A stretch of 64,000 nucleotides of DNA. It comes from an uncultured Chloroflexia bacterium (GTDB lineage Bacteria > Chloroflexota > Limnocylindria > Limnocylindrales > CSP1-4). Below, piece after piece: positions 1 to 64,000 of the stretch (positions are counted from its first letter, which is position 1; each line of letters opens with the position of its first letter). Location of the stretch: contig CAWEOO010000006.1 of the NCBI GenBank assembly GCA_963810725.1, positions 481 through 64,480 on the forward strand, written 5' to 3'. The notes beneath the pieces were generated by a model that worked only from the letters and a program-made list of their open reading frames with translations, was not told the DNA's origin and made no database searches. Made by a program: the position numbers and the translations under genes.

Positions 1-624
1 TCGACCGAAGACCACCTTGGTGCCGTCCGGGGAGAACGATGGGCTCATCCTCAGGTTCCGGGCTCGACGTGACGCGTGTGGCGCCCGTGCCGTCCGCCCG
101 CATCACGTAGACGTCTCCGTCCCGGACGAAGCGATCGATCCGCCGTCGGGCGACCAGGATGGATACATGTCCGTGCCGGGGTCGGTCGTCAGGCGGATCA
201 CTCCCGTCCCGTCTCCGTCGGCAAGGTAGATATCCCAGTTGCCGTCGACCGAGGCGTGATAGGCGACTTGGCCGGTCGCCGTCGCCGCGTCCGGATCTGC
301 GGAGGCTCCGCCTGGGCGACGGGGAAGGTCGACGGTGGCCAGCGGTGACGGTGCCGTCGACGCCGGTGGGCCTCCCACCCCCGGCGATCGATCGAGCAGG
401 CCGCCGCCGACCATGGCAAGAGCCACGACCACGACCGCCGCCGTGGTGAGTAGCGCGATGTTTCGCGTCATCGAGAAGATCCTCCACTCGAGAGGCGACC
501 CACGACGACGGATCCGACGCGTCTGCTCGAAGGTGTCCTCGAGCAGTCGATCGGGTGCCTGCGGTGGCGCGTCCGAGACGAGCCACGCCGTGATCCGGTC
601 TTCGGGAGTCGCGTTCGTATTCAT
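1..624 (-). pseudogene. Anti-sigma-like membrane protein with C-terminal PD40/TolB-type beta-propeller repeats. The 3' end runs off the window and there are frame breaks near ~150 and ~45.
   Basis: ORF 103-624 starts in an ATGA overlap with the stop of the upstream ECF sigma gene. It has one TM helix (IALLTTAAVVVVALAMVGG). 'DGNWDIYLADGDG' and 'PSWSPDG' are followed, in shifted frames, by 'DGDVYVMRADGTG' and 'PSFSPDGTKVVFGR'. Confidence 0.7.
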
Positions 625-1175
625 GCAGTCCGTCCATCGGTGACGGCAACGGTCGATCGAGCGTCCGCCTCGAGCGCGGCGCGCAGGATCCCCGTCGCGT
701 AATAGACCCGGGACTTCGCTGTTCCTTCCGGGATGCCGACAAGCTCGGCGATCTCATGGAAGGGGAGCCCCAGGTAGTAGTGGAGGACCACGACGACCCG
801 ATGCTCCGGCTTCAGTCGACGGAAGCCGCGCTCGAGCTGTTCGCGGTCGGCAAGGGTGGAACTGCCGTCGGCCTCAGCCGGTTCGGCATGGACAACGCGA
901 ATGTGGGCCTCGAACCGCCGCCGATGGCGTCGCTCGTCGGCGCATGCGTTGACGAGCAGGCGATGCAGCCACGCATCGAAGCGGTCCGGATCCCGGATCT
1001 TGTGCAGGTTTCGCCACGCGTCGATCAGGGCCGACTGGACAGCGTCCTCGGCGTCGTGGGTGTCGCGCAGGATGAGCCGAGCGATGGCGTAGAGCCGATC
1101 GACGGCGGCCGCGGCCAGGACCTCGAATGCCTCGTGGTCCCCGTCCCGTGCCGCCTCGACGAGCTCTCGCTGCAC
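621..1175 (-). CDS. ECF-type RNA polymerase sigma-70 family factor
   Basis: 184 aa with a GTG start. Region 2 matches 'DAEDAVQSALIDAWRNLHKIRDPDRFDAWLHRLLVNA' and region 4 HTH matches 'LPFHEIAELVGIPEGTAKSRVYYA'. Confidence 0.9.
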   Translation of the reverse strand: MQRELVEAARDGDHEAFEVLAAAAVDRLYAIARLILRDTHDAEDAVQSALIDAWRNLHKIRDPDRFDAWLHRLLVNACADERRHRRRFEAHIRVVHAEPAEADGSSTLADREQLERGFRRLKPEHRVVVVLHYYLGLPFHEIAELVGIPEGTAKSRVYYATGILRAALEADARSTVAVTDGRTA

Positions 1176-1320
1176 CGACCGCCTCGTGTTACAGGCCGGT
1201 CGAGATGACCTGCCTTCACTACCTACGACTCGCCTCGATCGTCGCGAGTTCGATCTGTCGTCGGCCGTCGGACGGCCGAATCACGGCGGTGGCCGCGATG
1301 CCGGCCTCAGTCGCCCACCC

Positions 1321-1337
1321 TACAATCGCGGTCGATG
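1321..1337 (+). promoter_or_regulatory. Putative -10 box (TACAAT) 8 nt upstream of the ATG, suggesting a leaderless transcript
   Basis: TACAAT lies at 1321-1326 and the ATG at 1335, with no Shine-Dalgarno between them. The -35 is poor. Confidence 0.3.
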
Positions 1338-1793
1338 CCCGCCACCCTCTTCCCGATCGTTCTCGCCGTCCACATCGGGCTGGCGATCAGCCTGTTCCTG
1401 CCGTCGATCCTGCTGCCGTTCACGCTGCGGAGCCGGCGCGCAGCCGTTGAGTCGGAGAGCGGTGTCGTCCGGTCGCTCCTGTGGGCGCAGTCGCACGGGA
1501 CCGTGGTCATCGGGGCGGGCCTCGCGCTGTCGGGCCTTGCGCTCGTCTCGATCCTGGGGCCGCAGATACTCGAGCAGCCGTGGCTTCTCGTCGCGCTCGT
1601 CATCTACGCGGCGAACCTCGCGATCGCGTTCTTCATCCAGCGGCCCAACTTGCGCCGGCTCGTCGGCATCAAGGCCGCGGCCGACGATGCGGTCTGGAAG
1701 GCGCGTGCCAGGCGCCAGCGCTACGTGTCATACCTGATGGCCGCGCTCGTGGGGTTGATCGGCTTTCTCATGAGCACGAAGCCCTCGTTCTGA
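1335..1793 (+). CDS. Small integral membrane protein with 4 predicted TM helices (DUF2269-like by recollection only)
   Basis: 152 aa with hydrophobic segments PIVLAVHIGLAISLFLPSILL, VVIGAGLALSGLALVSIL, LLVALVIYAANLAIAFFI and LMAALVGLIGFLM. Confidence 0.6.
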   Translation: MPATLFPIVLAVHIGLAISLFLPSILLPFTLRSRRAAVESESGVVRSLLWAQSHGTVVIGAGLALSGLALVSILGPQILEQPWLLVALVIYAANLAIAFFIQRPNLRRLVGIKAAADDAVWKARARRQRYVSYLMAALVGLIGFLMSTKPSF

Positions 1794-1811
1794 GGCGCGA
1801 AGGAGCCCCCG

Positions 1812-2163
1812 ATGTCCACCGCCCCGTGTCTGTTCTGCGGGATCGTCGCCAACGATGCTGCCGGCTACCCGGCTGTACGAGGACGACGAGGTCCTCGCCA
1901 TCCGTGACATCGCCCCGCGAGCCCCGACCCACATCCTGCTCATCTCGCGCCGGCACATCGGCTCTGCCCTGGAGCTGACCGACGCCGATGGCCCGCTGCT
2001 CGGCCGGATGTTCGCGGTGGCCGCGGACCTCGCGCGGTCTGAAGGGATCGCCGACGACGGCTATCGACTCGTCTCGAACGTCGGTCGCTGGGGCGGCCAG
2101 TCGGTCGATCACCTGCACATCCACCTGATGGGTGGCCGCGCCTTCACATGGCCTCCAGGGTGA
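1812..2163 (+). pseudogene. HIT (histidine triad) family protein with one frame break near ~1850
   Basis: GAAGGAG RBS at 1798-1804 and ATG at 1812 give 'MSTAPCLFCGIVAND'. The rest is in the frame of ORF 1855-2163 ('RLYEDDEVLAIRDIAPRAPTHILLI ... HLHIHLMGG', the HxHxHxx motif). Confidence 0.8.
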
Positions 2164-2743
2164 GTGGAGGGACGTCGCCGGCGTCCGGCCGCAGCCGCCG
2201 GCCGCGGTTCGTTGCAGCGGCGGCGTTCGTCGTCGCGAGCATGCTCGCCGGGTGCACTCCCGGCGGTGGCCCGACCCTCGCCACGTTCCCGGCCGGCACG
2301 CTCGGGCCGGCGAGGACGGTCGGGCCGAGCGTCGCCCAGACGCGCATCGAGCTCGTCCGCGTCCTTGGGGAGCGCAATCTCGTGCTCCGCGACACGGAGA
2401 CTCCATTCCGCCCGCCGGAGGACGTGACGTTCACGACGACGCCGCGAGCCGTCTACCAGGTCGTCCTGCCGAATGCCCCCACCGAAGGCTTCATCGTCGT
2501 CTACGAGTTCCCCGATGCGACCGCGGCAGCCGAGGCCGCCGCGGACCAGGCGGCGTACCTCGCAAGCGGCCCCGCGCGCGTCCAGGTGCCGTTCGGCGCG
2601 CGGCACATCATGCGGCTCGTCGGATCGACGGTCGTCCTCTACTCGTGGGTGCCCGAGGGCGTCGCTGACGAGCGACAGCCGCGACATCCAGCCGGCGCTC
2701 GAGACGCTCGGTACCGGGGTGCCGGCCCGTCAAGCGGCACTGA
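2148..2743 (+). CDS. Putative lipoprotein; 3' end uncertain
   Basis: Signal plus lipobox 'AAAFVVASMLAGCTPGG'. The ORF as drawn runs on to 3104, antisense to the acyl-CoA ligase, which looks like a GC artefact. A plausible alternative C-terminus ('DIQPALETLGTGVPA') sits in another frame. Confidence 0.45.
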
Positions 2744-4416
2744 GTGGCGCGTCGGCCGCAGGCTGGTGCCCCGCGCCGGTCAGGCCGCCAGTCCGCCGCG
2801 GGGCGCTCGCCGTCAGCGACGCCCAGCGGCGGACTCGGGATACGCGCTTGACCTTGAGCGTGTGCGTCCGGGGGAAGTCCTCGTCCGGCCACTGGCGCCA
2901 GCCCGCGATGCGCTGGTTCGGGCCCAGGCTGGCATTCGCGGCCTTGACCGCGGCGCCGACCCGTGTGCCCGTCGGCGTCCGCGCTCTCGCCGTCGAGGCC
3001 GAGCACGACCGCCTCGATCCGACCGGGCTCGGTCTCGAGGACCACGGCGTCGCGGATGCCGGCGATCCGGAGCGCGTTCTCGATGTCCTCGGGATATACG
3101 TTGAACCCGTTGGGCAGCACGATCATGTCCTTGATCCGACCGCTGAGGATCAGCCGGCCGGCCGCATCGAAGTGGCCCAGATCGCCGGTCTGGTACCAGC
3201 CGTCGTCCGTGAAGGCCCCGGCCGTCAGCTCGGGCGCGTTCCAGTAGCCCTTGAAGATGGAGCGGCCCCGGAACTGGATCTCGCCGCCTTCGACGATCCG
3301 CATCTGGATCCCTTCGGGCGTCCGTCCCACCGTGCCCGGCCCATGGTCGTCGAGGGTCGTGCACGCCCCGGTCCCCGTCTCGGTGGTGCCGTAGCCCTGG
3401 AGGACGGTGACGCCGAGGTCCTCCCAGGACTGCTGCAGCGACGGCGGCAGGAACGCCCCCGATGACAGGAACAGACGGAAGTGCCCGCCGAGCTGCGCGT
3501 GGACGCTGCGGAACAGCAGGCGCCGGAGCACGAACGGCAAGCGTCGCGCGATGCCGCGCAGTCGATCGACCGTCGCGCGGCGGCCGCGCTTGTCGATCTC
3601 GCGCTCGATGGCGCTCCAGAACAGGTCCAGGATCTGCGGAACGACCACCATCGAGGTCACCCGGTGCTCGCGCAGCGCATCGAAGATGACCCGCGGGTTC
3701 CGGCTCCGGACATACAGGATGTCCGCCCCGACATCGAGCGCGTAGTACAGCCCGACCGCCTGCTCGAGCAGGTGCGACAGGGGCAGCAGCGAGACGAGCC
3801 GGTGCTCCATCGGCGGGACGATGTGGTGGAACGACTCGATCGACGCCGCCACGTTGTCGTGGGTGAGCATCACGCCCTTGGGCGTGCCGGTCGTGCCGCT
3901 CGTGAAGATGAGCTGGAATACCTCCTCGGGCTCGGGGCGCTTCCAGGCGGCCTGGCGCGCCTCCCAGTCGGGCGTGAAGAGCGGATCGTCCGGCCCGGGC
4001 TCGGCCGAGAGGGCCTCGACGGTCGTCGTCGGGAAGTCGGCCAGGCCCGCCGCGGCGGGGTCGGGGGCGTCGCGGCCCGTCCCCAGGATCAGGTGGCGCG
4101 CCCCGGACGCGCGGACGATGGTCGCGACGGCGTCCGCAGACATGCGCAGGTCGAGCGGCACGATCACGACCCGAGCGTGCATCGCCCCGAAGTAGGCGGC
4201 CGGCAGCTCCGGGCTCGATGGGCTCCACGTCAGGATCCGGTCGCCGGGCTCCAGGTCAAGAGCTCGCAGCCGCCACGCGGCGATCCTGGAGCGACGATCG
4301 AGGTCGCGGTACGACCAATGCGCCCCAGCGCCGTCCTCGAGCCGGATGCCGAGGGCGGGGCGGTCGCCGAAGCGGGTCACGGCGCGCTCGAGCAGGTCGA
4401 TCAGGGTCGCTGGCAC
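2730..4416 (-). pseudogene. Long-chain fatty-acid--CoA ligase (AMP-binding family) with a frame break near ~2965
   Basis: AMP-binding motif 'IFTSGTTGTPKGV' and 'GYGTTE'. The conserved C-terminus 'TRVGAAVKAANASLGPNQRIAGWRQWPDEDFPRTHTLKVKR' is only readable in a third frame that ends at 2730. Confidence 0.85.
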
Positions 4417-4556
4417 GGGTTGCGGTCCTCGGGCGGGTCATCGAATGCTACGACGACGCCGTCGGGCGCCATCGCGTGACAGCGCAGCACGGCAGCGGGC
4501 TACCATCCCCCCATCGCGCCCGGCGCTGACGTCGACTCGCGGAGGTTGGCTGGCGG

Positions 4557-5414
4557 ATGCACCCGGTCCTGGGGCAGGTGGGCCCCGTCACGATCCTGAC
4601 CCACGACGCGTTCACCGTCCTGGCCCTCATCGTGGGCCTGTCGATCTACTACCGCGAGCTGGCGCGGCGGGGTTGGCTCGACACGCGGATCGTGTGGATC
4701 TCGCTCACGGCGGTCGTCGCCGGGGCGATCGGCGCCCGGACGATCACGGCCTGGGAACACGTCGAGTACTACACGGCCCTCGAGGGCGTGCCGCTGAGCG
4801 TGGCGATCGAGAACAGCGGCAAGAGCCTGATCGGCGCGCTGGCCGGGGGCTATCTCGGGACGGTGCTGGCGAAGCGGGCCTTCGGGTACACGCGCTCGAC
4901 CGGTGACTGCTACGTCCTCGCGATCCCCGTCGCCGACGCCATCGGACGAGTCGGATGCTTCCTCTCGGAGCTGCCGCTCGGGACGCCCACGACGCTGCCG
5001 TGGGGCGTGTCCGTGTCGGCCGAGGCGGCGGCGGCATTCGCTCGCTGTCCCGGGTGCGAGCTGCCGATGCACCCCTCGATGCTGTACGAGATCGTCTTCA
5101 ACCTCGTGGCCGTTGCGCTGATCGTCCGTTACCGCGCTCGCGTCCCGATCGTCGGCGACACGCTGAAGCTGTACCTGCTGGCTGCCGGCATCTTCCGCTT
5201 CTTCGTCGAGTTCGTCCGGGGCAACGAGCCACAGGCCCTGGGCCTCACCGGTCCGCAGTGGGTGCTGATCCCGCTGGTCGGGCTGCTCGTCGCCCACTTC
5301 GCCCGCCAGTGGTCGCGGGATACGTGGCGGGTCCCGGTCCCGCCGGGCGGCGAGGACCTCGTGGCGAGCACCGTTCGAGTCGATGGCCGAGCAGCAGGGA
5401 GGACCGCACCATGA
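4557..5414 (+). CDS. lgt: Prolipoprotein diacylglyceryl transferase family protein (divergent motif)
   Basis: 285 aa multi-TM protein. 'GRVGCFLSELPLG' aligns to E. coli 'GRLGNFINGELWG', 'HPSMLYE' to 'HPSQLYE', and 'FFVEFVRGNE' to 'IIVEFFRQPD'. Confidence 0.75.
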   Translation: MHPVLGQVGPVTILTHDAFTVLALIVGLSIYYRELARRGWLDTRIVWISLTAVVAGAIGARTITAWEHVEYYTALEGVPLSVAIENSGKSLIGALAGGYLGTVLAKRAFGYTRSTGDCYVLAIPVADAIGRVGCFLSELPLGTPTTLPWGVSVSAEAAAAFARCPGCELPMHPSMLYEIVFNLVAVALIVRYRARVPIVGDTLKLYLLAAGIFRFFVEFVRGNEPQALGLTGPQWVLIPLVGLLVAHFARQWSRDTWRVPVPPGGEDLVASTVRVDGRAAGRTAP

Positions 5415-5935
5415 CGGAACCGCCGGAGGAACGGAAGCCCAAGGATCCCTCGACCTGGATCGGAGAGACGAGCGATCGCGTCGCGTCGCTGAGCGAGTAT
5501 TTCCTGGCGGGCGCCGAGCGTTACTCGCCCGAGGCCCTGCGCCAGGCGGCAAGCGATTCCGGCTACACCCCAGAGGAGGTTGACGAGGCCTACCGTCGCG
5601 CGGCCAAGCGCCAGCGGGACGAGGAGCTGGCACGTCCGGTCCGCAGAGGTGCGCTCTGGATCGTCCTTGCGGTCTACGTGCTCGTGTACGCAGTGCTTGG
5701 CTGGGCACTACTAAGTGGATTGGAGAACCGGTACGGGACGGCAACCATCTCGCTGGGCGTGCTGACCTTCGTGCTCCTCCTTGCGCTTCTGATCTCGGTC
5801 AATTGGGTACGAGGCCGGCATCCATCGGCCGAGCAACTGCAGGGCGCGATGCTGACGATGCTGTCCGTGCCGCTCGTCCTTCTCGGATCCGTGGCCGGCC
5901 TGTGCATCGCCACGACACGACCATTTGGCCAGTGA
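5411..5935 (+). CDS. Membrane protein of unknown function, paralogue A (soluble N-terminal helical motif plus 4 TM)
   Basis: Its ATG sits in an ATGA overlap with the lgt stop. N-terminal 'RVASLSEYFLAGAERYSPEALRQAASDSGYTPEEVDEAY' is followed by hydrophobic helices. Confidence 0.65.
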   Translation: MTEPPEERKPKDPSTWIGETSDRVASLSEYFLAGAERYSPEALRQAASDSGYTPEEVDEAYRRAAKRQRDEELARPVRRGALWIVLAVYVLVYAVLGWALLSGLENRYGTATISLGVLTFVLLLALLISVNWVRGRHPSAEQLQGAMLTMLSVPLVLLGSVAGLCIATTRPFGQ

Positions 5936-6473
5936 CGACTTGAACGACGACAGCGGCTCGCCCGACCCGAGGACTCCGGCGCCGTCCCCGACGCCGGATC
6001 CAACCGCGGGCACCGGGGGCCAGCCGGACCGAGATGCTCGCGTCATCGCGCTCGCCGAGTACGTGCGGGCCAACCGCGACGCCTTCACCGAGGACGCGCT
6101 CCGCCGAGCGGCTGCCGATGCCGGATACGACGAGCGCGAGATCGCGGCCGCCTGGGCGGTATCCGCCGAGCCGGTCCGCGGACGCCGGTCGAACGCGAGG
6201 GCAGTCTTCATCGTCATCGGCTACTTCGTCGGCGTGTTCGTGGTGGCAACCGTTCTCTCGGCCATTCCCGAGACGAGCATCATGGGGCTGCCGGCGATTG
6301 GGATCGGGCTCCTGGGTGCGATCTTCGCCTGGCTCACGCTCCGGGATTCGAACCCGGCCTTGGCCGAGGCATTCCGGATCGCGGTGATCATCATCGTCGT
6401 GCTACCAGCCGTCCTGGCGCTCGTGGCGTTGGGCGTTTGCGTCGTGTTGATCGCGGGGTTCCGCGTCGCGTGA
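5925..6473 (+). CDS. Membrane protein of unknown function, paralogue B
   Basis: 'RVIALAEYVRANRDAFTEDALRRAAADAGYDEREIAAAW' aligns to paralogue A, and 4 TM helices follow. The start (TTG 5925 or TTG 5940) is uncertain. It overlaps the end of paralogue A. Confidence 0.6.
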   Translation: MASDDLNDDSGSPDPRTPAPSPTPDPTAGTGGQPDRDARVIALAEYVRANRDAFTEDALRRAAADAGYDEREIAAAWAVSAEPVRGRRSNARAVFIVIGYFVGVFVVATVLSAIPETSIMGLPAIGIGLLGAIFAWLTLRDSNPALAEAFRIAVIIIVVLPAVLALVALGVCVVLIAGFRVA

Positions 6474-6494
6474 CCCGCAGGAGGAGAGGCTGAC

Positions 6495-8060
6495 ATGCTC
6501 GCACTGCGCCCGTACATGCCGCTGCGGATGGTCCTGACCGTCTGTGGCCACTGCTTCAGCGACGACCCGGACCGCGAGATCGACTACGAGACCGACATCC
6601 TCCAGGGCAACCTCGTCGCCATGGATGGGGCGGTCTACCTGCGCCGGATCTGCCGACGCGGGCACGGCGAGGTCGTGAGCCTGTACGAAGAGGACCACGG
6701 CCGCTGGGAGTACCTCCAGCAATGGCGCACGCCGACCCGCCAGATCATCCCCGACACGCCCGGCAACGCGGCGCCCATCCCGATGGCGTACGCCGACGGC
6801 CTGGGCGACCTGCAGACCCAGCACTCGTGCGTCCTGCTGCTCGATATCACCGAGAACTGCAACCTCGAATGCCCGACCTGCTTCGCGGCCGCCGCTCCGG
6901 GGATCGGGCGGTTCGCGCGGCTGCCGCACCTCCTGCGTTCGCTCGACACGGCGATCGAGCGCGAGGGTGGCCGGGTCGACGTCCTGATGCTGTCGGGCGG
7001 CGAGCCGACGGTCCACCCAGAGGTCCTCGAGATCATCGAGGCGGCCACGGAGCGCAACGTGACCCGGGTCATCCTCAATACGAACGGGGTACGGATCGCG
7101 AAGGACGACCGGTTCGTGTCTGCCCTGGGCCGGCTGCGTGGCCGCGTGGAGGTCTACCTCCAGTTCGACGGGTTCGAGCTGGACTCGCACCTGTTCCACC
7201 GGGGCGAGGACCTGCGCGGCGTCAAAGCCGATGCCCTCCGGAGGCTCGCCGCGGAGCGCGTGTTCACGACGCTGGCCGTCGCCGTGGCCGACGGCGTCAA
7301 CGACCACGAGGTCGGCGCGATCGCCGACTTCGCCCTCGACACCGACTACATCGCGGGCGTCGCGTTCCAGCCGGTCTTCGGATCCGGCCGGGCCAATCCC
7401 ATCGATCCGATGCGACGCGTGACGACGACCGGCACACTCAATCGACTCGGCGAGCAGACCGCGGACCGGGTCGGGCCGGACGACTTCATCGCGCTGCCCT
7501 GCTCGCATCCCGATTGCTCCTCGATCACGTACTTCGTGCGCGGCGACAGCGGGGAGTGGCGGTCCGTGCCGAAGATGCTCGGGACCGACCGGCTCAAGGA
7601 GTACCTGGGCCTCGTCTCGAACCGCATCGCCCCCGACGATGCGATGTGGACGGCCCTCGTCGGGATGATGTCCGAGACGACGCTCGTGTCACGTCCCGAG
7701 CTCGTCGATCACCTGCTCCGGGTCTGCGATGCCTGCGACCTGGGGGTGAGCGGCTTCCTCAAGAGCCTGGGCCGTTGGATGTTCGATCGGGAGGCGGCCG
7801 TGGAGGAGATCGCCCTCCGGGTCAAGCGCTTCTCCGTCAAGTCGTTCATGGACGCGTGGACCCTGAATGTTGAGCGGCTCCAGCAGTGCTGCGTGCACGT
7901 CGGCTCGATCGACGGTGAGGCCAACCCGGTGCGGGTCCCGTTCTGCGCCCGGCAGCTGTTCGGTGGCCTCCGGCGCACTACGTCGGCCGGCATGGTCCCG
8001 GCGCGCGAGCTCGTCCTCCTCGACGACGTGCGCGGCCGGCGCGCGGCGGCCCCCTCGTGA
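6495..8060 (+). CDS. Radical SAM enzyme with MJ0619/Tes (GDGT-MAS)-like architecture; function unknown
   Basis: 521 aa with a strong RBS AGGAGGAG at 6479-6486. It has the 'ITENCNLECPTCFA' CxxxCxxC cluster, 'LSGGEPTV', an N-terminal Cys/His knuckle 'CGHC...CRRGHG', and C-terminal 'CSHPDC', 'CDAC' and 'FMDAWTLNVERLQQCCVHV...FCARQ'. Confidence 0.85.
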   Translation: MLALRPYMPLRMVLTVCGHCFSDDPDREIDYETDILQGNLVAMDGAVYLRRICRRGHGEVVSLYEEDHGRWEYLQQWRTPTRQIIPDTPGNAAPIPMAYADGLGDLQTQHSCVLLLDITENCNLECPTCFAAAAPGIGRFARLPHLLRSLDTAIEREGGRVDVLMLSGGEPTVHPEVLEIIEAATERNVTRVILNTNGVRIAKDDRFVSALGRLRGRVEVYLQFDGFELDSHLFHRGEDLRGVKADALRRLAAERVFTTLAVAVADGVNDHEVGAIADFALDTDYIAGVAFQPVFGSGRANPIDPMRRVTTTGTLNRLGEQTADRVGPDDFIALPCSHPDCSSITYFVRGDSGEWRSVPKMLGTDRLKEYLGLVSNRIAPDDAMWTALVGMMSETTLVSRPELVDHLLRVCDACDLGVSGFLKSLGRWMFDREAAVEEIALRVKRFSVKSFMDAWTLNVERLQQCCVHVGSIDGEANPVRVPFCARQLFGGLRRTTSAGMVPARELVLLDDVRGRRAAAPS

Positions 8061-8377
8061 GCGCCGTCAGCCCGGTCGGCCCCGGGACCTACGTCCGCCC
8101 GCCGCTGACGCGGCCGGAGAAGTACGAGCGGTTGGCGTTCACGTTCTGCCGCATGGGGACGGTGGGCCTGATCGCCTGGCTCGTCGGGCCGGCCATCTTC
8201 GTGCTCGCCGTCGCGATCGTGGCGATCGTGCTGTACGGCCGGGCCATGAGCCTCGGGGTCGGCTGGTCGAAGTGCTTCCTGCGCCGTCCCACGCTGATCA
8301 TCGGGTTCTGGGCGGTCGTGGCCGTCGTCGACGCGTACTGGATCTTGGCGCTCGGCCAGCGGCTGCCGACCGCGTAG
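8057..8377 (+). CDS. Small 3-TM membrane protein, translationally coupled to the radical SAM gene
   Basis: GTGA start/stop overlap at 8057-8060. 106 aa with helices 'VGLIAWLVGPAIFVLAVAIVAIVLY' and 'LIIGFWAVVAVVDAYWILAL'. Confidence 0.6.
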   Translation: MSAVSPVGPGTYVRPPLTRPEKYERLAFTFCRMGTVGLIAWLVGPAIFVLAVAIVAIVLYGRAMSLGVGWSKCFLRRPTLIIGFWAVVAVVDAYWILALGQRLPTA

Positions 8378-8421
8378 CCGGCCCGACGAGCGACCGTGGA
8401 GCCCGTGCCGACCCACCGATC

Positions 8422-8458
8422 GTCCGCCAAATGCCCCTGCTGGGAGCATTAGGCGGAC
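8422..8458 (+). terminator. Strong hairpin downstream of the lgt-to-8377 operon (no clear U-tract)
   Basis: GTCCGCCAAATGC (8422-8434) pairs with GCATTAGGCGGAC (8446-8458) at 12 of 13 positions, and CCC/GGG pairs inside the loop. It lies 45 nt after the stop at 8377. Confidence 0.45.
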
Positions 8459-8665
8459 TCTCGTGCCGTGACCGCCTCTCTTGCCCTCGATCCACGCCCG
8501 GCGGGCTGCTCCTTGAGCGTGACGCGCGACCCAACGGTTCGGATCGAGGGAGGCCGCGGTCGGATACACCGCCGTACGCTCCCCCGGCGAGCATTTGGCG
8601 CAGATACGGCGGCAATTTGGCCGAAACGTGGCGGCAACCTGCGCGCGCGAGGCTCGCCCGAACGT

Positions 8666-8695
8666 TTGACCCAGCCTGAGACCCTCGGGTAGACT
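8666..8695 (+). promoter_or_regulatory. Sigma-70-like promoter for rpsU (TTGACC-18 nt-TAGACT)
   Basis: TTGACC at 8666-8671 and TAGACT at 8690-8695, about 100 nt upstream of the rpsU start. Confidence 0.45.
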
Positions 8696-8797
8696 CCGGC
8701 GGCTCTGCGGCCCCCCCGTCGAGCACACGTCCAGCCGGCCGGCCGCGCGCCGGACGTGAATGAGACCGAGACCCTGGTCGTAGGAGGTGAACACCGA

Positions 8798-8983
8798 TTG
8801 GCTGAAGTCCGAGTGGGAGAGAACGAGACGTTCGAAAGCGCCCTGCGCCGCTTCAACAAGAAGATCCAGCAGAGCGGCATCCTCGCCGAGGCTCGCCGCC
8901 GCGAGCACTACGAGAAGCCTTCCGTGAAGCGGAAGCGCAAGGAAGCCAAGCGCAAGAAGAACGCCCGAACGCAGGCCGGCTGA
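8798..8983 (+). CDS. rpsU: 30S ribosomal protein S21
   Basis: '[47 protein letters not shown]'. TTG start at 8798 is preceded by AGGAGG at 8782-8787. The tracked ORF 8756 start is probably too far upstream. Confidence 0.9.
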
Positions 8984-9061
8984 GCGGGGTCACCCGCATC
9001 GACCGGAACCACTGCGGCCCCACGGGCGTTGCTGAACGACCGCCCGAGGTAGCCATCAACG

Positions 9062-9541
9062 GTGTCCCTTCGTGATCGAGTCCAGACTGATATCACCGCT
9101 GCAATGCGCAGCGGTGAGGCGCTGCGCCGCGACGTCCTGCGCATGGCGGCCAATGCCGCCTACAACGTCGAGAAGCGCAATCAGCAGCCGCTGACCGATG
9201 ACGAGTTCCTGGCCGTCCTGACCCGCGAGGTCAAGACGCGCCGTGAATCGGTCGATGCATACACCAAGGCCGGACGGGACGATCTCGCCGCCAAGGAGCA
9301 GGCGGAGATCACGATCCTCGAGGAGTACCTGCCGGCCGCGCTGAGCGAGGAGGAGGTCGGGGCGCTCGTCGAGCAAGCCGTGGCCGAGACCGGCGCCACG
9401 AGCCCGCGCGACATGGGCAAGGTCATGGGCTGGCTCTCCCCGCGCATCCGCGGCCGCGCCGACGGCAAGATCGTGAGCGGTCTCGTCGCCAGCCGCCTGG
9501 CCCAGGCGGACCTCGCCGCACACGATCGGAGTCCGCACTGA
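9062..9541 (+). CDS. yqeY: GatB/YqeY domain-containing protein
   Basis: 159 aa: 'LRDRVQTDITAAMRSGEALRRDVLRM...LTREVKTRRESVDAY...GKVMGWL'. It holds the typical position after rpsU. Confidence 0.85.
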   Translation: MSLRDRVQTDITAAMRSGEALRRDVLRMAANAAYNVEKRNQQPLTDDEFLAVLTREVKTRRESVDAYTKAGRDDLAAKEQAEITILEEYLPAALSEEEVGALVEQAVAETGATSPRDMGKVMGWLSPRIRGRADGKIVSGLVASRLAQADLAAHDRSPH

Positions 9542-9560
9542 ACGCCATGAGCGTCAACCG

Positions 9561-11807
9561 ATGCTGATCCACCGAGCCCCGGTCATCGCGCGCTTCACGC
9601 GCAGCGACGCTACAAGGTTGGGCGTGGCCGCGGGGATCCTCATGCTCGTCATGACCGCGATCCTCGGCGCCGACATCCTGCCCGAGGAGACGCTCCAGTA
9701 CAACGTGGGCGACATCGCCCGGACGAACATCGTGGCGCCGCGCGCGACCGCCTTTGACAGCGAGGTGCGGACCGAGCAGGCGCGCGCCGAAGCTCGCGAC
9801 AGCGTTCCGCCCCAGTACACCTACACGACCGACGCCGCCATCGCGATCGCCGCCGAGCAGGCCATGGCGTTCGAAGCGCGGGTCGACCGGGTCGATACCG
9901 CCTTCGGCGCTGACCTGGCGCCCGACCGGCGCACCTCCCTGCTGGAGGTGGCGATCCCCGACTTGTCCGAGGAAGCCCGCGCCGCGCTCGTCGGACTGGA
10001 CCCCGCCCGCTGGGCCGAAGTCCGGACGCAGGCCGGCCAGGTCCTGCAGCGGACATTGCTGCTGGAACTGCGCGAAACCGATGTTCCGCAGACGCGGACC
10101 CAGCTGGCCGGGAGGATGGCCGGCGGCCTCGACGCCATCGAGCGGATGCTCGCCGCGGAGCTGATCTCTCCTCTCATCGTGCCGAACTCGTCGTTCGACC
10201 AGGCGCTCACGGACAGTGCCGGGGACGCGGCCGCGGCGGCCGTCGACCCGGTCGGCGTGGACGTCGCCCAGGGCGAGATCATCGTCCCGACCGGCAAGCG
10301 GCTGGACGCTGCCGACATCGAGACGATCGAGGAGCTCCGCATCGGCGAGAACGCGCCAGACGTCGCGAGCTTCGCCGGCTGGCTCCTGCTATCGGTCCTG
10401 GTCGTGGCGATGTTGCTGGCCTGGATCTGGCGCTTCCGCCCGACGCTCTGGCACCGCAACAACGTCATCGTCCTCATCGGACTGCTCCTCGCGGGAACCA
10501 CGCTCGCGCTCAAGGTCACGGCCGGGCGCGCCATCCTCGGCTATTTCCTGCCGATCGCGGCGATCGGGATGCTGCTGGCGATCCTGCTCGATGCGTCGGT
10601 GGCCACGATCGTCGTGGCCGTCATCGCGATCATCGGCGGCGCCCTGAACGACAACTCCCTGGAGTTCGCGGCCTACACCTTCCTGAGTGGGATGGCCGGC
10701 ATCATCGCCGTCCGCAAGGGCGATCGGCTGCAGGTGTTCGTCCAGGCCGCGATCGCGATCTTCGTCGTGAACATCGTCGTCGTGTCGATCTTCTCGCTGC
10801 TCGGCGCGCGCGACATCCAGGGCGTGCTGGAGCTGTGGTTCGCCTCGGCGGCGGCGGCCATCGGATCCTCGGTCGCGGCGGTCGGCACGTTCGCGGTGCT
10901 CGGATCGGTGTTCGGGATCCTGACCGTCTTCCAGCTGCTCGAGCTGGCGAATCCGTCGCAGCCGCTGCTGCGTCGGCTGCTGGTCGAGACGCCCGGCACG
11001 TACCACCACTCGCTGATGGTCGGAAACCTCGCGGAGCGCGCGGCCGAGGCGATCGGGGCCGACCCGCTCGTGACGCGCGTAGCAGCGTATTACCACGACG
11101 TCGGCAAGCTCTCGAACCCGCTCGCGTTCATCGAGAACCAGGCCGGCGGCGAGAACATCCACGACCAGCTCGAACCCGAGGTCAGCGCCCAGGTGCTCAA
11201 GCAGCACGTGGCCGACGGGATCGACACGGCCTACGCCGCCAAGCTGCCGAAGGCGCTGATCGCGTTCATCCCGCAGCACCACGGGACGGCGATCATGAGC
11301 TACTTCTATGCCCGGGCCAGGGAGCGGGCAGCCGAGCCGTACGGCGGTTTGCTGACCGCCCAGGGCGAGAAGGCCGCCGAGGCCGTCGACGAGCGCCGCT
11401 TCCGACACGCGGGGCCGAAGCCGCAGACCCGCGAGGCCGCGCTGATCATGCTGGCCGACGGCGTGGAAGCGTCCGTCCGTTCGCTCTCGGCCCGCGACGA
11501 GCCGGCGATCCGGGCGATGGTCGGGCGGATCATCGACGAGCGCATCAGCGACGGCCAGTTCGACGAGTGCGACCTGACGCTGCGCGACCTCGAGCGCATC
11601 CGGAACGCGTTCGTGCAGCAGCTGCTGGGCATGTATCACACGCGGATCGCGTACCCGCAGAACACCGTGGTCGAGCTGGAATCGCGTCGCGTCGCCGGGG
11701 CCGCGAGCGGCGGTGGTATCGGTGGTGCGGGCGGAGCGGGCGGTGTCGCGCGAGACGTGTCCGGCGGACCGGGCGCCGCCGGCGGGGGAGACGCGCCCGC
11801 GTCGTGA
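9561..11807 (+). CDS. pgpH: 7TM-receptor/HD-domain phosphohydrolase (PgpH/YqfF family)
   Basis: 748 aa with an N-terminal extracellular region, 7 TM helices and an HD domain 'HHSLMVGNLAERAAE...AAYYHDVGK'. It sits between yqeY and ybeY. Confidence 0.85.
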   Translation: MLIHRAPVIARFTRSDATRLGVAAGILMLVMTAILGADILPEETLQYNVGDIARTNIVAPRATAFDSEVRTEQARAEARDSVPPQYTYTTDAAIAIAAEQAMAFEARVDRVDTAFGADLAPDRRTSLLEVAIPDLSEEARAALVGLDPARWAEVRTQAGQVLQRTLLLELRETDVPQTRTQLAGRMAGGLDAIERMLAAELISPLIVPNSSFDQALTDSAGDAAAAAVDPVGVDVAQGEIIVPTGKRLDAADIETIEELRIGENAPDVASFAGWLLLSVLVVAMLLAWIWRFRPTLWHRNNVIVLIGLLLAGTTLALKVTAGRAILGYFLPIAAIGMLLAILLDASVATIVVAVIAIIGGALNDNSLEFAAYTFLSGMAGIIAVRKGDRLQVFVQAAIAIFVVNIVVVSIFSLLGARDIQGVLELWFASAAAAIGSSVAAVGTFAVLGSVFGILTVFQLLELANPSQPLLRRLLVETPGTYHHSLMVGNLAERAAEAIGADPLVTRVAAYYHDVGKLSNPLAFIENQAGGENIHDQLEPEVSAQVLKQHVADGIDTAYAAKLPKALIAFIPQHHGTAIMSYFYARARERAAEPYGGLLTAQGEKAAEAVDERRFRHAGPKPQTREAALIMLADGVEASVRSLSARDEPAIRAMVGRIIDERISDGQFDECDLTLRDLERIRNAFVQQLLGMYHTRIAYPQNTVVELESRRVAGAASGGGIGGAGGAGGVARDVSGGPGAAGGGDAPAS

Positions 11808-12349
11808 CCCGGCCCATCTATCGACCGCCGTGGCGGATCGACCTCGACGTCCGCGACGGAGTCCGGTCCCCGTTGGATGGCGCGACCCTCGCGCAAGTCG
11901 TCGAGCGAGCGCTCGAGGCGGCTGGAGCACCGGCCCCGGCATCGATCGGCCTGATCCTGGCCGACGATGCGGAGCTCGCCGGGTTGAACGCGACGCACCT
12001 GGGCAAGGCCGGCCCGACTGACGTGCTGTCGTTTCCGCTGGTCGCTCCGGAGGCGTTCCCGGTGCACCCCGGCCGGCGGTCCCCGGCTACCCCGGCGCTC
12101 CCGTTCGCCTTGCCACCCGGCCGGCGGCTGCATCTCGGCGACATCGTCGTATCGGTGGAGCGGGCGGCGGAACAGGCGGAATCCGGCCGGGGCGGCCACA
12201 CCGGCGACGTTCGCTGGTCCGCCGCCGACGAGCTCCGCCTGCTCGTGACCCACGGCACGCTCCATGTCTGCGGCTGGGACCACGCCGAGCCCGAGGAGGA
12301 GGCTGCGATGCGCGCCCTGGAGCGTCGGCTCCTGACGTCGGCGTCGTGA
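11804..12349 (+). CDS. ybeY: rRNA maturation endoribonuclease YbeY
   Basis: GTG at 11804 overlaps the pgpH stop. It carries the zinc motif 'HGTLHVCGWDH' and 'TDVLSFP'. Confidence 0.85.
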   Translation: MTRPIYRPPWRIDLDVRDGVRSPLDGATLAQVVERALEAAGAPAPASIGLILADDAELAGLNATHLGKAGPTDVLSFPLVAPEAFPVHPGRRSPATPALPFALPPGRRLHLGDIVVSVERAAEQAESGRGGHTGDVRWSAADELRLLVTHGTLHVCGWDHAEPEEEAAMRALERRLLTSAS

Positions 12350-12400
12350 TGAGGCGTCGCCCGGGCAACCCATCGCCGAGGACCGGCGTCTCAAGCGACG

Positions 12401-13159
12401 ATGGAACGGATCCTGTGCAGCGGCGTCGTCCTCATGCTCGCCCTCGCCGGTTGCGCTCCGACGTCCTCCCAGGCGGAGACCCCCTCGGCCGAGGCGCTTC
12501 CCGATGGGCTGGCGCTCGCCGAGATGCGCTATTCCTGCGGCGAACCACCCGGCTTCCTGCCCACGATCCTCGACGAGCCGGCGACGGCGGAGACCGAAGA
12601 CCATCCATCCGCCGCCGGGCTCCGTGCAGCCATCGCCCAGGCCGGTCCGGACATCGACATGCTGCCCGAGTCCGGGTACTGGCTGGCAAGCCGCGATGAA
12701 CGGGTGGCCGAGTACATCGCGCGGGAGCCAGCCGGCGCCGATCCGGCCTTCGTCTCCGCCACCCTCGAGAACCAGGGCGGTTTCTGGAAGCTTGTGGGCT
12801 GGGGTCAGTGCCGCCCGCAACTCGTCCTCGAGGGCCTCAGCCTCGCGACGTGGGTGCTCGACCCCGACGCACGCGCGCCGCACCCCGGCACGAAGACATT
12901 CGACGCCCTGGTCATGGAGCGCGAGTGCACCAGTGGCCAGCCCATGGGCGCCCGGTTGCGGCCGCCGTCCGTCACGTACGGGCAGGATTCGGTGTTCGTC
13001 GTCTTCTTCGCGACGCCACAGGTCAATCAGGGCTTCGCCACCTGCCCGATGAACCCGCCGGCGCGGGTCAGGGTGGAGCTCAGCGAGCCCCTGGGCGACC
13101 GCCGCCTCCTCGATGCGGCCCTCTTCCCGCCGGCGGAACCGGTCGCCGAGGACTTCTAG
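12401..13159 (+). CDS. Lipoprotein of unknown function
   Basis: Lipobox 'VVLMLALAGCAPTS'. 252 aa with several Cys and no recognisable domain. Confidence 0.6.
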   Translation: MERILCSGVVLMLALAGCAPTSSQAETPSAEALPDGLALAEMRYSCGEPPGFLPTILDEPATAETEDHPSAAGLRAAIAQAGPDIDMLPESGYWLASRDERVAEYIAREPAGADPAFVSATLENQGGFWKLVGWGQCRPQLVLEGLSLATWVLDPDARAPHPGTKTFDALVMERECTSGQPMGARLRPPSVTYGQDSVFVVFFATPQVNQGFATCPMNPPARVRVELSEPLGDRRLLDAALFPPAEPVAEDF

Positions 13160-13298
13160 GCGCGCGGCGCAGCGTCGGGCGCGTCCGGGCCTGGCCGGGT
13201 ACCATCCTCCCTCGGCCCTCCCGCCGGTTACCCAGGCGACGCCCTGCGTCGCGGCCGGACGGGATTCGGGCCACATCGTGCTGTCCGCGGAGGCATCG

Positions 13299-13994
13299 TT
13301 GAAGGTCGTCATCGGTCTAGGGAACCCGGGTTCGCAATACGCCGGGACCCGCCACAACATCGGCTGGCTGGTCATGGACCGGCTCGCCGAGCGGGCGGGC
13401 TGGGATGGCCGTGGGCGCCAGCGCGACAGCTCGAATGTCGTCGGTGGGCGGTATCGCGGCCTGGACCTGACCCTCGTGAAGCCGCTGACGTACATGAACG
13501 AGTCCGGCCAGGCCGTGCGCAAGGTCCTCGCCCGCGAGCACGCGCCGCTGGGAGACATCCTCATCGTCGCGGACGACTTCGCGCTGCCGTTCGGCAAGCT
13601 GCGGTTCCGCGAGGCCGGTAGTCACGGCGGCCACAACGGCCTGCGCTCGATCATCGACGAGCTCGGTACCGAGAAGTTCAGCCGCCTCCGCGTCGGGATC
13701 GGCGACCCGGTCCGTACCGCCCGCGACCACGTGCTGTCCAAGTTCGCGCCGGACGAGGTCCAGCGGCTCGACGAGCTGCTCGATGCGGCCGCCGATGCCG
13801 TCGAGGGATGGGCCCGCGACGGGACCAGCAAGGCGTCGAACCGGTTCAACACCTTCCAGCTCCGCGAGGCCGACGCCGACCGGCTGGCCGCGCCCGGCGA
13901 GGTCGACGGCCCGCCGGATGAGTCCGGGATCCGCCGCACGAAGACCGGCTGGCGGCGCGTCCTGCAGCGCAAGGACAAGTCGGCCGATGCCTGA
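13299..13994 (+). CDS. pth: Peptidyl-tRNA hydrolase with a ~45 aa C-terminal tail
   Basis: 'LKVVIGLGNPGSQYAGTRHNIGW', 'LTYMNESG' and 'HGGHNGLRS'. TTG at 13299 follows GCGGAGG. Confidence 0.85.
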   Translation: MKVVIGLGNPGSQYAGTRHNIGWLVMDRLAERAGWDGRGRQRDSSNVVGGRYRGLDLTLVKPLTYMNESGQAVRKVLAREHAPLGDILIVADDFALPFGKLRFREAGSHGGHNGLRSIIDELGTEKFSRLRVGIGDPVRTARDHVLSKFAPDEVQRLDELLDAAADAVEGWARDGTSKASNRFNTFQLREADADRLAAPGEVDGPPDESGIRRTKTGWRRVLQRKDKSADA

Positions 13995-16900
13995 ATCGAC
14001 CACGCCGCCCCTGCGCGGCCGCCGCGGGCGGGATCGCCGCATCGCCGAGCAGGTCGCGAAGGACTTCGCGGCCCGCCATCCGCGGCCACGGGACGAGGAT
14101 GTCGTCGAGTTCGACATCGGCGCGGTGGACGCGGAAGTCGAGGATGCCCGGCGGACCGCGACGCCGACCGGGAAGTCGCCCGCGAAGCCCAGGCGGGCCG
14201 GCAGTCGGCCGGGCGGCCCGGCAGCCGCGCCGCGCACCGGCGCCGGCCATCGATTGCCGGACCTCGCCGGATTGCCGCCCCTCCTCGCCGAGACCGGCAC
14301 CTTCGGCGCCCTTCGCGAACGGCTGGGGAGCCCGGCCGACATCGGGCGGGTCGGGCGTCACGCCGGCCTGGTCGCCGTCCCGCACGGCGCCAAGTCGTAC
14401 CTCGCGGCCGCGATCGCCATCGGGGAGCCGCTCGTCTGGGTCGCCCGCGACGCGGAGATCGGCGACCGCGTCGCGGAGGAGCTGGGTGCCTGGCTGGGCG
14501 ACGCGTCGGCCGTCGCGATCCTCGAGCCGCGCACGGCCCTGGCCTATGAGCGGAGCGAGCTCGTGGCCGACGAGACCGCGGCCCGTGTCGCGGCCCTGGC
14601 CGCCTGGCGGGGCGGGCAGGCGCGGGTCCTCGTCGCGAGCGTCCAGGCCCTCCTCCAGCACACGATCGCGCCCGACGACCTGCCCGCCGATCCCCGCGAG
14701 CTGCGCATCGGCGCCCGGCTCCACCAGGACCAGCTGTCTGCGCGACCTGTTCGACCTGGGGTACTCGCCCGTCACGGAGGTCGCCGGGCGTGGCGAGTTC
14801 GCGCGGCGCGGCGGCATCGTGGACGTCTTCCCGCCGTCGATGGAGCTGCCGATCCGGATCGAGTTCTTCGGCGACGAGATCGACTCGCTGCGGGCGTTCG
14901 ATCCGACCGACCAGCGGACGACCGGGGCGGTCGAGCGGATCGTCCTCCTGCCCGCGTCGGAGTTCCTGCTCCCGACCGGGGGCGTGGCGGCGATCCGCGA
15001 GCGCCTCGGCCGGGCAGTCGTCGCGGCTCGGTGAGCGGCTGGGGACGGACCTCGCCCGCTTCGAGGGTTCAGGCGACGACCCGCTCCGGCCCGCGGCCGC
15101 CGGTGCGTCGCGGGCCATGGCGGTCGGTGACGCCGCCGAGGTCTGGGCGGCCCAGCTGGCGCCTGCGACGGCACTCGATCATGTCGACCCCGGAACGCTC
15201 CTCGTCCTCGACGAGCCGGGCGACCTGGCCGAAGCCGCCGAATTCCTGTGGCGCCAGGCCGACGAGCGGCGCGGGGAGCTCGTGGAGGCCGGCGAGCTGC
15301 CGAAGGACTGGCCCTCGACCTACCTGTCGCCGCGCGCCTGGAAGACCCGGCTGGTCGGGTCGCGGACGCTCGAGCTGACCTGGGAATCGGAGCCGCCGAC
15401 CGGCGTGGCGATGGCGTCGGGCGGCCGGAGCTCGGGCGACCCCTTCGGTTGGCGGGAGCCGGTGCTGCCGCTCGGACGGGCGACCCGACTGGACGCGGCG
15501 GTCAGCGGGTGGCGGGAGGACGGCGGCCGCATCGTCCTTGCCTCGGACCAGGCGCCGCGGCTGGCCGAGGTCCTCGAGGAGGCCGGGCACCCGGTCGCGG
15601 TCGTCGAGCGGATCGAGGAGCCGCCGCCGCCCGGGGCGATCGCGCTGGTCGGGCGCAGCCTCAACGGCGGGTTCGTCGGCGGACCGGACGGGCTCGTGTT
15701 CGTGACCGACCGCGAGCTGTTCGGGACGGTCCGCGTCCGGCGGCCGAAGGCGCTCCGGCGGGTCGTGCCCCGCGACATCCTCGAGCGGCTCTCGCCGGGC
15801 GACCTCGTCGTCCACATCGATCACGGCGTCGCGCGCTACGAGCAGATGCTGCGCCGCGGCGGGGCGGGCGAGGAGCGCGACTACCTCGAGCTCTCGTTCG
15901 CGGGCGGCGACCGGATCTTCGTGCCGGTCGAGCAGATCGCGCGGGTCACGCGCTACGCCGGCGGGGAGCGGCCGCAGCTCAGCAAGCTCGGGGGTGCCGA
16001 GTGGCTGCGCGCCAAGCAACGCGTCCGCAAGGCGGTGGCGGATCTCGCCGATGAGCTCCTGGCCCTGTACGCCACGCGAACGGCCGCCGAAGGCCACGCC
16101 TTCAACGACGACACCCCCTGGCAGCAGGAGATGGAGGCGTCGTTCCCGTACGAGGAGACCATCGACCAGCTGCGCGCGTCCGCCGAGATGAAGGCGGACA
16201 TGGAGCGCCAGCAGCCGATGGACCGGCTCGTCGTCGGCGACGTCGGCTACGGCAAGACCGAGGTCGCGCTGCGCGGCGCGTTCAAGGCGACCCAGGACGG
16301 CAAGCAGGTCGCGGTGCTCGTGCCGACGACGGTGCTGGCCGCCCAGCACCACGCCACGTTCAGCCAGCGCTTCGCGGCGTTCCCGCTCGAGGTCCGGATC
16401 CTGTCGCGGTTCGTGTCGGCCAAGGAGCAGGCGGCCACGATCGAGGGTCTCGCCGACGGGACGGTCGACATCGTCATCGGCACGCACCGCCTGCTCAGCA
16501 AGGACGTCCGGTTCAAGGACCTCGGTCTCGTCGTCGTCGACGAGGAGCAGCGCTTCGGGGTGGCCGCCAAGGAGAAGCTCAAGCAGCTCCGCCGCGAGGT
16601 CGACGTGCTCACGCTCTCGGCGACCCCGATCCCGCGGACGCTGAACCTGGCGATGGCCGGGATCCGCGACCTCAGCGTCATCGAGACGCCGCCCGAGGAC
16701 CGGCTGCCCATCCAGACCCGGGTCGCGGAGGCGTCCGCCGGTCTCGTCCGCGACGCGATCCTGCGCGAGCTGGACCGCGGTGGCCAGGTCTTCTACGTCC
16801 ACAACCGGGTCGAGACGATCGAGGCGCAGGCCGAGCAGCTCCGCCGGCTGCTCCCGGACGCGCGCTTCGTCGTCGGGCACGGCCAGATGCCGGAGGGCGC

Positions 16901-17796
16901 CCTCGAGAAGGTGATGATCGCCTTCGCCGACGGGGCGGCCGACGTGCTGGTGTGCACGACGATCATCGAGTCGGGTCTGGACATCCCGAACGCGAACACG
17001 ATCATCATCGATCGCGCGGACACGCTCGGGCTGGCGCAGCTCTACCAGCTTCGCGGGCGGGTGGGCCGGTCGTCGCGACGGGCCTACGCGTACCTGCTGT
17101 ACCGGCGCCGCGAGCGACTGTCGGACGAGGCACGCAAGCGGCTGCAGGCCATCTTCAACGCCTCGGAGCTCGGGGCGGGGTTCCAGATCGCGCTGTCGGA
17201 CCTCGAGATCCGGGGCGCCGGCAACATCCTGGGCGGCGAGCAGTCGGGGCACATGGCCGCGGTCGGGTTCGACCTGTACTCGCGGATGCTGGCCGAGGCG
17301 GTCGAGGGGCAGAAGGCGAGTCGCGAGGGCCGCGCCCCGATCGTCGAGACACCGCAGGCCGTCGTCGACCTGCCGATCGATGCGCACCTGCCGGACGACT
17401 ACGTCCCGGACGAGGCCCAGAAGCTCGAGCTGTATCGGCGCCTCGCGAAGGCGCGCACGCCCGGCGACATCGCCGCGTTCCGGGGGGAGGTCACGGACCG
17501 GTTCGGCCCGTTGCCCACACCGGTCATCCGGCTGGTCGAGGTCGCCGAGCTGCGGCTGGCGGCGGAGGCGGCCGGCATCGGCTCGATCTCGCGCGAGGAG
17601 GGCTGGCTGGTCGTCCGGTTCGGCGCGTCGCTGACCCGGTCCGCGGCGATGCGCCTCCTCGGCGACGGCGGGCTGCCCGGTGTCAAGCCGTCCGACGTCG
17701 ACGTTCGCCAGCAACCAGGTCCGCATCCGGGCGCCGCATGCGGCCAAGGCTTGGCAGCTGACCCAGGCAGTCGTGGCGCGGCTGGCGTGCGCGTAG
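13987..17796 (+). pseudogene. mfd: Transcription-repair coupling factor Mfd with at least 3 frame breaks (~14735, ~15030, ~17700)
   Basis: The protein is spread over the frames of ORFs 13783, 14099 and 14790. Motifs: 'LRDLFDLGYSPVTEV..RGEFARRGGIVDVFP', helicase 'VGDVGYGKTEVALR', 'DEEQRFGV' and 'RGRVGRS'. The C-terminus 'VRIRAPHAAKAWQLTQAVVARLACA*' is in yet another frame. Confidence 0.9.
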
Positions 17797-17827
17797 CGCG
17801 TCCCCGATACTGCGGGCGGAGGTGCCG

Positions 17828-18709
17828 ATGGCGAAGGGCGAGTCCGACGAAGATGGCGGGGCCGGCCGGTCGATCGGCGAGACGGTCCGCGACCACGTCC
17901 GGGCGATCGTGGCGGGTCTGCTGGTCGGCCTGCCCTTGCTGTGGACCCAGGAGATGTGGCGCAACGGCGAGACGATGCATCCGCTCAAGCTGCTCGTCCT
18001 GCTCGGAGCCTCGTTCGGGATCATCGTCGGGTTCAATGCGGTCAGCGGCTTTCGTCGCGAACGTACCTGGACCGAGCTGCTGATCAATTCCCTCCAGGGC
18101 ATGGGCCTCTCCGTCCTGATCGCGGCGGTCGTGCTGTACGTCCTGGGCCGCCTTGAGCCGGAGCTCGGGATCGCAACCGTCGTTGGCCGGGTGGCGCTCC
18201 AGGCGATCCCCGTGGCCTTCGGCACAGCGCTTGCCGCGACGATCCTGAGCGACGCGGAAGACGGCGGCGGCCGGGAGGCCGTCGGGCCGGTCGGCGAACT
18301 CTTCGTCGCGGCCGGCGGTGCCCTGTACTTCGCCCTCAACATCGCCCCGACCGATGAGGTCCGGGTCATCGGGTCAGAGGCCGATACGCCACTCGTACTC
18401 GTCGCGATCGGCGTCAGCCTCGCCATGGGGCTCGCAACGTTGCTGACGATCCACCGCGCGAGGGGCTCGCGGTCGTGGCTCGGGAATGGCCCGCTGAACG
18501 GACCTATCGGCGAGACGATCGCGTCCTACGCGGTCGCGCTGCTTGTCTCGTACGGGCTGCTGTGGTCATTCGACACCGTCCATGGTCTCGGCCTCCGTGC
18601 ATTGGTCGGGCACGTGGTCATGCTCGGCGTGGTGGCGGCGTTCGGGGCGGCGGCCGGCCGCGTCCTGGTCGGCGACGGGTCGACCGACACCGCGCAGGCG
18701 GCCACGTGA
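17828..18709 (+). CDS. Integral membrane protein, TIGR02587/DUF2391-like (recollection, unverified)
   Basis: GGAGG lies 5 nt before ATG 17828. The protein has 6 or more TM helices and the motif 'LLWTQEMWRNGETM'. Confidence 0.6.
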   Translation: MAKGESDEDGGAGRSIGETVRDHVRAIVAGLLVGLPLLWTQEMWRNGETMHPLKLLVLLGASFGIIVGFNAVSGFRRERTWTELLINSLQGMGLSVLIAAVVLYVLGRLEPELGIATVVGRVALQAIPVAFGTALAATILSDAEDGGGREAVGPVGELFVAAGGALYFALNIAPTDEVRVIGSEADTPLVLVAIGVSLAMGLATLLTIHRARGSRSWLGNGPLNGPIGETIASYAVALLVSYGLLWSFDTVHGLGLRALVGHVVMLGVVAAFGAAAGRVLVGDGSTDTAQAAT

Positions 18710-19079
18710 AGCGAAACGGCCTGGAATGGCTGATCCTCGTGGTCAGCCTCGCCGCCATCGTCGGTGTGGTCGGCTTCCTCGTGGTCGAGGCGGTCGCCGA
18801 TGGTGGGCGCCCCGCGTCGGTTGGTGCGACCGCCGATGTGGAGCGCGGATCCCCCGCCGAGAACGGCTGGCTGATCCCGGTCCGCGTCTACAACCGCGGG
18901 GCTCGGCCGCGCTGTCCGTTGCCGTCGAGGTCTCGGCCACGGTCGACGGGGCGGTGGAGGCCAGCGAACTGACGGTCGACGTCCTCGCCGGGGGAAGCGA
19001 AGTCGAACTTCTCGCCGGCTTCAGCGCGGAGCCGGAAGGGCCCGTTGCCGTGCGGATCGTCGGGCTGGAGACACCCTGA
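18706..19079 (+). pseudogene. Small N-terminally anchored protein, TIGR02588-like partner, with a frame break at ~18900
   Basis: GTGA overlap with the upstream gene. 'VKRNGLEWLILVVSLAAIVGVVGFLVVEAV...VRVYNRG' continues in the frame of ORF 18543 as 'AALSVAVEVSATVDG...VAVRIVGLETP'. Confidence 0.5.
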
Positions 19080-19119
19080 CACCTTGACCGCTCACCGCGA
19101 GGGCGTCGAGGCGCCTGGT

Positions 19120-19703
19120 TCACGGTCGGCTGACGTTCGCCTCGTCTCGGGCAAGCCACTCGGCGCGGCCGAGTCGATACAACACATGCCGCACGAGCTC
19201 CGGGTTCGCCGCTGGATCGACGCCGTGGATGGTCAAAGTCGCTGGACGGGTCGTGCCGCAGCCCGATCCGCTCCATCACCCGCCGCGACCGCTCGTTCTG
19301 TGGCACGGTGAACGAGACGATCTCGTCGAGGCCGACGTGCTCGAAGCCGAAGCGAAGCGCCTCGCCGCGCTGCCTCGGTGGCGTACCCGTTGCCCCAATG
19401 AGCCCTCGCGAGGCGCCACCCGACCTCGACCGAGCCAGCGCCGGCCAGATCGTCGGCGGGCCACAGCCCCACGTAGCCGATGAAGGGCGCGACGCCGGGG
19501 ACCTCGATCGCCCACAGGCCCAGCCCGCGCTCGTCCCAGCACGCCTCGATGCGGTCCACGAACGCATCGGACTGCATCCGGGTCAGCGCCCCCGCCATGT
19601 GCTCCATGACCGCGGGGTCGGCGTTGAGCGCGGCGAAGGCGTCGCGATCGTCGTCGCGCCACCGGCGCATCAGGAGCCGCCCGGTCCGGATCACGCGGTC
19701 CAT
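19120..19703 (-). pseudogene. GNAT N-acetyltransferase (RimJ/RimL-like) with 2 frame breaks
   Basis: 'IRTGRLLMRRWRDDDRDAFAALNADPAVMEHM..IGYVGLW..VEVGWRLARAHWGNGYATEAA', then 'ALRFGFEHVGLDEIVSFTVPQNERSRRVMERIGL' and 'NPELVRHVLYRLGRAEW' in the other frames. Confidence 0.8.
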
Positions 19704-19756
19704 CGTCGCACGAGCGATGCGCGCCGACGGCCGCCCGTCGGTGGCAGACTTGGACC

Positions 19757-21216
19757 ATGTCGGTGAGCCAAAGCCCGGAGCGCCCGGCACGCCCGTGCGC
19801 CCCGGGACCGGTGGATGACGGCCTCGGCCTGTGGACCGCCGGGCGCCGGAACCTGACGGTCGGGCTGGTCCTCACGGTCACCCTCGTCGCGTTCGAGGCG
19901 CTGGCCGTCTCGACGGTCATGCCGATCGTCGCGCGCGAGCTGCACAACCTCCAGCTCTACGGCTGGGTCTTCACGGCGTTCATGCTCGGCTCGCTCATCG
20001 GCATCGTGGTCGTCGGCGGCATCATCGACCGGCGGGGTCTGGGCATGCCCTTCGCGGTCGGCATCGCGCTGTTCGCGATCGGGCTGATCGTCGGCGGGCT
20101 CGCTCCGTCGATGGAGGTGCTCGTCGCCGGGCGGTTCCTCCAGGGGCTCGGTGCCGGCACCGTGCCGCCCATCGCCTATGTCGCGATCGGCCGGAGCCTC
20201 CCGGAGCGACTGCGGCCGCAGATGTTCGCGACGCTGTCGACCGCGTGGGTGCTGCCCGGGCCTGCTGGGACCGGCGATCGCCGGGCTGTCGGCGAGTCCA
20301 TCGGTTGGCGCTGGGTGTTCCTGGGCCTGCTGCCGCTGATCGCGATCTCGGCCGGCATCGCCTACCCGCAGGTGCGACGGGTCGGGCCGGGAGCGCCGTC
20401 CGATACGGCCGCGACGCTGCGCCAACGCCTGCCGCTGGCGCTCGTCGTCGCCGCCGGCACGGGGCTCCTGCTCGGTGGCCTCACGAGCGGGCAGCCGGCG
20501 CTGCTCGTCGTGCTCGGGACGACCGGGGCCGCGCTCGCGATCCTGGCGCTTCGCCGGCTCACCCCGCCGGGCACCCTGCGCGCGGCGCGCGGCCTGCCGG
20601 CGGCCGTCCTCATCCGCGGCATCATCACGTTCGCCTTCTTCGCCGTGGACGCGTACATCGCGCTGGCGCTCGTGGAGTGGCGCGGCCTGAGCGCGACCGA
20701 GGCCGGCATCAGCCTGACCGCCGCGACGCTCACCTGGACCGCCGGCTCGTGGATCCAGGCCCGCCTCTCGTCGCGCTTCCCGCCGGAGCGGTTCGTGCAG
20801 GCCGGGATCGCGCGTGCTGATCGCCGGCCTCGCGACGTTCCTGGTCGTCCTGTTTCCCCAGTTCTCGCCGTGGTGGGCCGATCCCCACGGTCGGCCTGGC
20901 GGGCCTGGGCATGGGTCTGGCCTACTCGCCGTTGGCGCTGATCGTCCTGCGCGAGGCGGCCGGCGCCGAGCAGGGTCGCGCCTCCTCGGCACTGTCGCTC
21001 ACGGACTCGCTCGGGACGGCCCTCGGGACCGGCATCACCGGGGCCGCGGTGGCTGCGTCCGTCCGGGACACCGGCGCGCCGCTGCGCGGCCTCCTCGTCG
21101 GCTTCGCGATCGCGATCGGCGTCGCGGCTGCTCGGGCTGGTCCTGAGCGGCCGGCTGCGCGTGGCCGCGCGGCGCGTCCGGCGTCGGCGAGCGCCGTTCC
21201 GGCCACCGGTCCCTGA
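19757..21216 (+). pseudogene. MFS transporter with several frame breaks, including a compensating pair at ~20256 and ~20290; 3' end uncertain
   Basis: 'GRFLQGLGAGTVPPIAYVAIGR' and multiple TM helices. Segments 'LLGPAIAGL', 'VLIAGLATFLVVLFPQFSPWWA' and 'GLAYSPLALIVLREAAGAEQGRASS' lie in different frames. Confidence 0.75.
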
Positions 21217-21336
21217 GCGTCCGGCGCCGCCGTTCGCCTGCGGTAGACTTTCCGCTGGCCCGGGGTGCGCCCGCCGGCCGCCACCGCCACCATCACCCAG
21301 CGCCTATCCACCGACCCGCTCCGAGGTCCCGAGCCG

Positions 21337-21858
21337 ATGTCCGCCGAGTCGCTCCGCGAGAAGATCCGCGAGATCCCCGACTTCCCGAAGCCCGGCATCC
21401 TCTTCTACGACATCACGACGCTGCTCAAGGACCCCGCCGCGTACAAGGAGGCGATCGACCTCATGCTCGAGCCGTACAAGGACGAGCAGATCGACATCGT
21501 CGTCGGCATGGAGTCGCGCGGGTTCATCTTCAGCTCGCCCATGGCCTACCAGCTGGACGCCGGCCTCGTGCCGGTCCGCAAGCTCGGCAAGCTGCCGGCG
21601 GAGACGATCACCGTCGAGTACGCCCTCGAGTACGGGTCCAACACGCTCGAGATCCATCGCGACGCGATCCAGCCAGGCCAGAAGGTCCTGATCGTCGACG
21701 ACCTGCTCGCGACCGGCGGCACGGTCAAGGGCACGATCGAGCTCATCGAGCGGCTCAAGGGCGAGGTCGTCGGCCTGGGCTTCCTGGTCGAGCTCGGCTT
21801 CCTCAAGGGTCGCGACCGCCTGGAAGGACGCCGGGTCACCAGCGTCGTCCAGTACTGA
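21337..21858 (+). CDS. apt: Adenine phosphoribosyltransferase
   Basis: 'IREIPDFPKPGILFYDITTLL', 'VVGMESRGFIF' and the PRPP motif 'VLIVDDLLATGGT'. Confidence 0.9.
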   Translation: MSAESLREKIREIPDFPKPGILFYDITTLLKDPAAYKEAIDLMLEPYKDEQIDIVVGMESRGFIFSSPMAYQLDAGLVPVRKLGKLPAETITVEYALEYGSNTLEIHRDAIQPGQKVLIVDDLLATGGTVKGTIELIERLKGEVVGLGFLVELGFLKGRDRLEGRRVTSVVQY

Positions 21859-21882
21859 CGTCCGCCCGAGGCCCGCACGCGA

Positions 21883-23311
21883 TTGACCGATCCGACCGAT
21901 ACCCGACCTCCCCAGCCGGACCCGGTGAGTCCGCCGGGTGAAGGCGCCGACCTCGCCCGGCGGCGCTTCTTCCGGCAGTTCGCCGGCGACCTGTTCCACG
22001 GCGCCGCGGGCGTCGTCGGCGCGGCGCAGGCGCTGCAGCGTGTCTCCGCCGAGGCTGCCGGCGCGATCCTCGACCCGAGCTCGGTGGCGATCGCCCGCCG
22101 CCGCGGCCGTGCCCGGCCGTCCCCGCGCACCCGACCGGCTTCCGGACGCCGTTCCGCGAGACCCCGGGCAGTCCTCCATCTCGTCGACCAGCGCAAGCTG
22201 CCCGACGTGCTCGAGGAGTACCGCGTCCGGTCGGCATCGGAGGCGGCCTACGCGATCCGCGAGATGATCGTGCGCGGGGCTCCGGCCATCGGCCAGGTCG
22301 GTGCGATCGGGCTGACGCTCACCGCGGACAAGGCCCGGACCACGCGCCCCTACGCCCGTCGTGCCACGTTCCGTGGCGCGGCAAAGACGCTCATCAACGC
22401 GCGTCCCACGGCGGTCAACCTGCGCTGGGCGGTCGAACGGGTCATGGCCGCCTACGAGGCGGTCGGCGACCTGTCCGAGGATGGCGACGCCATCGCCGAC
22501 GCGATGCGCGCCGAGGCCGACACGATCGTCTTCGAGACGACCGAGGACCACGGCCGTCTCGCGCTGACCGGCCTCGACGCGCTCGAGGCGCTCGGATTCC
22601 CGGAGGATCGGCCGCTGCGGATCCTGACCCACTGCAACACCGGGCCCCTCGCCTGCGGCCAGTACGGCACCGCGCTGGGCGTCGTCCAGGCGGCCCATCA
22701 CGGCGGCCGCGCGGTCCACGTGTGGGTCGACGAGACCCGGCCCTATCTCCAGGGGGCGCGGCTGACCGCCTGGGAGCTGGCCCAGGCCGGCGTCCCGCAC
22801 ACCCTGATCCCGGACGTGGCCGCCGGCCACCTCATGGCGACCGGCGAAGTGGACGTCGTCCTCGTCGGGGCCGACCGCATCGCCGCCAACGGCGACACGG
22901 CGAACAAGGTCGGGACGTACACGCTGGCCGTGCTGGCGGCGCCGCCACGGCATCCCGTTCTTCGTCGCGGCGCCGATCAGCACGGTGGACCTCGGAACAC
23001 CGGACGGTGGCGCGATCCCGATCGAGGAGCGCAAGGCGAACGAGGTCCTGTTCGTGCGTGGCGTGAGCATCGCTCCGCCGGACACGGATGTGCGGAACCC
23101 GGCATTCGACGTGACGCCGTCGGACCTCATCACGGGCTTCATCAGCGACGAGGGCGTGATCCGGGCCCCGTACGCCGATGGCCTGGCCGAGGCGGTGGCC
23201 CGACGGGAGGTCCGACGCGCGGCGGCGCCCGGGTTCGGAGCGCTGGTCGCGGCCGCCACGGTCAGCCCCGTCGACACAGCCGCTGATCCGGCCGTGGCGG
23301 TCGAGTCCTGA
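21883..23311 (+). pseudogene. mtnA: S-methyl-5-thioribose-1-phosphate isomerase (eIF-2B alpha/beta/delta family) with an N-terminal extension and a frame break at ~22950
   Basis: 'LHLVDQRKLPDVLEEY..IREMIVRGAPAIG', 'ARPTAVNLRWA', 'ILTHCNTG' and 'VLVGADRIAANGDTANKVGTY'. The C-terminus 'VDLGTPDGGAIPIEERKANEV..NPAFDVTP' is in the frame of ORF 22985. Confidence 0.8.
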
Positions 23312-24178
23312 TGGCCACCATCGCGATCGGCCGGCGCCCGGCCGCCATCGCTCGCCAGACGACCGACCGCGCCCTGCTCCACGACTTCCTCGATCAGGAC
23401 CGGCTGTACGCGGCCTATGCGATCTGCGACCTCGAGGAGCGCGAGTTCGGGCGCACGCGCTGGGGCGCCGCCTACGACGGCGACGAGCTCGTCGCCGTCG
23501 GGATGGAGTACACGGGCCCTACCCCGCAGCCCCTGTTCGTCCTGGGCCGGCCCGACGGCATCAGCGCCGTGCTGCGCGACGTGATCCGGCCGCGCGCCGC
23601 GTACATCGCCGCCCGCACGACGATGCTCCCGGCCGTGGAAGCGCACTACCGCGTCGATCCCGGGCCGCAGATGGTCCGGATGTGGGTCGATCGGGCCAGG
23701 TTCCGGCCCGTACCCGGCGACGGTCCAGCGGCTGCTGCCGGTCGAGATCGGCGAGCTCAACCGCCTCTATCAGCTCGGCTTCGCGTCGTGGCTGCCGTCG
23801 GGCGCGATCGCCGATGGCGTCTACTACGGGATGCGCGTCAACGGCCAGCTCGTGGCCGCTGCCGGCACGCACGTGGTCAGTCCGGCGGCCCGGCTGGCGG
23901 TCGTCGGCAACGTCCTGACCCATCTCGACTATCGTGGACGCGGCTTTGCGACCGCTGTGACCGGTGCCGTGACCGCGGAACTGTTGCGGTCGTGCGACCA
24001 GATCGTCCTCAACGTCCGGGCGGACAACCCGCCCGCGATCAACGCCTACCGACGGTTGGGCTTCATCGAGCACGCGCGCTTCGAGGAGCGCCTCATCCAT
24101 CGCCTCGGCTCGCCCTGGCCCGACCTCACGGCGCCGCTGCGCCGCCTCTTCGCCCGCAAGGAGATCGACCCCCGATGA
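23311..24178 (+). pseudogene. GNAT acetyltransferase (FR47-like C-terminal half) with a frame break at ~23715
   Basis: Its ATG overlaps the mtnA stop (TGATG). '[23 protein letters not shown]...[19 protein letters not shown]' is in the frame of ORF 23831. Its stop overlaps the ahcY ATG. Confidence 0.7.
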
Positions 24179-25453
24179 CCGACGCCGCGATCCAGCCCGC
24201 CCACGACGTGACCGACCTCGGCTTGGCCGAGGAGGGCGTCCGGCGGATCGAGTGGGCCGAACGCGAGATGCCCGTCCTGCGCTTGATCCGCGAGCGCTTC
24301 GAGCGCGAGCGACCGCTCGACGGCCTGCGCATCGGGGCGTGCCTGCACGTCACGACCGAGACGGCCAACCTCATGCGCACGCTCAAGGCCGGCGGTGCCG
24401 ACGTCGTGCTCGCGGCCTCGAACCCGCTCTCGACCAAGGACGACGTCGCGGCGGCCCTCGTGGCCGAGTACGGCATCGCGACGTTCGCCCGTCGGGGCGA
24501 GGACCGCGACACCTACTACGACCACCTCAAGAGCGTCGCCGACACGCACCCGCAGATCACGATGGACGACGGCTGCGACCTCGTGTCGCTCCTCCACAGC
24601 GAGCGGCCCGACCAGGTCAAGGAGGTCCTCGCCGGCACGGAGGAGACGACGACCGGCGTCATCCGGCTCAAGGCGATGGCCGCCGACAAGGCCCTCGGCT
24701 TCCCGGTCGTGGCGGTCAACGAGGCCCAGACCAAGCACCTGTTCGACAACCGCTACGGCACCGGGCAGAGCACGCTCGACGGCATCCTGCGGGCCACGAA
24801 CATCCTCATCGCCGGGCGCAAGGTCGTCGTCGCGGGCTACGGCTGGGTCGGCAAGGGGATCGCCTCGCGGATGGACGGCCACGGCGCCCACGTCGCGGTC
24901 GTCGAGGTCGATCCGGTCCGCGCCCTGGAGGCCCTGATGGACGGCTTCGCGGTGATGAGCCACGGCGACGCCGCCCGCTGGGGCGAGCTGTTCGTGACCG
25001 CGACCGGCAACCTCAACGTGTTCCGGCGCGAGCACTTCGAGGCCATGCAGGACGGCGCGATCATGGCCAACTCCGGCCATTTCGACGCGGAGCTGGATCT
25101 CGCGGCGCTGCGCGCGCTGGCCGAAGGGCACGTGCGCGAGGTGCGCGAGAACGTCCAGGAGTTCGATCTCGGCGGGAAGAAGCTCAATCTCATCGCCGAG
25201 GGCCGCCTCGTCAACCTGGGCGCGGCCGAGGGCCACCCGGCCGCGGTCATGGACATGAGCTTCGCGAACCAGGCGCTGTGCGCCGAGTACGTCGCCCAGC
25301 ATCACGCCGAGCTCGAGCCGCATGGTCTACGTCGTCCCCGAGGCGATCGACGCCGAGGTCGCCCGGCTCAAGCTGGCCGCGCTCGGGATCGAGCTCGAGC
25401 CGATGACGGCCGAGCAGGCCGACTACGTGTCGTCCTGGCAGCACGGGACCTAG
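24175..25453 (+). pseudogene. ahcY: Adenosylhomocysteinase with a frame break at ~25322
   Basis: '[11 protein letters not shown]', '[13 protein letters not shown]', 'GTEETTTGV' and NAD site '[12 protein letters not shown]'. The C-terminus '[42 protein letters not shown]' is in the +1 frame. Confidence 0.9.
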
Positions 25454-25462
25454 ATCGGACGG

Positions 25463-25825
25463 TCAGTTCGGCGGCCGGTTGGGATCAGGCAGGTCCTGGG
25501 CTCCGAGGTAGACCATCTGGCCGGCCTCGTCGACGCAGCCGGTCTTCGAGATCTCCCCGTTGAAGGAGAGGATGCTTCCGAATCCGTCGAGGAGCGACGT
25601 GGGTCGGTCTCGGTCGAACGTGAAGGTTCCGGGCGGTCGCGGTCGCACCGCCAGATCTCGGCCGGTCGCAAGGTCGGTCGCCCACACCATTCGGGGATCA
25701 TGGGCATCGACATGGAGCTCGGCGCGCAACGGCCGCTCGACGCAGGTCACAGCCGGCGCCACGGGCTCGGTTCCGCCGCAACCGACCACAACGAGCAGTG
25801 CGACCCCGAGGAGTCCTTCCCGCAT
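25463..25825 (-). CDS. Small lipoprotein of unknown function
   Basis: Lipobox '[10 protein letters not shown]'. 120 aa. Confidence 0.55.
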
Positions 25826-25906
25826 CGTGCCCGAAGTCTACGCTTCACCGCCCGCGGCCTTTGGCCGAGTCGCCCTCTGGCTCCCCGATCTCCCGTGGGC
25901 GATGAA

Positions 25907-25944
25907 TTGGCGCCGAGGCGGAACGGGGTAGAGTTCCGCCGATG
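25907..25944 (+). promoter_or_regulatory. Putative promoter (TTGGCG-16 nt-TAGAGT) giving a leaderless S9 peptidase mRNA
   Basis: TAGAGT at 25929-25934 is 7 nt upstream of ATG 25942, with no SD sequence. Confidence 0.3.
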
Positions 25945-27970
25945 ACTGACGATCGACCGCTGTCGACCGCCGACGGGACATTCGCCGACGACCAGCGCGA
26001 CGAGTTGCCGCGACTGCCTCACGGGAGCTGGCCGTCGCCGCTCCGCATCGAGGACCTGCTCGGCGATTCGGTCCGGCTCGGTGAGCCGTGGATCGACGGC
26101 GACGAGATCTACTGGATCGAGAGCCGGCCCGCCGAAGCCGGCCGGAGCGTCCTCGTGCGGCGCGCGGCCGACGGCACGACCGAGGACGTGACGCGCGCGC
26201 CGTTCGACGTCCGGACGAGCGTCCACGAATACGGCGGCGGCTCGTACACGGTGGCCGGTGGCACGGTCGTCTTCTCGAACCGGGCTGACGGCCGGCTGTA
26301 CCGCCTGGACCCGGGCGGCGCGGAGGCCGAGCCCATCACGCCCGAGGGTGACTACCGCTACGCCGACCTGCGGTTCGACCGCGGGCGCCGCCGGTTCCTG
26401 GCCGTGCGCGAGGATCACAGCGGCGATGGCGAGGCCGTCGCGACGATCGTCGACGTGCCCCTCGATGGCGAACGGGCGCCGCGGGTCCTCGTCGAAGGCC
26501 CCGACTTCCTCGCCGCTCCCCGTCTGTCGCCGGACGGGACCCGGCTCGCCTGGCTCGAGTGGGACCACCCGGACATGCCGTGGGACTCGACCCGCCTGCG
26601 GATCGCCCCGGTCCGGAGCGACGGCTATCTCGATCCCTCGGACCTGGCGGCGGGCGGCCTGGACGAGTCGATCGTCCAGCCCGAGTGGTCGCCAGACGGG
26701 GTGCTGCATCTCGTAAGCGATCGGAGCGGGTGGTGGAACCTCTACCGGCTCGTCGACGGCCCGCGGCTCGAGCCGCTCGCGCCGATGGACGCGGAGTTCG
26801 CGAAGCCGGCCTGGGTGTTCGATCGCTCCACCTACGGCTTCCTGCCCGACGGCTCGATCGCCGCGGTCGCCCGTGGCCGCGGTCGGGACCGGATCGTCCA
26901 CATCGCCCCGGGCCACCTCACCGGCGAGGTCGAGACGCCGTTCACCGAGTATCGCCGGCCTGCGGGCCGGCCCCAACGCGATCGTGGCCATCGCGGCCTC
27001 CCCGGCCGAGTCATCGATGGTCGTGGCGCTCGATCTGACGACGCTGGCACCGACCGGCGTGCTGCGGCGCTCGAGCTCGCTGGCGATGGACCCGGCCTGG
27101 ACCTCGGTCGCCGAGGCGATCACGTTCCCGAGCGCCGGCGGGCGCATCGCCCATGGCCTGTATTACGCACCGACGAACCCGGACGTCGTCGGCCCGGACG
27201 GCGAGCTGCCACCGCTCCTGGTCCGCTCCCATGGCGGCCCGACGGCGAACGCGGCGAATGCCCTGAGCCTCGAGTTCCAGCTGCTGACCAGCCGCGGCAT
27301 CGCCGTGGTCGATGTCGACTACGGCGGCAGCACGGGCTACGGACGCGAGTATCGCCAGGCCCTCGATGGCAACTGGGGCGTCGTCGATGTCGACGACTGT
27401 GAGGCCGCCGCGCGCTACCTGGTCGCCCGCGGTGACGTGGACCCCGAGCGGCTCGCGATCGAAGGTGGCAGCTCGGGTGGCTACACGACGCTGGCTGCCC
27501 TCGCCTTCCGCGATACGTTCGCGGCCGGGATCAGCCTGTACGGGATCGGCGATCTGGAGGCGCTCGTCCACGACGACCACAAGTTCGAGTCGCGCTATGT
27601 CGAGCGGCTCGTCGGACCCTATCCGGAGGTGGCGGAGCTGTACCGCGAGCGGTCGCCGAATCACCACCTCGATGAGGTCTCGTGCCCGGTGCTCGTCCTG
27701 CAGGGGCTCGAGGATCGGATGGTGCCGCCCCGCCACGCCGAGGCGATCGTCGCGGCCCTCGAGGCCAACGGCATCCCGCATGCCTACCTCGCGTTCGAGG
27801 GGGAGGGCCACGGCTTCCGCGGCGCGGACGCGATCCGGAGGACCCTGGAAGCACGCCTGTCGTTCCTGGGCGCGGTCTTCGGCTTCGTGCCCGCGGATGA
27901 CCTGCCGCCGCTCGAGATCCCCGGCCTGGCCGAGTGGGCCGGCCGTCGGACGCGCGTCGCCGCCCGATAG
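25942..27970 (+). pseudogene. S9 family serine peptidase (prolyl oligopeptidase/acylaminoacyl peptidase-like) with a frame break at ~26955
   Basis: N-terminal beta-propeller ('PRLSPDGTRLAWLEW', 'PEWSPDGVLHLVSDRSGWWNLY'). The catalytic domain is in the frame of ORF 26873 with 'IEGGSSGGYT' (GxSxGG), 'LVLQGLEDRMVP' and 'GEGHGF'. Confidence 0.85.
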
Positions 27971-27994
27971 CCGCGGACGCCGGTCAGCTCGCCC

Positions 27995-29704
27995 GTGCCC
28001 CTCGCCGTGACCGATCCGGCGCTGACCCATGACCTGGGCCCCATCCAGCTCGTCTTCGTCACGCTCGTCGCCGCGATCGGGCTGACCTACCTCGCCCGGC
28101 GCCTGCGCATCGCCGACCCGATCCTGCTCCTGCTCGGCGGCATCGTCCTGGGCCAGCTGCCGGATCTCCCCGACATCGTGCTCGCGCCGGACATCGTGTT
28201 CCTGCTGTTCCTGCCGCCGATCCTGTTCGGAGCCGCCTACTTCACGCCGATCCGCGACTTCCGGGCGAACCTGCGCCCGATCCTGTTGCTGGCCATCGGC
28301 CTGGTGCTGTTCACGACGGTCGTGGTGGCCTTCGTCGCCGCGGCAGCCTCACGGGCATGCCGGTCGCTGCGGCGCTCGCACTCGGGGCCATCGTCGCGCC
28401 ACCGGACGCCGTCGCCGCCACGGCGATCTTCCGGCGCCTTGGGGTCCCGCGCCGGATCGTGACGATCCTCGAAGGGGAGAGCCTGCTCAACGACGCCTCG
28501 GCACTGATCGCCTATCGGGCCGCGGTGGCCGCGTGCCGCGGTCTCGGGAACCGCCGCCTTCTCGATCGGCAACGCGGCCGGCGACTTCGGCAGCGCTGTT
28601 GTGACTTCGTCGTCGTCGCGGCCGGCGGCTTGGCCATCGGGGCGATCGTCGGCGCGATCATCACGCGGACCCTGCACCGGACCGCGGATCCGGTCATGGA
28701 GATCATCGTCTCGTTGCTGGCACCGGCGAGTGCCTATCTCGCGGCGGAGCAGGTCGGCATGTCCGGCGTCCTGGCCACGGTCGTGGCGGGACTCATCACC
28801 GGCCAGCGCGCCGCGCGGGTCCTCTCACCGGACGCGCGACTCATGGGCGCCGGCGTGTGGCAGACCCTCATCTGGCTCATCAACGCCTTCGTGTTCATGC
28901 TCATCGGGTTGCAACTGCCGGCGATCCTCCGGGCGGTCCTCGTGGACCACCCCCCCGAGGAGTTGCTCGCGCTGGGCGTGGCCGTGAGCGCCACGGCCAT
29001 CGTGGCGCGCATCGTGTGGGTCTACCCGGCGACCTACCTGCCGCGCATGCTGAGCGCCAAGCTCCGAGCCCGCGACCCGTCCCCGCCGGCCCGCGCCGTG
29101 TTCATCCTCTCGTGGGCCGGGATGCGCGGCGTCGTGTCGCTGGCCGCCGCGTTCGCCCTGCCGCCCGACTTCCCGAGGCGCGACCTCATCCTGTTCCTCA
29201 CCTTCTGCGTGATCCTGGCCACGCTGATCGGCCAGGGCCTGACGTTGCCGTGGCTCATCCGCGCACCTCGGCGTCCTCGCGCCGCCAGGTGCGAATGGCG
29301 AGGAGGTCCACGCCCGGCTGGCCGCCGTCGAAGCCGCGCTTCAGCGTCTCGAGGAGCTGAAGAACGACTACCCCGACCACCTGCCGCTCATCGAACAGCT
29401 GCGCGAGGAGTACGAGCACGAGGCGGGCCACGTGATGCCGAGCCGGGGCGCCGGACCCGACGAAGCGGAGCAGGAACTGCTCGACCATCGGGCGATCCGA
29501 AACGCCGTCCTCGTCGCCGAGCGAGAGGCAGTGATCGCGTTGCGCGACGCCCGGGTCATCAACGACGAGACGCTTCGCGCGATCGAGCGCGACCTGGACC
29601 TCGAGGCGCTGCGGGTCGGGGCCACCGACCCGGCCGAGGCTCGGGTGCCGGCGCCTGACCCACCCCGGACGAACGTCCCGCGTCGGTTTCCACGCCTCGG
29701 GTGA
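27995..29704 (+). pseudogene. Na+/H+ antiporter (CPA1/NhaP type) with at least 4 frame breaks (~28350, ~28533, ~28597, ~29265)
   Basis: 'ILFGAAYFTPIRDF', 'ILEGESLLNDASALIAY' and 'SWAGMRGVVSLAAA'. The C-terminal regulatory tail 'EQELLDHRAIRNAVLVAEREAVIALRD' is in the frame of ORF 29432. Confidence 0.8.
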
Positions 29705-29745
29705 TACCCTCCGGGCAACCCTTAAAGACGGAGAGAGACCCCCAA

Positions 29746-30966
29746 GTGAGCATCGTCGACGCCGCGCAGTACCTGTTCACGTCCGAGTCGGTGACCGAGG
29801 GGCACCCGGACAAGATGTGCGACCAGATCTCCGACGCGATCCTGGATCAGATCCTGCGCGACGATCCGGACGCCCGGGTCGCCTGCGAGACCGCGACCAC
29901 GACGGGGCTCGTGCTCGTGCTCGGCGAGATCACGACCCACACCTACCAGGATTTCCAGGCCATCGTCCGCGACACGGTCCGCGACATCGGCTACACCCGC
30001 GCCGACTACGGGTTCGACTACCAGACCTGCGGGACGCTGGTGTCCGTCAAGGGCCAGTCGCCGGACATCGCCCAGGGCGTCGATGCGGCGCTCGAGGTCC
30101 GCGACGACGCGGCCTCCGCCTTCGAGCTGGGCGCCGGCGACCAGGGGATGATGTTCGGGTTCGCCTGCCGCGAGACCCCGGAGCTCATGCCCCTGCCGAT
30201 CGCGCTGGCCCACCGCATGGCCCGTCGCCTCGCCGAGGTCCGCAAGTCCGGCCAGCTGCCGTACCTGCGGCCCGACGGCAAGACCCAGGTGACGGTCGAG
30301 TACGAGCACGGCGTGCCCAAGCGGGTCCGCACCGTGGTCGTGTCGGCCCAGCACGATCCGGATGTCCGCCCGGAGCGGCTTCGCTCGGACATCGTGGAGT
30401 CGGTGATCCTGCCGACGATCCAGCGCGAGCTGCGCGACACGGATCCGGTCATGCACGTGAACCCGACGGGACGGTTCGTCACCGGCGGCCCGATGGGCGA
30501 TGCCGGCCTGACCGGGCGCAAGATCATCGTCGACACGTACGGCGGGATGGCACGCCATGGCGGCGGCGCCTTCTCGGGCAAGGACCCGACGAAGGTCGAC
30601 CGCTCCGCCGCGTATGCCGCCCGCTGGGTCGCCAAGAACGTGGTCGCGGCGGGTCTCGCCGATCGCTTCGAGATCGAGGTCGCCTACGGGATCGGCATCG
30701 CCCGGCCGATCAGCTTCACGGTCGATTCGTTCGGGACGGGCAAGATCGACGACGCGGACATCCAGGCGCTGATCGAGCGCCATTTCGACATGCGTCCGGC
30801 GTCGATCATCGCGGCGCTCGACCTGCGCCGGCCGATCTACCGCCAGACGGCCGCGTACGGCCATTTCGGACGGCCGGACCTCGACCTGCCGTGGGAGCGG
30901 ACCGACAAGGCCGCCCTCCTGGCTGCGGACGCGGGCCTGCCGGAGCCGGCGGCCGTCAGCGCCTGA
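29746..30966 (+). CDS. metK: S-adenosylmethionine synthetase
   Basis: '[24 protein letters not shown]', '[12 protein letters not shown]' and '[19 protein letters not shown]'. GTG start at 29746. Confidence 0.95.
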
Positions 30967-30987
30967 CCCTCCGCAGGGTTTGGCTTT
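30965..30987 (+). terminator. Weak terminator-like hairpin with a U-rich tail after metK
   Basis: GACCCT-ccgc-AGGGTT is followed by TGGCTTTC and overlaps the metK stop. Confidence 0.3.
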
Positions 30988-31228
30988 CAGTCACGCCCAG
31001 CGACGAGTGGGGCCCCGGAACGACCGCAGACACCTCCGGCCAGCCTCGCCCACGGCCCGCGACCACCAGTCGCGTTCTGGCGACCAAGCGAGGGATGTGG
31101 GGTCCCACGGCCCGGCAACGTGACTGACCGTCGCGTCTGGCCGTCCTGCGCGCCCGGAGCGCGCTTCCCGGGCCTCAAAACGCGCGCACCAGTCGCGAGA
31201 CGGGGTGGGCGCGGCCCGGGTCGTGCCC

Positions 31229-31696
31229 TCAGCCCTCGGTGAATGCACGCACGGCGGCGTCGGCCGCCTGCTGGTCCTGCTCGGCATCGCCGCCGCTGAC
31301 GCCGACGGCCCCGACCAGGACGCCGTCGCGCTCGAGCGGCATGCCGCCGGCGAACACGATCGTCCGCCCGGCCGCGATCGAGTCGTAGCCGTAGAACTCG
31401 GTGCCGGGTTGGACGATCGGCGCGAGGTCGCGCGTCGGCATCCGGTTGACGAGCGCCGTGAACGCCTTGTCGCGTGCCAGCGTGACGCCCACGAGATCCG
31501 CCCCATCCATCCGCTCGAACGCCACGAGCTGATCGCCCGAGTCGACGACCGCACAGGTCATGGCCACCCCGAGCGTCCGGGCCTCGGTCTGTGCCGCCGC
31601 GATGACCGCCCTGGCCGCAGCGAGGGTCAGCCCGGCCGCCTGCGACGCCGTCGGCCCGCGCGACGTATCCACGTTGTCGAGGGGAAAGGCGTCCAC
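31229..31696 (-). CDS. GlcG/HbpS-like (DUF336) haem-binding protein
   Basis: 155 aa: 'LTLAAARAVIAAAQTEARTLGVAMTCAVVDSGDQLVAFERMDGA...GGMPL..DGVLVGAVGVSGG'. Confidence 0.8.
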   Translation of the reverse strand: MDAFPLDNVDTSRGPTASQAAGLTLAAARAVIAAAQTEARTLGVAMTCAVVDSGDQLVAFERMDGADLVGVTLARDKAFTALVNRMPTRDLAPIVQPGTEFYGYDSIAAGRTIVFAGGMPLERDGVLVGAVGVSGGDAEQDQQAADAAVRAFTEG

Positions 31697-31710
31697 CGCG
31701 GCGGCGCTCG

Positions 31711-32652
31711 CTACTTCGATTGGTCGGCGATCATCCCGGCCACGGACGTGTCGGTCTGGCCGCCGCCCCGCCGCCGTGTCAGGAGCTGGCCCACGAGCAG
31801 GACCGACAGTGTGATGAGCAGCATCAGCGCGGCGACCGCGTTCGTGGCCGGCGTCACGCCCCGCTTGATCTGACCGAAGACGAAGAGCGGGATGGTCGAC
31901 GTCCCCTGGCCGTTGACGAACGTCGTGATCAGGTAGTCATCGAAGGCGAACGTGAACGACAGCAGGAACCCGGCCACGATCGCCGGCAGTAGCTGCGGGA
32001 ACGTGATCTGCCAGAAGGTCCGCCAGGGCGTCCCGTACAGGTCGTACGAGGCCTCGACGTGCGTCCGGTCCATCCCCGACAGCCTCGCCCGGACGAGCAG
32101 CAGCACGAGACTGATGTTGAAGAGCGACAGGGCACTGACGATCGTGTGGAACCCGAACCCGATCTCGACCCCGGTCGCGCTGGTGATCACCCCGTCCCGC
32201 CCGATGGTGCTGGCGAAGAAGACGAGCGTGGCGAGCGCGATGACGAGCTCCGGGACGATGACGCTCACATAGGTCAGCGCATCGAACGGAAGCCGGAGCC
32301 ACTTCGGCAGCCGCTGCGTCCCGAGCGCCGCCATGGTTCCCACGATCGTGGCGATGCAGGCGGTCGATATCCCGACGATGAAGCTGTTCAGGAGGTAGCG
32401 TTGGATCTCCCGGCTGCCAAGAACGCTCTCGTACCAGCGCAGGCTGAAGCCGTCCCAGTTGGTGACCCGCCGTTCGGTCCCGTTGAAGCTGAAGACCACC
32501 ACGACGATGATCGGCAGGTAGAGGAAGGCGTAGGCGAGGATCGTGTGGCCGCGCAGCCAGGCCTCCACGACGGTCCCGACACGATCGACGCGCGCGGGAG
32601 ACCGTCCGCCGAGCGTTCGAGCGGCCGGGATCGGGACGGCGGGTGCACCCAT
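31711..32652 (-). CDS. potC: Spermidine/putrescine ABC transporter permease
   Basis: Binding-protein-dependent permease fold with EAA-like 'EASYDLYGTPWRTFWQITFPQLLP'. It lies downstream of potB. Confidence 0.8.
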   Translation of the reverse strand: MGAPAVPIPAARTLGGRSPARVDRVGTVVEAWLRGHTILAYAFLYLPIIVVVVFSFNGTERRVTNWDGFSLRWYESVLGSREIQRYLLNSFIVGISTACIATIVGTMAALGTQRLPKWLRLPFDALTYVSVIVPELVIALATLVFFASTIGRDGVITSATGVEIGFGFHTIVSALSLFNISLVLLLVRARLSGMDRTHVEASYDLYGTPWRTFWQITFPQLLPAIVAGFLLSFTFAFDDYLITTFVNGQGTSTIPLFVFGQIKRGVTPATNAVAALMLLITLSVLLVGQLLTRRRGGGQTDTSVAGMIADQSK

Positions 32653-32654
32653 GG

Positions 32655-33557
32655 CTAGACGACGCTCACGTCACGGGTCGCCCGGCCGCGGTTCGTGAAC
32701 CACAGGTAGAACGTGATCACGATCAGCATGATGAGGATGAGCCCGACTCCGAGCGCGGATCCAGCCGGCCAGTTGCGTGCCTCGAGGAAGCGCAGGAACA
32801 GGGCGTTGCCGATCGTGAAGACCTGGCCGTAGCCCAGGATCTGGGGGATCACGTACTCGCCCATCATCGGGATGAACACGAGGATGCTGCCGGTGATCAA
32901 CCCGGGCAGGGCGATGGGGAGGGTGACCTGCCGGAACGTAGCCCAGCGGGCCGCACCGAGATCCTTGGACGCCTCGACGAGCGTCCGGTCCATGCGCTCG
33001 AGCGTGACATACAACGGGAAGACCATCAGCGGCAGGTAGCCGTAGACCAGTCCGAGCAGGACCCCGAACTCCGTGCCCAGGATCCGGAAGGTGCGATTGC
33101 CCATGATGTCCTGGAAGAACCCGGCGAGGCCGTCTACGCCCAGGATCAGCAGCCACGCATACGTCCGGATGAGGAAGCTCGTCCAGAACGGGATGACGAG
33201 CAGGACGATGAGGAATGCCTTCCGGCGGGTCGCCCGGGTCGCGATGAAGTAGGCCAGGGGCAGCCCGACCACCAGGCACAGCAACGTCCCGATGGTGGCG
33301 AGCATGAGGCTGGTGATGAACGGATCCGGCCGCTGCAGCGCGGCGACGTAGTTGTCCAGGCTGAACCCTGGTTCGTAGCCGCCGGTCCGTGTCCGTCCCC
33401 CGAAGCTGAACAGCACGACGATCACGATCGGCATGACCAGCAGGATCAGGTACCACAGGGCGGCCGGCAGCACGAGCGCTCCCGTCAGGAGGCGGGAGCG
33501 CGTCATGCTGGGTTTGGGCACCGGCCGCCCCTTCACGGCCGGCGCCTCGCTCGTCAC
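32655..33557 (-). CDS. potB: Spermidine/putrescine ABC transporter permease
   Basis: 'EASKDLGAARWATFRQVTLPIALPG' and 6 TM helices. Confidence 0.8.
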   Translation of the reverse strand: MTSEAPAVKGRPVPKPSMTRSRLLTGALVLPAALWYLILLVMPIVIVVLFSFGGRTRTGGYEPGFSLDNYVAALQRPDPFITSLMLATIGTLLCLVVGLPLAYFIATRATRRKAFLIVLLVIPFWTSFLIRTYAWLLILGVDGLAGFFQDIMGNRTFRILGTEFGVLLGLVYGYLPLMVFPLYVTLERMDRTLVEASKDLGAARWATFRQVTLPIALPGLITGSILVFIPMMGEYVIPQILGYGQVFTIGNALFLRFLEARNWPAGSALGVGLILIMLIVITFYLWFTNRGRATRDVSVV

Positions 33558-33584
33558 GGCGGACTCAGGATTCGCGTGAGCGGC

Positions 33585-34850
33585 TCAGCCGCCGATGTTC
33601 GACTTGAACTCTTCCCAGATGGCGACCCGGTTCGGGTCGGTGGAGACGTCCTGTGCCCCCTCCAGCAGACCCGAGTCGAGAACCGCCTGCGGGACGAAGA
33701 CCGTCGGGTCGTCGAGGATCGCCTGCGGGACCAGCTTCATCGCCTCGTCGTTCGGCGTGGCATAGCGGTTGGTCTCGGTCTCCTTGGCCTGGATGGCTGG
33801 CTCGTGGATGAAGTTGAGGAAGGCATGGGCCGCTTCGGGATGGGGCGGGTCCTTGAAGATGACCCAGGTATCCATCCAGTAGAGCGTCCCGTCCTCCGGG
33901 ATCTGGTAGACGGTGTCCTTGGTCTCTTCTTCCTCAGCGAGATCGGCGATGCCGCCCGTCCAGACGAGGCCCATCACGGCCTCCTCGCTGGCGAGCTGGG
34001 CGTCGTAGGTGTCGGAGTTCAACGAGAGAACATGGGGTGCGAGGCCCATCAGCAGCCCGCGCGCCTGCTCGAGCTCGCCTGGATCCACCGAGTTGAGCGA
34101 GAAGCCCAGCGCCTTCAACGGTGCCACGAAGACATCACCGGGCGAATCCACGATGACGATCTGCTTGGAGTATTTCGGGGCCACCTCGAAGAACTGCTTC
34201 CAGGTCTTGACCTCTTCGGTGACGACCTTCGTCCGCAGTGCGATCCCGGTCGTGCCCCAGTCCTTGGGGAGGTGGTAGTCGTTGAGCTCGGCCTTATCGT
34301 CCTTGTAGAACTCCTGGAACTGCTTGTTGATCAAGGCCGCGTTCGGGATCTTGGTCCAGTCGAGCTTCTGGATGAAGTCGCCCTCCACCATCGCCTCGAC
34401 GAACTCGGCGGTCGGCGCACCGACATCGAACTGGCCGGTCGCTCCGCCCTGGAGCCGCGTCAGCAACTCCTCGTTCGACGCGTAGGTGTCGTACGTGAAG
34501 TCCGTCACCCCGAACCGCGTTTTGAACTCCTCGATGTTGTCCGGGTCGACGTAGTCGGCCCAGTTGAACATGTAGAGGGCCTCCTCGACGTCGACGGCCG
34601 CAGAGGCGACGGGCGATGCCGCCGTGGTGGGAGCCACGGACGCCGGGGCGACCGATGCCGGGGCACTCGGTGAAGCTCCGCTCGGGCCGCACGCGGCGAT
34701 GAATGCGCTCAGGCCAGCCATGCCGGTGCCGGCCAGGAACCCGCGCCGGTGCACTTTGGTCCGGGCCATCCGCCGGATCAACGCATCGAGCTCTCGGTCT
34801 CTGTCTGCCATGTCCGTCTTTCCTCCTCCCGGTCTCCCGGGTCGTACCAA
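33585..34850 (-). CDS. potD: Polyamine ABC transporter substrate-binding lipoprotein (PotD/PotF family, TAT signal)
   Basis: 'HRRGFLAGTGMAGLSAFIAACG' is a twin-arginine signal plus lipobox. 'MFNWADYV' is typical of PotD. The start could be an internal Met. Confidence 0.8.
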   Translation of the reverse strand: MVRPGRPGGGKTDMADRDRELDALIRRMARTKVHRRGFLAGTGMAGLSAFIAACGPSGASPSAPASVAPASVAPTTAASPVASAAVDVEEALYMFNWADYVDPDNIEEFKTRFGVTDFTYDTYASNEELLTRLQGGATGQFDVGAPTAEFVEAMVEGDFIQKLDWTKIPNAALINKQFQEFYKDDKAELNDYHLPKDWGTTGIALRTKVVTEEVKTWKQFFEVAPKYSKQIVIVDSPGDVFVAPLKALGFSLNSVDPGELEQARGLLMGLAPHVLSLNSDTYDAQLASEEAVMGLVWTGGIADLAEEEETKDTVYQIPEDGTLYWMDTWVIFKDPPHPEAAHAFLNFIHEPAIQAKETETNRYATPNDEAMKLVPQAILDDPTVFVPQAVLDSGLLEGAQDVSTDPNRVAIWEEFKSNIGG

Positions 34851-34853
34851 ACC

Positions 34854-36084
34854 TCAGCCCACCAGGACGAGGTTCGCCTCCTCATGCCAGCGCACGGAGA
34901 CCGGATCGCCCGGCCCCATCCCCTGGCTCGTGCTTGCCCCCAACTGGTTCTGTCGCCGCACGACCAGCTCCCCGGCCTGATCGGTCTGGACCCGGTACTC
35001 GGTCTGGTCTCCGAGGTAGGTTCCCTGGTTGATTCGTCCCCGGATGGTGGTCCAGCCTGAGCCGCCATGCATGGCGGCGGTGTCGGTGGCGTCGGCTGGC
35101 AGGTCGGTGGATCCGTCCGACCGCACGTCGAGATGCTCGGGGCGGATCGCGACCGTGACCTGACTATCGATCGCCGGATGGGCCGTGGGGTCCGTGATCA
35201 ACCCCGAGAGCCTGAGTCCGCCGTCGGTCTCGACGACCGCCCGACGCCTGGCCTCGTCCACCGAGGTCGACGCGACCCTTCAACGGGTTGGACGTGCCGA
35301 TGAAGTCGGCGACGAAGCGGTTCACGGGCCGCTCGTACAGGTCCGTCGGGTCGCCCTGTTGCTGGATCTTGCCGTCGCGCATGACCACGATGACGTCACT
35401 CATCGTGAGCGCCTCTTCCTGGTCATGGGTCACGTAGACGAAGGTGATCCCGACCTCGCGCTGGAGGGCCTTCAGCTCCAGCTGCATCTCCTTGCGCAGC
35501 TTGAGGTCGAGCGCGCCCAGCGGCTCGTCGAGCAGCAGGACCGTCGGATGGTTCACGAGCGCACGCGCGAGCGCGACTCGCTGCTGCTGCCCGCCCGACA
35601 TCTCCCACGTCCGGCGCTTGCCGTAGCCGGCGAGACGCACGAGGGCCAGGGCTTCCGTCACCCGGCGCTCCTCCTCGGCCTTGCCGACCTTGCGCTGGCG
35701 AAGCCCGTACCCGACGTTCTGGGCGACATTCATGTGCGGGAACAGCGCGTAGTGCTGGAAGACGGTGTTGACGTTGCGCTGGTAGGGCGGGACGCCGGCG
35801 ATCGGCTGGCCCGCCAGCAGGATCTCGCCCTCCGTCGGCTGCTCGAAGCCGGCGATCATCCGCAGGGTCGTGGTCTTGCCGCAGCCAGACGGCCCGAGCA
35901 GCGAGTAGAACGTACCGCGGGCGATCGAAAGGTCCATGGCGTCAACGGCCGTGACGGCCCCGAATCGCTTGGTCACGCCGATGATCTCGACGTCGGGGGC
36001 GGCCGCGCTCGCGGTGATCGGGGCGACGGACCCGGCGATCCCGCTCGTGGTCAGCGGAGCGTCAGAGGTCAGGGAGGCGGTCAA
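34854..36084 (-). pseudogene. potA: Polyamine ABC transporter ATPase with a frame break at ~35265
   Basis: Walker A 'GPSGCGKTT', signature '[15 protein letters not shown]' and Walker B '[11 protein letters not shown]'. The C-terminal TOBE-like part is in the frame of ORF 34854-35261. Confidence 0.85.
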
Positions 36085-36125
36085 CGGCGGTCCTCGCGCA
36101 TCGGTTCCGGTCGCTGATCAACATC

Positions 36126-36144
36126 CCTGTAGCCGTGCTACAGG
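36126..36144. promoter_or_regulatory. Perfect palindrome CCTGTAG-N5-CTACAGG (candidate operator)
   Basis: It lies in the potA/XRE divergent intergenic region, 42 nt upstream of the potA start. Confidence 0.4.
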
Positions 36145-36241
36145 ATCGCTGCATCGTAGGGGCGGGCCGAGCGCGCGTCAACGCGGCGTGCGTGCGAATC
36201 TCGCAGGCGAACGGGCGCGACCCGCGACGATGGACGGCGGA

Positions 36242-36261
36242 CCTGAACCTGATACTTCAGG
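36242..36261. promoter_or_regulatory. Palindrome CCTGAA-N8-TTCAGG (candidate operator)
   Basis: It shares the CCTGxA/TxCAGG half-sites of the 36126 palindrome and lies 40 nt upstream of the XRE gene start. Confidence 0.35.
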
Positions 36262-36300
36262 CGATTCGCAGCGGAACGCACCTGACCCGGAGGACGCCCG

Positions 36301-36500
36301 TGGTCACCGAGCTCCAGTTGGGGACCCGCATCCGCGCCCTGCGCCGGGCGCGTCGGCTGACCCTGCGCGACGTGGCCGAACGGGCCGGCGTGACCGAGAG
36401 CTTCCTCTCGCAGGTCGAGCGCGACGTGACGAGTCCATCGATCGCCACGGTCCACCGGATCGCCGGCGCGCTTGGGCTGTCGATCGCCCCCAGCATCTGA
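36301..36500 (+). CDS. Small XRE-family helix-turn-helix transcriptional regulator (HTH only, 66 aa)
   Basis: GGAGGA lies 6 nt before GTG 36301. 'LGTRIRALRRARRLTLRDVAERAGVTESFLSQVERDVTSPSIATVHRIAGALG'. Confidence 0.75.
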
Positions 36501-36522
36501 CCCGGTGCGCCCCCGCACCGGG
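36501..36522 (+). terminator. Hairpin CCCGGTGCG-cccc-CGCACCGGG directly after the XRE stop
   Basis: A perfect 9-bp stem starts 1 nt after TGA 36498-36500. There is no U-tract. Confidence 0.4.
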
Positions 36523-36612
36523 GCGGGACCATCGTGGCGGGTCTGCCGCGGACCATCGACCCGCATCGACCGGTGCCCTCGCCAGCGTAGGCTCGGTCGA
36601 TGAACGCCCGAC

Positions 36613-37487
36613 GTGACGGTCCTGCCCCGGATCCGCCGCTGGCTCCTGGCCGCCGCCCTCGGGACGTCGATGCTCGGGTCGATGCCGTGGGCCGTCGCCG
36701 CCGCCGAGGAGCCGTCCGCGACCCCGACCGCGACGACCGCCGAGCCGACCCCCGTGCCCACGGCGACGCCGGCCCCGACGGCGGCGCCGATCGCCACGCC
36801 CGACCTCACCCGACCCCGCGCCCCACACCGGCGCCGACACCACGTCCAGACGCTCGCGCCGCACCCCGACCCCGACCCCGACGCCCTCGACCCACGCCGC
36901 GCCGCACGCCGGTCATCACGAAGGTCAACCTGTACCGCTCGACGCGATGGTCCGCCAGTACACGAACTACTGGTGCGTGCCGGCGGCCACCCAATCGATG
37001 GTCAACCTGGTCCGCCGCACCAGCAACCGCGAGCTATCTCACCCAGAAGTTCTACTACAAGAGGATCCGCGAGCACAACCGCTACTACTACGCGACGCGC
37101 GGCAACGATCCGCAGGGTTGGGCGTGGGGCCTGCGCTACTTCTCGCAGGGGACCGCGATGTATGCCGCGCGGATGTTCACCAACAAGCAACAGGCGCTCG
37201 ATGCCATCGTCGCGTCGATCGCGAAGTACAAGGACCCGGTCGGCATCACCGTCAAGAACGGCACCCATGCCTGGGTCGTGCTGGGCTATCGCACCAGCCA
37301 CGACCCGATCGAACCGACGAAGAAGACGATCCTGGGCTTCTACGTCAGCGGGCCGCTGGGCTCGGCCGCCGACAAGTGGCCGTACGCGTATCTGACCGTC
37401 GCCCAGTTCAAGTCCTACTTCACCCGCTACCACGAGTGGCAGCGCAAGGTGATCTGGGAAGGCAAGTGGGTGATCATCGCCCAGTGA
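36613..37487 (+). pseudogene. Secreted papain-fold/C39-like cysteine peptidase-like protein with a Pro/Thr-rich linker and at least 3 frame breaks
   Basis: Signal 'RRWLLAAALGTSMLGSMPWAVAAA' and a PT-rich linker. 'QYTNYWCVPAATQSMVNL' provides a candidate Cys and 'GTHAWVVLGY' a candidate His. These parts are distributed over the frames of ORFs 36613, 36600 and 36947. Confidence 0.55.
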
Positions 37488-37540
37488 GGCCCGGTCGGGG
37501 CCGGCCCGCGACCCGCTCGCGGCGCTACGATGACCGCCAC

Positions 37541-38624
37541 ATGTACGCCGTCATCATGGCCGGCGGCGGTGGGACCCGACTCCATCCGCTGAGCCGGCCC
37601 GAGCGCCCGAAGCCCTTCCTGCCGCTGCTCGGCGACGAGTCCCTGCTCCAGGCCACGGAGCGGCGTCTGCGCCGGCTGACCGACGACATCACGGTCGTGA
37701 CCGAGAGTCGCTACGAGCGGCTGGTCCGCGACCAGCTCCCGGACGCCGCCCTGCTGCTCGAGCCGATGGGTCGCAACACCGCGGCCGCGATCGCTCTCGC
37801 GACGATCGCCCTCGACCGGCCGCCCGAGGACGTCATGCTCGTCGTGCCGGCGGATGCCCACATCGATCCCGCGCGCGAGGAGATCTACGCGCGACGTCCT
37901 CGCAGATCGCGGCCGACCATCTGGCGACCGGGGCGGCCTTCGACATCGAGGACCCGCTCGTGACGCTCGGCACGCAAGTCACTCGCCCAGCCACCGAATA
38001 TGGCTATCTGATCCCGGACCTCGACCGACGGCGCCGACATCGGGACCCAGCGGCCTGATCCGCGCCTACCGCCTTGAAGGCGTTCGAGGAGAAGCCGAGC
38101 CCGGAGCGCGCCGACGACCTTCTACGCCGAGGACGGGCGTCGCCTGGAATGCCGGCATCTTCCTGTGGCGCCGCCGCGCGATCACGGCGGCGCTCGGCCG
38201 CTACACGGGCCTCCTCCAGACGCTCGGGCCGATGATCGGCGCGCCGGCCATGCTCGAGCATGCCTATGAGGCGATCCAGCGCGCGGTCTCGATCGACTAC
38301 GCCGTCATGGAGAGCGCGGCCCGCAACGGGCAGGTCGCGATGGCCTCGATGGATGTCGGCTGGTCGGATCTCGGCTCGTGGTCGGCGTTGCTCGATGCGG
38401 TCGGCGCGCGCGGCGAGGGAGCCGTGGTCCAGGCCGGCGAGACCGTCGAGGTCGGCGACGAGGATCTCGTGGTCCGCCGCGTCGACGGGCGGCTCGGGGT
38501 CATCGCCCCACCGGAGCGCGGTAGCATGACGGCCACGCAGCCGATCGCGGTCCTGCGCGGATCGGCGCCGGACATCGGGCACATCCAGGCGCTCATCGAA
38601 CGCTGCTCGCAGGCGGGAGGCTGA
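37541..38624 (+). pseudogene. manC: Mannose-1-phosphate guanylyltransferase with several frame breaks at ~37890-38110
   Basis: 'MYAVIMAGGGGTRLHPLSRPERPKPFLPL', 'LVVPADAHI', 'PLVTLGTQVTRPATEYGYLIP' (third frame), 'WNAGIFLW' and 'SIDYAVME..VGWSDLGSW'. Confidence 0.8.
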
Positions 38625-40106
38625 TTGACCACGACGGCCGGAGGGGCGGCACCGACATCCATCATCTTCGGCACGGATGGCTGGCGGGCGAGGGTCGCGG
38701 ACGAGTTCACGTTCGACAACGTGCGTCGCTGCGCCGACGGCGTGGCCCAGTACGTCGTCGATCAGGGAGCGACGGAGCGCGGCGTCGTCGTCGCCTTCGA
38801 CCGGCGGTTCGCGTCGGAGCATTTCGCGGCGGCTGCGGCCGAGATCCTGCTCGCCCGCGGCATCCCGGTCGCCCTCGCGGTCCACGCGGTCCCGACCCAG
38901 ATGAGCTCGTACGAGGTCGTCCAGCGCGGCTCGGCGGCCGGGATCGTGATCACCGCCAGTCACAACCCATGGGTCGACAACGGTTTCAAGATCAAGGCCC
39001 CGAGCGGCGCCGCCGCCGGCCCGGAGATCCTCGCGGCGGTCGAGGCCCGGCTCGCGGTCAACGGCGACGAGCGGCTGGAGCGCCGGCCGCTGGCCGACGC
39101 GGAGGCGGCCGGCCTCGTCGAGCGGTTCGACCCGTTCGACGGCTACGAGGCGTTCGTTCGGCGGACCGTCGACCTCGATGCCCTGCGGGCGGCGGACCTC
39201 GACGTGCTCGTCGACCCGTTGTGGGGCTCCGGGTCGGGCTGGCTCAGCCGGCTGCTGGCCGGCGGCCGCATCCGCGTCCACGAGATCCACACCGAGCGGA
39301 ACCCGTACTTCGGCGGCGTCAACCCGGAACCGATCCGGCCGAACATCGATGAGGCGCTCGGCATGCTTGCGGGTGGGTCCTACGACTTCGGGCTCTTCCT
39401 CGACGGCGACGCCGACCGCGCCGGGGCCGCGGACGAGCGCGGGACGTTCATCCACCAGCTCGAGGTCACGGGGCTCTTGATGTACTACCTGGCCGAGCAC
39501 CGGGGCTGGCGCGATCCGGTCGTGGTCAGCGTCAACAACACGTCCATGGCCGCCCGCCTGGGTCAGCGCTACGGGATCGAGACCCACGAGACGCCGGTCG
39601 GGTTCAAATTCATCGGCCCCCGGATGATCGAGACCGGGGCGATGATGGGCGCCGAGGAATCGGGTGGCTTCGGCTTCGGGATGCACCTGCCTGAGCGCGA
39701 CGGGATCTACGCCGACCTGCTGCTGCTCGACCTGTTCATGCGCGAACGATCGGCCGGCCGCTGGCCGGTATCGGCGGCGCTCCATCATTTCCACGAGGTC
39801 GCCGGGCCGTCGTTCTACCGGCGCATCGATGTCCACGTGGACCGGGCCGAGTATCCAGAGGTCAAGCGACGGCTGCTCGTGGATCTGGCCGCGGACTCGC
39901 CCACGAAGCTATCCGGCGAACCGGTCGACCACACGGTCGCGCTGGATACCGGCGACGGATACAAGTTCTTCCTGACCGACGGCTCGTGGCTGCTGATCCG
40001 CGCGTCCGGCACGGAGCCGCTGGTACGCGTCTACACGGAGGCCACCTCCGGGGAGCTGCGGGACGAGCTGCTCGTCGCGGGCGAGGCGCTGGTGCGCGGG
40101 TCGTGA
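38625..40106 (+). CDS. Phosphomannomutase/phosphoglucomutase (alpha-D-phosphohexomutase)
   Basis: Active-site 'TASHNP', metal loop 'DGDADR' and 'GEESGG'. TTG start follows GGGAGG. Confidence 0.9.
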   Translation: MTTTAGGAAPTSIIFGTDGWRARVADEFTFDNVRRCADGVAQYVVDQGATERGVVVAFDRRFASEHFAAAAAEILLARGIPVALAVHAVPTQMSSYEVVQRGSAAGIVITASHNPWVDNGFKIKAPSGAAAGPEILAAVEARLAVNGDERLERRPLADAEAAGLVERFDPFDGYEAFVRRTVDLDALRAADLDVLVDPLWGSGSGWLSRLLAGGRIRVHEIHTERNPYFGGVNPEPIRPNIDEALGMLAGGSYDFGLFLDGDADRAGAADERGTFIHQLEVTGLLMYYLAEHRGWRDPVVVSVNNTSMAARLGQRYGIETHETPVGFKFIGPRMIETGAMMGAEESGGFGFGMHLPERDGIYADLLLLDLFMRERSAGRWPVSAALHHFHEVAGPSFYRRIDVHVDRAEYPEVKRRLLVDLAADSPTKLSGEPVDHTVALDTGDGYKFFLTDGSWLLIRASGTEPLVRVYTEATSGELRDELLVAGEALVRGS

Positions 40107-40480
40107 CGTCGGACGACGAGGCCGCGCGGCGGGTCGACAAGCCGTGGGGCCACGAGCTGATCTGGGCGCACACCGACCGCTACGTCGGCAAGATCCTCGT
40201 CATCGAGACGGGCCGGCGGCTCTCCCTCCAGCGGCACGAGATCAAGGACGAGACGATCCTCGTGCGCTCGGGCCGGCTGCGGCTGTTCCTCGAGGACGAC
40301 GACGGGGTCGTCCGCGAATCGGAGCTCGGACCGGGTGAACACCGACGGGTCCCGACCGGCCGCGTGCATCGCTATGAGGCCATCGAGCGCTGCGAGATCA
40401 TCGAGGTCTCGACCCCGGAGCTCGACGACGTGATCCGGCTCGAGGACGATTTCGGGCGCGAGGGTACTAACGCGCCGTAG
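40103..40480 (+). CDS. Stand-alone cupin (type II mannose-6-phosphate isomerase C-terminal-like)
   Basis: GTGA overlap with the PMM stop. 'KPWGHELIWAHTDRYVGKILVIETGRRLSLQRHEIKDETILV'. Confidence 0.7.
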   Translation: MTSDDEAARRVDKPWGHELIWAHTDRYVGKILVIETGRRLSLQRHEIKDETILVRSGRLRLFLEDDDGVVRESELGPGEHRRVPTGRVHRYEAIERCEIIEVSTPELDDVIRLEDDFGREGTNAP

Positions 40481-40513
40481 GTCCTCGATAGGATGATTTC
40501 CGGGGATGACCTC

Positions 40514-40552
40514 GGCGGTCGCGCGGGTGTAGGCTGACGGCACGCGACCGCC
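40514..40552 (+). terminator. Perfect 10-bp hairpin after the manC-PMM-cupin operon
   Basis: GGCGGTCGCG (40514-40523) pairs with CGCGACCGCC (40543-40552) around a 19-nt loop. There is no U-tract. Confidence 0.4.
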
Positions 40553-40624
40553 ACCACCGGTCGATGGTGCAGACCGGACGGCGGCCTCGTCAGCGCCCCA
40601 ATGGGGCGACGGAGGTTAGGACCG

Positions 40625-40903
40625 ATGCACAGCTCACTGATCGGCAAGGTCGAGAAGGCAAATCGGTACGCGCGGGAACTCGATCGGATCACGGTCGACC
40701 GCCTGTCACTCACCTTCCGCGGCGACAACGACACGCACCATGTCGCCCTCGATGCCGGCCAGTGGCGTTGCACCTGCCACTACTTCGAGAGCTGGGGCTC
40801 ATGTGTCCACCTCCTCACCCTGCAGAAGGTCATGGGGGTCATGCTGCCTGAGGAGGCGCAGGTCTCGATCTTCTCCGCCGGGGAGCCCGTCCCCACGGCC
40901 TGA
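40625..40903 (+). CDS. Small SWIM zinc-finger protein
   Basis: GGAGG lies 9 nt before ATG 40625. The CxCx(n)CxH motif is 'WRCTCHYFESWGSCVHLL'. Confidence 0.7.
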   Translation: MHSSLIGKVEKANRYARELDRITVDRLSLTFRGDNDTHHVALDAGQWRCTCHYFESWGSCVHLLTLQKVMGVMLPEEAQVSIFSAGEPVPTA

Positions 40904-40927
40904 TCCGGGGCGTCTGCGGGCGGCTCT

Positions 40928-41890
40928 CTAGCGGAGCCAGGCGGCCACGTTCCCACCGTGGCTCAGCACACGTCGCCATCCGTCGTCGCCGTCGTGGACG
41001 TCGCACTGGGTCGTCCCGTCTTCGTGCAGCCATACGATCGCGAGCCGCCGCCCGGTGGCGTCAAGGGCCAGGGCCGTCGCCTCGACGAAGCCCTCCGGCA
41101 CCTCGACGGAGCCGATCGACGTCCCGTCGTCGGTGAGCCAGCCTTTGGTGGATCGCAGGACCACCGGCGCGCCAGGGCCCGCGGATGTCGCGATCACCGC
41201 ACCGTCAGCCGAGGTCGCGATGCGCCGTTCGCCGGGCGGTCCCTTGGTGATCTTCCCGCTGGCGATGTCGACCAGGGTCGCTCTGGGCTCCTCGGCGGTC
41301 CCGGTCGGGAGCACGACCCGAGTCGAGTCCAGCCAGGCAGGCGGGCCGGTCGCGACCTGATCGAGGGGCACGGTCGTCACCTTGCCTGCTCCGGGGTCGA
41401 CGATGAGCAGCCTCACGGCCCCGCTGTCCGCGTCGCCGCCCCCGAAGAGCGCGGCGACGCGCTTGCCCTCGGGATCCCACGTCGGGAACGAGGCCGGCGT
41501 CGGAAGCGATTCGCCGGACTCGGTGGTCGCCTTGACGGGCTGCCAATCGAGGCCGGCCACGTCGACAGCCGAGCCGCGCGGGTCGACCGGGTCGCTGGTG
41601 ACCAACTGACCGTCGCTGGTGCTGGCGACGAGGACGCCGTCCGGTCCGGCCGAGATCCAGGTCGCTCCATCGTCTGGGAGCGGCAGCCCGATCGCGACGG
41701 CTCCGTCGGGACCGGTGGCGGTCACCTCGAACCGGGCGCCAGCGGTGGTGGAGAGGGTGAGGAGGCCTTCCGACCGTTGCTCGGGCCCGCCGGCCGCGGC
41801 CTCGCAGCCGGTGATCAGGAGAAGGACGGCGAGGGTCGCCGCGGCGCGGCGACCGGGTCGACTGGCGGGGGTGGCCAGCGGGATGCCCAT
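40928..41890 (-). CDS. Lipoprotein with beta-propeller-like repeats
   Basis: Lipobox 'LAVLLLITGCEA'. 'PTWDPEGKRVAALF' resembles a PD40 repeat. The tracked ORF extends further 5' but lacks protein-like sequence there. Confidence 0.6.
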   Translation of the reverse strand: MGIPLATPASRPGRRAAATLAVLLLITGCEAAAGGPEQRSEGLLTLSTTAGARFEVTATGPDGAVAIGLPLPDDGATWISAGPDGVLVASTSDGQLVTSDPVDPRGSAVDVAGLDWQPVKATTESGESLPTPASFPTWDPEGKRVAALFGGGDADSGAVRLLIVDPGAGKVTTVPLDQVATGPPAWLDSTRVVLPTGTAEEPRATLVDIASGKITKGPPGERRIATSADGAVIATSAGPGAPVVLRSTKGWLTDDGTSIGSVEVPEGFVEATALALDATGRRLAIVWLHEDGTTQCDVHDGDDGWRRVLSHGGNVAAWLR

Positions 41891-41918
41891 CGGCGGCAGT
41901 GTGCCACCCCCGGCCGGT

Positions 41919-42488
41919 TCACTCCACCTCGAGACGCCAGAAATAGTGCGCGTTGCCGGCGGCAGGGGCAAATTCCACGAACAGCTCGACGGTCCAGGTC
42001 CCGGGTCCGGGTGCCGCGAATGCCGGCAGGCCGGCGCCCTCGCCGAGGCTCGTGGCGCCATCGGGGCCTCCGGCGTTCGCCGGCACGAAGCGGGCCGACC
42101 AGGCCCCGATATCACCGTCGGGAACCAGGCTGACCGCCAGGGGCTCGCCGGCCCCGACCGTGATGGGGGTGCCGGGGAGCCACGGTGCGTCGCTCCCCGT
42201 TTCGAACCAGACGAAGGTCCCGAGCTGGCCCGCGACCGGATCCCCGCCCTCGGCCGCCAGGAGGGCATCCGGGGGCGCATCGCGGCCGGCGACCGTGGGT
42301 GACGGGCCGCCGGTCGCGACCGGGAGCGTAGACGAGGCGGTCTCGGGTGGCGCCCCGGTCATCGATGACACGTTCGGCGTCGTGCCCGGCGATCCGCACG
42401 CGAGGACCATGGCGGCAAGGATCGCGATGCCGACGATCGCGCCGGAGCGCGTCGCGGGCGTAGACCTGGACGCCACTGGGTCGGCCAT
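41919..42488 (-). CDS. Small lipoprotein of unknown function
   Basis: Lipobox 'LAAMVLACGSPG', a PT-rich linker, then a beta-rich domain 'GTWTVELFVEFAPAAGNAHYFWRLEVE'. Confidence 0.55.
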   Translation of the reverse strand: MADPVASRSTPATRSGAIVGIAILAAMVLACGSPGTTPNVSSMTGAPPETASSTLPVATGGPSPTVAGRDAPPDALLAAEGGDPVAGQLGTFVWFETGSDAPWLPGTPITVGAGEPLAVSLVPDGDIGAWSARFVPANAGGPDGATSLGEGAGLPAFAAPGPGTWTVELFVEFAPAAGNAHYFWRLEVE

Positions 42489-42496
42489 CCTTTCTG

Positions 42497-43546
42497 TCAC
42501 GAGCCGATCGACTCGAGGCAGCCGGTACACGCCCCAACCCCGACATGGAGGACTGGGCTCGAATCGCCGCGCAGTCCCTCGTCCGTGGGCGTCGAAAAGA
42601 CGGCCCGGAACTCCGCCGAGCCATACAGACGCACGGCGTAGGTGTAAGTACCCGTCGGCGTCGTGTACGGCATGGTCGCGATCGTGCTCCAGGTGGTCCC
42701 ATCCGGTGGCCGGCGTTGCAGCTTGATGGTCCGGCGCGAAACGGGGTTGCCGCTCAGACGCCCGTAGTCCGTGTCCGTGACGACCTCGAGGAATGCCGTG
42801 AAGGTCACGGTGCCGCCGTACGGCACCCACGACGGGGCACGGCTCAGCGACAGCTCGGTGGGGATGTCGAGGCACTTGGAGTACGGGAACGACGCGTGCT
42901 GGGTGTCGTAGCGGATCTGCAGCCGTGCGACGTCGCATACGCCCAGGACGTGCATGTTGTAGCCGTCACGCGGCTTCGTGCGGGAGAACGTTTGGACGAC
43001 CGCGTCGGTGTAGTCGCGTTCGTCGGCGAAGTTGACGTGGTGGCCGAGTCCCTCGACGTGACCGAACTCGTCGAGCGCGACAGTCTCGGCGTCGTAGCAG
43101 CCGTTGGGCGGGTTCGCGTACATCTGGCACCACTTGAGGGTGCCCCAGTCGAAGACCCGACCGTGCTCGCGGAACCACATCGTGAAGCCGTCCGGGGCGT
43201 CGCGTGTGAAGCAGGCGAGCCCGTTCACGCCACAGGTGCCGGTTCCATAGCCGATCGGGTTGGTCCCGGCCGCGTCGTAGACGAAGAGCGCCGCGCGCGA
43301 CTCGCGGGTGGCCTCGATGTCGCCCGCGGCCGCGTTCACCGCGGTGCGGATGGGCGCCGGTGGCACCGCTCCGGTGCGCCAGTCATAGCGCAGCTCGCCG
43401 TCCTGCGGGAAGGTCCCGCCTCCGAGCGCCGGGTCCGGCGCGTGCGCCGATGTCGGCGGCGAGAGTGGATGGCCGATCGCGATCGCGAGGGCCAGGGTCA
43501 GCAGCAGGGACGAGGCGCGCGGCCCGCGCCGTCTCCGGGAGTTCAT
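42497..43546 (-). CDS. Secreted metzincin-like protein with an atypical DEFGHxxGLGHH motif plus a C-terminal beta-sandwich
   Basis: Signal 'RRRRGPRASSLLLTLALAIAIG..AHA'. 'VALDEFGHVEGLGHH' compares to matrixin 'HEFGHxLGLxH'. Eight Cys residues. Confidence 0.55.
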   Translation of the reverse strand: MNSRRRRGPRASSLLLTLALAIAIGHPLSPPTSAHAPDPALGGGTFPQDGELRYDWRTGAVPPAPIRTAVNAAAGDIEATRESRAALFVYDAAGTNPIGYGTGTCGVNGLACFTRDAPDGFTMWFREHGRVFDWGTLKWCQMYANPPNGCYDAETVALDEFGHVEGLGHHVNFADERDYTDAVVQTFSRTKPRDGYNMHVLGVCDVARLQIRYDTQHASFPYSKCLDIPTELSLSRAPSWVPYGGTVTFTAFLEVVTDTDYGRLSGNPVSRRTIKLQRRPPDGTTWSTIATMPYTTPTGTYTYAVRLYGSAEFRAVFSTPTDEGLRGDSSPVLHVGVGACTGCLESIGS

Positions 43547-44659
43547 CGCGACACCTCGTCGAGCTGGACGGCCCGACCGTCCGGAACGTGGCGGAGGAGT
43601 GGCAGGAGCGAACCATCGATCGGCAGGCGCCCATCCGGGCCGAACAGGATCCAGCCGGGAGCGTGCTCAGCCGCGCTCCCGGAGCGCGCCGGGCCGGCCA
43701 CGAGACGACGGCCTTCGGGATCGCCGTCGAGCAGCCGCGGTCCGCGACCGTCGAGCCCGACCACCCGCAGGTGGTCGCCACTGGCACCGACTTCGTGGAC
43801 GACGACGGTGCGCCCATCCGCGTCACGGCTCAGCACGGCCTGGCCGGCGGCTGGGTCGAGCACAAGGGTGGCTCCGGTCGCGATGTCCACGGCGTGGAGT
43901 GGACAGGGGAGTCCGCGGCACGCGCCGTGCGCAACGAGCCGTTCCCCGTCGAGCCCGACGAGGTCGGCAAGCGCCGGATCGGCGAGAAGCCGCTCGCCGC
44001 CGCCGCCGCGGGTCCACGATGCGGACGCGGCACGCGATCTCGCCGCATGACTGCACGGCGAGCGTCTGGCCATCCTCGCTCCAGACGAGGTCAGTGGTCC
44101 AGGTCGGGCCGAAGCGTCCGTCGGCCGCGATCGGCGCCAGGACGCGCGCCGGTGCGGTCGAGCCATCAAGCGCTCGCCGCCAGACGCCGAGGTCGGCACG
44201 CGTCTGCCGATCCACCCGGAACTCGAAGAGCGACGTGCCATCCGAGGCGAGCGTGGCGGTCCGGATGACGTCGCGCGACGCAACGAGTGGCCAGGCACAC
44301 GCACCTGCCGCGTCGACGAGCGAAAGCCGCGAATGACGGCCGTCATCCGTGCCGACCAGCGTGGCCCCGCCGAACGGACCAGCCGCGAACGACTCTGCGT
44401 CGAGGTCGAGGGCCCGCGTGGCGCGCTCGCCAGCGCGACCGATGACCACGCGCTGACCGGTCCGGGTGCCGGCGTCGAGGACGGGATCGATCCGGTACCA
44501 CGTCCCGGGCGCCGATGCGCCGATCCGGGGCGCCCCGGCGCACGCCTCCGGAGTCCAGGCACGGCCGGGCGAGCCGAGCGTCGTGGTGGCGATGAGCACG
44601 ATCCCACCGAGAGCAGCGACCGCCGGGCCGGCGCGACGAAACCAACGTGACTCCACCAT
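43543..44659 (-). pseudogene. Membrane-anchored beta-propeller-like protein with a frame break at ~44000
   Basis: TM 'AVAALGGIVLIATTTL'. 'WSEDGQTLAVQSCGEIACRVRIVDP' continues in the frame of ORF 43543 as 'ERLLADPALADLVGLDGERLVAHGACRGLPCPLHAVD'. A 4-nt overlap links it to the next gene. Confidence 0.55.
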
Positions 44660-44775
44660 GGTCGATGGACCTCCTCCGGCGGCTGGACGATGGCGGGAGG
44701 AGGGCGAGGCCGGCATCCTACGCAGCGGGGACTTCACTGCCACTTATCGGGGCGTCGGCGGCCCGGCTCGGACCG

Positions 44776-44986
44776 TGTGCTACGCTCCGCCCTGACGTCA
44801 GTCGAACGCCGCGTGGTCGCGAAGCCGGTGAGATTCCGGCACAGTCCCGCTACGGTGAACCGCCCTCGGGCGGAAGTCCGGTCGCCGACCTCACGGTGCA
44901 TGCTCGAACCTTCGAGAGAAAGGTAGGCAGGACCGTGCACACCATCCCCTGACCCCTCCTTCGACCCGCCTCGAAGCGAGGGGTCC
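44776..44986 (+). promoter_or_regulatory. Cobalamin (B12) riboswitch with an SD-sequestering expression hairpin
   Basis: The core 'GGTCGCGAAGCCGGTGAGATTCCGGCACAGTCCCGCTACGGTGA' (44815-44858) matches the conserved B12 element. Hairpin GACCCCTC..GAGGGGTC (44951-44985) covers the GAGGGG SD just before GTG 44992. Confidence 0.8.
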
Positions 44987-44991
44987 TGCAT

Positions 44992-46065
44992 GTGTCGCAG
45001 GCCCCTCCGGCTCCCAACCCCGCTCCCGGAGGAACTCCCGCCGTGTCTCCACGCTCCCGACGCCGCGGCGTCGCATTGTCCCTGGCGTTGTCCGTCCTGC
45101 TGGCGGCCTGCTCCGCGCCCGGGGCTGATCCGTCGTCGGCACCAGCCGTCACCCCGGTCATCACCCCAGCACCCCCGCCCAGCACCGAACCCAGCCCTTC
45201 GCCGGCTGCCGCGTTCCCCGTCACCCTCATCGATGACGAAGGCACCACCCTCGAGATCGCCGCGGAGCCGCAGGTCATCGTGTCGCTGACCCCGGCCGCC
45301 ACGGAAACGCTGTTCGAGCTCGGGGCCGGCGACCGAGTCGTCGCGACCGACGACGGCAGCGACTACCCGGAGGCCGCCGCGGCGCTCCCGGATGTCGCGT
45401 CGTTCTCTAGCGTCGATGTCGAGCAGGTCGTGAAGCTCGAACCCGACCTCGTCGTCGCCGGCGGTCTGGGCTTCACCCCCGCCGACGCCATCACCCAACT
45501 CCGCGGGCTCGATATCCCCGTGCTGGTCGTCTACGCGCCCTCGGTCGAGGGTGTGTACAAGGACATCGAGCTCATCGGCACGGCCACCGGGACGAGCGAC
45601 GCCGCCAGGGCCGTGACGGCCGCGATGGCCGCCGAGATCGACGCGATCAGCGATGCCGTCGCCGCGAGCGGGACGGCGCCGCGCGTCTTCTACGAGATCG
45701 GCTACGACGCGACGACCGGGGCGATCTTCGCCCCCGCCGACGACTCGTTCGTCGCCGAGATGGTGACGCTCGCCGGCGGCGACACGATCACGACCGGGGA
45801 CCCGAACACGTACGAGATCGCGCTCGAGAAGCTCATCGAGCAGGACCCGGAGGTCATCGTCCTCGGCGTGAACCCGTTCTACATGCCGACGCCCGAGGAG
45901 GTGGCGGCGCGTCCGGGCTGGAACGTCATGACGGCCGTCAAGAACGACGACGTCCGCACGGTCCGCGACACCGAGATCACCCGGCCGGGGCCGCAGCTGC
46001 CGCTGGGGTTGCGCAACCTGGCCTCGGTGATCCGGCCGGACGTCACCCTCCCGGCCGCACCGTAA
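44992..46065 (+). CDS. btuF: ABC transporter substrate-binding lipoprotein (BtuF/FhuD class, cobalamin-type)
   Basis: Lipobox 'LSVLLAACSAPG' and a PT linker. 'IVSLTPAATETLFELGAGDRVVA' and 'EPDLVVA' are typical of periplasmic binding protein class 8. Confidence 0.8.
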   Translation: MSQAPPAPNPAPGGTPAVSPRSRRRGVALSLALSVLLAACSAPGADPSSAPAVTPVITPAPPPSTEPSPSPAAAFPVTLIDDEGTTLEIAAEPQVIVSLTPAATETLFELGAGDRVVATDDGSDYPEAAAALPDVASFSSVDVEQVVKLEPDLVVAGGLGFTPADAITQLRGLDIPVLVVYAPSVEGVYKDIELIGTATGTSDAARAVTAAMAAEIDAISDAVAASGTAPRVFYEIGYDATTGAIFAPADDSFVAEMVTLAGGDTITTGDPNTYEIALEKLIEQDPEVIVLGVNPFYMPTPEEVAARPGWNVMTAVKNDDVRTVRDTEITRPGPQLPLGLRNLASVIRPDVTLPAAP

Positions 46066-46070
46066 GGGCC

Positions 46071-47147
46071 ATGGCGGCCGGCGCGCTCGCACCCGACCTC
46101 GAATCCGGCGGCGTCGCCGCCTGGGTCCGGGGTCGGCCGGTCGTCGTCGGCGTGGTCGCCTCCGTGGTCCTCCTCGCCGCGGTCGTCCTGGGCGTCGGAC
46201 TCGGGTCCGTCCAGATCGGTCCCACTGAGACCATCGGGGTGATCCTGTGGCGGACCCTGGGCCTCCGGGTGGGTCTCGACTGGTCGCCCGCGAGCGAGGC
46301 GATCGTCTGGGACCTGCGGCTGCCGCGGGTCCTGACCGCGATGGCCATCGGGTCCGGGCTCGCCGTCGCCGGCGCCACCTTCCAGGGGCTGCTCCGCAAC
46401 CCGCTGGCGGACCCATACGTGCTGGGCACCGCGTCGGGGGCCGCGCTCGGGGCGGCAGTCGCGGTCCTGATCCCGATGCCGATCGTGGTCGTCGGCTTCG
46501 GGCTCCTGCATGGGTTCGCCTTCGCCGGGGCGCTGCTGTCGGCATATGTCGTCTTCCGGCTCGGTGGGTCCGGAGGCGCCGGCGGACTCACGCGCCTGCT
46601 GCTGACCGGCTACGCCGTGGGGTCCGTGCTCGCGGCACTCTTGACGATGGCGATGTACGTCTCGGGGGCCGACCTTCGCCAGATCTTCTCGTTCCTGCTC
46701 GGTGGTCTGGCGGGCGCGTCGTGGCTCCGTCTCGCGATCTCGGCCCCCCTGATCGTTGGCGCCTGCGTCCTCATGATGCTCCGTGCGCGCGCCCTTGACG
46801 GCCTGCTTCTGGGTGACGCGGCCGCCGGCCATCTCGGCATCGACGTCCGACGGGAACGGGGCATCCTGCTCGCCCTGGCCTCGCTGGCGACCGCGGCCGG
46901 GGTCGCGATCAGCGGGCTCATCGGCTTCGTCGGGCTGGTCGTGCCGCATCTCGTCCGGCTCGTCGTCGGCCCGGCGGCGCGCCGGGTGCTGCCGATCTCC
47001 GCGATCGTGGGTGCCGCGCTGCTGTCCGCGGCCGACCTCGTCGCCCGTCTCGTGGGCGATGTCCCGGTGGGTGTCGTGATGGCCCTGCTCGGCGCCCCGT
47101 TCTTCCTCTTCCTCCTCCAGCGCACGCGCTCGAGCTACGAGCTGTGA
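46071..47147 (+). CDS. btuC: FecCD-family ABC permease
   Basis: 'LRLPRVLTAMAIGSGLAVAGATFQGLLRNPLADPYVLG' and 'GLIGFVGLVVPHLVRL'. Confidence 0.85.
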   Translation: MAAGALAPDLESGGVAAWVRGRPVVVGVVASVVLLAAVVLGVGLGSVQIGPTETIGVILWRTLGLRVGLDWSPASEAIVWDLRLPRVLTAMAIGSGLAVAGATFQGLLRNPLADPYVLGTASGAALGAAVAVLIPMPIVVVGFGLLHGFAFAGALLSAYVVFRLGGSGGAGGLTRLLLTGYAVGSVLAALLTMAMYVSGADLRQIFSFLLGGLAGASWLRLAISAPLIVGACVLMMLRARALDGLLLGDAAAGHLGIDVRRERGILLALASLATAAGVAISGLIGFVGLVVPHLVRLVVGPAARRVLPISAIVGAALLSAADLVARLVGDVPVGVVMALLGAPFFLFLLQRTRSSYEL

Positions 47148-47911
47148 CGGCGGTGGAGCCGATCCTCGCGGCGCAGGACGTCACGATCGCGTACGGCGAC
47201 CGCCGCGTCGTGACGTCCGCGACCCTGGAGGTCGCCGGCGGCGAGCGGGTGGCGCTGGTCGGGCCCAATGGCGCGGGCAAGTCGAGCCTGCTCCGGGCGA
47301 TGACTGGCGTGCTCCGTCCTAGCGCGGGGGTGGTCCGCCTGTGCGGCGACCCGATCGACCTAGTCCAGCGATCGGCCGTGGCCCGCACGATCGCCGTGGT
47401 CCCCGAGCTCATCCAGCTGCCATTCGAGATGCCCGTCCACGAGGTCGTGGCCCTGGGCCGGCTCCCCCACGAGCCGCCCTTCACCGGTCTACGCCCGGCC
47501 GACCGCCTGGCGGTGGCCGGCGCCATGGAACGCGTGGGCATCGTCCATCTCGGTCATCGGGACGTGCGCGAGCTGTCGATGGGCGAGCGCCAGCTCGTGT
47601 TCATCGCCGTGGCGGTCGCGCAGTCGGCGCAGATCCTGGTCCTCGACGAGCCCACTGCGCACCTCGACATCCGCCACCAGGTGGACGTGATGGAGCTGCT
47701 CGTGGACCTCAACCGGCGCGACGGGACGACCGTGGTCGCGGTCCTCCACGACCTTGCGCTGGCCGCCCATTTCTTCCCCCGCGTCGTGGTGATGAGCGAG
47801 GGCCGGATCGTGGCCGACGGCTCGCCGACCGCGACGCTGGGTCCGGATCGGATCCGGTCGGTGTTCGGCGTGGACCCAGCGCTCGTGCGCCTGCCGGTCG
47901 GGGCGAGCTGA
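47144..47911 (+). CDS. btuD: ABC transporter ATP-binding protein (BtuD/FecE type)
   Basis: GTGA overlap. 'GPNGAGKSSLL', 'LSMGERQLVFIAVAVAQ' and 'LVLDEPTAHLD'. Confidence 0.85.
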   Translation: MTAVEPILAAQDVTIAYGDRRVVTSATLEVAGGERVALVGPNGAGKSSLLRAMTGVLRPSAGVVRLCGDPIDLVQRSAVARTIAVVPELIQLPFEMPVHEVVALGRLPHEPPFTGLRPADRLAVAGAMERVGIVHLGHRDVRELSMGERQLVFIAVAVAQSAQILVLDEPTAHLDIRHQVDVMELLVDLNRRDGTTVVAVLHDLALAAHFFPRVVVMSEGRIVADGSPTATLGPDRIRSVFGVDPALVRLPVGAS

Positions 47912-47913
47912 GG

Positions 47914-48696
47914 ATGGAGCGCGTCGTGCCTCGTGCCGCGAGATCGGTCGGGGTCGTCGCCACCGTGCGGGCCGCCGTGGGGCTGCTGACCCGGCTGCGC
48001 GTCGGGAGCGTCGCCGACATCCCGGGGGCCGCGGCCTTCGCGCTCGTCGGGGCGGCGGTCGGAGGCCTCGCGGCGGTGGCGCTCGCGCTCCTGGTCCTGG
48101 CCGGCGAGCCCGTGCTCGGGGCGATCGCTGCGGTGGCGGTACTCGCCGCCGTGTCCGGTGGCCTGCACCTGGACGGCCTGGCGGATACCGCCGACGCCCT
48201 GGTCGCGCCCGACCTCTATGCGGCGGAACGCGCCCGGGAGGATCCGGCCGTCGGGCCGGGCGGAGCCGTCGCGCTCCTGCTCGTCCTGAGTGCCGAGGTC
48301 GCCGCCCTCGCCAGCGTGACGGCGTCGTGGGGTCCACTGGTGGCCGCCTCGGGCCTCGTCGTGGGCGGTGCGGTGTCGCGCTGGTTGCCCGTGCTCTCGG
48401 TCGTGGTCCTCCGGGAACGGGTCGGGCACGAAGGCCTGGGTGCCTGGTTCAGCGACGCCGTTTCAGGCCGCGACGCGATCGTCGGCGCCATGACGATCGT
48501 GCTCGTGGTTGGCGTCGGGACGGCCCTGGGTGGGTGGGCCGTGGGTCTCGGCGCGTTCGCCGGTGGCGCGCTCGGCCTTGCCGCGACTGCGCTCATCGCG
48601 GGGGCCCGAGGTCGGCTCGACGGAGACGGCCTGGGGGCGTCCGTCGAGGTCGCGCTCCTGGCCACCCTTACCAGCCTGGCCGTGATCGCGCCGTGA
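47914..48696 (+). CDS. cobS: Adenosylcobinamide-GDP ribazoletransferase (cobalamin synthase)
   Basis: The Met-initiated part of ORF 47341-48696. 'GGLHLDGLADTADAL' and multiple TM helices. Confidence 0.8.
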   Translation: MERVVPRAARSVGVVATVRAAVGLLTRLRVGSVADIPGAAAFALVGAAVGGLAAVALALLVLAGEPVLGAIAAVAVLAAVSGGLHLDGLADTADALVAPDLYAAERAREDPAVGPGGAVALLLVLSAEVAALASVTASWGPLVAASGLVVGGAVSRWLPVLSVVVLRERVGHEGLGAWFSDAVSGRDAIVGAMTIVLVVGVGTALGGWAVGLGAFAGGALGLAATALIAGARGRLDGDGLGASVEVALLATLTSLAVIAP

Positions 48697-48712
48697 CCGG
48701 CGCGCTGGGGGC

Positions 48713-49264
48713 GTGGCGATGGCCAGCCCGCTGATCCTCGCCCTTGGCGGCACGCGCAGCGGCAAGAGCCGGTTCGGCCTCGCGGCGACGCGACGGCTGG
48801 CCGGTGACGGTCGGGCGTGGTTCCTCGGCACGGCATGGCCCGGCGACCCCGAGCTCGACGACCGCATCGCCCGGCACCAGCGCGAGCGTCCGGCGTCGTG
48901 GCCGACGATCGAGGTCGGCGCCGATCTCGTGGCCGCGCTCGCCCGCACGGAGCCGTCCGAACCCGTCCTGATCGATGGGCTGACGCTCTGGTTCAGTACG
49001 CTCCTCGGCGACGACGTGCCTGACATCGACCCGATCCTGGACGGGCCCGTCGCGGCCGGCTTCGCAGCGATCGCGGCCCGCCCGGGCCCGGTGGTCGTGG
49101 TCAGCGACGAGATCGGGCTCGGGATCGTGCCGATGCACGCCGGCGCACGCGCGTACCGCGACCTCGTCGGGATCGCCCACCAGCGACTCGCGGCGATGGC
49201 CGACGAGGCGTACCTGCTGGTGGCCGGCCTGCCGGTCACGTTGAAGGGCGGGCAGTCCCCGTGA
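48713..49264 (+). CDS. cobU: Adenosylcobinamide kinase / adenosylcobinamide-phosphate guanylyltransferase
   Basis: P-loop 'LGGTRSGKS', 'IARHQRERP', 'LIDGLTLW' and 'VVVSDEIGLGIVP'. Confidence 0.85.
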   Translation: MAMASPLILALGGTRSGKSRFGLAATRRLAGDGRAWFLGTAWPGDPELDDRIARHQRERPASWPTIEVGADLVAALARTEPSEPVLIDGLTLWFSTLLGDDVPDIDPILDGPVAAGFAAIAARPGPVVVVSDEIGLGIVPMHAGARAYRDLVGIAHQRLAAMADEAYLLVAGLPVTLKGGQSP

Positions 49265-50394
49265 CGGCGGGCGTGGACGCCGGCCTGGACGGCACCCTGA
49301 CCGCGATCGCCGCGCTCGGCCCGCTGGATCCCGCCGCGATGGCGGCCGCGAGGGATCATCTCGATCGGCTCACGAAGCCGCCGGGCAGCCTGGGCCGTCT
49401 GGAGGAACTCGCCGTCGACCTGGCCGGCATCACCGGGCAGCCGTCCCCCTCCATGGCCCGCCGGGCGATCGTCCTCGCGGCGGGTGACCACGGTGTCGCG
49501 GGGCGGGGGGTCTCGGCCTATCCATCGGACGTGACCGCCCAGATGCTCGCCAACTTCGTCCGCGGTGGAGCCGCCATCAATGTCCTCGCGGCGGCGGCTG
49601 GGGCGTCGCTGACCGTCGTCGATGTCGGCGTGGCGGGACCGATCGCGACGGACCCGCCCGGCCACGAGCGTGGCGGTCGCCTGATCCACGCTCGTATCCG
49701 AGCCGGGACCGCCGACATGACCGAAGGGCCGGCGATGACCCGAGTGGAGGCGTTGCGCGCGGTCGTCGTCGGCCTGGAGGTCGTTGCCGATCTGCGAGCA
49801 TCGGGCATCGACGTCGTCGGGATCGGCGACATGGGGATCGGCAACACCACGGCGGCCAGCGCCATCACGGCCGTCATGACCGGTGCGGCACCGGCCGCCG
49901 TGACCGGCCGCGGGACCGGCATCGACGACGTGACGCACCGACGCAAGATCGCCGCCATCGAGCGCGCGATCGCCCGGAACGAACCCCACCGAGCGGACCC
50001 GATCGACGTGCTCGCCGCGGTCGGCGGGCTCGAGATCGGCGCGCTGGTCGGGGTGATCCTCGGCGCCGTCGCGGGACGGGTGCCCGTGGTCCTCGATGGG
50101 TTCATCACGGGCGCGGCGGCGCTGCTGGCGGCGCGACTCGCCCCGCAGGTCGCAGAGCGGGTCATCGCGGCGCACCGGAGTGTCGAGCCAGGTCACGCGA
50201 TCGTGCTCGAGCGACTCGGCCTGCGGCCACTGCTCGACCTCGACCTTCGACTGGGGGAGGGGACCGGGGCCGCCCTGGCGCTACAGCTGGTCGACGCGGC
50301 CGTGCGGGTCCGCGACGGGATGGCGACATTCGCCTCGGCGGCCGTTTCCGGGCCGGTCGGCGGCGGCGATGCGCCCGGCGGACCATCGTCATGA
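49261..50394 (+). CDS. cobT: Nicotinate-nucleotide--dimethylbenzimidazole phosphoribosyltransferase
   Basis: GTGA overlap. 'LTKPPGSLGRLEEL', 'GDMGIGNTTAASA' and 'LDLDLRLGEGTGAALA'. Confidence 0.9.
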   Translation: MTAGVDAGLDGTLTAIAALGPLDPAAMAAARDHLDRLTKPPGSLGRLEELAVDLAGITGQPSPSMARRAIVLAAGDHGVAGRGVSAYPSDVTAQMLANFVRGGAAINVLAAAAGASLTVVDVGVAGPIATDPPGHERGGRLIHARIRAGTADMTEGPAMTRVEALRAVVVGLEVVADLRASGIDVVGIGDMGIGNTTAASAITAVMTGAAPAAVTGRGTGIDDVTHRRKIAAIERAIARNEPHRADPIDVLAAVGGLEIGALVGVILGAVAGRVPVVLDGFITGAAALLAARLAPQVAERVIAAHRSVEPGHAIVLERLGLRPLLDLDLRLGEGTGAALALQLVDAAVRVRDGMATFASAAVSGPVGGGDAPGGPSS

Positions 50395-50985
50395 CCGACA
50401 TCGTGCTCATCCGCCACGCGTCGACCAGCTGGACGGGGCGCCGCTATTGCGGGCGCAGTGACCCGCCGTTGAGCGTGACCGGACGCGCGGCTGCCAAGTC
50501 GCTCGCCGCTGCCCTCGCGCCCACCCTCGGGCGGGACGTCCTGCTCCTGACCAGCCCATCGCGTCGCGCGCGTCAGACCGCCGCGGTCATCGCGGCCGCC
50601 GCGGGGATCGCCGACATCGAGGTCGACGAGCAATGGCACGAAACCGACTTCGGGATCGCCGAAGGTCGCACGTTCGATGAGCTCGCCGCCCTCGAGCCGG
50701 ATCTCGCCGACGCCCTGGCCAGCGGCGCGACCACCGTCGACTGGCCGGGAGGCGAGACCGCAGCCGAACTCGAGGCGCGGATCACGGCCGCCTGGACGGC
50801 GCTCGTGGCGCGGGCGCGTCCCGCCGCGGTGGTCTCGCACGCCGGGGCGTTGCGACACGCCGAGGCCCTCGTCCGGCTCGGTACCGGTCGGGGCCGTTGC
50901 GTTCCTGGAGCCGGCGACTTCGGTCCGCGTGGAGGCCCGCCCCGAGCCGGCAGAATCGGCCCGCGTGCTACCCTCCCGTCCGTGA
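50391..50985 (+). pseudogene. cobC: Alpha-ribazole phosphatase / histidine phosphatase family with a frame break at ~50885
   Basis: ATGA overlap with cobT. 'IVLIRHASTSW' is the RH catalytic motif, and 'VVSHAGALRHA' follows. The last ~35 aa are in the frame of ORF 50677. Confidence 0.75.
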
Positions 50986-51702
50986 CGCGACGTCGTTCGA
51001 AGGCGCCGGCGGGTAGCCGCCCGGCCCGTCGCCGGACCATTGCCTGGCTGCTCCTGCCGGTCCTTGTGGCCTTCCTCGCCGCCGGCTGCATCGGGCAGGA
51101 CGAAGTCACAAACACACCCTCGCCAACTCCGACCGCCAGTCCGACGGCGGCCGCCCCATCGGCCGAGCCGAGCCCCACTCTTCGAGGCAACGCCCGCACC
51201 TACCGCCACCCCGAGCGAGGCACCCACCCCGACCCCGGCGGCCCCGGGCAGCGCCGAGCCCACGCCGACCGGCGAGGCGGGATCCGCGGATGCCTGTACC
51301 GGCAACGACGACAACCGCGCGTTCTTCGCGGACGTCGCGGCCGCCTTCGCCTGGCCGGTGTATTGCGCGGTCCTGCCGGCGCGCTGGTCCGTCGAAACCG
51401 GCCGCTATCGGTCGGCCGGTGGCGGCTGGATGGAGATGTCCTACACGGGACCCGGCGGCGCCCGGTTCGAGCTGCACGAAGGCGCGTTCTGCGCCGAGGC
51501 GGACGGCTGCGTGCCGGACGGTCCGGACGCGGGCTCGGCGGCCTTCGGGGACCAGTCCGGCACGCTCGTGAGCGCCAGCGACGGCCGCCATGCGGTGGTC
51601 GTCGATCGCGGCGATCAGATCAGCTGGCTCGCGATCGGCGACGGCCTGGACGTCGAAGTCCTCAAGGACTTGGCCGCCGCCCTGGTGCGCGTCGAGGAGT
51701 AG
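50982..51702 (+). pseudogene. Lipoprotein of unknown function with a frame break at ~51185
   Basis: GTGA overlap with cobC. Lipobox 'VLVAFLAAGCIG' and a PT-rich linker. The C-terminal domain 'WSVETGRYRSAGGGWMEMSYTGPGGARFELHEG' is in the frame of ORF 51040. Confidence 0.55.
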
Positions 51703-51984
51703 CGCTCCGCCCTGAGCGTGCCCGTGCGGAGTCACCGCGTCGAGGAGCAGCGCGTCGCCTTGGCCCTCCCGCGTCCGGAGTCGCCGCGTCGGGGTGCCCG
51801 CGTCGACGGGCATTTGGCATGCACGCGCCGTGTGATTGCTATGAGCTGGGCCCGCGTGCGCGGTGCGATTCAGTCTCCGATCCGGGGACCTACCACCGAC
51901 CCTGGTACGGCATGCCACGAATCCGTGGTCCTGCCGGCCGATCCGGTCCTCGCCCGGCGATACCACTCACACCATTCGTGAATG

Positions 51985-52932
51985 TCACGAATCCCGCGTA
52001 GCGGCTCCCGGGGCGCCCAGCGCGGCCGCCGCCAATGCCGCCACCGCGCCGACGGTCTTCTCGAGATCCCGGCCCGCGACAGCCATCGCCGCGGTCGCGC
52101 CGAACCCGATGACCGGTGCGCCGCTCGCGGCGATGACACGGATCGATTGGATGGCGGTGCCCAGCGACAACCCATCCGGCTCGGGCATGGCCACGGCCCA
52201 GCCCTCGGCGCCGTCGAGGACGTCGAGGTCCACCGCGATGTACCACCCGTCGATCCGGCCCGCGACAGCGGAGCTCCAGCCTTCCACCGCGGCTCGCCCG
52301 GCTTCGTCCGACAGCATCCCCGCACCGAAGGTCGCGATCCCGCTCGCCGCGAGCATCCGGGACTCCGTCTCGTCCAGGACCTGGCCGCCGAACAACCCCG
52401 CGTCCGCCTGACGCACCGTCGGGCCCTCCACGGCGGCGACCAGGCCGGGGTCGCCCCGGCCGCAGGCCATCGCGAACGGCATGCCCCATACGTTGCCTGA
52501 GGGCGTCGTCTCGGGCGTGTTGAAGTCGCCGTGCGCATCGAACCAGGCAAGCCCGAGGCGGATCCCCGGTCGTGCCCGCCGGATCCCGGCCAGGGCACCT
52601 GCGTGGGACGTGCAGTCACCACCCAGGACGAGCAGCCGCGCCCCGTCACCACCGGCCGTCAGCGCCGCGTCCATGTGACCCGCCAGCCTCGGCAGGTAGT
52701 CCAGCAGCAGCGCGCGGTTCTTCATCCGCGGATCGGGATCGGGCGCCCAACCTGGATCGTTGGGGGCGTCTCCATGGTCCCGGAACGACGTTCCCGAGAA
52801 GGCGGGCTCCGCGGCCAGCCGCTCGAGCAGACCGCGGGCCCGCAACTCCACGGGCCCGCGGTCCATGCCCGCGAAATGGCCGCCGAGCGCCGTGGGCGAC
52901 CCGGCGACGACGATGGGGGCGTGGCTGGTCAT
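51985..52932 (-). CDS. Arginase/agmatinase/formiminoglutamase family protein (atypical GGDC motif)
   Basis: Start 'MTSHAPIVV'. 'VLGGDCTSH' (family consensus GGDHS), 'WFDAHGDFNTP' (DAHxD) and 'AVDLDVLDG' (DxDxxD). Confidence 0.75.
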   Translation of the reverse strand: MTSHAPIVVAGSPTALGGHFAGMDRGPVELRARGLLERLAAEPAFSGTSFRDHGDAPNDPGWAPDPDPRMKNRALLLDYLPRLAGHMDAALTAGGDGARLLVLGGDCTSHAGALAGIRRARPGIRLGLAWFDAHGDFNTPETTPSGNVWGMPFAMACGRGDPGLVAAVEGPTVRQADAGLFGGQVLDETESRMLAASGIATFGAGMLSDEAGRAAVEGWSSAVAGRIDGWYIAVDLDVLDGAEGWAVAMPEPDGLSLGTAIQSIRVIAASGAPVIGFGATAAMAVAGRDLEKTVGAVAALAAAALGAPGAATRDS

Positions 52933-52973
52933 CGTCGGAGCATAGCCACCGTCGCGTCCGCCATCATGCCGAC

Positions 52974-54098
52974 ATGCGGATCGACGACTTCGCGCTGGAG
53001 CGCTACTTCGCCCGCTGGGAGTTCGCCGTCGAGCACGTGCTCTGCGCGTCGGACGTGCAGGGCTATCCGATGCACGACGTGCTGGCCCTGGCCGACGATG
53101 AGACACGGGCCCTGTGGGACCGCCTGACCCTGGGCTACGCGGAGTCGAGCGGCCATCCCCTGTTGCGCCGCGAGATCGCCGCGCTGTACGCCGACCTCGA
53201 ACCCGACGACGTCCTCGTCTTCGCCGGGGCGGAGGAGGGGATCTTCTGCCTGGTCAACGTCCTGCTGGGACCGGGCGACCATGCCGTCGTGTCGTGGCCT
53301 GGCTACCAGAGCCTCTACGAGATCGCCCGCGCCGCTGGCGCGGACGTCACCCTGCACGAGCTTCGGGAGGATCGCGGGTGGGCGCTCGATCTCGATCTCC
53401 TCCGCCGGCAGGTCACGCCTGCCACGAAGCTCATCGTCGTGAATGCTCCGCACAACCCCACCGGGATGCTGCCGGACCGTGCGACCTTCGATGGTCTCGT
53501 GGCCATCGCCGAGGACGCCGGCGCCCACCTCCTGGTGGACGAGGTCTATCGATACCTGGAGTTCGACGAGGACGATCGGCTGCCCGCGGCCGCCGATGCG
53601 ACGCCACGTGGGGTCTCGCTCGGCGTCATGTCGAAATCCTTCGCGATGGCCGGCCTGCGCATCGGCTGGCTCGCCACACACGACCGTGACTTGCTCGAAC
53701 GCTGCGCGTCGTTCAAGGACTACACGACGATCTGCGCCTCGGCGCCCTCGGAGATCCTGGCGCTCATCGGGCTGCGCGCGCGGGACACGGTCCTGGCCCG
53801 GTCGCGCGGGATCGTGGCCGCGAACATGGAGCGTCTCGACACGTTCTTCGAGGACTGGGCCGACCGCTTCACCTGGGTCCGCCCGAGGGCTGGATCCGTC
53901 GGGTTCCCGCGGCTCACCGTCCCCGGTGTCGAGATCGACGCCTGGGCGGCCGGACTGGTCGAAACGGAGGGCGTCCTGTTGCTTCCGGGTTCGCAGTTCG
54001 GGTTCGGTGGCAATCACTTCCGGCTGGGTTTCGGGCGAACGGACCTGCCCGAAGCCCTGGAACGATTGGAGGCGCACGCGACGCAGACGCTTCGCTGA
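52974..54098 (+). CDS. Class I/II PLP-dependent aminotransferase
   Basis: 'NAPHNPTG' and PLP-lysine motif 'MSKSFAMAGLRIGW'. ATG at 52974 lies within the longer tracked ORF. Confidence 0.85.
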   Translation: MRIDDFALERYFARWEFAVEHVLCASDVQGYPMHDVLALADDETRALWDRLTLGYAESSGHPLLRREIAALYADLEPDDVLVFAGAEEGIFCLVNVLLGPGDHAVVSWPGYQSLYEIARAAGADVTLHELREDRGWALDLDLLRRQVTPATKLIVVNAPHNPTGMLPDRATFDGLVAIAEDAGAHLLVDEVYRYLEFDEDDRLPAAADATPRGVSLGVMSKSFAMAGLRIGWLATHDRDLLERCASFKDYTTICASAPSEILALIGLRARDTVLARSRGIVAANMERLDTFFEDWADRFTWVRPRAGSVGFPRLTVPGVEIDAWAAGLVETEGVLLLPGSQFGFGGNHFRLGFGRTDLPEALERLEAHATQTLR

Positions 54099-54235
54099 CC
54101 CATTCGAGCCGCAGCGCCACAAGCTGCTCGGCCGGTCGCCGAGGACGCGGATCACGGGCCGGCTGAGTGATCGACATCCGCGACGGCCGGATCGGCGACA
54201 GGTCCGGCTGAGCGGAGGTCCGTCGGGGGTGGGCG

Positions 54236-54757
54236 TCAGCGCCGGTCGCCGCCCAGGCCCTTGAGCAGGTCGTCGAGCCCCGCCGTCCCGGCGCTGCCCG
54301 GTGCCCCCGTGGATCCTGCGCTGGCCGCGCCACCGAGCAGCCCGCCCAGCAAGCCACCGAGGTCGGGCAGGCCGCCCTGACCGGCGGCGCTGTCCAGGCC
54401 GCCTGGGGGCGCCGACCCGTTCGGGGTCAGCATGTCGATGATCTGGGGCAGGAACATCGCCAGCAGCGGCAGGAGCGCGCCGATGTCGATGCCGGAACCG
54501 GCGGACAGCTGCTGGACGGTGTCGGGGCCGAGCGCCTCGCCAAGACGCTGCGGGTCCACCGGCTTGTTCGTCCCGGTGGAGACCCACGAGTCGACCTCGC
54601 TCCCCAGTCCGCCGTCGCGGAGCTTGCCCATCAAGCCGTCCAGGCCGCCGGTCCCCTCGATCGCGCCGGTCAGTCCTGCCAAGGGATCGTTGGGTACTCC
54701 ACCGGTGGCACCACCGGCGCCGCCCAGGCTCGTGGACCGATTCGAAAGGTCGTCCAT
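54236..54757 (-). CDS. YidB/DUF937 family protein
   Basis: RBS GGTGGAGGAAC. 'VDSWVSTGTNKPVDPQRLGEALGPDTVQQLSAGSGIDIGALLPLLAMFLPQIIDMLTP' with Gly-rich flanks. Confidence 0.7.
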   Translation of the reverse strand: MDDLSNRSTSLGGAGGATGGVPNDPLAGLTGAIEGTGGLDGLMGKLRDGGLGSEVDSWVSTGTNKPVDPQRLGEALGPDTVQQLSAGSGIDIGALLPLLAMFLPQIIDMLTPNGSAPPGGLDSAAGQGGLPDLGGLLGGLLGGAASAGSTGAPGSAGTAGLDDLLKGLGGDRR

Positions 54758-54852
54758 CGTGGTTCCTCCACCCGATGCGGCACCGGGGATATGGGTCTGG
54801 GGGGCGTCGATGGTACGCCGTCGTGCGCCGGAGCCGTGCTGGACGCGCGGCC

Positions 54853-55953
54853 TCAGCCCTCGTCGGGCAGTGGGTCGATCGCGCCGGTCGGGGCGTCGGC
54901 CGCGGGCACATCCGGCGCCGTATCGCCCGTCGGCAGGTCCCATGGCCACGTCTTGAGCCGCCGGAGCAGCCGGCGGCCGGTCAGGTCCAGGTGGATCGGC
55001 GTGATCGCGATCCGCCGGTTGATGACGGCGTGGTAGTCGGTCCCAGGCACCGCGAGGCCGGACGGTGGTGGGCCGCCGATCCAGAAATAGGGGATGCCCC
55101 GTGGATCGCGTCGTTCGACGAGCTGGTCGGAGTACACCCGCCGGCCGAGGCGGGTGACCTCGAACCCGCCGGACTCCTCGAGCGTGGCGGCCGGGACGTT
55201 GACGTTGATGAGCTCGCCGCGCGAGAGACCCTCGGTCAGGATGTTGCGCGCGACGACCGCTGCGGCGTACCCGGCGAGCGAGAAATCGGGGTGCTCGTAG
55301 TACTCCTGCGAGATCGCGAAGGCCGGGCAGTTGTTGATGACGGCCTCCATCGCGGCGCTGACCGTGCCCGAATAGGTGATGTCGTCGCCGAGGTTCGCGC
55401 CGTAGTTGATGCCCGCGGCGACGAGGTCGAAGCCGTGATCGAAGTAGCCGAGGAAGGCGAGGCTGACCGCATCGGTCGGTGAGCCATCCACCGAGTACGC
55501 GGGCGAGCCGTCGGCCAGGATCCGCTCGCGCACGCGCAATGGCCGCATCAGCGTCTTCTGGTGGCCGACCGCGCTCTGGTTCGTGTCGGGCGCGACGACG
55601 GTCACGTCCCCGATCGGCTCGAGCGCCTGCTTCAGTGCGAGAAGGCCGCGCGACTCGACCCCGTCGTCGTTCGTCACGAGGATCCGCGGCCGACTCGTGT
55701 ACGACGGCACCGGTCGCGATGGGGTCCGCAGCGCCCGCGGTCCGCCGCGGGCCGTGCCGCCGGCCAGCGGCTCGCCGCGCTCCAGGTCAACGTCCCGTCG
55801 CTCCGAACGGGCGCGCTCGCGGGTCATGTCCGGGAGCTCGGCCTTGCGCGGCTTGGCCTCCTCGGCCTTGCCGTCGTTCACCCCGTCGTCGCCGGACTTG
55901 CCGTCGTCGCCGGCCTTGCCATCCTCCGGGCGGCGCCCCTCCTCGTCGCTCAC
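54853..55953 (-). CDS. surE: 5'/3'-nucleotidase SurE with a ~95 aa charged N-terminal extension
   Basis: 'RILVTNDDGVESRGL', 'PDTNQSAVG' and 'GINYGANLGDDITYSGTV'. The GTG start at 55953 is in a GTGA overlap with the upstream permease stop. Confidence 0.85.
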   Translation of the reverse strand: MSDEEGRRPEDGKAGDDGKSGDDGVNDGKAEEAKPRKAELPDMTRERARSERRDVDLERGEPLAGGTARGGPRALRTPSRPVPSYTSRPRILVTNDDGVESRGLLALKQALEPIGDVTVVAPDTNQSAVGHQKTLMRPLRVRERILADGSPAYSVDGSPTDAVSLAFLGYFDHGFDLVAAGINYGANLGDDITYSGTVSAAMEAVINNCPAFAISQEYYEHPDFSLAGYAAAVVARNILTEGLSRGELINVNVPAATLEESGGFEVTRLGRRVYSDQLVERRDPRGIPYFWIGGPPPSGLAVPGTDYHAVINRRIAITPIHLDLTGRRLLRRLKTWPWDLPTGDTAPDVPAADAPTGAIDPLPDEG

Positions 55954-57141
55954 GGCTCGACGACGTCGGTCGCCTGCCCGGGCACGGGCTCGCGCGGCAC
56001 CCGCACCGGTCGACCCTCACGTTCGCTGAGGCGTTTGGCGGCGCGGCCCGTGACCGACCGATCGCCCGAGGTCCGATGGAGGAAGTGGAAGAAGAACGCA
56101 GAGGCCACGGCCGCGATCGGGATGCCAAAGATCGCGCCGGGGATGCCGGCGATCCTCGAGCCGATGAGGACCGATCCGAGGACGACGATGGGGTGGATGC
56201 CGACCGCCCCCTGCATGATGCGGGGCTGGAGCACGTTCATGACGATCATCCAGCCGGTGCCCATGATCACGAGCGTGGGCACCAGTGCCTCGGGCTTGAA
56301 GATCAGGGCCGCGATGACGGGCGGCGCCCAGGCCAGGAACGGCCCGAAGAACGGGATCGCCATCAGCAGGCCGGCGGCGGTCGATGTCAGCGCCTCGAGC
56401 GGCAGCCCGAGCAGCAGGCTCGTCGTCATCGCGACCGCGAAGTAGACGATGCCCATGAGCGCTTGCCCGCGCAGGAACCCGCCGAACGAACGGGCGACCG
56501 AGGTCTGCAGCAGCCTAGCCTCCTCCGCGTAACTCGGCGGGACGAGGCGGAAGATGAACGCCAGGATCGCGTCGCGATCGATGACCATGTAGATCGAGAG
56601 GATGAACACGATGAGCATGGTCCCGATCGCACCGACGCTGGCCACCGCGATCGACTGGAGCGGCGACGATCAGTTGGGCGGCGATCACGTCGAGGTTGTC
56701 GAGGATCGCGAGCGCCTGCGCCGCGAGATCGATCTGCCCCAGGCCGATGCTCGTGAGCCAGCCCTGCAACGGTCCGACGATCGTGCCGATGTCTCCGCGG
56801 ATCCGCGGCAGCGAGGCGATGAATTGCGAGATCGAGTCCGAGAGGGCCTGGGCCACGACCAGCACGATGACGACCAAGACTACGACGATCGCGCTGTAGA
56901 CGAGAACCGTGGCCAGGACGCGGGGCAAGCGTGGGATCAGGGCGACGATCCGCGTCACGATCGGGCTGATGATGAAGGCGAGCAGCCAGGCCAGGAAGAA
57001 CGTGAGGAGGGTGTCGCCGAAGAAGCCGACCGCGGCTGCGGCCATGCTGACCGCGGCGAAGAACAGGACGATCGTCCCGAGCACGAGGATCGCCGTGAGG
57101 AGACGGCGTTCGCGACTACGTGGCCCGAGGGCGTCGATCAT
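55950..57141 (-). pseudogene. AI-2E family transporter (PerM/UPF0118) with a frame break at ~56650
   Basis: The N-terminal half is ORF 56515-57141 and the C-terminal half is ORF 55950-56645 ('FGGFLRGQALMGIVYF', 'PFFGPFLAWAPPVI', 'HPIVVLGSVLIG'). Confidence 0.8.
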
Positions 57142-57150
57142 GGCGGAAGG

Positions 57151-58170
57151 CTACCGCAGCCCCACCTTCTCGCGGACCTCGGCCATCGTCGCCTCGGCGA
57201 TCGGGCGGGCACGTTCAGCGCCGTCCTCGAGGATTCGCGCGATGCTGGCCGGATCGGCCATCAGCTCCGTATAGCGCTCGCGGGCCGGGGCGTAGTGGCG
57301 GGTGATCCGCTCCGCCAGCAGCTTCTTGGTGTCGACACAGCCGGTCCGGGCGGTTCGCTCTCCGTCCCAGATGTCCTCGAAGTCGTCACCGAAGAAGCGG
57401 TGCAGCTGGCACACGTTGCAGACCTCGGGCCGGCCCGGATCCGTGCGCAGGATGCGCTTCGTGTCCGTGACCATGCTCATGACCTGGCGGGTGATGACGT
57501 CGGGCGGCGCGAGGATGTCGATGGTGTTGCCCAGCGACTTGCTCATCTTCTTGACCCCGTCCGTGCCCAGGACGATGGGCGCCTCGGTATGCACGGCCTG
57601 GGGCTCGGGGAACGTGTCGCCGTACAGCGTGTTGAACCGGCGCACGATCTCGCGTGAGAGCTCGAGGTGGGCGGCCTGGTCCTTGCCGACCGGCACGAGG
57701 GAGGCCTTGTAGATGACGATGTCGGCGGCCTGCAGCACGGGATAGCTCAAGAGCCCGTGATTGAGGTCGTCGGGCTGGTTCTGCTTCTTCTCCTTGTACG
57801 TCGGGGTGCGCTCCAGCCAGCTGACCGGGGTGACGGTCATGAGCAGCCAGGCCAGCTCGGCGACCTCGGGTCGATCGCTCTGCACGAACAGGATGCAGCG
57901 GCCCGGGTCGAGCCCGAGGGCGATGAGCGTCGCAGCCATCTCGCGGGTCCGGGCCCGGAGCGCCTCCGGATCGTGCAGGCTCGTGAGCGCGTGGTAGTCC
58001 ACGATGCAGTAGAGGGCCTCGTACTCCCACTGCATCTTCACGTAGTTGCGGATCGCGCCGAGGTCGTTGCCCAGATGGGGCGCTCCGGACGGCTGGATCC
58101 CGGAGAAGATGCGCGGTCGCGGAGAGGGCGCGGCGACCGGCGCAGGGGCAGGGGCGATCTCGGTCGTCAT
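57151..58170 (-). CDS. trpS: Tryptophan--tRNA ligase
   Basis: HIGH-type 'GIQPSGAPHLGN' and 'KMSKS'. I prefer the start at 'MTTEIAP' (58170) over the tracked 58413 start, but no good SD is visible. Confidence 0.9.
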   Translation of the reverse strand: MTTEIAPAPAPVAAPSPRPRIFSGIQPSGAPHLGNDLGAIRNYVKMQWEYEALYCIVDYHALTSLHDPEALRARTREMAATLIALGLDPGRCILFVQSDRPEVAELAWLLMTVTPVSWLERTPTYKEKKQNQPDDLNHGLLSYPVLQAADIVIYKASLVPVGKDQAAHLELSREIVRRFNTLYGDTFPEPQAVHTEAPIVLGTDGVKKMSKSLGNTIDILAPPDVITRQVMSMVTDTKRILRTDPGRPEVCNVCQLHRFFGDDFEDIWDGERTARTGCVDTKKLLAERITRHYAPARERYTELMADPASIARILEDGAERARPIAEATMAEVREKVGLR

Positions 58171-58494
58171 CAGCGAGCGGAGTGTAGCCGACGGCACATC
58201 GCCGGACGTGCACGCCACCGAACGACGCGGACGCCAGCGGCGGCCCGGCCCGCGGGACCCGGTCACGACTTGCAATGGACCTGCAATCTCTGGGGCGGTC
58301 GCCGGGATAGAGCCGACACCCGTGCCGCGGTTGCATCGCCCCAAGCCCGATTCGTTGTCGCCACGGTCCCCCCAACGATCGACAGGAGGTGCATCCGTCA
58401 CTCCAGCTCGCACCTCCGCGCGGCTACCCCACGCCGCGCGTGCCCGACCGAGTTTGGTTCGCCCGCCAGCGGGCGACCTGTTGGAGGAAATGCG

Positions 58495-59953
<1,459 letters not shown>

Positions 59954-59962
59954 GTCCAGTCA

Positions 59963-60004
59963 GACGAACGCCGCCCCTGGCCACGTGCCCGGGGCGGCTT
60001 CGTC
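59963..60004 (+). terminator. Long GC hairpin 10 nt after the MFS stop
   Basis: GACGAACGCCGCCCC pairs with GGGGCGGCTTCGTC (14 bp, one bulge), with extra GGC/GCC pairs in the loop. There is no U-tract. Confidence 0.45.
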
Positions 60005-60186
60005 GTCGCAAGAGCCGACGGCCCTACGCGCGAGACGCGTTCCCGGAGTCAACGCCGGGACGCTAGTCGCGGGATGCGGGCAGCCTCCCTGCCCGCTTGA
60101 CCGGGGCACCGCGAGGCTCCATCGCCCGCCGATGACGGCCGACCCAGCGATGAGCGCCGCATGCCGTCGACTACCATTCGCAGGCG

Positions 60187-61479
60187 ATGACCCGCCCATC
60201 ACCAGCCCCGTCAGTGCGCGCCGAGCCGCTGTCCGTCGCCATGCTCGGCGCGGGCACGGTCGGTCGAGCCGTGGCCGAGTGGTTGCTGGGCCAGCCCGAC
60301 CGCCTGGTCACCGCCGACGGGGCGGCGATCACCCTCGTCGCGGTCGCCGTTCGCGATCTCGAGCGCGCCCGGGCCGCCGGCATCCGGGGCGACCTGCTGA
60401 CCGACGCGCCGGCCCACCTCGTGGCCGACCCGGCGAACGACATCATCGTCGAGGTGATGGGTGGCGACGAGCCGGCCCGCACGCTGATCGTGGCCGCGCT
60501 GCGGGCCGGCAAGTCCGTGGTCACCGCGAATAAGCACGTGATCGCCCACCACGGACCGGACCTCGAGGCGGCTGCCCGGGAGAGCGGTGCCGCGTTCCGG
60601 TTCGAAGCGGCCGTGGCCGGCGGGATCCCGGTGCTCGGCACCCTGGCCGGCGACCTCGCCGCCAACGAGATCCAGCGCGTCCGTGGCATCGTGAACGGCA
60701 CCACCAACTACATCCTGACGGCTATGGCCCAGGACGGACGGCCCTACGACGAGGTCCTCGAGGATGCCCAGGAGCTGGGCTACGCGGAGGCCGACCCGAC
60801 CGGCGACGTCGAGGGCGACGACGCCGTGAACAAGCTCGTGATCCTGGCGCGTCTCGCGTTCGGGCGCTGGCTGGATCCCGCGACCGTGGGACGAAGGCCA
60901 CCGACCGCTCGCGGGGATGGCAAGCCGGGCATCACGGGTGTCACCGACCAGGAGCTGGAGGGCGCGGCGGCCCTCGGGCTGACGATCAAGCTCCTCGCCA
61001 CCGCGACGCGCCGCGACGGTTCCATCGAGGCATCCGTCGTCCCGACCGCGGTGCCGGCCGACAGTCCGTTCGGCTGGACGGACGGCGTCACGAACCGCAT
61101 CGAGATCGACGCCGAGCCGCTCGGCACGGTCGGCCTGTCGGGACCCGGCGCCGGCGGCCCCGCAACGAGCAGCGCGGTTTTGGGCGACCTGCTGGCGATC
61201 GCCCGCGGCTTCGGCTCGACGTGGGCCGGGCTGCCCGCGGCCACCGGCCCGGCCGCCGCCGCCGCCGACCCGTTCGATGGCCGGCGTCACTGGTACGCGT
61301 TCCTGCCGGCGGTGGAGGCGGGACCCCTCCCCGACGCCCTCGACAAGGCAGCCGCCGTCGGGTTCGAGGACGGCACGGCCATCCGCAGCGAGGTCGTCAC
61401 GCTGGCCCAGGCGAAGGCGGCATTCGACTCCATCCTGCCGCGCGGGGTCGACGTGACGCTCTACCCCGTCGATGACTGA
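60187..61479 (+). CDS. hom: Homoserine dehydrogenase
   Basis: '[13 protein letters not shown]', 'ANKHVIA', '[11 protein letters not shown]', '[11 protein letters not shown]' and a C-terminal ACT-like region. Confidence 0.9.
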
Positions 61480-62572
61480 GCCCGCGATGGCCGGGGCGAG
61501 CGTCCGGCCGCGGGCGCGGCCGCGACTGATGGAGCGCTACCGCCGGTTCCTTCCCGTGACCGACGCGACCCCGCCACTCACGCTCGGCGAGGGTGACACT
61601 CCGCTCGTGCACGCCGCGCGCCTCGGGGCGGCGATCGGCGCCCCGAACCTGTACCTCAAGGTGGAGGGCCAGAACCCGACCGGCTCGTTCAAGGATCGCG
61701 GCATGGTCGTCGCCGTGGCGAAGGCCGTGGAGGCCGGGGCGAGGGCGGTCGTGTGCGCCTCGACCGGCAACACCTCGGCGTCGGCGGCCGCGTACGGCGC
61801 CCACGCCGGCCTCGAGGTCATCGTGATCCTGCCCAAGGGCCAGACCGCCCTGGGCAAGCTGGTTGCGGCGCTCATCGCCGGCGCGAGGGTCGTCGCCATC
61901 GACGGCAACTTCGATCAGGCGCTCCACATCGTCCGCGGGCTCGCCGAACAGGACGAGCACCCGGTGACCCTGGTCAACTCGGTCAACCCGTTCCGCCTCG
62001 AGGGCCAGAAGACGGCCGCCTTCGAGATCTGCGACGACCTTGGGCGCGCCCCGGACATCCTGGCGATCCCGGTCGGCAACGCCGGCAACATCAGCGCCTA
62101 CTGGGCCGGTTTTCGCGAGTACGCCGAGGCGGGACTGACGGCCTCCACGCCGGCGATGTGGGGCTTCCAGGCGGCCGGCGCCGCCCCGCTCGTCCACGGT
62201 CGCCGCGTGGAGCGGCCGGAGACGATCGCCACCGCGATCCGCATCGGTGACCCCGCATCGTGGGACAAGGCCGTGGCCGCGCGCGACGAGAGCGGCGGTC
62301 GGATCGACGCGGTGACGGATGACGAGATCCTCGCCGCGTACCGCGACCTGGCGCGGATCGAGGGCGTGTTCTGCGAGCCCGCCTCAGCCGCCAGCGTGGC
62401 CGGGATCCGCAAGATGGCCGGCCAAGGCCGGCTGGACCCGGACGCCACGATCGTCGCCGTCCTCACCGGCCACGGCCTCAAGGACCCCAAGACCGCTCAG
62501 GGCGAGGCCTCCGGCGTCATCGAAGCCGCGCCCACGCTCGGTGCCGTGGCGGTGGCGCTCGGATGGAGCTGA
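61472..62572 (+). CDS. thrC: Threonine synthase
   Basis: PLP-lysine motif '[10 protein letters not shown]' and '[12 protein letters not shown]'. It overlaps hom by 8 nt. Confidence 0.9.
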
Positions 62573-62576
62573 CCCG

Positions 62577-63539
62577 ATGAGCGGGCACTGGCTGGCTGAG
62601 CTCGATGGGCGCCGCATCACGATCGAGGTCCCGGCCTCCTCGGCCAACCTCGGGGCGGGCTACGACTGCCTCGGGGTGGCGCTGGAGCTGACGAACCGGG
62701 TCGAGCTCGAGGTCCGCGGCTGGAGCCGCGGCGAGATCGAGCTGACCGTGGACGGGGAGGGCATCGGCGAGCTGAGCGAGGACCGCGAGAACCGCTTCGT
62801 GCGTGGCCTCGAGGCGACGCTTGTCGCCGGGCGCGGCAAGCTGCCCAACGGCGTTGGCTGGCGGATCGAGATGCAGAACCGGATCCCGCTGGCGCGCGGC
62901 CTGGGTTCGTCGGCCGCCGCGACGGTCGCCGGGATCGTGGCTGGGAACGCCCTGATGGGCGGGCCGCTCGACGTCGACGAGCAGCTGCGCATCGCGACGG
63001 AGATCGAAGGGCATCCCGACAACGCCGCCGCGGCCCTGCTCGGTGGGTTCGTCGTGTCGGCCGCGACGCCGGACGGCGTGGAGGCTATCCGCTTCGATGT
63101 CCCGCGCGAGCTGCGCGCGGTCCTGTTCATCCCGGAGCTGCGGCTGTCCACGGCCGCGATGCGCCGCGCCCTGCCGAAGAACGTGCCGCTGGCGGACGCG
63201 GTCGCGAACCTCGGGGCCGTCGGCGTCGGGGTGGCCGGCCTCGCGGCCGGGCGGACGGACCTGCTGGCGCGGATGACCGTGGATCGCCTGCACGAGCCCT
63301 ACCGGGCGAAGGTCTATCCCCAGCTGCCACGGCTCGTCAACGCCGCCCGCGAGGCCGGCGCCCTCGGGGCGTGCCTGTCGGGTGCCGGTTCGACGATCCT
63401 CGCCTTCGTCGAATCGATGACGGGCATCTCGCGGGTCGAGGGCGCACTCGCGGCGGCGGCGGCGGACACCGACCTCGAGGGCCGGATCCTGGTCGTGGAG
63501 CCCCGGAATGCCGGGGCCAGGGTGGTGTCGACCGCCTGA
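62577..63539 (+). CDS. thrB: Homoserine kinase
   Basis: 'PASSANLGAGYDCLG' and GHMP motif 'PLARGLGSSAAA'. ATG at 62577 lies within the longer tracked ORF. Confidence 0.9.
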   Translation: MSGHWLAELDGRRITIEVPASSANLGAGYDCLGVALELTNRVELEVRGWSRGEIELTVDGEGIGELSEDRENRFVRGLEATLVAGRGKLPNGVGWRIEMQNRIPLARGLGSSAAATVAGIVAGNALMGGPLDVDEQLRIATEIEGHPDNAAAALLGGFVVSAATPDGVEAIRFDVPRELRAVLFIPELRLSTAAMRRALPKNVPLADAVANLGAVGVGVAGLAAGRTDLLARMTVDRLHEPYRAKVYPQLPRLVNAAREAGALGACLSGAGSTILAFVESMTGISRVEGALAAAAADTDLEGRILVVEPRNAGARVVSTA

Positions 63540-63550
63540 GGTCGGGTGTT

Positions 63551-63576
63551 GGTACGGGTGGTCGGTACGGGTGGTC
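63551..63576. repeat. Perfect 13-bp tandem duplication (GGTACGGGTGGTC x2)
   Basis: Direct reading of 63551-63563 and 63564-63576. It is intergenic, just after thrB. Confidence 0.9.
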
Positions 63577-63610
63577 GGGGTCGGTTGACGCCGCCGTGAC
63601 ACTGGACGGC

Positions 63611-63796
63611 ATGGACGGTCTGGGCCAGGCGATCGGGAACGGCATCACGGGGCTGGTAGGCGGGGCGTTCGACGCGATCGGCGGCGCCCTGCGGGGCATC
63701 GTCAACGCCGGCAACCAGGCGCTGCCGGGCGGCCTGTTCTGGGCCGTGCTCTTCGTGCTCCTGGTCGTCGCTGGCTGGACGCTGGCGAAGCGCTGA
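63611..63796 (+). CDS. Small Gly-rich membrane protein (61 aa)
   Basis: 'MDGLGQAIGNGITGLVGGAFDAIGGALRGIVNAG' followed by TM 'GLFWAVLFVLLVVAGWTL'. The start choice is tentative. Confidence 0.4.
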   Translation: MDGLGQAIGNGITGLVGGAFDAIGGALRGIVNAGNQALPGGLFWAVLFVLLVVAGWTLAKR

Positions 63797-63946
63797 ACTG
63801 GTGGTGACTCCGCGCACCAAGGGTGCGCGAGCACCGACTGCCTCCTCTGCGTATCGGGTAGGCTCATCGGACTTCGCCGGCACGCCCAAGGCCGTGGAGG
63901 GCCTCCGAGGATCTGGCGCGTGAACCGGCCAAATGGAGGAGTGTCC

Positions 63947-64000
63947 ATGCGCACGCGACGAAGATCCGCAGTTCCGCTTGCCCTCGCCCTGCTGGGGAGC
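63947..64000 (+). CDS. 5' end of a secreted or exported protein (partial, runs off the window)
   Basis: GGAGGAG RBS, then 'MRTRRRSAVPLALALLGS' (signal-peptide-like). Confidence 0.4.
   Translation, partial: MRTRRRSAVPLALALLGS

Follow-up and report, generated by a model that had tools for sequence, protein, structure and literature searches.

The closest described relative of the radical SAM (rSAM) enzyme considered here is the archaeal Tes (GDGT-MAS, MJ0619; structures 7TOL and 7TOM), which joins lipid tails and in which a C-terminal auxiliary cluster captures the first lipid-tail radical. Metagenome studies routinely take counts of bacterial Tes homologues as a marker of brGDGT potential, and the soil and lake producers of the brGDGTs used as palaeoclimate proxies are poorly constrained. 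Limnocylindria and their relatives are abundant, largely uncultured Chloroflexota of soils and lakes. In the cited literature the support for bacterial Tes homologues as brGDGT markers is correlative only; acidobacterial homologues, for example, coincide with iso-diabolic tetraesters and brGDGTs (PMC13023045). The identity of MJ0619 with GDGT-MAS/Tes, on which the initial annotation of this DNA had relied, is confirmed in PMC9433317. That study also found that Tyr459 is invariant among about 1,000 archaeal Tes homologues, that an M439A variant retains activity and that GDGT-MAS, when isolated from E. coli, has bacterial phospholipids bound to it. An alternative identity for MJ0619, the pterin methylase HMPTM, was rejected, as MJ0619 is the same protein as GDGT-MAS and the methylase annotation was irreproducible (PMC9433317). 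A bacterial radical SAM enzyme that couples the fatty-acyl tails of ester phospholipids is described in Mss of Thermotoga and Thermoanaerobacter, which is only a remote relative of Tes, is confined so far to anaerobes and has no reported Lgt partner (PMC13159169).

The second described system is Lgt, whose chemistry is the S-alkylation of a protein cysteine at an active site that is periplasmic and directed toward the outer leaflet (PMC4728403). In the E. coli enzyme the diacylglyceryl portion of phosphatidylglycerol (PG) is held by an essential network of Arg143, Arg239, Glu243 and Arg246, and Tyr26 touches the PG backbone, the Y26A, Y26F and Y26Q variants being inactive (PMC4728403). A literature search for a link between Lgt and Tes, or between Lgt and radical SAM enzymes, returned nothing relevant.

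Layout and conservation of the cassette

A five-gene cassette occupies positions 4557-8377 of the + strand in a 64,000-nt stretch, referred to as the window, of the Limnocylindrales CSP1-4 contig CAWEOO010000006.1 (GCA_963810725.1). Its features are collected in Table 1.

Table 1. Features of the cassette and its downstream boundary (window coordinates)
Feature	Position	Strand	Basis
Lgt-family paralogue, 285 aa, altered active-site motif GRVGCFLSELPLG	4557..5414	+	Pfam PF01790, AF2 model
Membrane protein A, 174 aa; charged N-terminal domain of ~75 aa, then three hydrophobic segments	5411..5935	+	hydropathy
Membrane protein B, 182 aa, start uncertain, paralogue of A	5925..6473	+	29% identity to A
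Shine-Dalgarno-like AGGAGGAG, ending 8 nt 5' of the rSAM start codon	6479..6486	+	sequence
GDGT-MAS/Tes-fold radical SAM (rSAM) enzyme, 521 aa	6495..8060	+	profiles, PDB 7TOL, Foldseek
Small membrane protein E, 106 aa, two invariant cysteines C31 and C73	8057..8377	+	conservation, GTGA overlap with rSAM
GC-rich hairpin 3' of the last gene, possible operon end	8422..8458	+	MFE and centroid folds

The genes at 4557-8377 form one conserved, translationally coupled operon. The initial annotation had read five + strand genes as a single unit, and every coordinate and overlap that it gave was recovered on re-reading the sequence. The ATG of A at 5411 overlaps the TGA of the lgt-like gene at 5412-5414 (ATGA), A and B overlap by 11 nt (TTG 5925 against the A stop at 5935), 21 nt separate the B stop at 6473 from the rSAM start at 6495, and the GTG of E at 8057 overlaps the rSAM TGA at 8058-8060 (GTGA). 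The ribosome-binding site proposed for the 21-nt gap, AGGAGGAG, is likewise present. The start of B is uncertain since TTG 5925 lacks a clear ribosome-binding site and a second in-frame TTG occurs at 5940. Third-position GC in the five ORFs ranged from 0.77 to 0.99, whereas position 2 gave 0.46-0.53, a pattern expected of genuine genes at a genomic GC of 70%. The strong terminal hairpin that had been noted downstream does fold, but 'strong terminator' was an overstatement, as the hairpin has no U tract, a consensus terminator scan called none there and the z-score of the fold reaches only -1.94. A promoter-like site lies at 8666-8695, upstream of rpsU, and an Rfam search of 4000-9200 returned no riboswitch and no other RNA.

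A relative of the rSAM enzyme occurs in at least 583 species-level genomes, the best 80 of the matches being mostly from Limnocylindria. Among related loci, 66 of 67 have the Lgt-like gene upstream of the rSAM gene and 77 of 78 have E downstream of it, the rSAM and E genes overlapping by 4 nt in 70/77; chance is excluded as the source of this arrangement. The cassette is thus a conserved, translationally coupled unit, and the survey of relatives found the homologues to be almost always linked to an Lgt-family gene. Linkage was retained in distant relatives at 47%, 45%, 37% and 37% identity, in one of which (L084) the gene order is rearranged, and the distant linked loci differ in their flanking genes. 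It was gone in one relative with a higher Tes-model score. Hundreds of Chloroflexota species from soil and freshwater keep the Lgt-like and rSAM genes together, along with E and one or two small membrane proteins. One further locus (L092, P0147), a fragmented region with a weak LGT match on the opposite strand, was left out of the evidence.

A diverged paralogue of Lgt

The cassette 'lgt' is a paralogue that has diverged and whose signature motif is altered. The original call held for family and fold: Pfam PF01790 scored 110.7 bits against a gathering threshold (GA) of 24.9, E. coli Lgt (5AZB) was the sole Foldseek match of the AF2 model (TM 0.62), and the seven-TM fold and HPS-LYE motif are common to both proteins. 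It did not hold for an ordinary lgt, as TIGR00544 scored 57.9 bits, below its cut-off of 118.9, and all NCBIfam Lgt equivalogs failed. Cassette homologues elsewhere scored 85.9 (L084), 79.4 (L086) and 47.4 (L087) on the same model. A canonical Lgt above the cut-off (158.6) adjoins the cassette on the same contig in L040, the one case in which the two were seen together in a genome, and the canonical family is widespread in the lineage with its own conserved locus. A housekeeping role for the Lgt-like gene was therefore rejected on the canonical Lgt of L040, the separate widespread family and the scores that separate the two.

Much of the Lgt active site is retained. Equivalents of E. coli D129, R143, G154, R239, E243 and R246 are present, and R131, R214, E218 and R221, which correspond to Arg143, Arg239, Glu243 and Arg246, are invariant across the cassette and canonical Lgt proteins aligned. 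The Lgt signature GRLGNFINGELWG (G142-G154), in contrast, reads GRVGCFLSELPLG in the Lgt-like protein, with Asn146 replaced by cysteine. All six cassette proteins aligned, distant ones included, have this cysteine (Cys134) at the position of Asn146, and it is invariant in 28 close homologues. The position of Tyr26 is His16 (T-H-D), and none of the six cassette proteins conserves the tyrosine. Canonical Limnocylindria Lgt proteins keep HWYG, whereas the paralogue has lost its Tyr26 and gained STGD and CPGC motifs.

These substitutions bear on whether the gene might encode a second, otherwise ordinary Lgt of specialised substrate, as in those actinomycetes that carry two lgt genes, with an rSAM enzyme that merely tunes nearby membrane lipids and a pairing that reflects envelope co-regulation. 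The Lgt fold and most of the network residues are retained and lipobox proteins are present in the organism, all of which would suit such an enzyme. We nevertheless regard this as quite unlikely, because Asn146 is replaced in 6/6 cassette proteins and Tyr26 conserved in none, and because the linkage outlasts both gene reordering and divergence to 37% identity among other flanks, which exceeds usual co-regulation. We know of only one activity in the Lgt family so far, and a conserved paralogue with an active-site cysteine would be its first functional offshoot.

The radical SAM enzyme compared with Tes

The rSAM enzyme is a full-length relative of GDGT-MAS/Tes, which stands alone in the PDB in this respect. 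It matched 7TOL at E=3e-32 as a single sequence and at E=3.8e-56 as a profile, positions 36-490 of the profile aligning with residues 36-493 of the 7TOL chain. The AF2 model (pLDDT 73.8, pTM 0.83) matched the four-domain fold of 7TOL over its whole length in Foldseek (E=3e-27, TM 0.69/0.72, 538 columns), while the next-best structure reached a TM of 0.35. SPASM-type models gave weak matches only (E 1e-5 to 1e-9) within residues 106-304, and SkfB, SuiB and similar structures a TM of 0.35 or lower. The earlier view that the enzyme is not SPASM-, MoaA- or PqqE-like is borne out, since matches to those families cover only the core at about 106-304 and the enzyme has no C-terminal half of their type. 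The motifs quoted for it (CGHC, CRRGHG, CNLECPTC, YLQFDG, GVNDHEVG, FQPV, FMDAW, CCVHV and FCARQ) were all found.

It is not, though, a Tes orthologue. It scored 175.4 bits on the NCBIfam Tes model NF045702, below the cut-off of 450 and with a best stretch of residues 35-341 only, the [4Fe-4S]N site is absent, and both Tyr459 and Met439 are replaced. Of the assignment to an MJ0619/Tes-type enzyme, then, the full-length relationship stands and orthology does not. The top-scoring NCBIfam model was the radical SAM (seleno)protein TrsS (NF045646), a sister family within the same superfamily, which aligned along its full extent (residues 38-488 with 16-431 of the 441 model positions), but at 216.8 bits against the 490 required; TrsS is uncharacterised, so the match yields no functional lead. 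Profile searches thus gave no full-length match to a different characterised rSAM subfamily.

The two enzymes, at about 20% identity, have in common the fold, the CX3CX2C cluster, a rubredoxin-like site of three Cys and one His, and the FMDA(W/Y) and CC(V/I)H motifs. In the rSAM homologues the cluster cysteines C122/C126/C129 and the iron site C17/C20/C53/H57 are invariant, the spacing of the latter being CX3H and not CX2H. The [4Fe-4S]N site is missing, as the stretch from C53 to C112 has no further cysteine; the Tes ligands C73/C77/C80 and His of this site align with A, D, G and Q, in a region of pLDDT <50. The C-terminal cysteines are C336, C341, C411, C414, C465, C466 and C484, and cysteines of the rSAM enzyme align with Tes C338, C455/C456 and C470 of the [4Fe-4S]C domain. 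The labile Met439 of Tes is replaced by an invariant Lys449, Cys438 by Val and Tyr459 by Val469 (CCVHV against CCIHY), and C336/H338, C411/C414 and H110/C112 are additional residues invariant in the subfamily. It is also a bacterial enzyme whose gene shares a fixed operon with that of an Lgt paralogue, whereas Tes has no such operon. Given the low identity, the missing [4Fe-4S]N site and Tyr459 and the subfamily-specific Cys and His residues, its chemistry may differ from that of Tes.

Such divergence leaves room for a substrate that is a small molecule other than a lipid, for instance a cofactor or a precursor of the cell wall, with the adjacency to the Lgt-like gene unrelated to lipid tails. 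The enzyme is too far from Tes for its substrate to be called by sequence, and some homologues carry the database name 7,8-dihydro-6-hydroxymethylpterin dimethyltransferase (the old 'class D methylase / HMPTM' annotation, still in use at JGI). For MJ0619, though, that annotation was irreproducible and the structure speaks against it (PMC9433317), and all the conserved partner genes of the cassette encode membrane proteins. A small-molecule substrate is accordingly very unlikely.

Small membrane proteins and proposed chemistry

Proteins A and B had been described as membrane paralogues. Their paralogy stands (29% identity, E=2e-7), but most related loci (48/77 by a crude ORF filter) carry a single A/B-type gene, and the pair is a recent local duplication and not a fixed feature of the cassette. 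The description of E as a protein of three TM helices was not upheld, there being two hydrophobic stretches, at residues 33-59 (27 aa) and 79-100 (22 aa). E is a hairpin-type membrane protein, and its C31 and C73 are invariant in 81/81 sequences, including those of the distant L084 and L086 loci. The N-terminal tail and the loop are positively charged, so both cysteines are probably cytoplasmic. Pfam and NCBIfam searches with A, B, E and their counterparts gave nothing above threshold, except that the L084 counterpart has one borderline zinc-ribbon match at its N-terminus; those of L087 just missed the threshold.

The invariant cysteines of E raise the question of whether the cassette acts on protein. 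The Lgt paralogue would lipidate a dedicated protein, for instance E or a particular set of lipoproteins, and the rSAM enzyme would modify that protein or its thioether-linked diacylglyceryl anchor, for example by cross-linking or cyclising the two tails of the anchor. The conservation of these cysteines, the translational coupling of E to the rSAM gene, the S-alkylation of protein Cys by Lgt (PMC4728403) and the invariant Cys134 and CPGC pair of the paralogue are all consistent with this. The cysteines nevertheless stand outside a lipobox context and are probably cytoplasmic, whereas the Lgt site is periplasmic; E, as a membrane protein of high conservation, does not resemble a typical precursor peptide; and the rSAM enzyme resembles the lipid-binding Tes throughout and not the peptide-modifying SPASM maturases. 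A protein-directed cassette seems unlikely on balance.

The cassette points to undescribed membrane-lipid chemistry, and on homology and gene linkage the remodelling of lipids or lipoprotein anchors that had been suggested for it is plausible. Tentatively, as the likeliest of the readings, it may be a membrane-associated module of glycerolipid modification in which radical chemistry on lipid tails by the rSAM enzyme is coupled to diacylglyceryl transfer. E, perhaps with help from A/B, would dock the soluble rSAM enzyme on the cytoplasmic side of the membrane, and the enzyme would take a hydrogen from an unactivated acyl-chain carbon of a phosphatidylglycerol-type lipid. A new bond, most simply a tail-to-tail C-C link, would form via a cluster-sulfur intermediate by analogy with Tes. 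The Lgt paralogue would draw on the same lipid pool, either already modified or awaiting modification, and transfer the diacylglyceryl group to an acceptor other than ordinary lipobox proteins, with release of glycerol-1-phosphate. Radical SAM enzymes need the cytoplasm. With the Lgt site at the outer leaflet, the two steps would fall on opposite faces of the membrane and a flip or hand-over would be needed.

Mss is a functional precedent for this proposed chemistry, and the phospholipids bound to GDGT-MAS from E. coli and the coincidence of acidobacterial Tes homologues with iso-diabolic tetraesters and brGDGTs are further precedents. A more specific form of the glycerolipid reading, doubtful as it stands, is that Limnocylindria and their relatives employ the Tes-derived enzyme in making tail-coupled glycerolipids (macrocyclic or membrane-spanning, iso-diabolic-acid-like) whose units the Cys-active-site Lgt paralogue installs or transfers. 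If true, this would mean a new protein or lipid anchor, or an unrecognised bacterial source of brGDGT-type tetraester precursors. A large and coherent bacterial subfamily is in any case set apart by metal sites unlike those of Tes and by its lock to an Lgt paralogue, and for these reasons such matches should not be counted as Tes. The cassette is compact, at four to five genes, and directly expressible.

Ether-lipid or other lipid-tail genes were not found elsewhere in the 64-kb window, which weighs against the glycerolipid reading. In its favour, a fatty-acyl-CoA-ligase-type gene adjoins the cassette in both clades, and a DAGK_cat gene is present in the L084 locus.

Gene organisation of the cassette

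The initial annotation had placed five forward-strand genes in one operon, and the open reading frames were found at the positions claimed, with the codon-position GC typical of genuine genes (genome 70% GC). Inspection of the sequence bore out all of the junctions; the ATG of gene A overlaps the stop of the Lgt-like gene, the putative TTG start of gene B lies 11 nt within gene A, a 21-nt spacer containing AGGAGGAG precedes the ATG of the 521-aa radical SAM enzyme (rSAM) and the GTG of gene E overlaps the rSAM TGA. Genes A and B are indeed paralogues (29% identity, E=2e-7). The hairpin said to end the unit does form, but it is without a U tract and was uncalled by a terminator scan. No RNA was found by an Rfam search of the cassette region.

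No family model exists for the small membrane protein E, in which C31 and C73 are invariant in 81/81 sequences (the window protein and 80 homologues) and an AFxxC motif is conserved. Its N-tail and loop are both strongly basic and its first hydrophobic stretch (27 aa) has a conserved proline in the middle, which suggests a hairpin anchor with both cysteines predicted to face the cytoplasm.

Features of the window and of related loci (L numbers)
Feature	Sequence	Position	Strand	Remark
Lgt-like gene	window	4557-5414	+	cassette
Gene A	window	5411-5935	+	cassette
Gene B	window	5925-6473	+	cassette
AGGAGGAG	window	6479-6486		in spacer 5' of rSAM ATG; sequence inspection
rSAM gene	window	6495-8060	+	cassette
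Gene E	window	8057-8377	+	cassette
Hairpin	window	8422-8458
Promoter-like site	window	8666-8695		5' of rpsU
AMP-binding gene	window	2608-4416	-	divergent, upstream of cassette
metK	window	29701-30966
B12-type uptake set	window	44992-50394		adjoins CobT-like gene
Sigma-like ORF	window	621-1175	-	pair spans 103-1175
Lipobox proteins	window	2148, 12401, 44992	+
Lipobox proteins	window	41890, 34811	-
Canonical Lgt	L040	7272-8171	-
Canonical Lgt	L089	6001-6906
Canonical Lgt	L090	8001-8879
Canonical Lgt	L091	4044-4922
Tes-like gene	L088	1263-2669		low GC (36%)

Relationship of the radical SAM enzyme to Tes

In rSAM, Pfam detected nothing beyond the generic Radical_SAM domain and a weak match to the HMPTM zinc ribbon. 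The top NCBIfam model was TrsS, aligned end to end (216.8 bits, cut-off 490), followed by Tes, the archaeal tetraether synthase GDGT-MAS (175.4 bits, cut-off 450); matches to the remaining families were confined to the core at ~residues 106-304. GDGT-MAS (7TOL/7TOM) was also the only substantial PDB relative, with E=3e-32 for the single sequence and E=3.8e-56 for a 14-sequence profile, positions 36-490 of which matched chain residues 36-493. The AlphaFold2 model (pLDDT 73.8, pTM 0.83) gave a TM of 0.69/0.72 with 7TOL over 538 columns, against 0.35 for the runner-up structure. The equation of MJ0619 with GDGT-MAS in the initial annotation was correct, since mj0619, earlier annotated as the methylase HMPTM, encodes that enzyme (PMC9433317). 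The claim that rSAM is itself of Tes type stands as regards a fold relative over its full length, but not as regards the Tes cut-off, below which it falls.

Metal ligands were mapped from alignments of rSAM to GDGT-MAS (7TOL/7TOM), with Tes numbered after PMC9433317. The rubredoxin-like site of Tes is retained in rSAM (C17, C20, C53, H57), as is the radical SAM cluster (C122, C126, C129). The [4Fe-4S]N site (C73, C77, C80 and a His in Tes) is impossible in rSAM because C53 is followed by no further cysteine until C112; this stretch is of low confidence in the AlphaFold2 model. Tes C338, C455/C456 and C470 align with C341, C465/C466 and C484 of rSAM, whereas the labile Met439 is replaced by an invariant Lys449, Cys438 by Val and Tyr459, conserved across ~1,000 archaeal homologues (PMC9433317), by Val469. 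The invariance of C336/H338, C411/C414 and H110/C112 is restricted to the rSAM subfamily. It follows that rSAM lies within the Tes/TrsS superfamily and outside both named families.

The Lgt-like gene and canonical Lgt

The product of the cassette gene that had been called lgt does have the Lgt fold (Pfam, 110.7 bits), with E. coli Lgt (5AZB) the sole match to its structure model (TM 0.62), but it falls below the cut-off of every NCBIfam Lgt equivalog (TIGR00544, 57.9 vs 118.9). In an alignment with E. coli Lgt and a canonical Limnocylindria Lgt, it has equivalents of E. coli D129, R143, G154, R239, E243 and R246, but its signature motif is GRVGCFLSELPLG, Cys134 standing at the position of Asn146, and Tyr26 of the HWYG motif is replaced. 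Both changes occur in 6/6 aligned cassette-linked Lgt-like proteins, including distant ones whose rSAMs are 37-47% identical. In E. coli Lgt, the active site of which is at the periplasmic face, the tested Y26, R143, E151, Y235, R239, E243 and R246 variants were inactive, save for the partially active Y235T (PMC4728403).

A tblastn search with E. coli Lgt revealed a second, canonical Lgt, divergent from and adjoining the cassette in L040, which has HWYG and GRLGNFVNQELYG and passes TIGR00544 (158.6 bits). Its family has thousands of members, part of them labelled Candidatus Limnocylindria, and a conserved locus of its own with an MFS (LplT-like) transporter and a PlsC-type acyltransferase, divergent, upstream; only in L040 was it directly seen on one contig with the cassette. 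The altered motifs, the failed equivalogs and the separate canonical Lgt mark the cassette gene as a paralogue, and its reading as the housekeeping Lgt was rejected as very improbable.

A PALP enzyme lies downstream of canonical Lgt in this locus, which resembles the E. coli lysophospholipid-recycling genes linked to lipoprotein maturation. Several predicted window proteins begin with a signal peptide that closes with a classical lipobox (LAGC, LAAC, ITGC, IAAC), from which it follows that the organism produces ordinary lipoproteins and requires a functional Lgt. The Lgt-like protein also has an invariant C-P-G-C pair (C164, C167) in the region matching the Lgt periplasmic head domain. This pair is absent from the distant L084 and L087 proteins, which have a CC pair directly after the GRxGC motif.

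Conservation of the cassette and a model of its function

More than 3,500 rSAM homologues were found, the best (67-91% identical) from Chloroflexota/Limnocylindria MAGs. Scanning a single genome from each species gave no fewer than 583 matches; the best 80 were fetched and, together with three further loci, formed a set of 83. The linkage proposed in the initial annotation was upheld in these relatives: the Lgt-like gene was upstream of rSAM on the same strand in 66/67 loci with 2 kb or more of DNA on that side, E was present in 77/78 having downstream DNA, and a start codon in its frame overlapped the rSAM stop by 4 nt in 70/77. Outer neighbours depend on the clade (acyl-CoA ligase, rpsU and yqeY in one, different genes in the other), so that conservation of the cassette does not depend on wider synteny. 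The interval between the Lgt-like gene and rSAM varies and usually holds one gene, for a protein with TM segments and an N-terminal domain that is helical or of zinc-ribbon type; the A/B pair of the window is a local duplication.

Clustering at 50% defined a narrow subfamily, with one main cluster, representatives at 47% and 45% and then none above 37%. The order is rearranged to rSAM-LGT-111 aa-86 aa in P0123 (47%), and is methyltransferase-LGT-100 aa-rSAM-97 aa in P0126 (45%), LGT-158 aa-158 aa-rSAM in P0146 (37%) and LGT-100 aa-63 aa-rSAM in P0160 (37%). P0144, which at 36% is about as close to the query as the 37% outliers, scores higher than the query with the Tes model (361 bits) and has no Lgt at its locus, the neighbours being DsbD_TM and a methyltransferase. 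L088 carries a Tes-like gene with a higher Tes-model score, beside a DsbD-type protein and a CMAS/UbiE-type methyltransferase and without Lgt, and is a different bacterial setting for the superfamily.

The linkage of rSAM, the Lgt-like gene and small membrane proteins survives rearrangement and deep divergence; an alternative is that the Lgt-like protein is a specialised second Lgt and rSAM merely a co-regulated neighbour. Phosphatidylglycerol is the substrate of Lgt. Tes acts on archaetidylglycerol and bound bacterial phospholipids when produced in E. coli (PMC9433317), and by analogy we infer that rSAM and the Lgt-like protein share a glycerolipid substrate. The most economical model would be a two-step scheme, in which E would dock rSAM at the cytoplasmic membrane face, rSAM would carry out a radical modification of acyl tails, most simply C-C coupling, and the Lgt-like protein would then move the diacylglyceryl unit onto a non-canonical acceptor. 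In Acidobacteria, the presence of Tes homologues coincides with that of iso-diabolic tetraesters and brGDGTs (PMC13023045), and acyl-tail coupling in anaerobes is carried out by a different radical SAM enzyme, Mss (PMC13159169). A weak point of the two-step model is that the two active sites would lie on opposite membrane faces, and a protein-directed system, with E or lipoprotein anchors as the target, is an alternative. A further weak point is the loss from rSAM of Tes-specific residues, and its substrate may alternatively be non-lipid. Bacterial Tes homologues are already known and have been tallied in published surveys, where they are biochemically uncharacterised; a literature search found no report tying them to an Lgt-family gene.

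The AMP-binding gene, of long-chain fatty-acid-CoA-ligase type, is a recurrent lipid-activation neighbour of the cassette. In the second clade a related gene shares the strand of the cassette and is no more than a few kb away; it is upstream of the Lgt-like gene in L038, L049, L072 and L074, and in L001 it is downstream of the cassette and fused to an acyltransferase domain. A MAG labelled Rubrobacter sp. LC3_1 has two cassette copies on separate contigs (L060, L066; rSAM 72% and 71% identical to that of the window), and further carriers are labelled Verrucomicrobiia, Patescibacteria, Clostridia and Methylomirabilota; the non-Chloroflexota labels are probably binning or labelling errors.

No other lipid genes were found across the rest of the 64-kb window, the remaining genes being housekeeping (metK, ABC transporters, B12 uptake with cobT, tRNA synthetase genes and amino-acid biosynthesis). 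The B12-type set comprises a periplasmic binding protein, a FecCD permease and an ABC ATPase, adjoining a CobT-like phosphoribosyltransferase. Judged from the translations, one reverse-strand ORF resembles an ECF-type sigma factor; a candidate for its anti-sigma factor is the downstream ORF, which it overlaps by 4 nt and which has a single hydrophobic segment together with WD40-like repeats.
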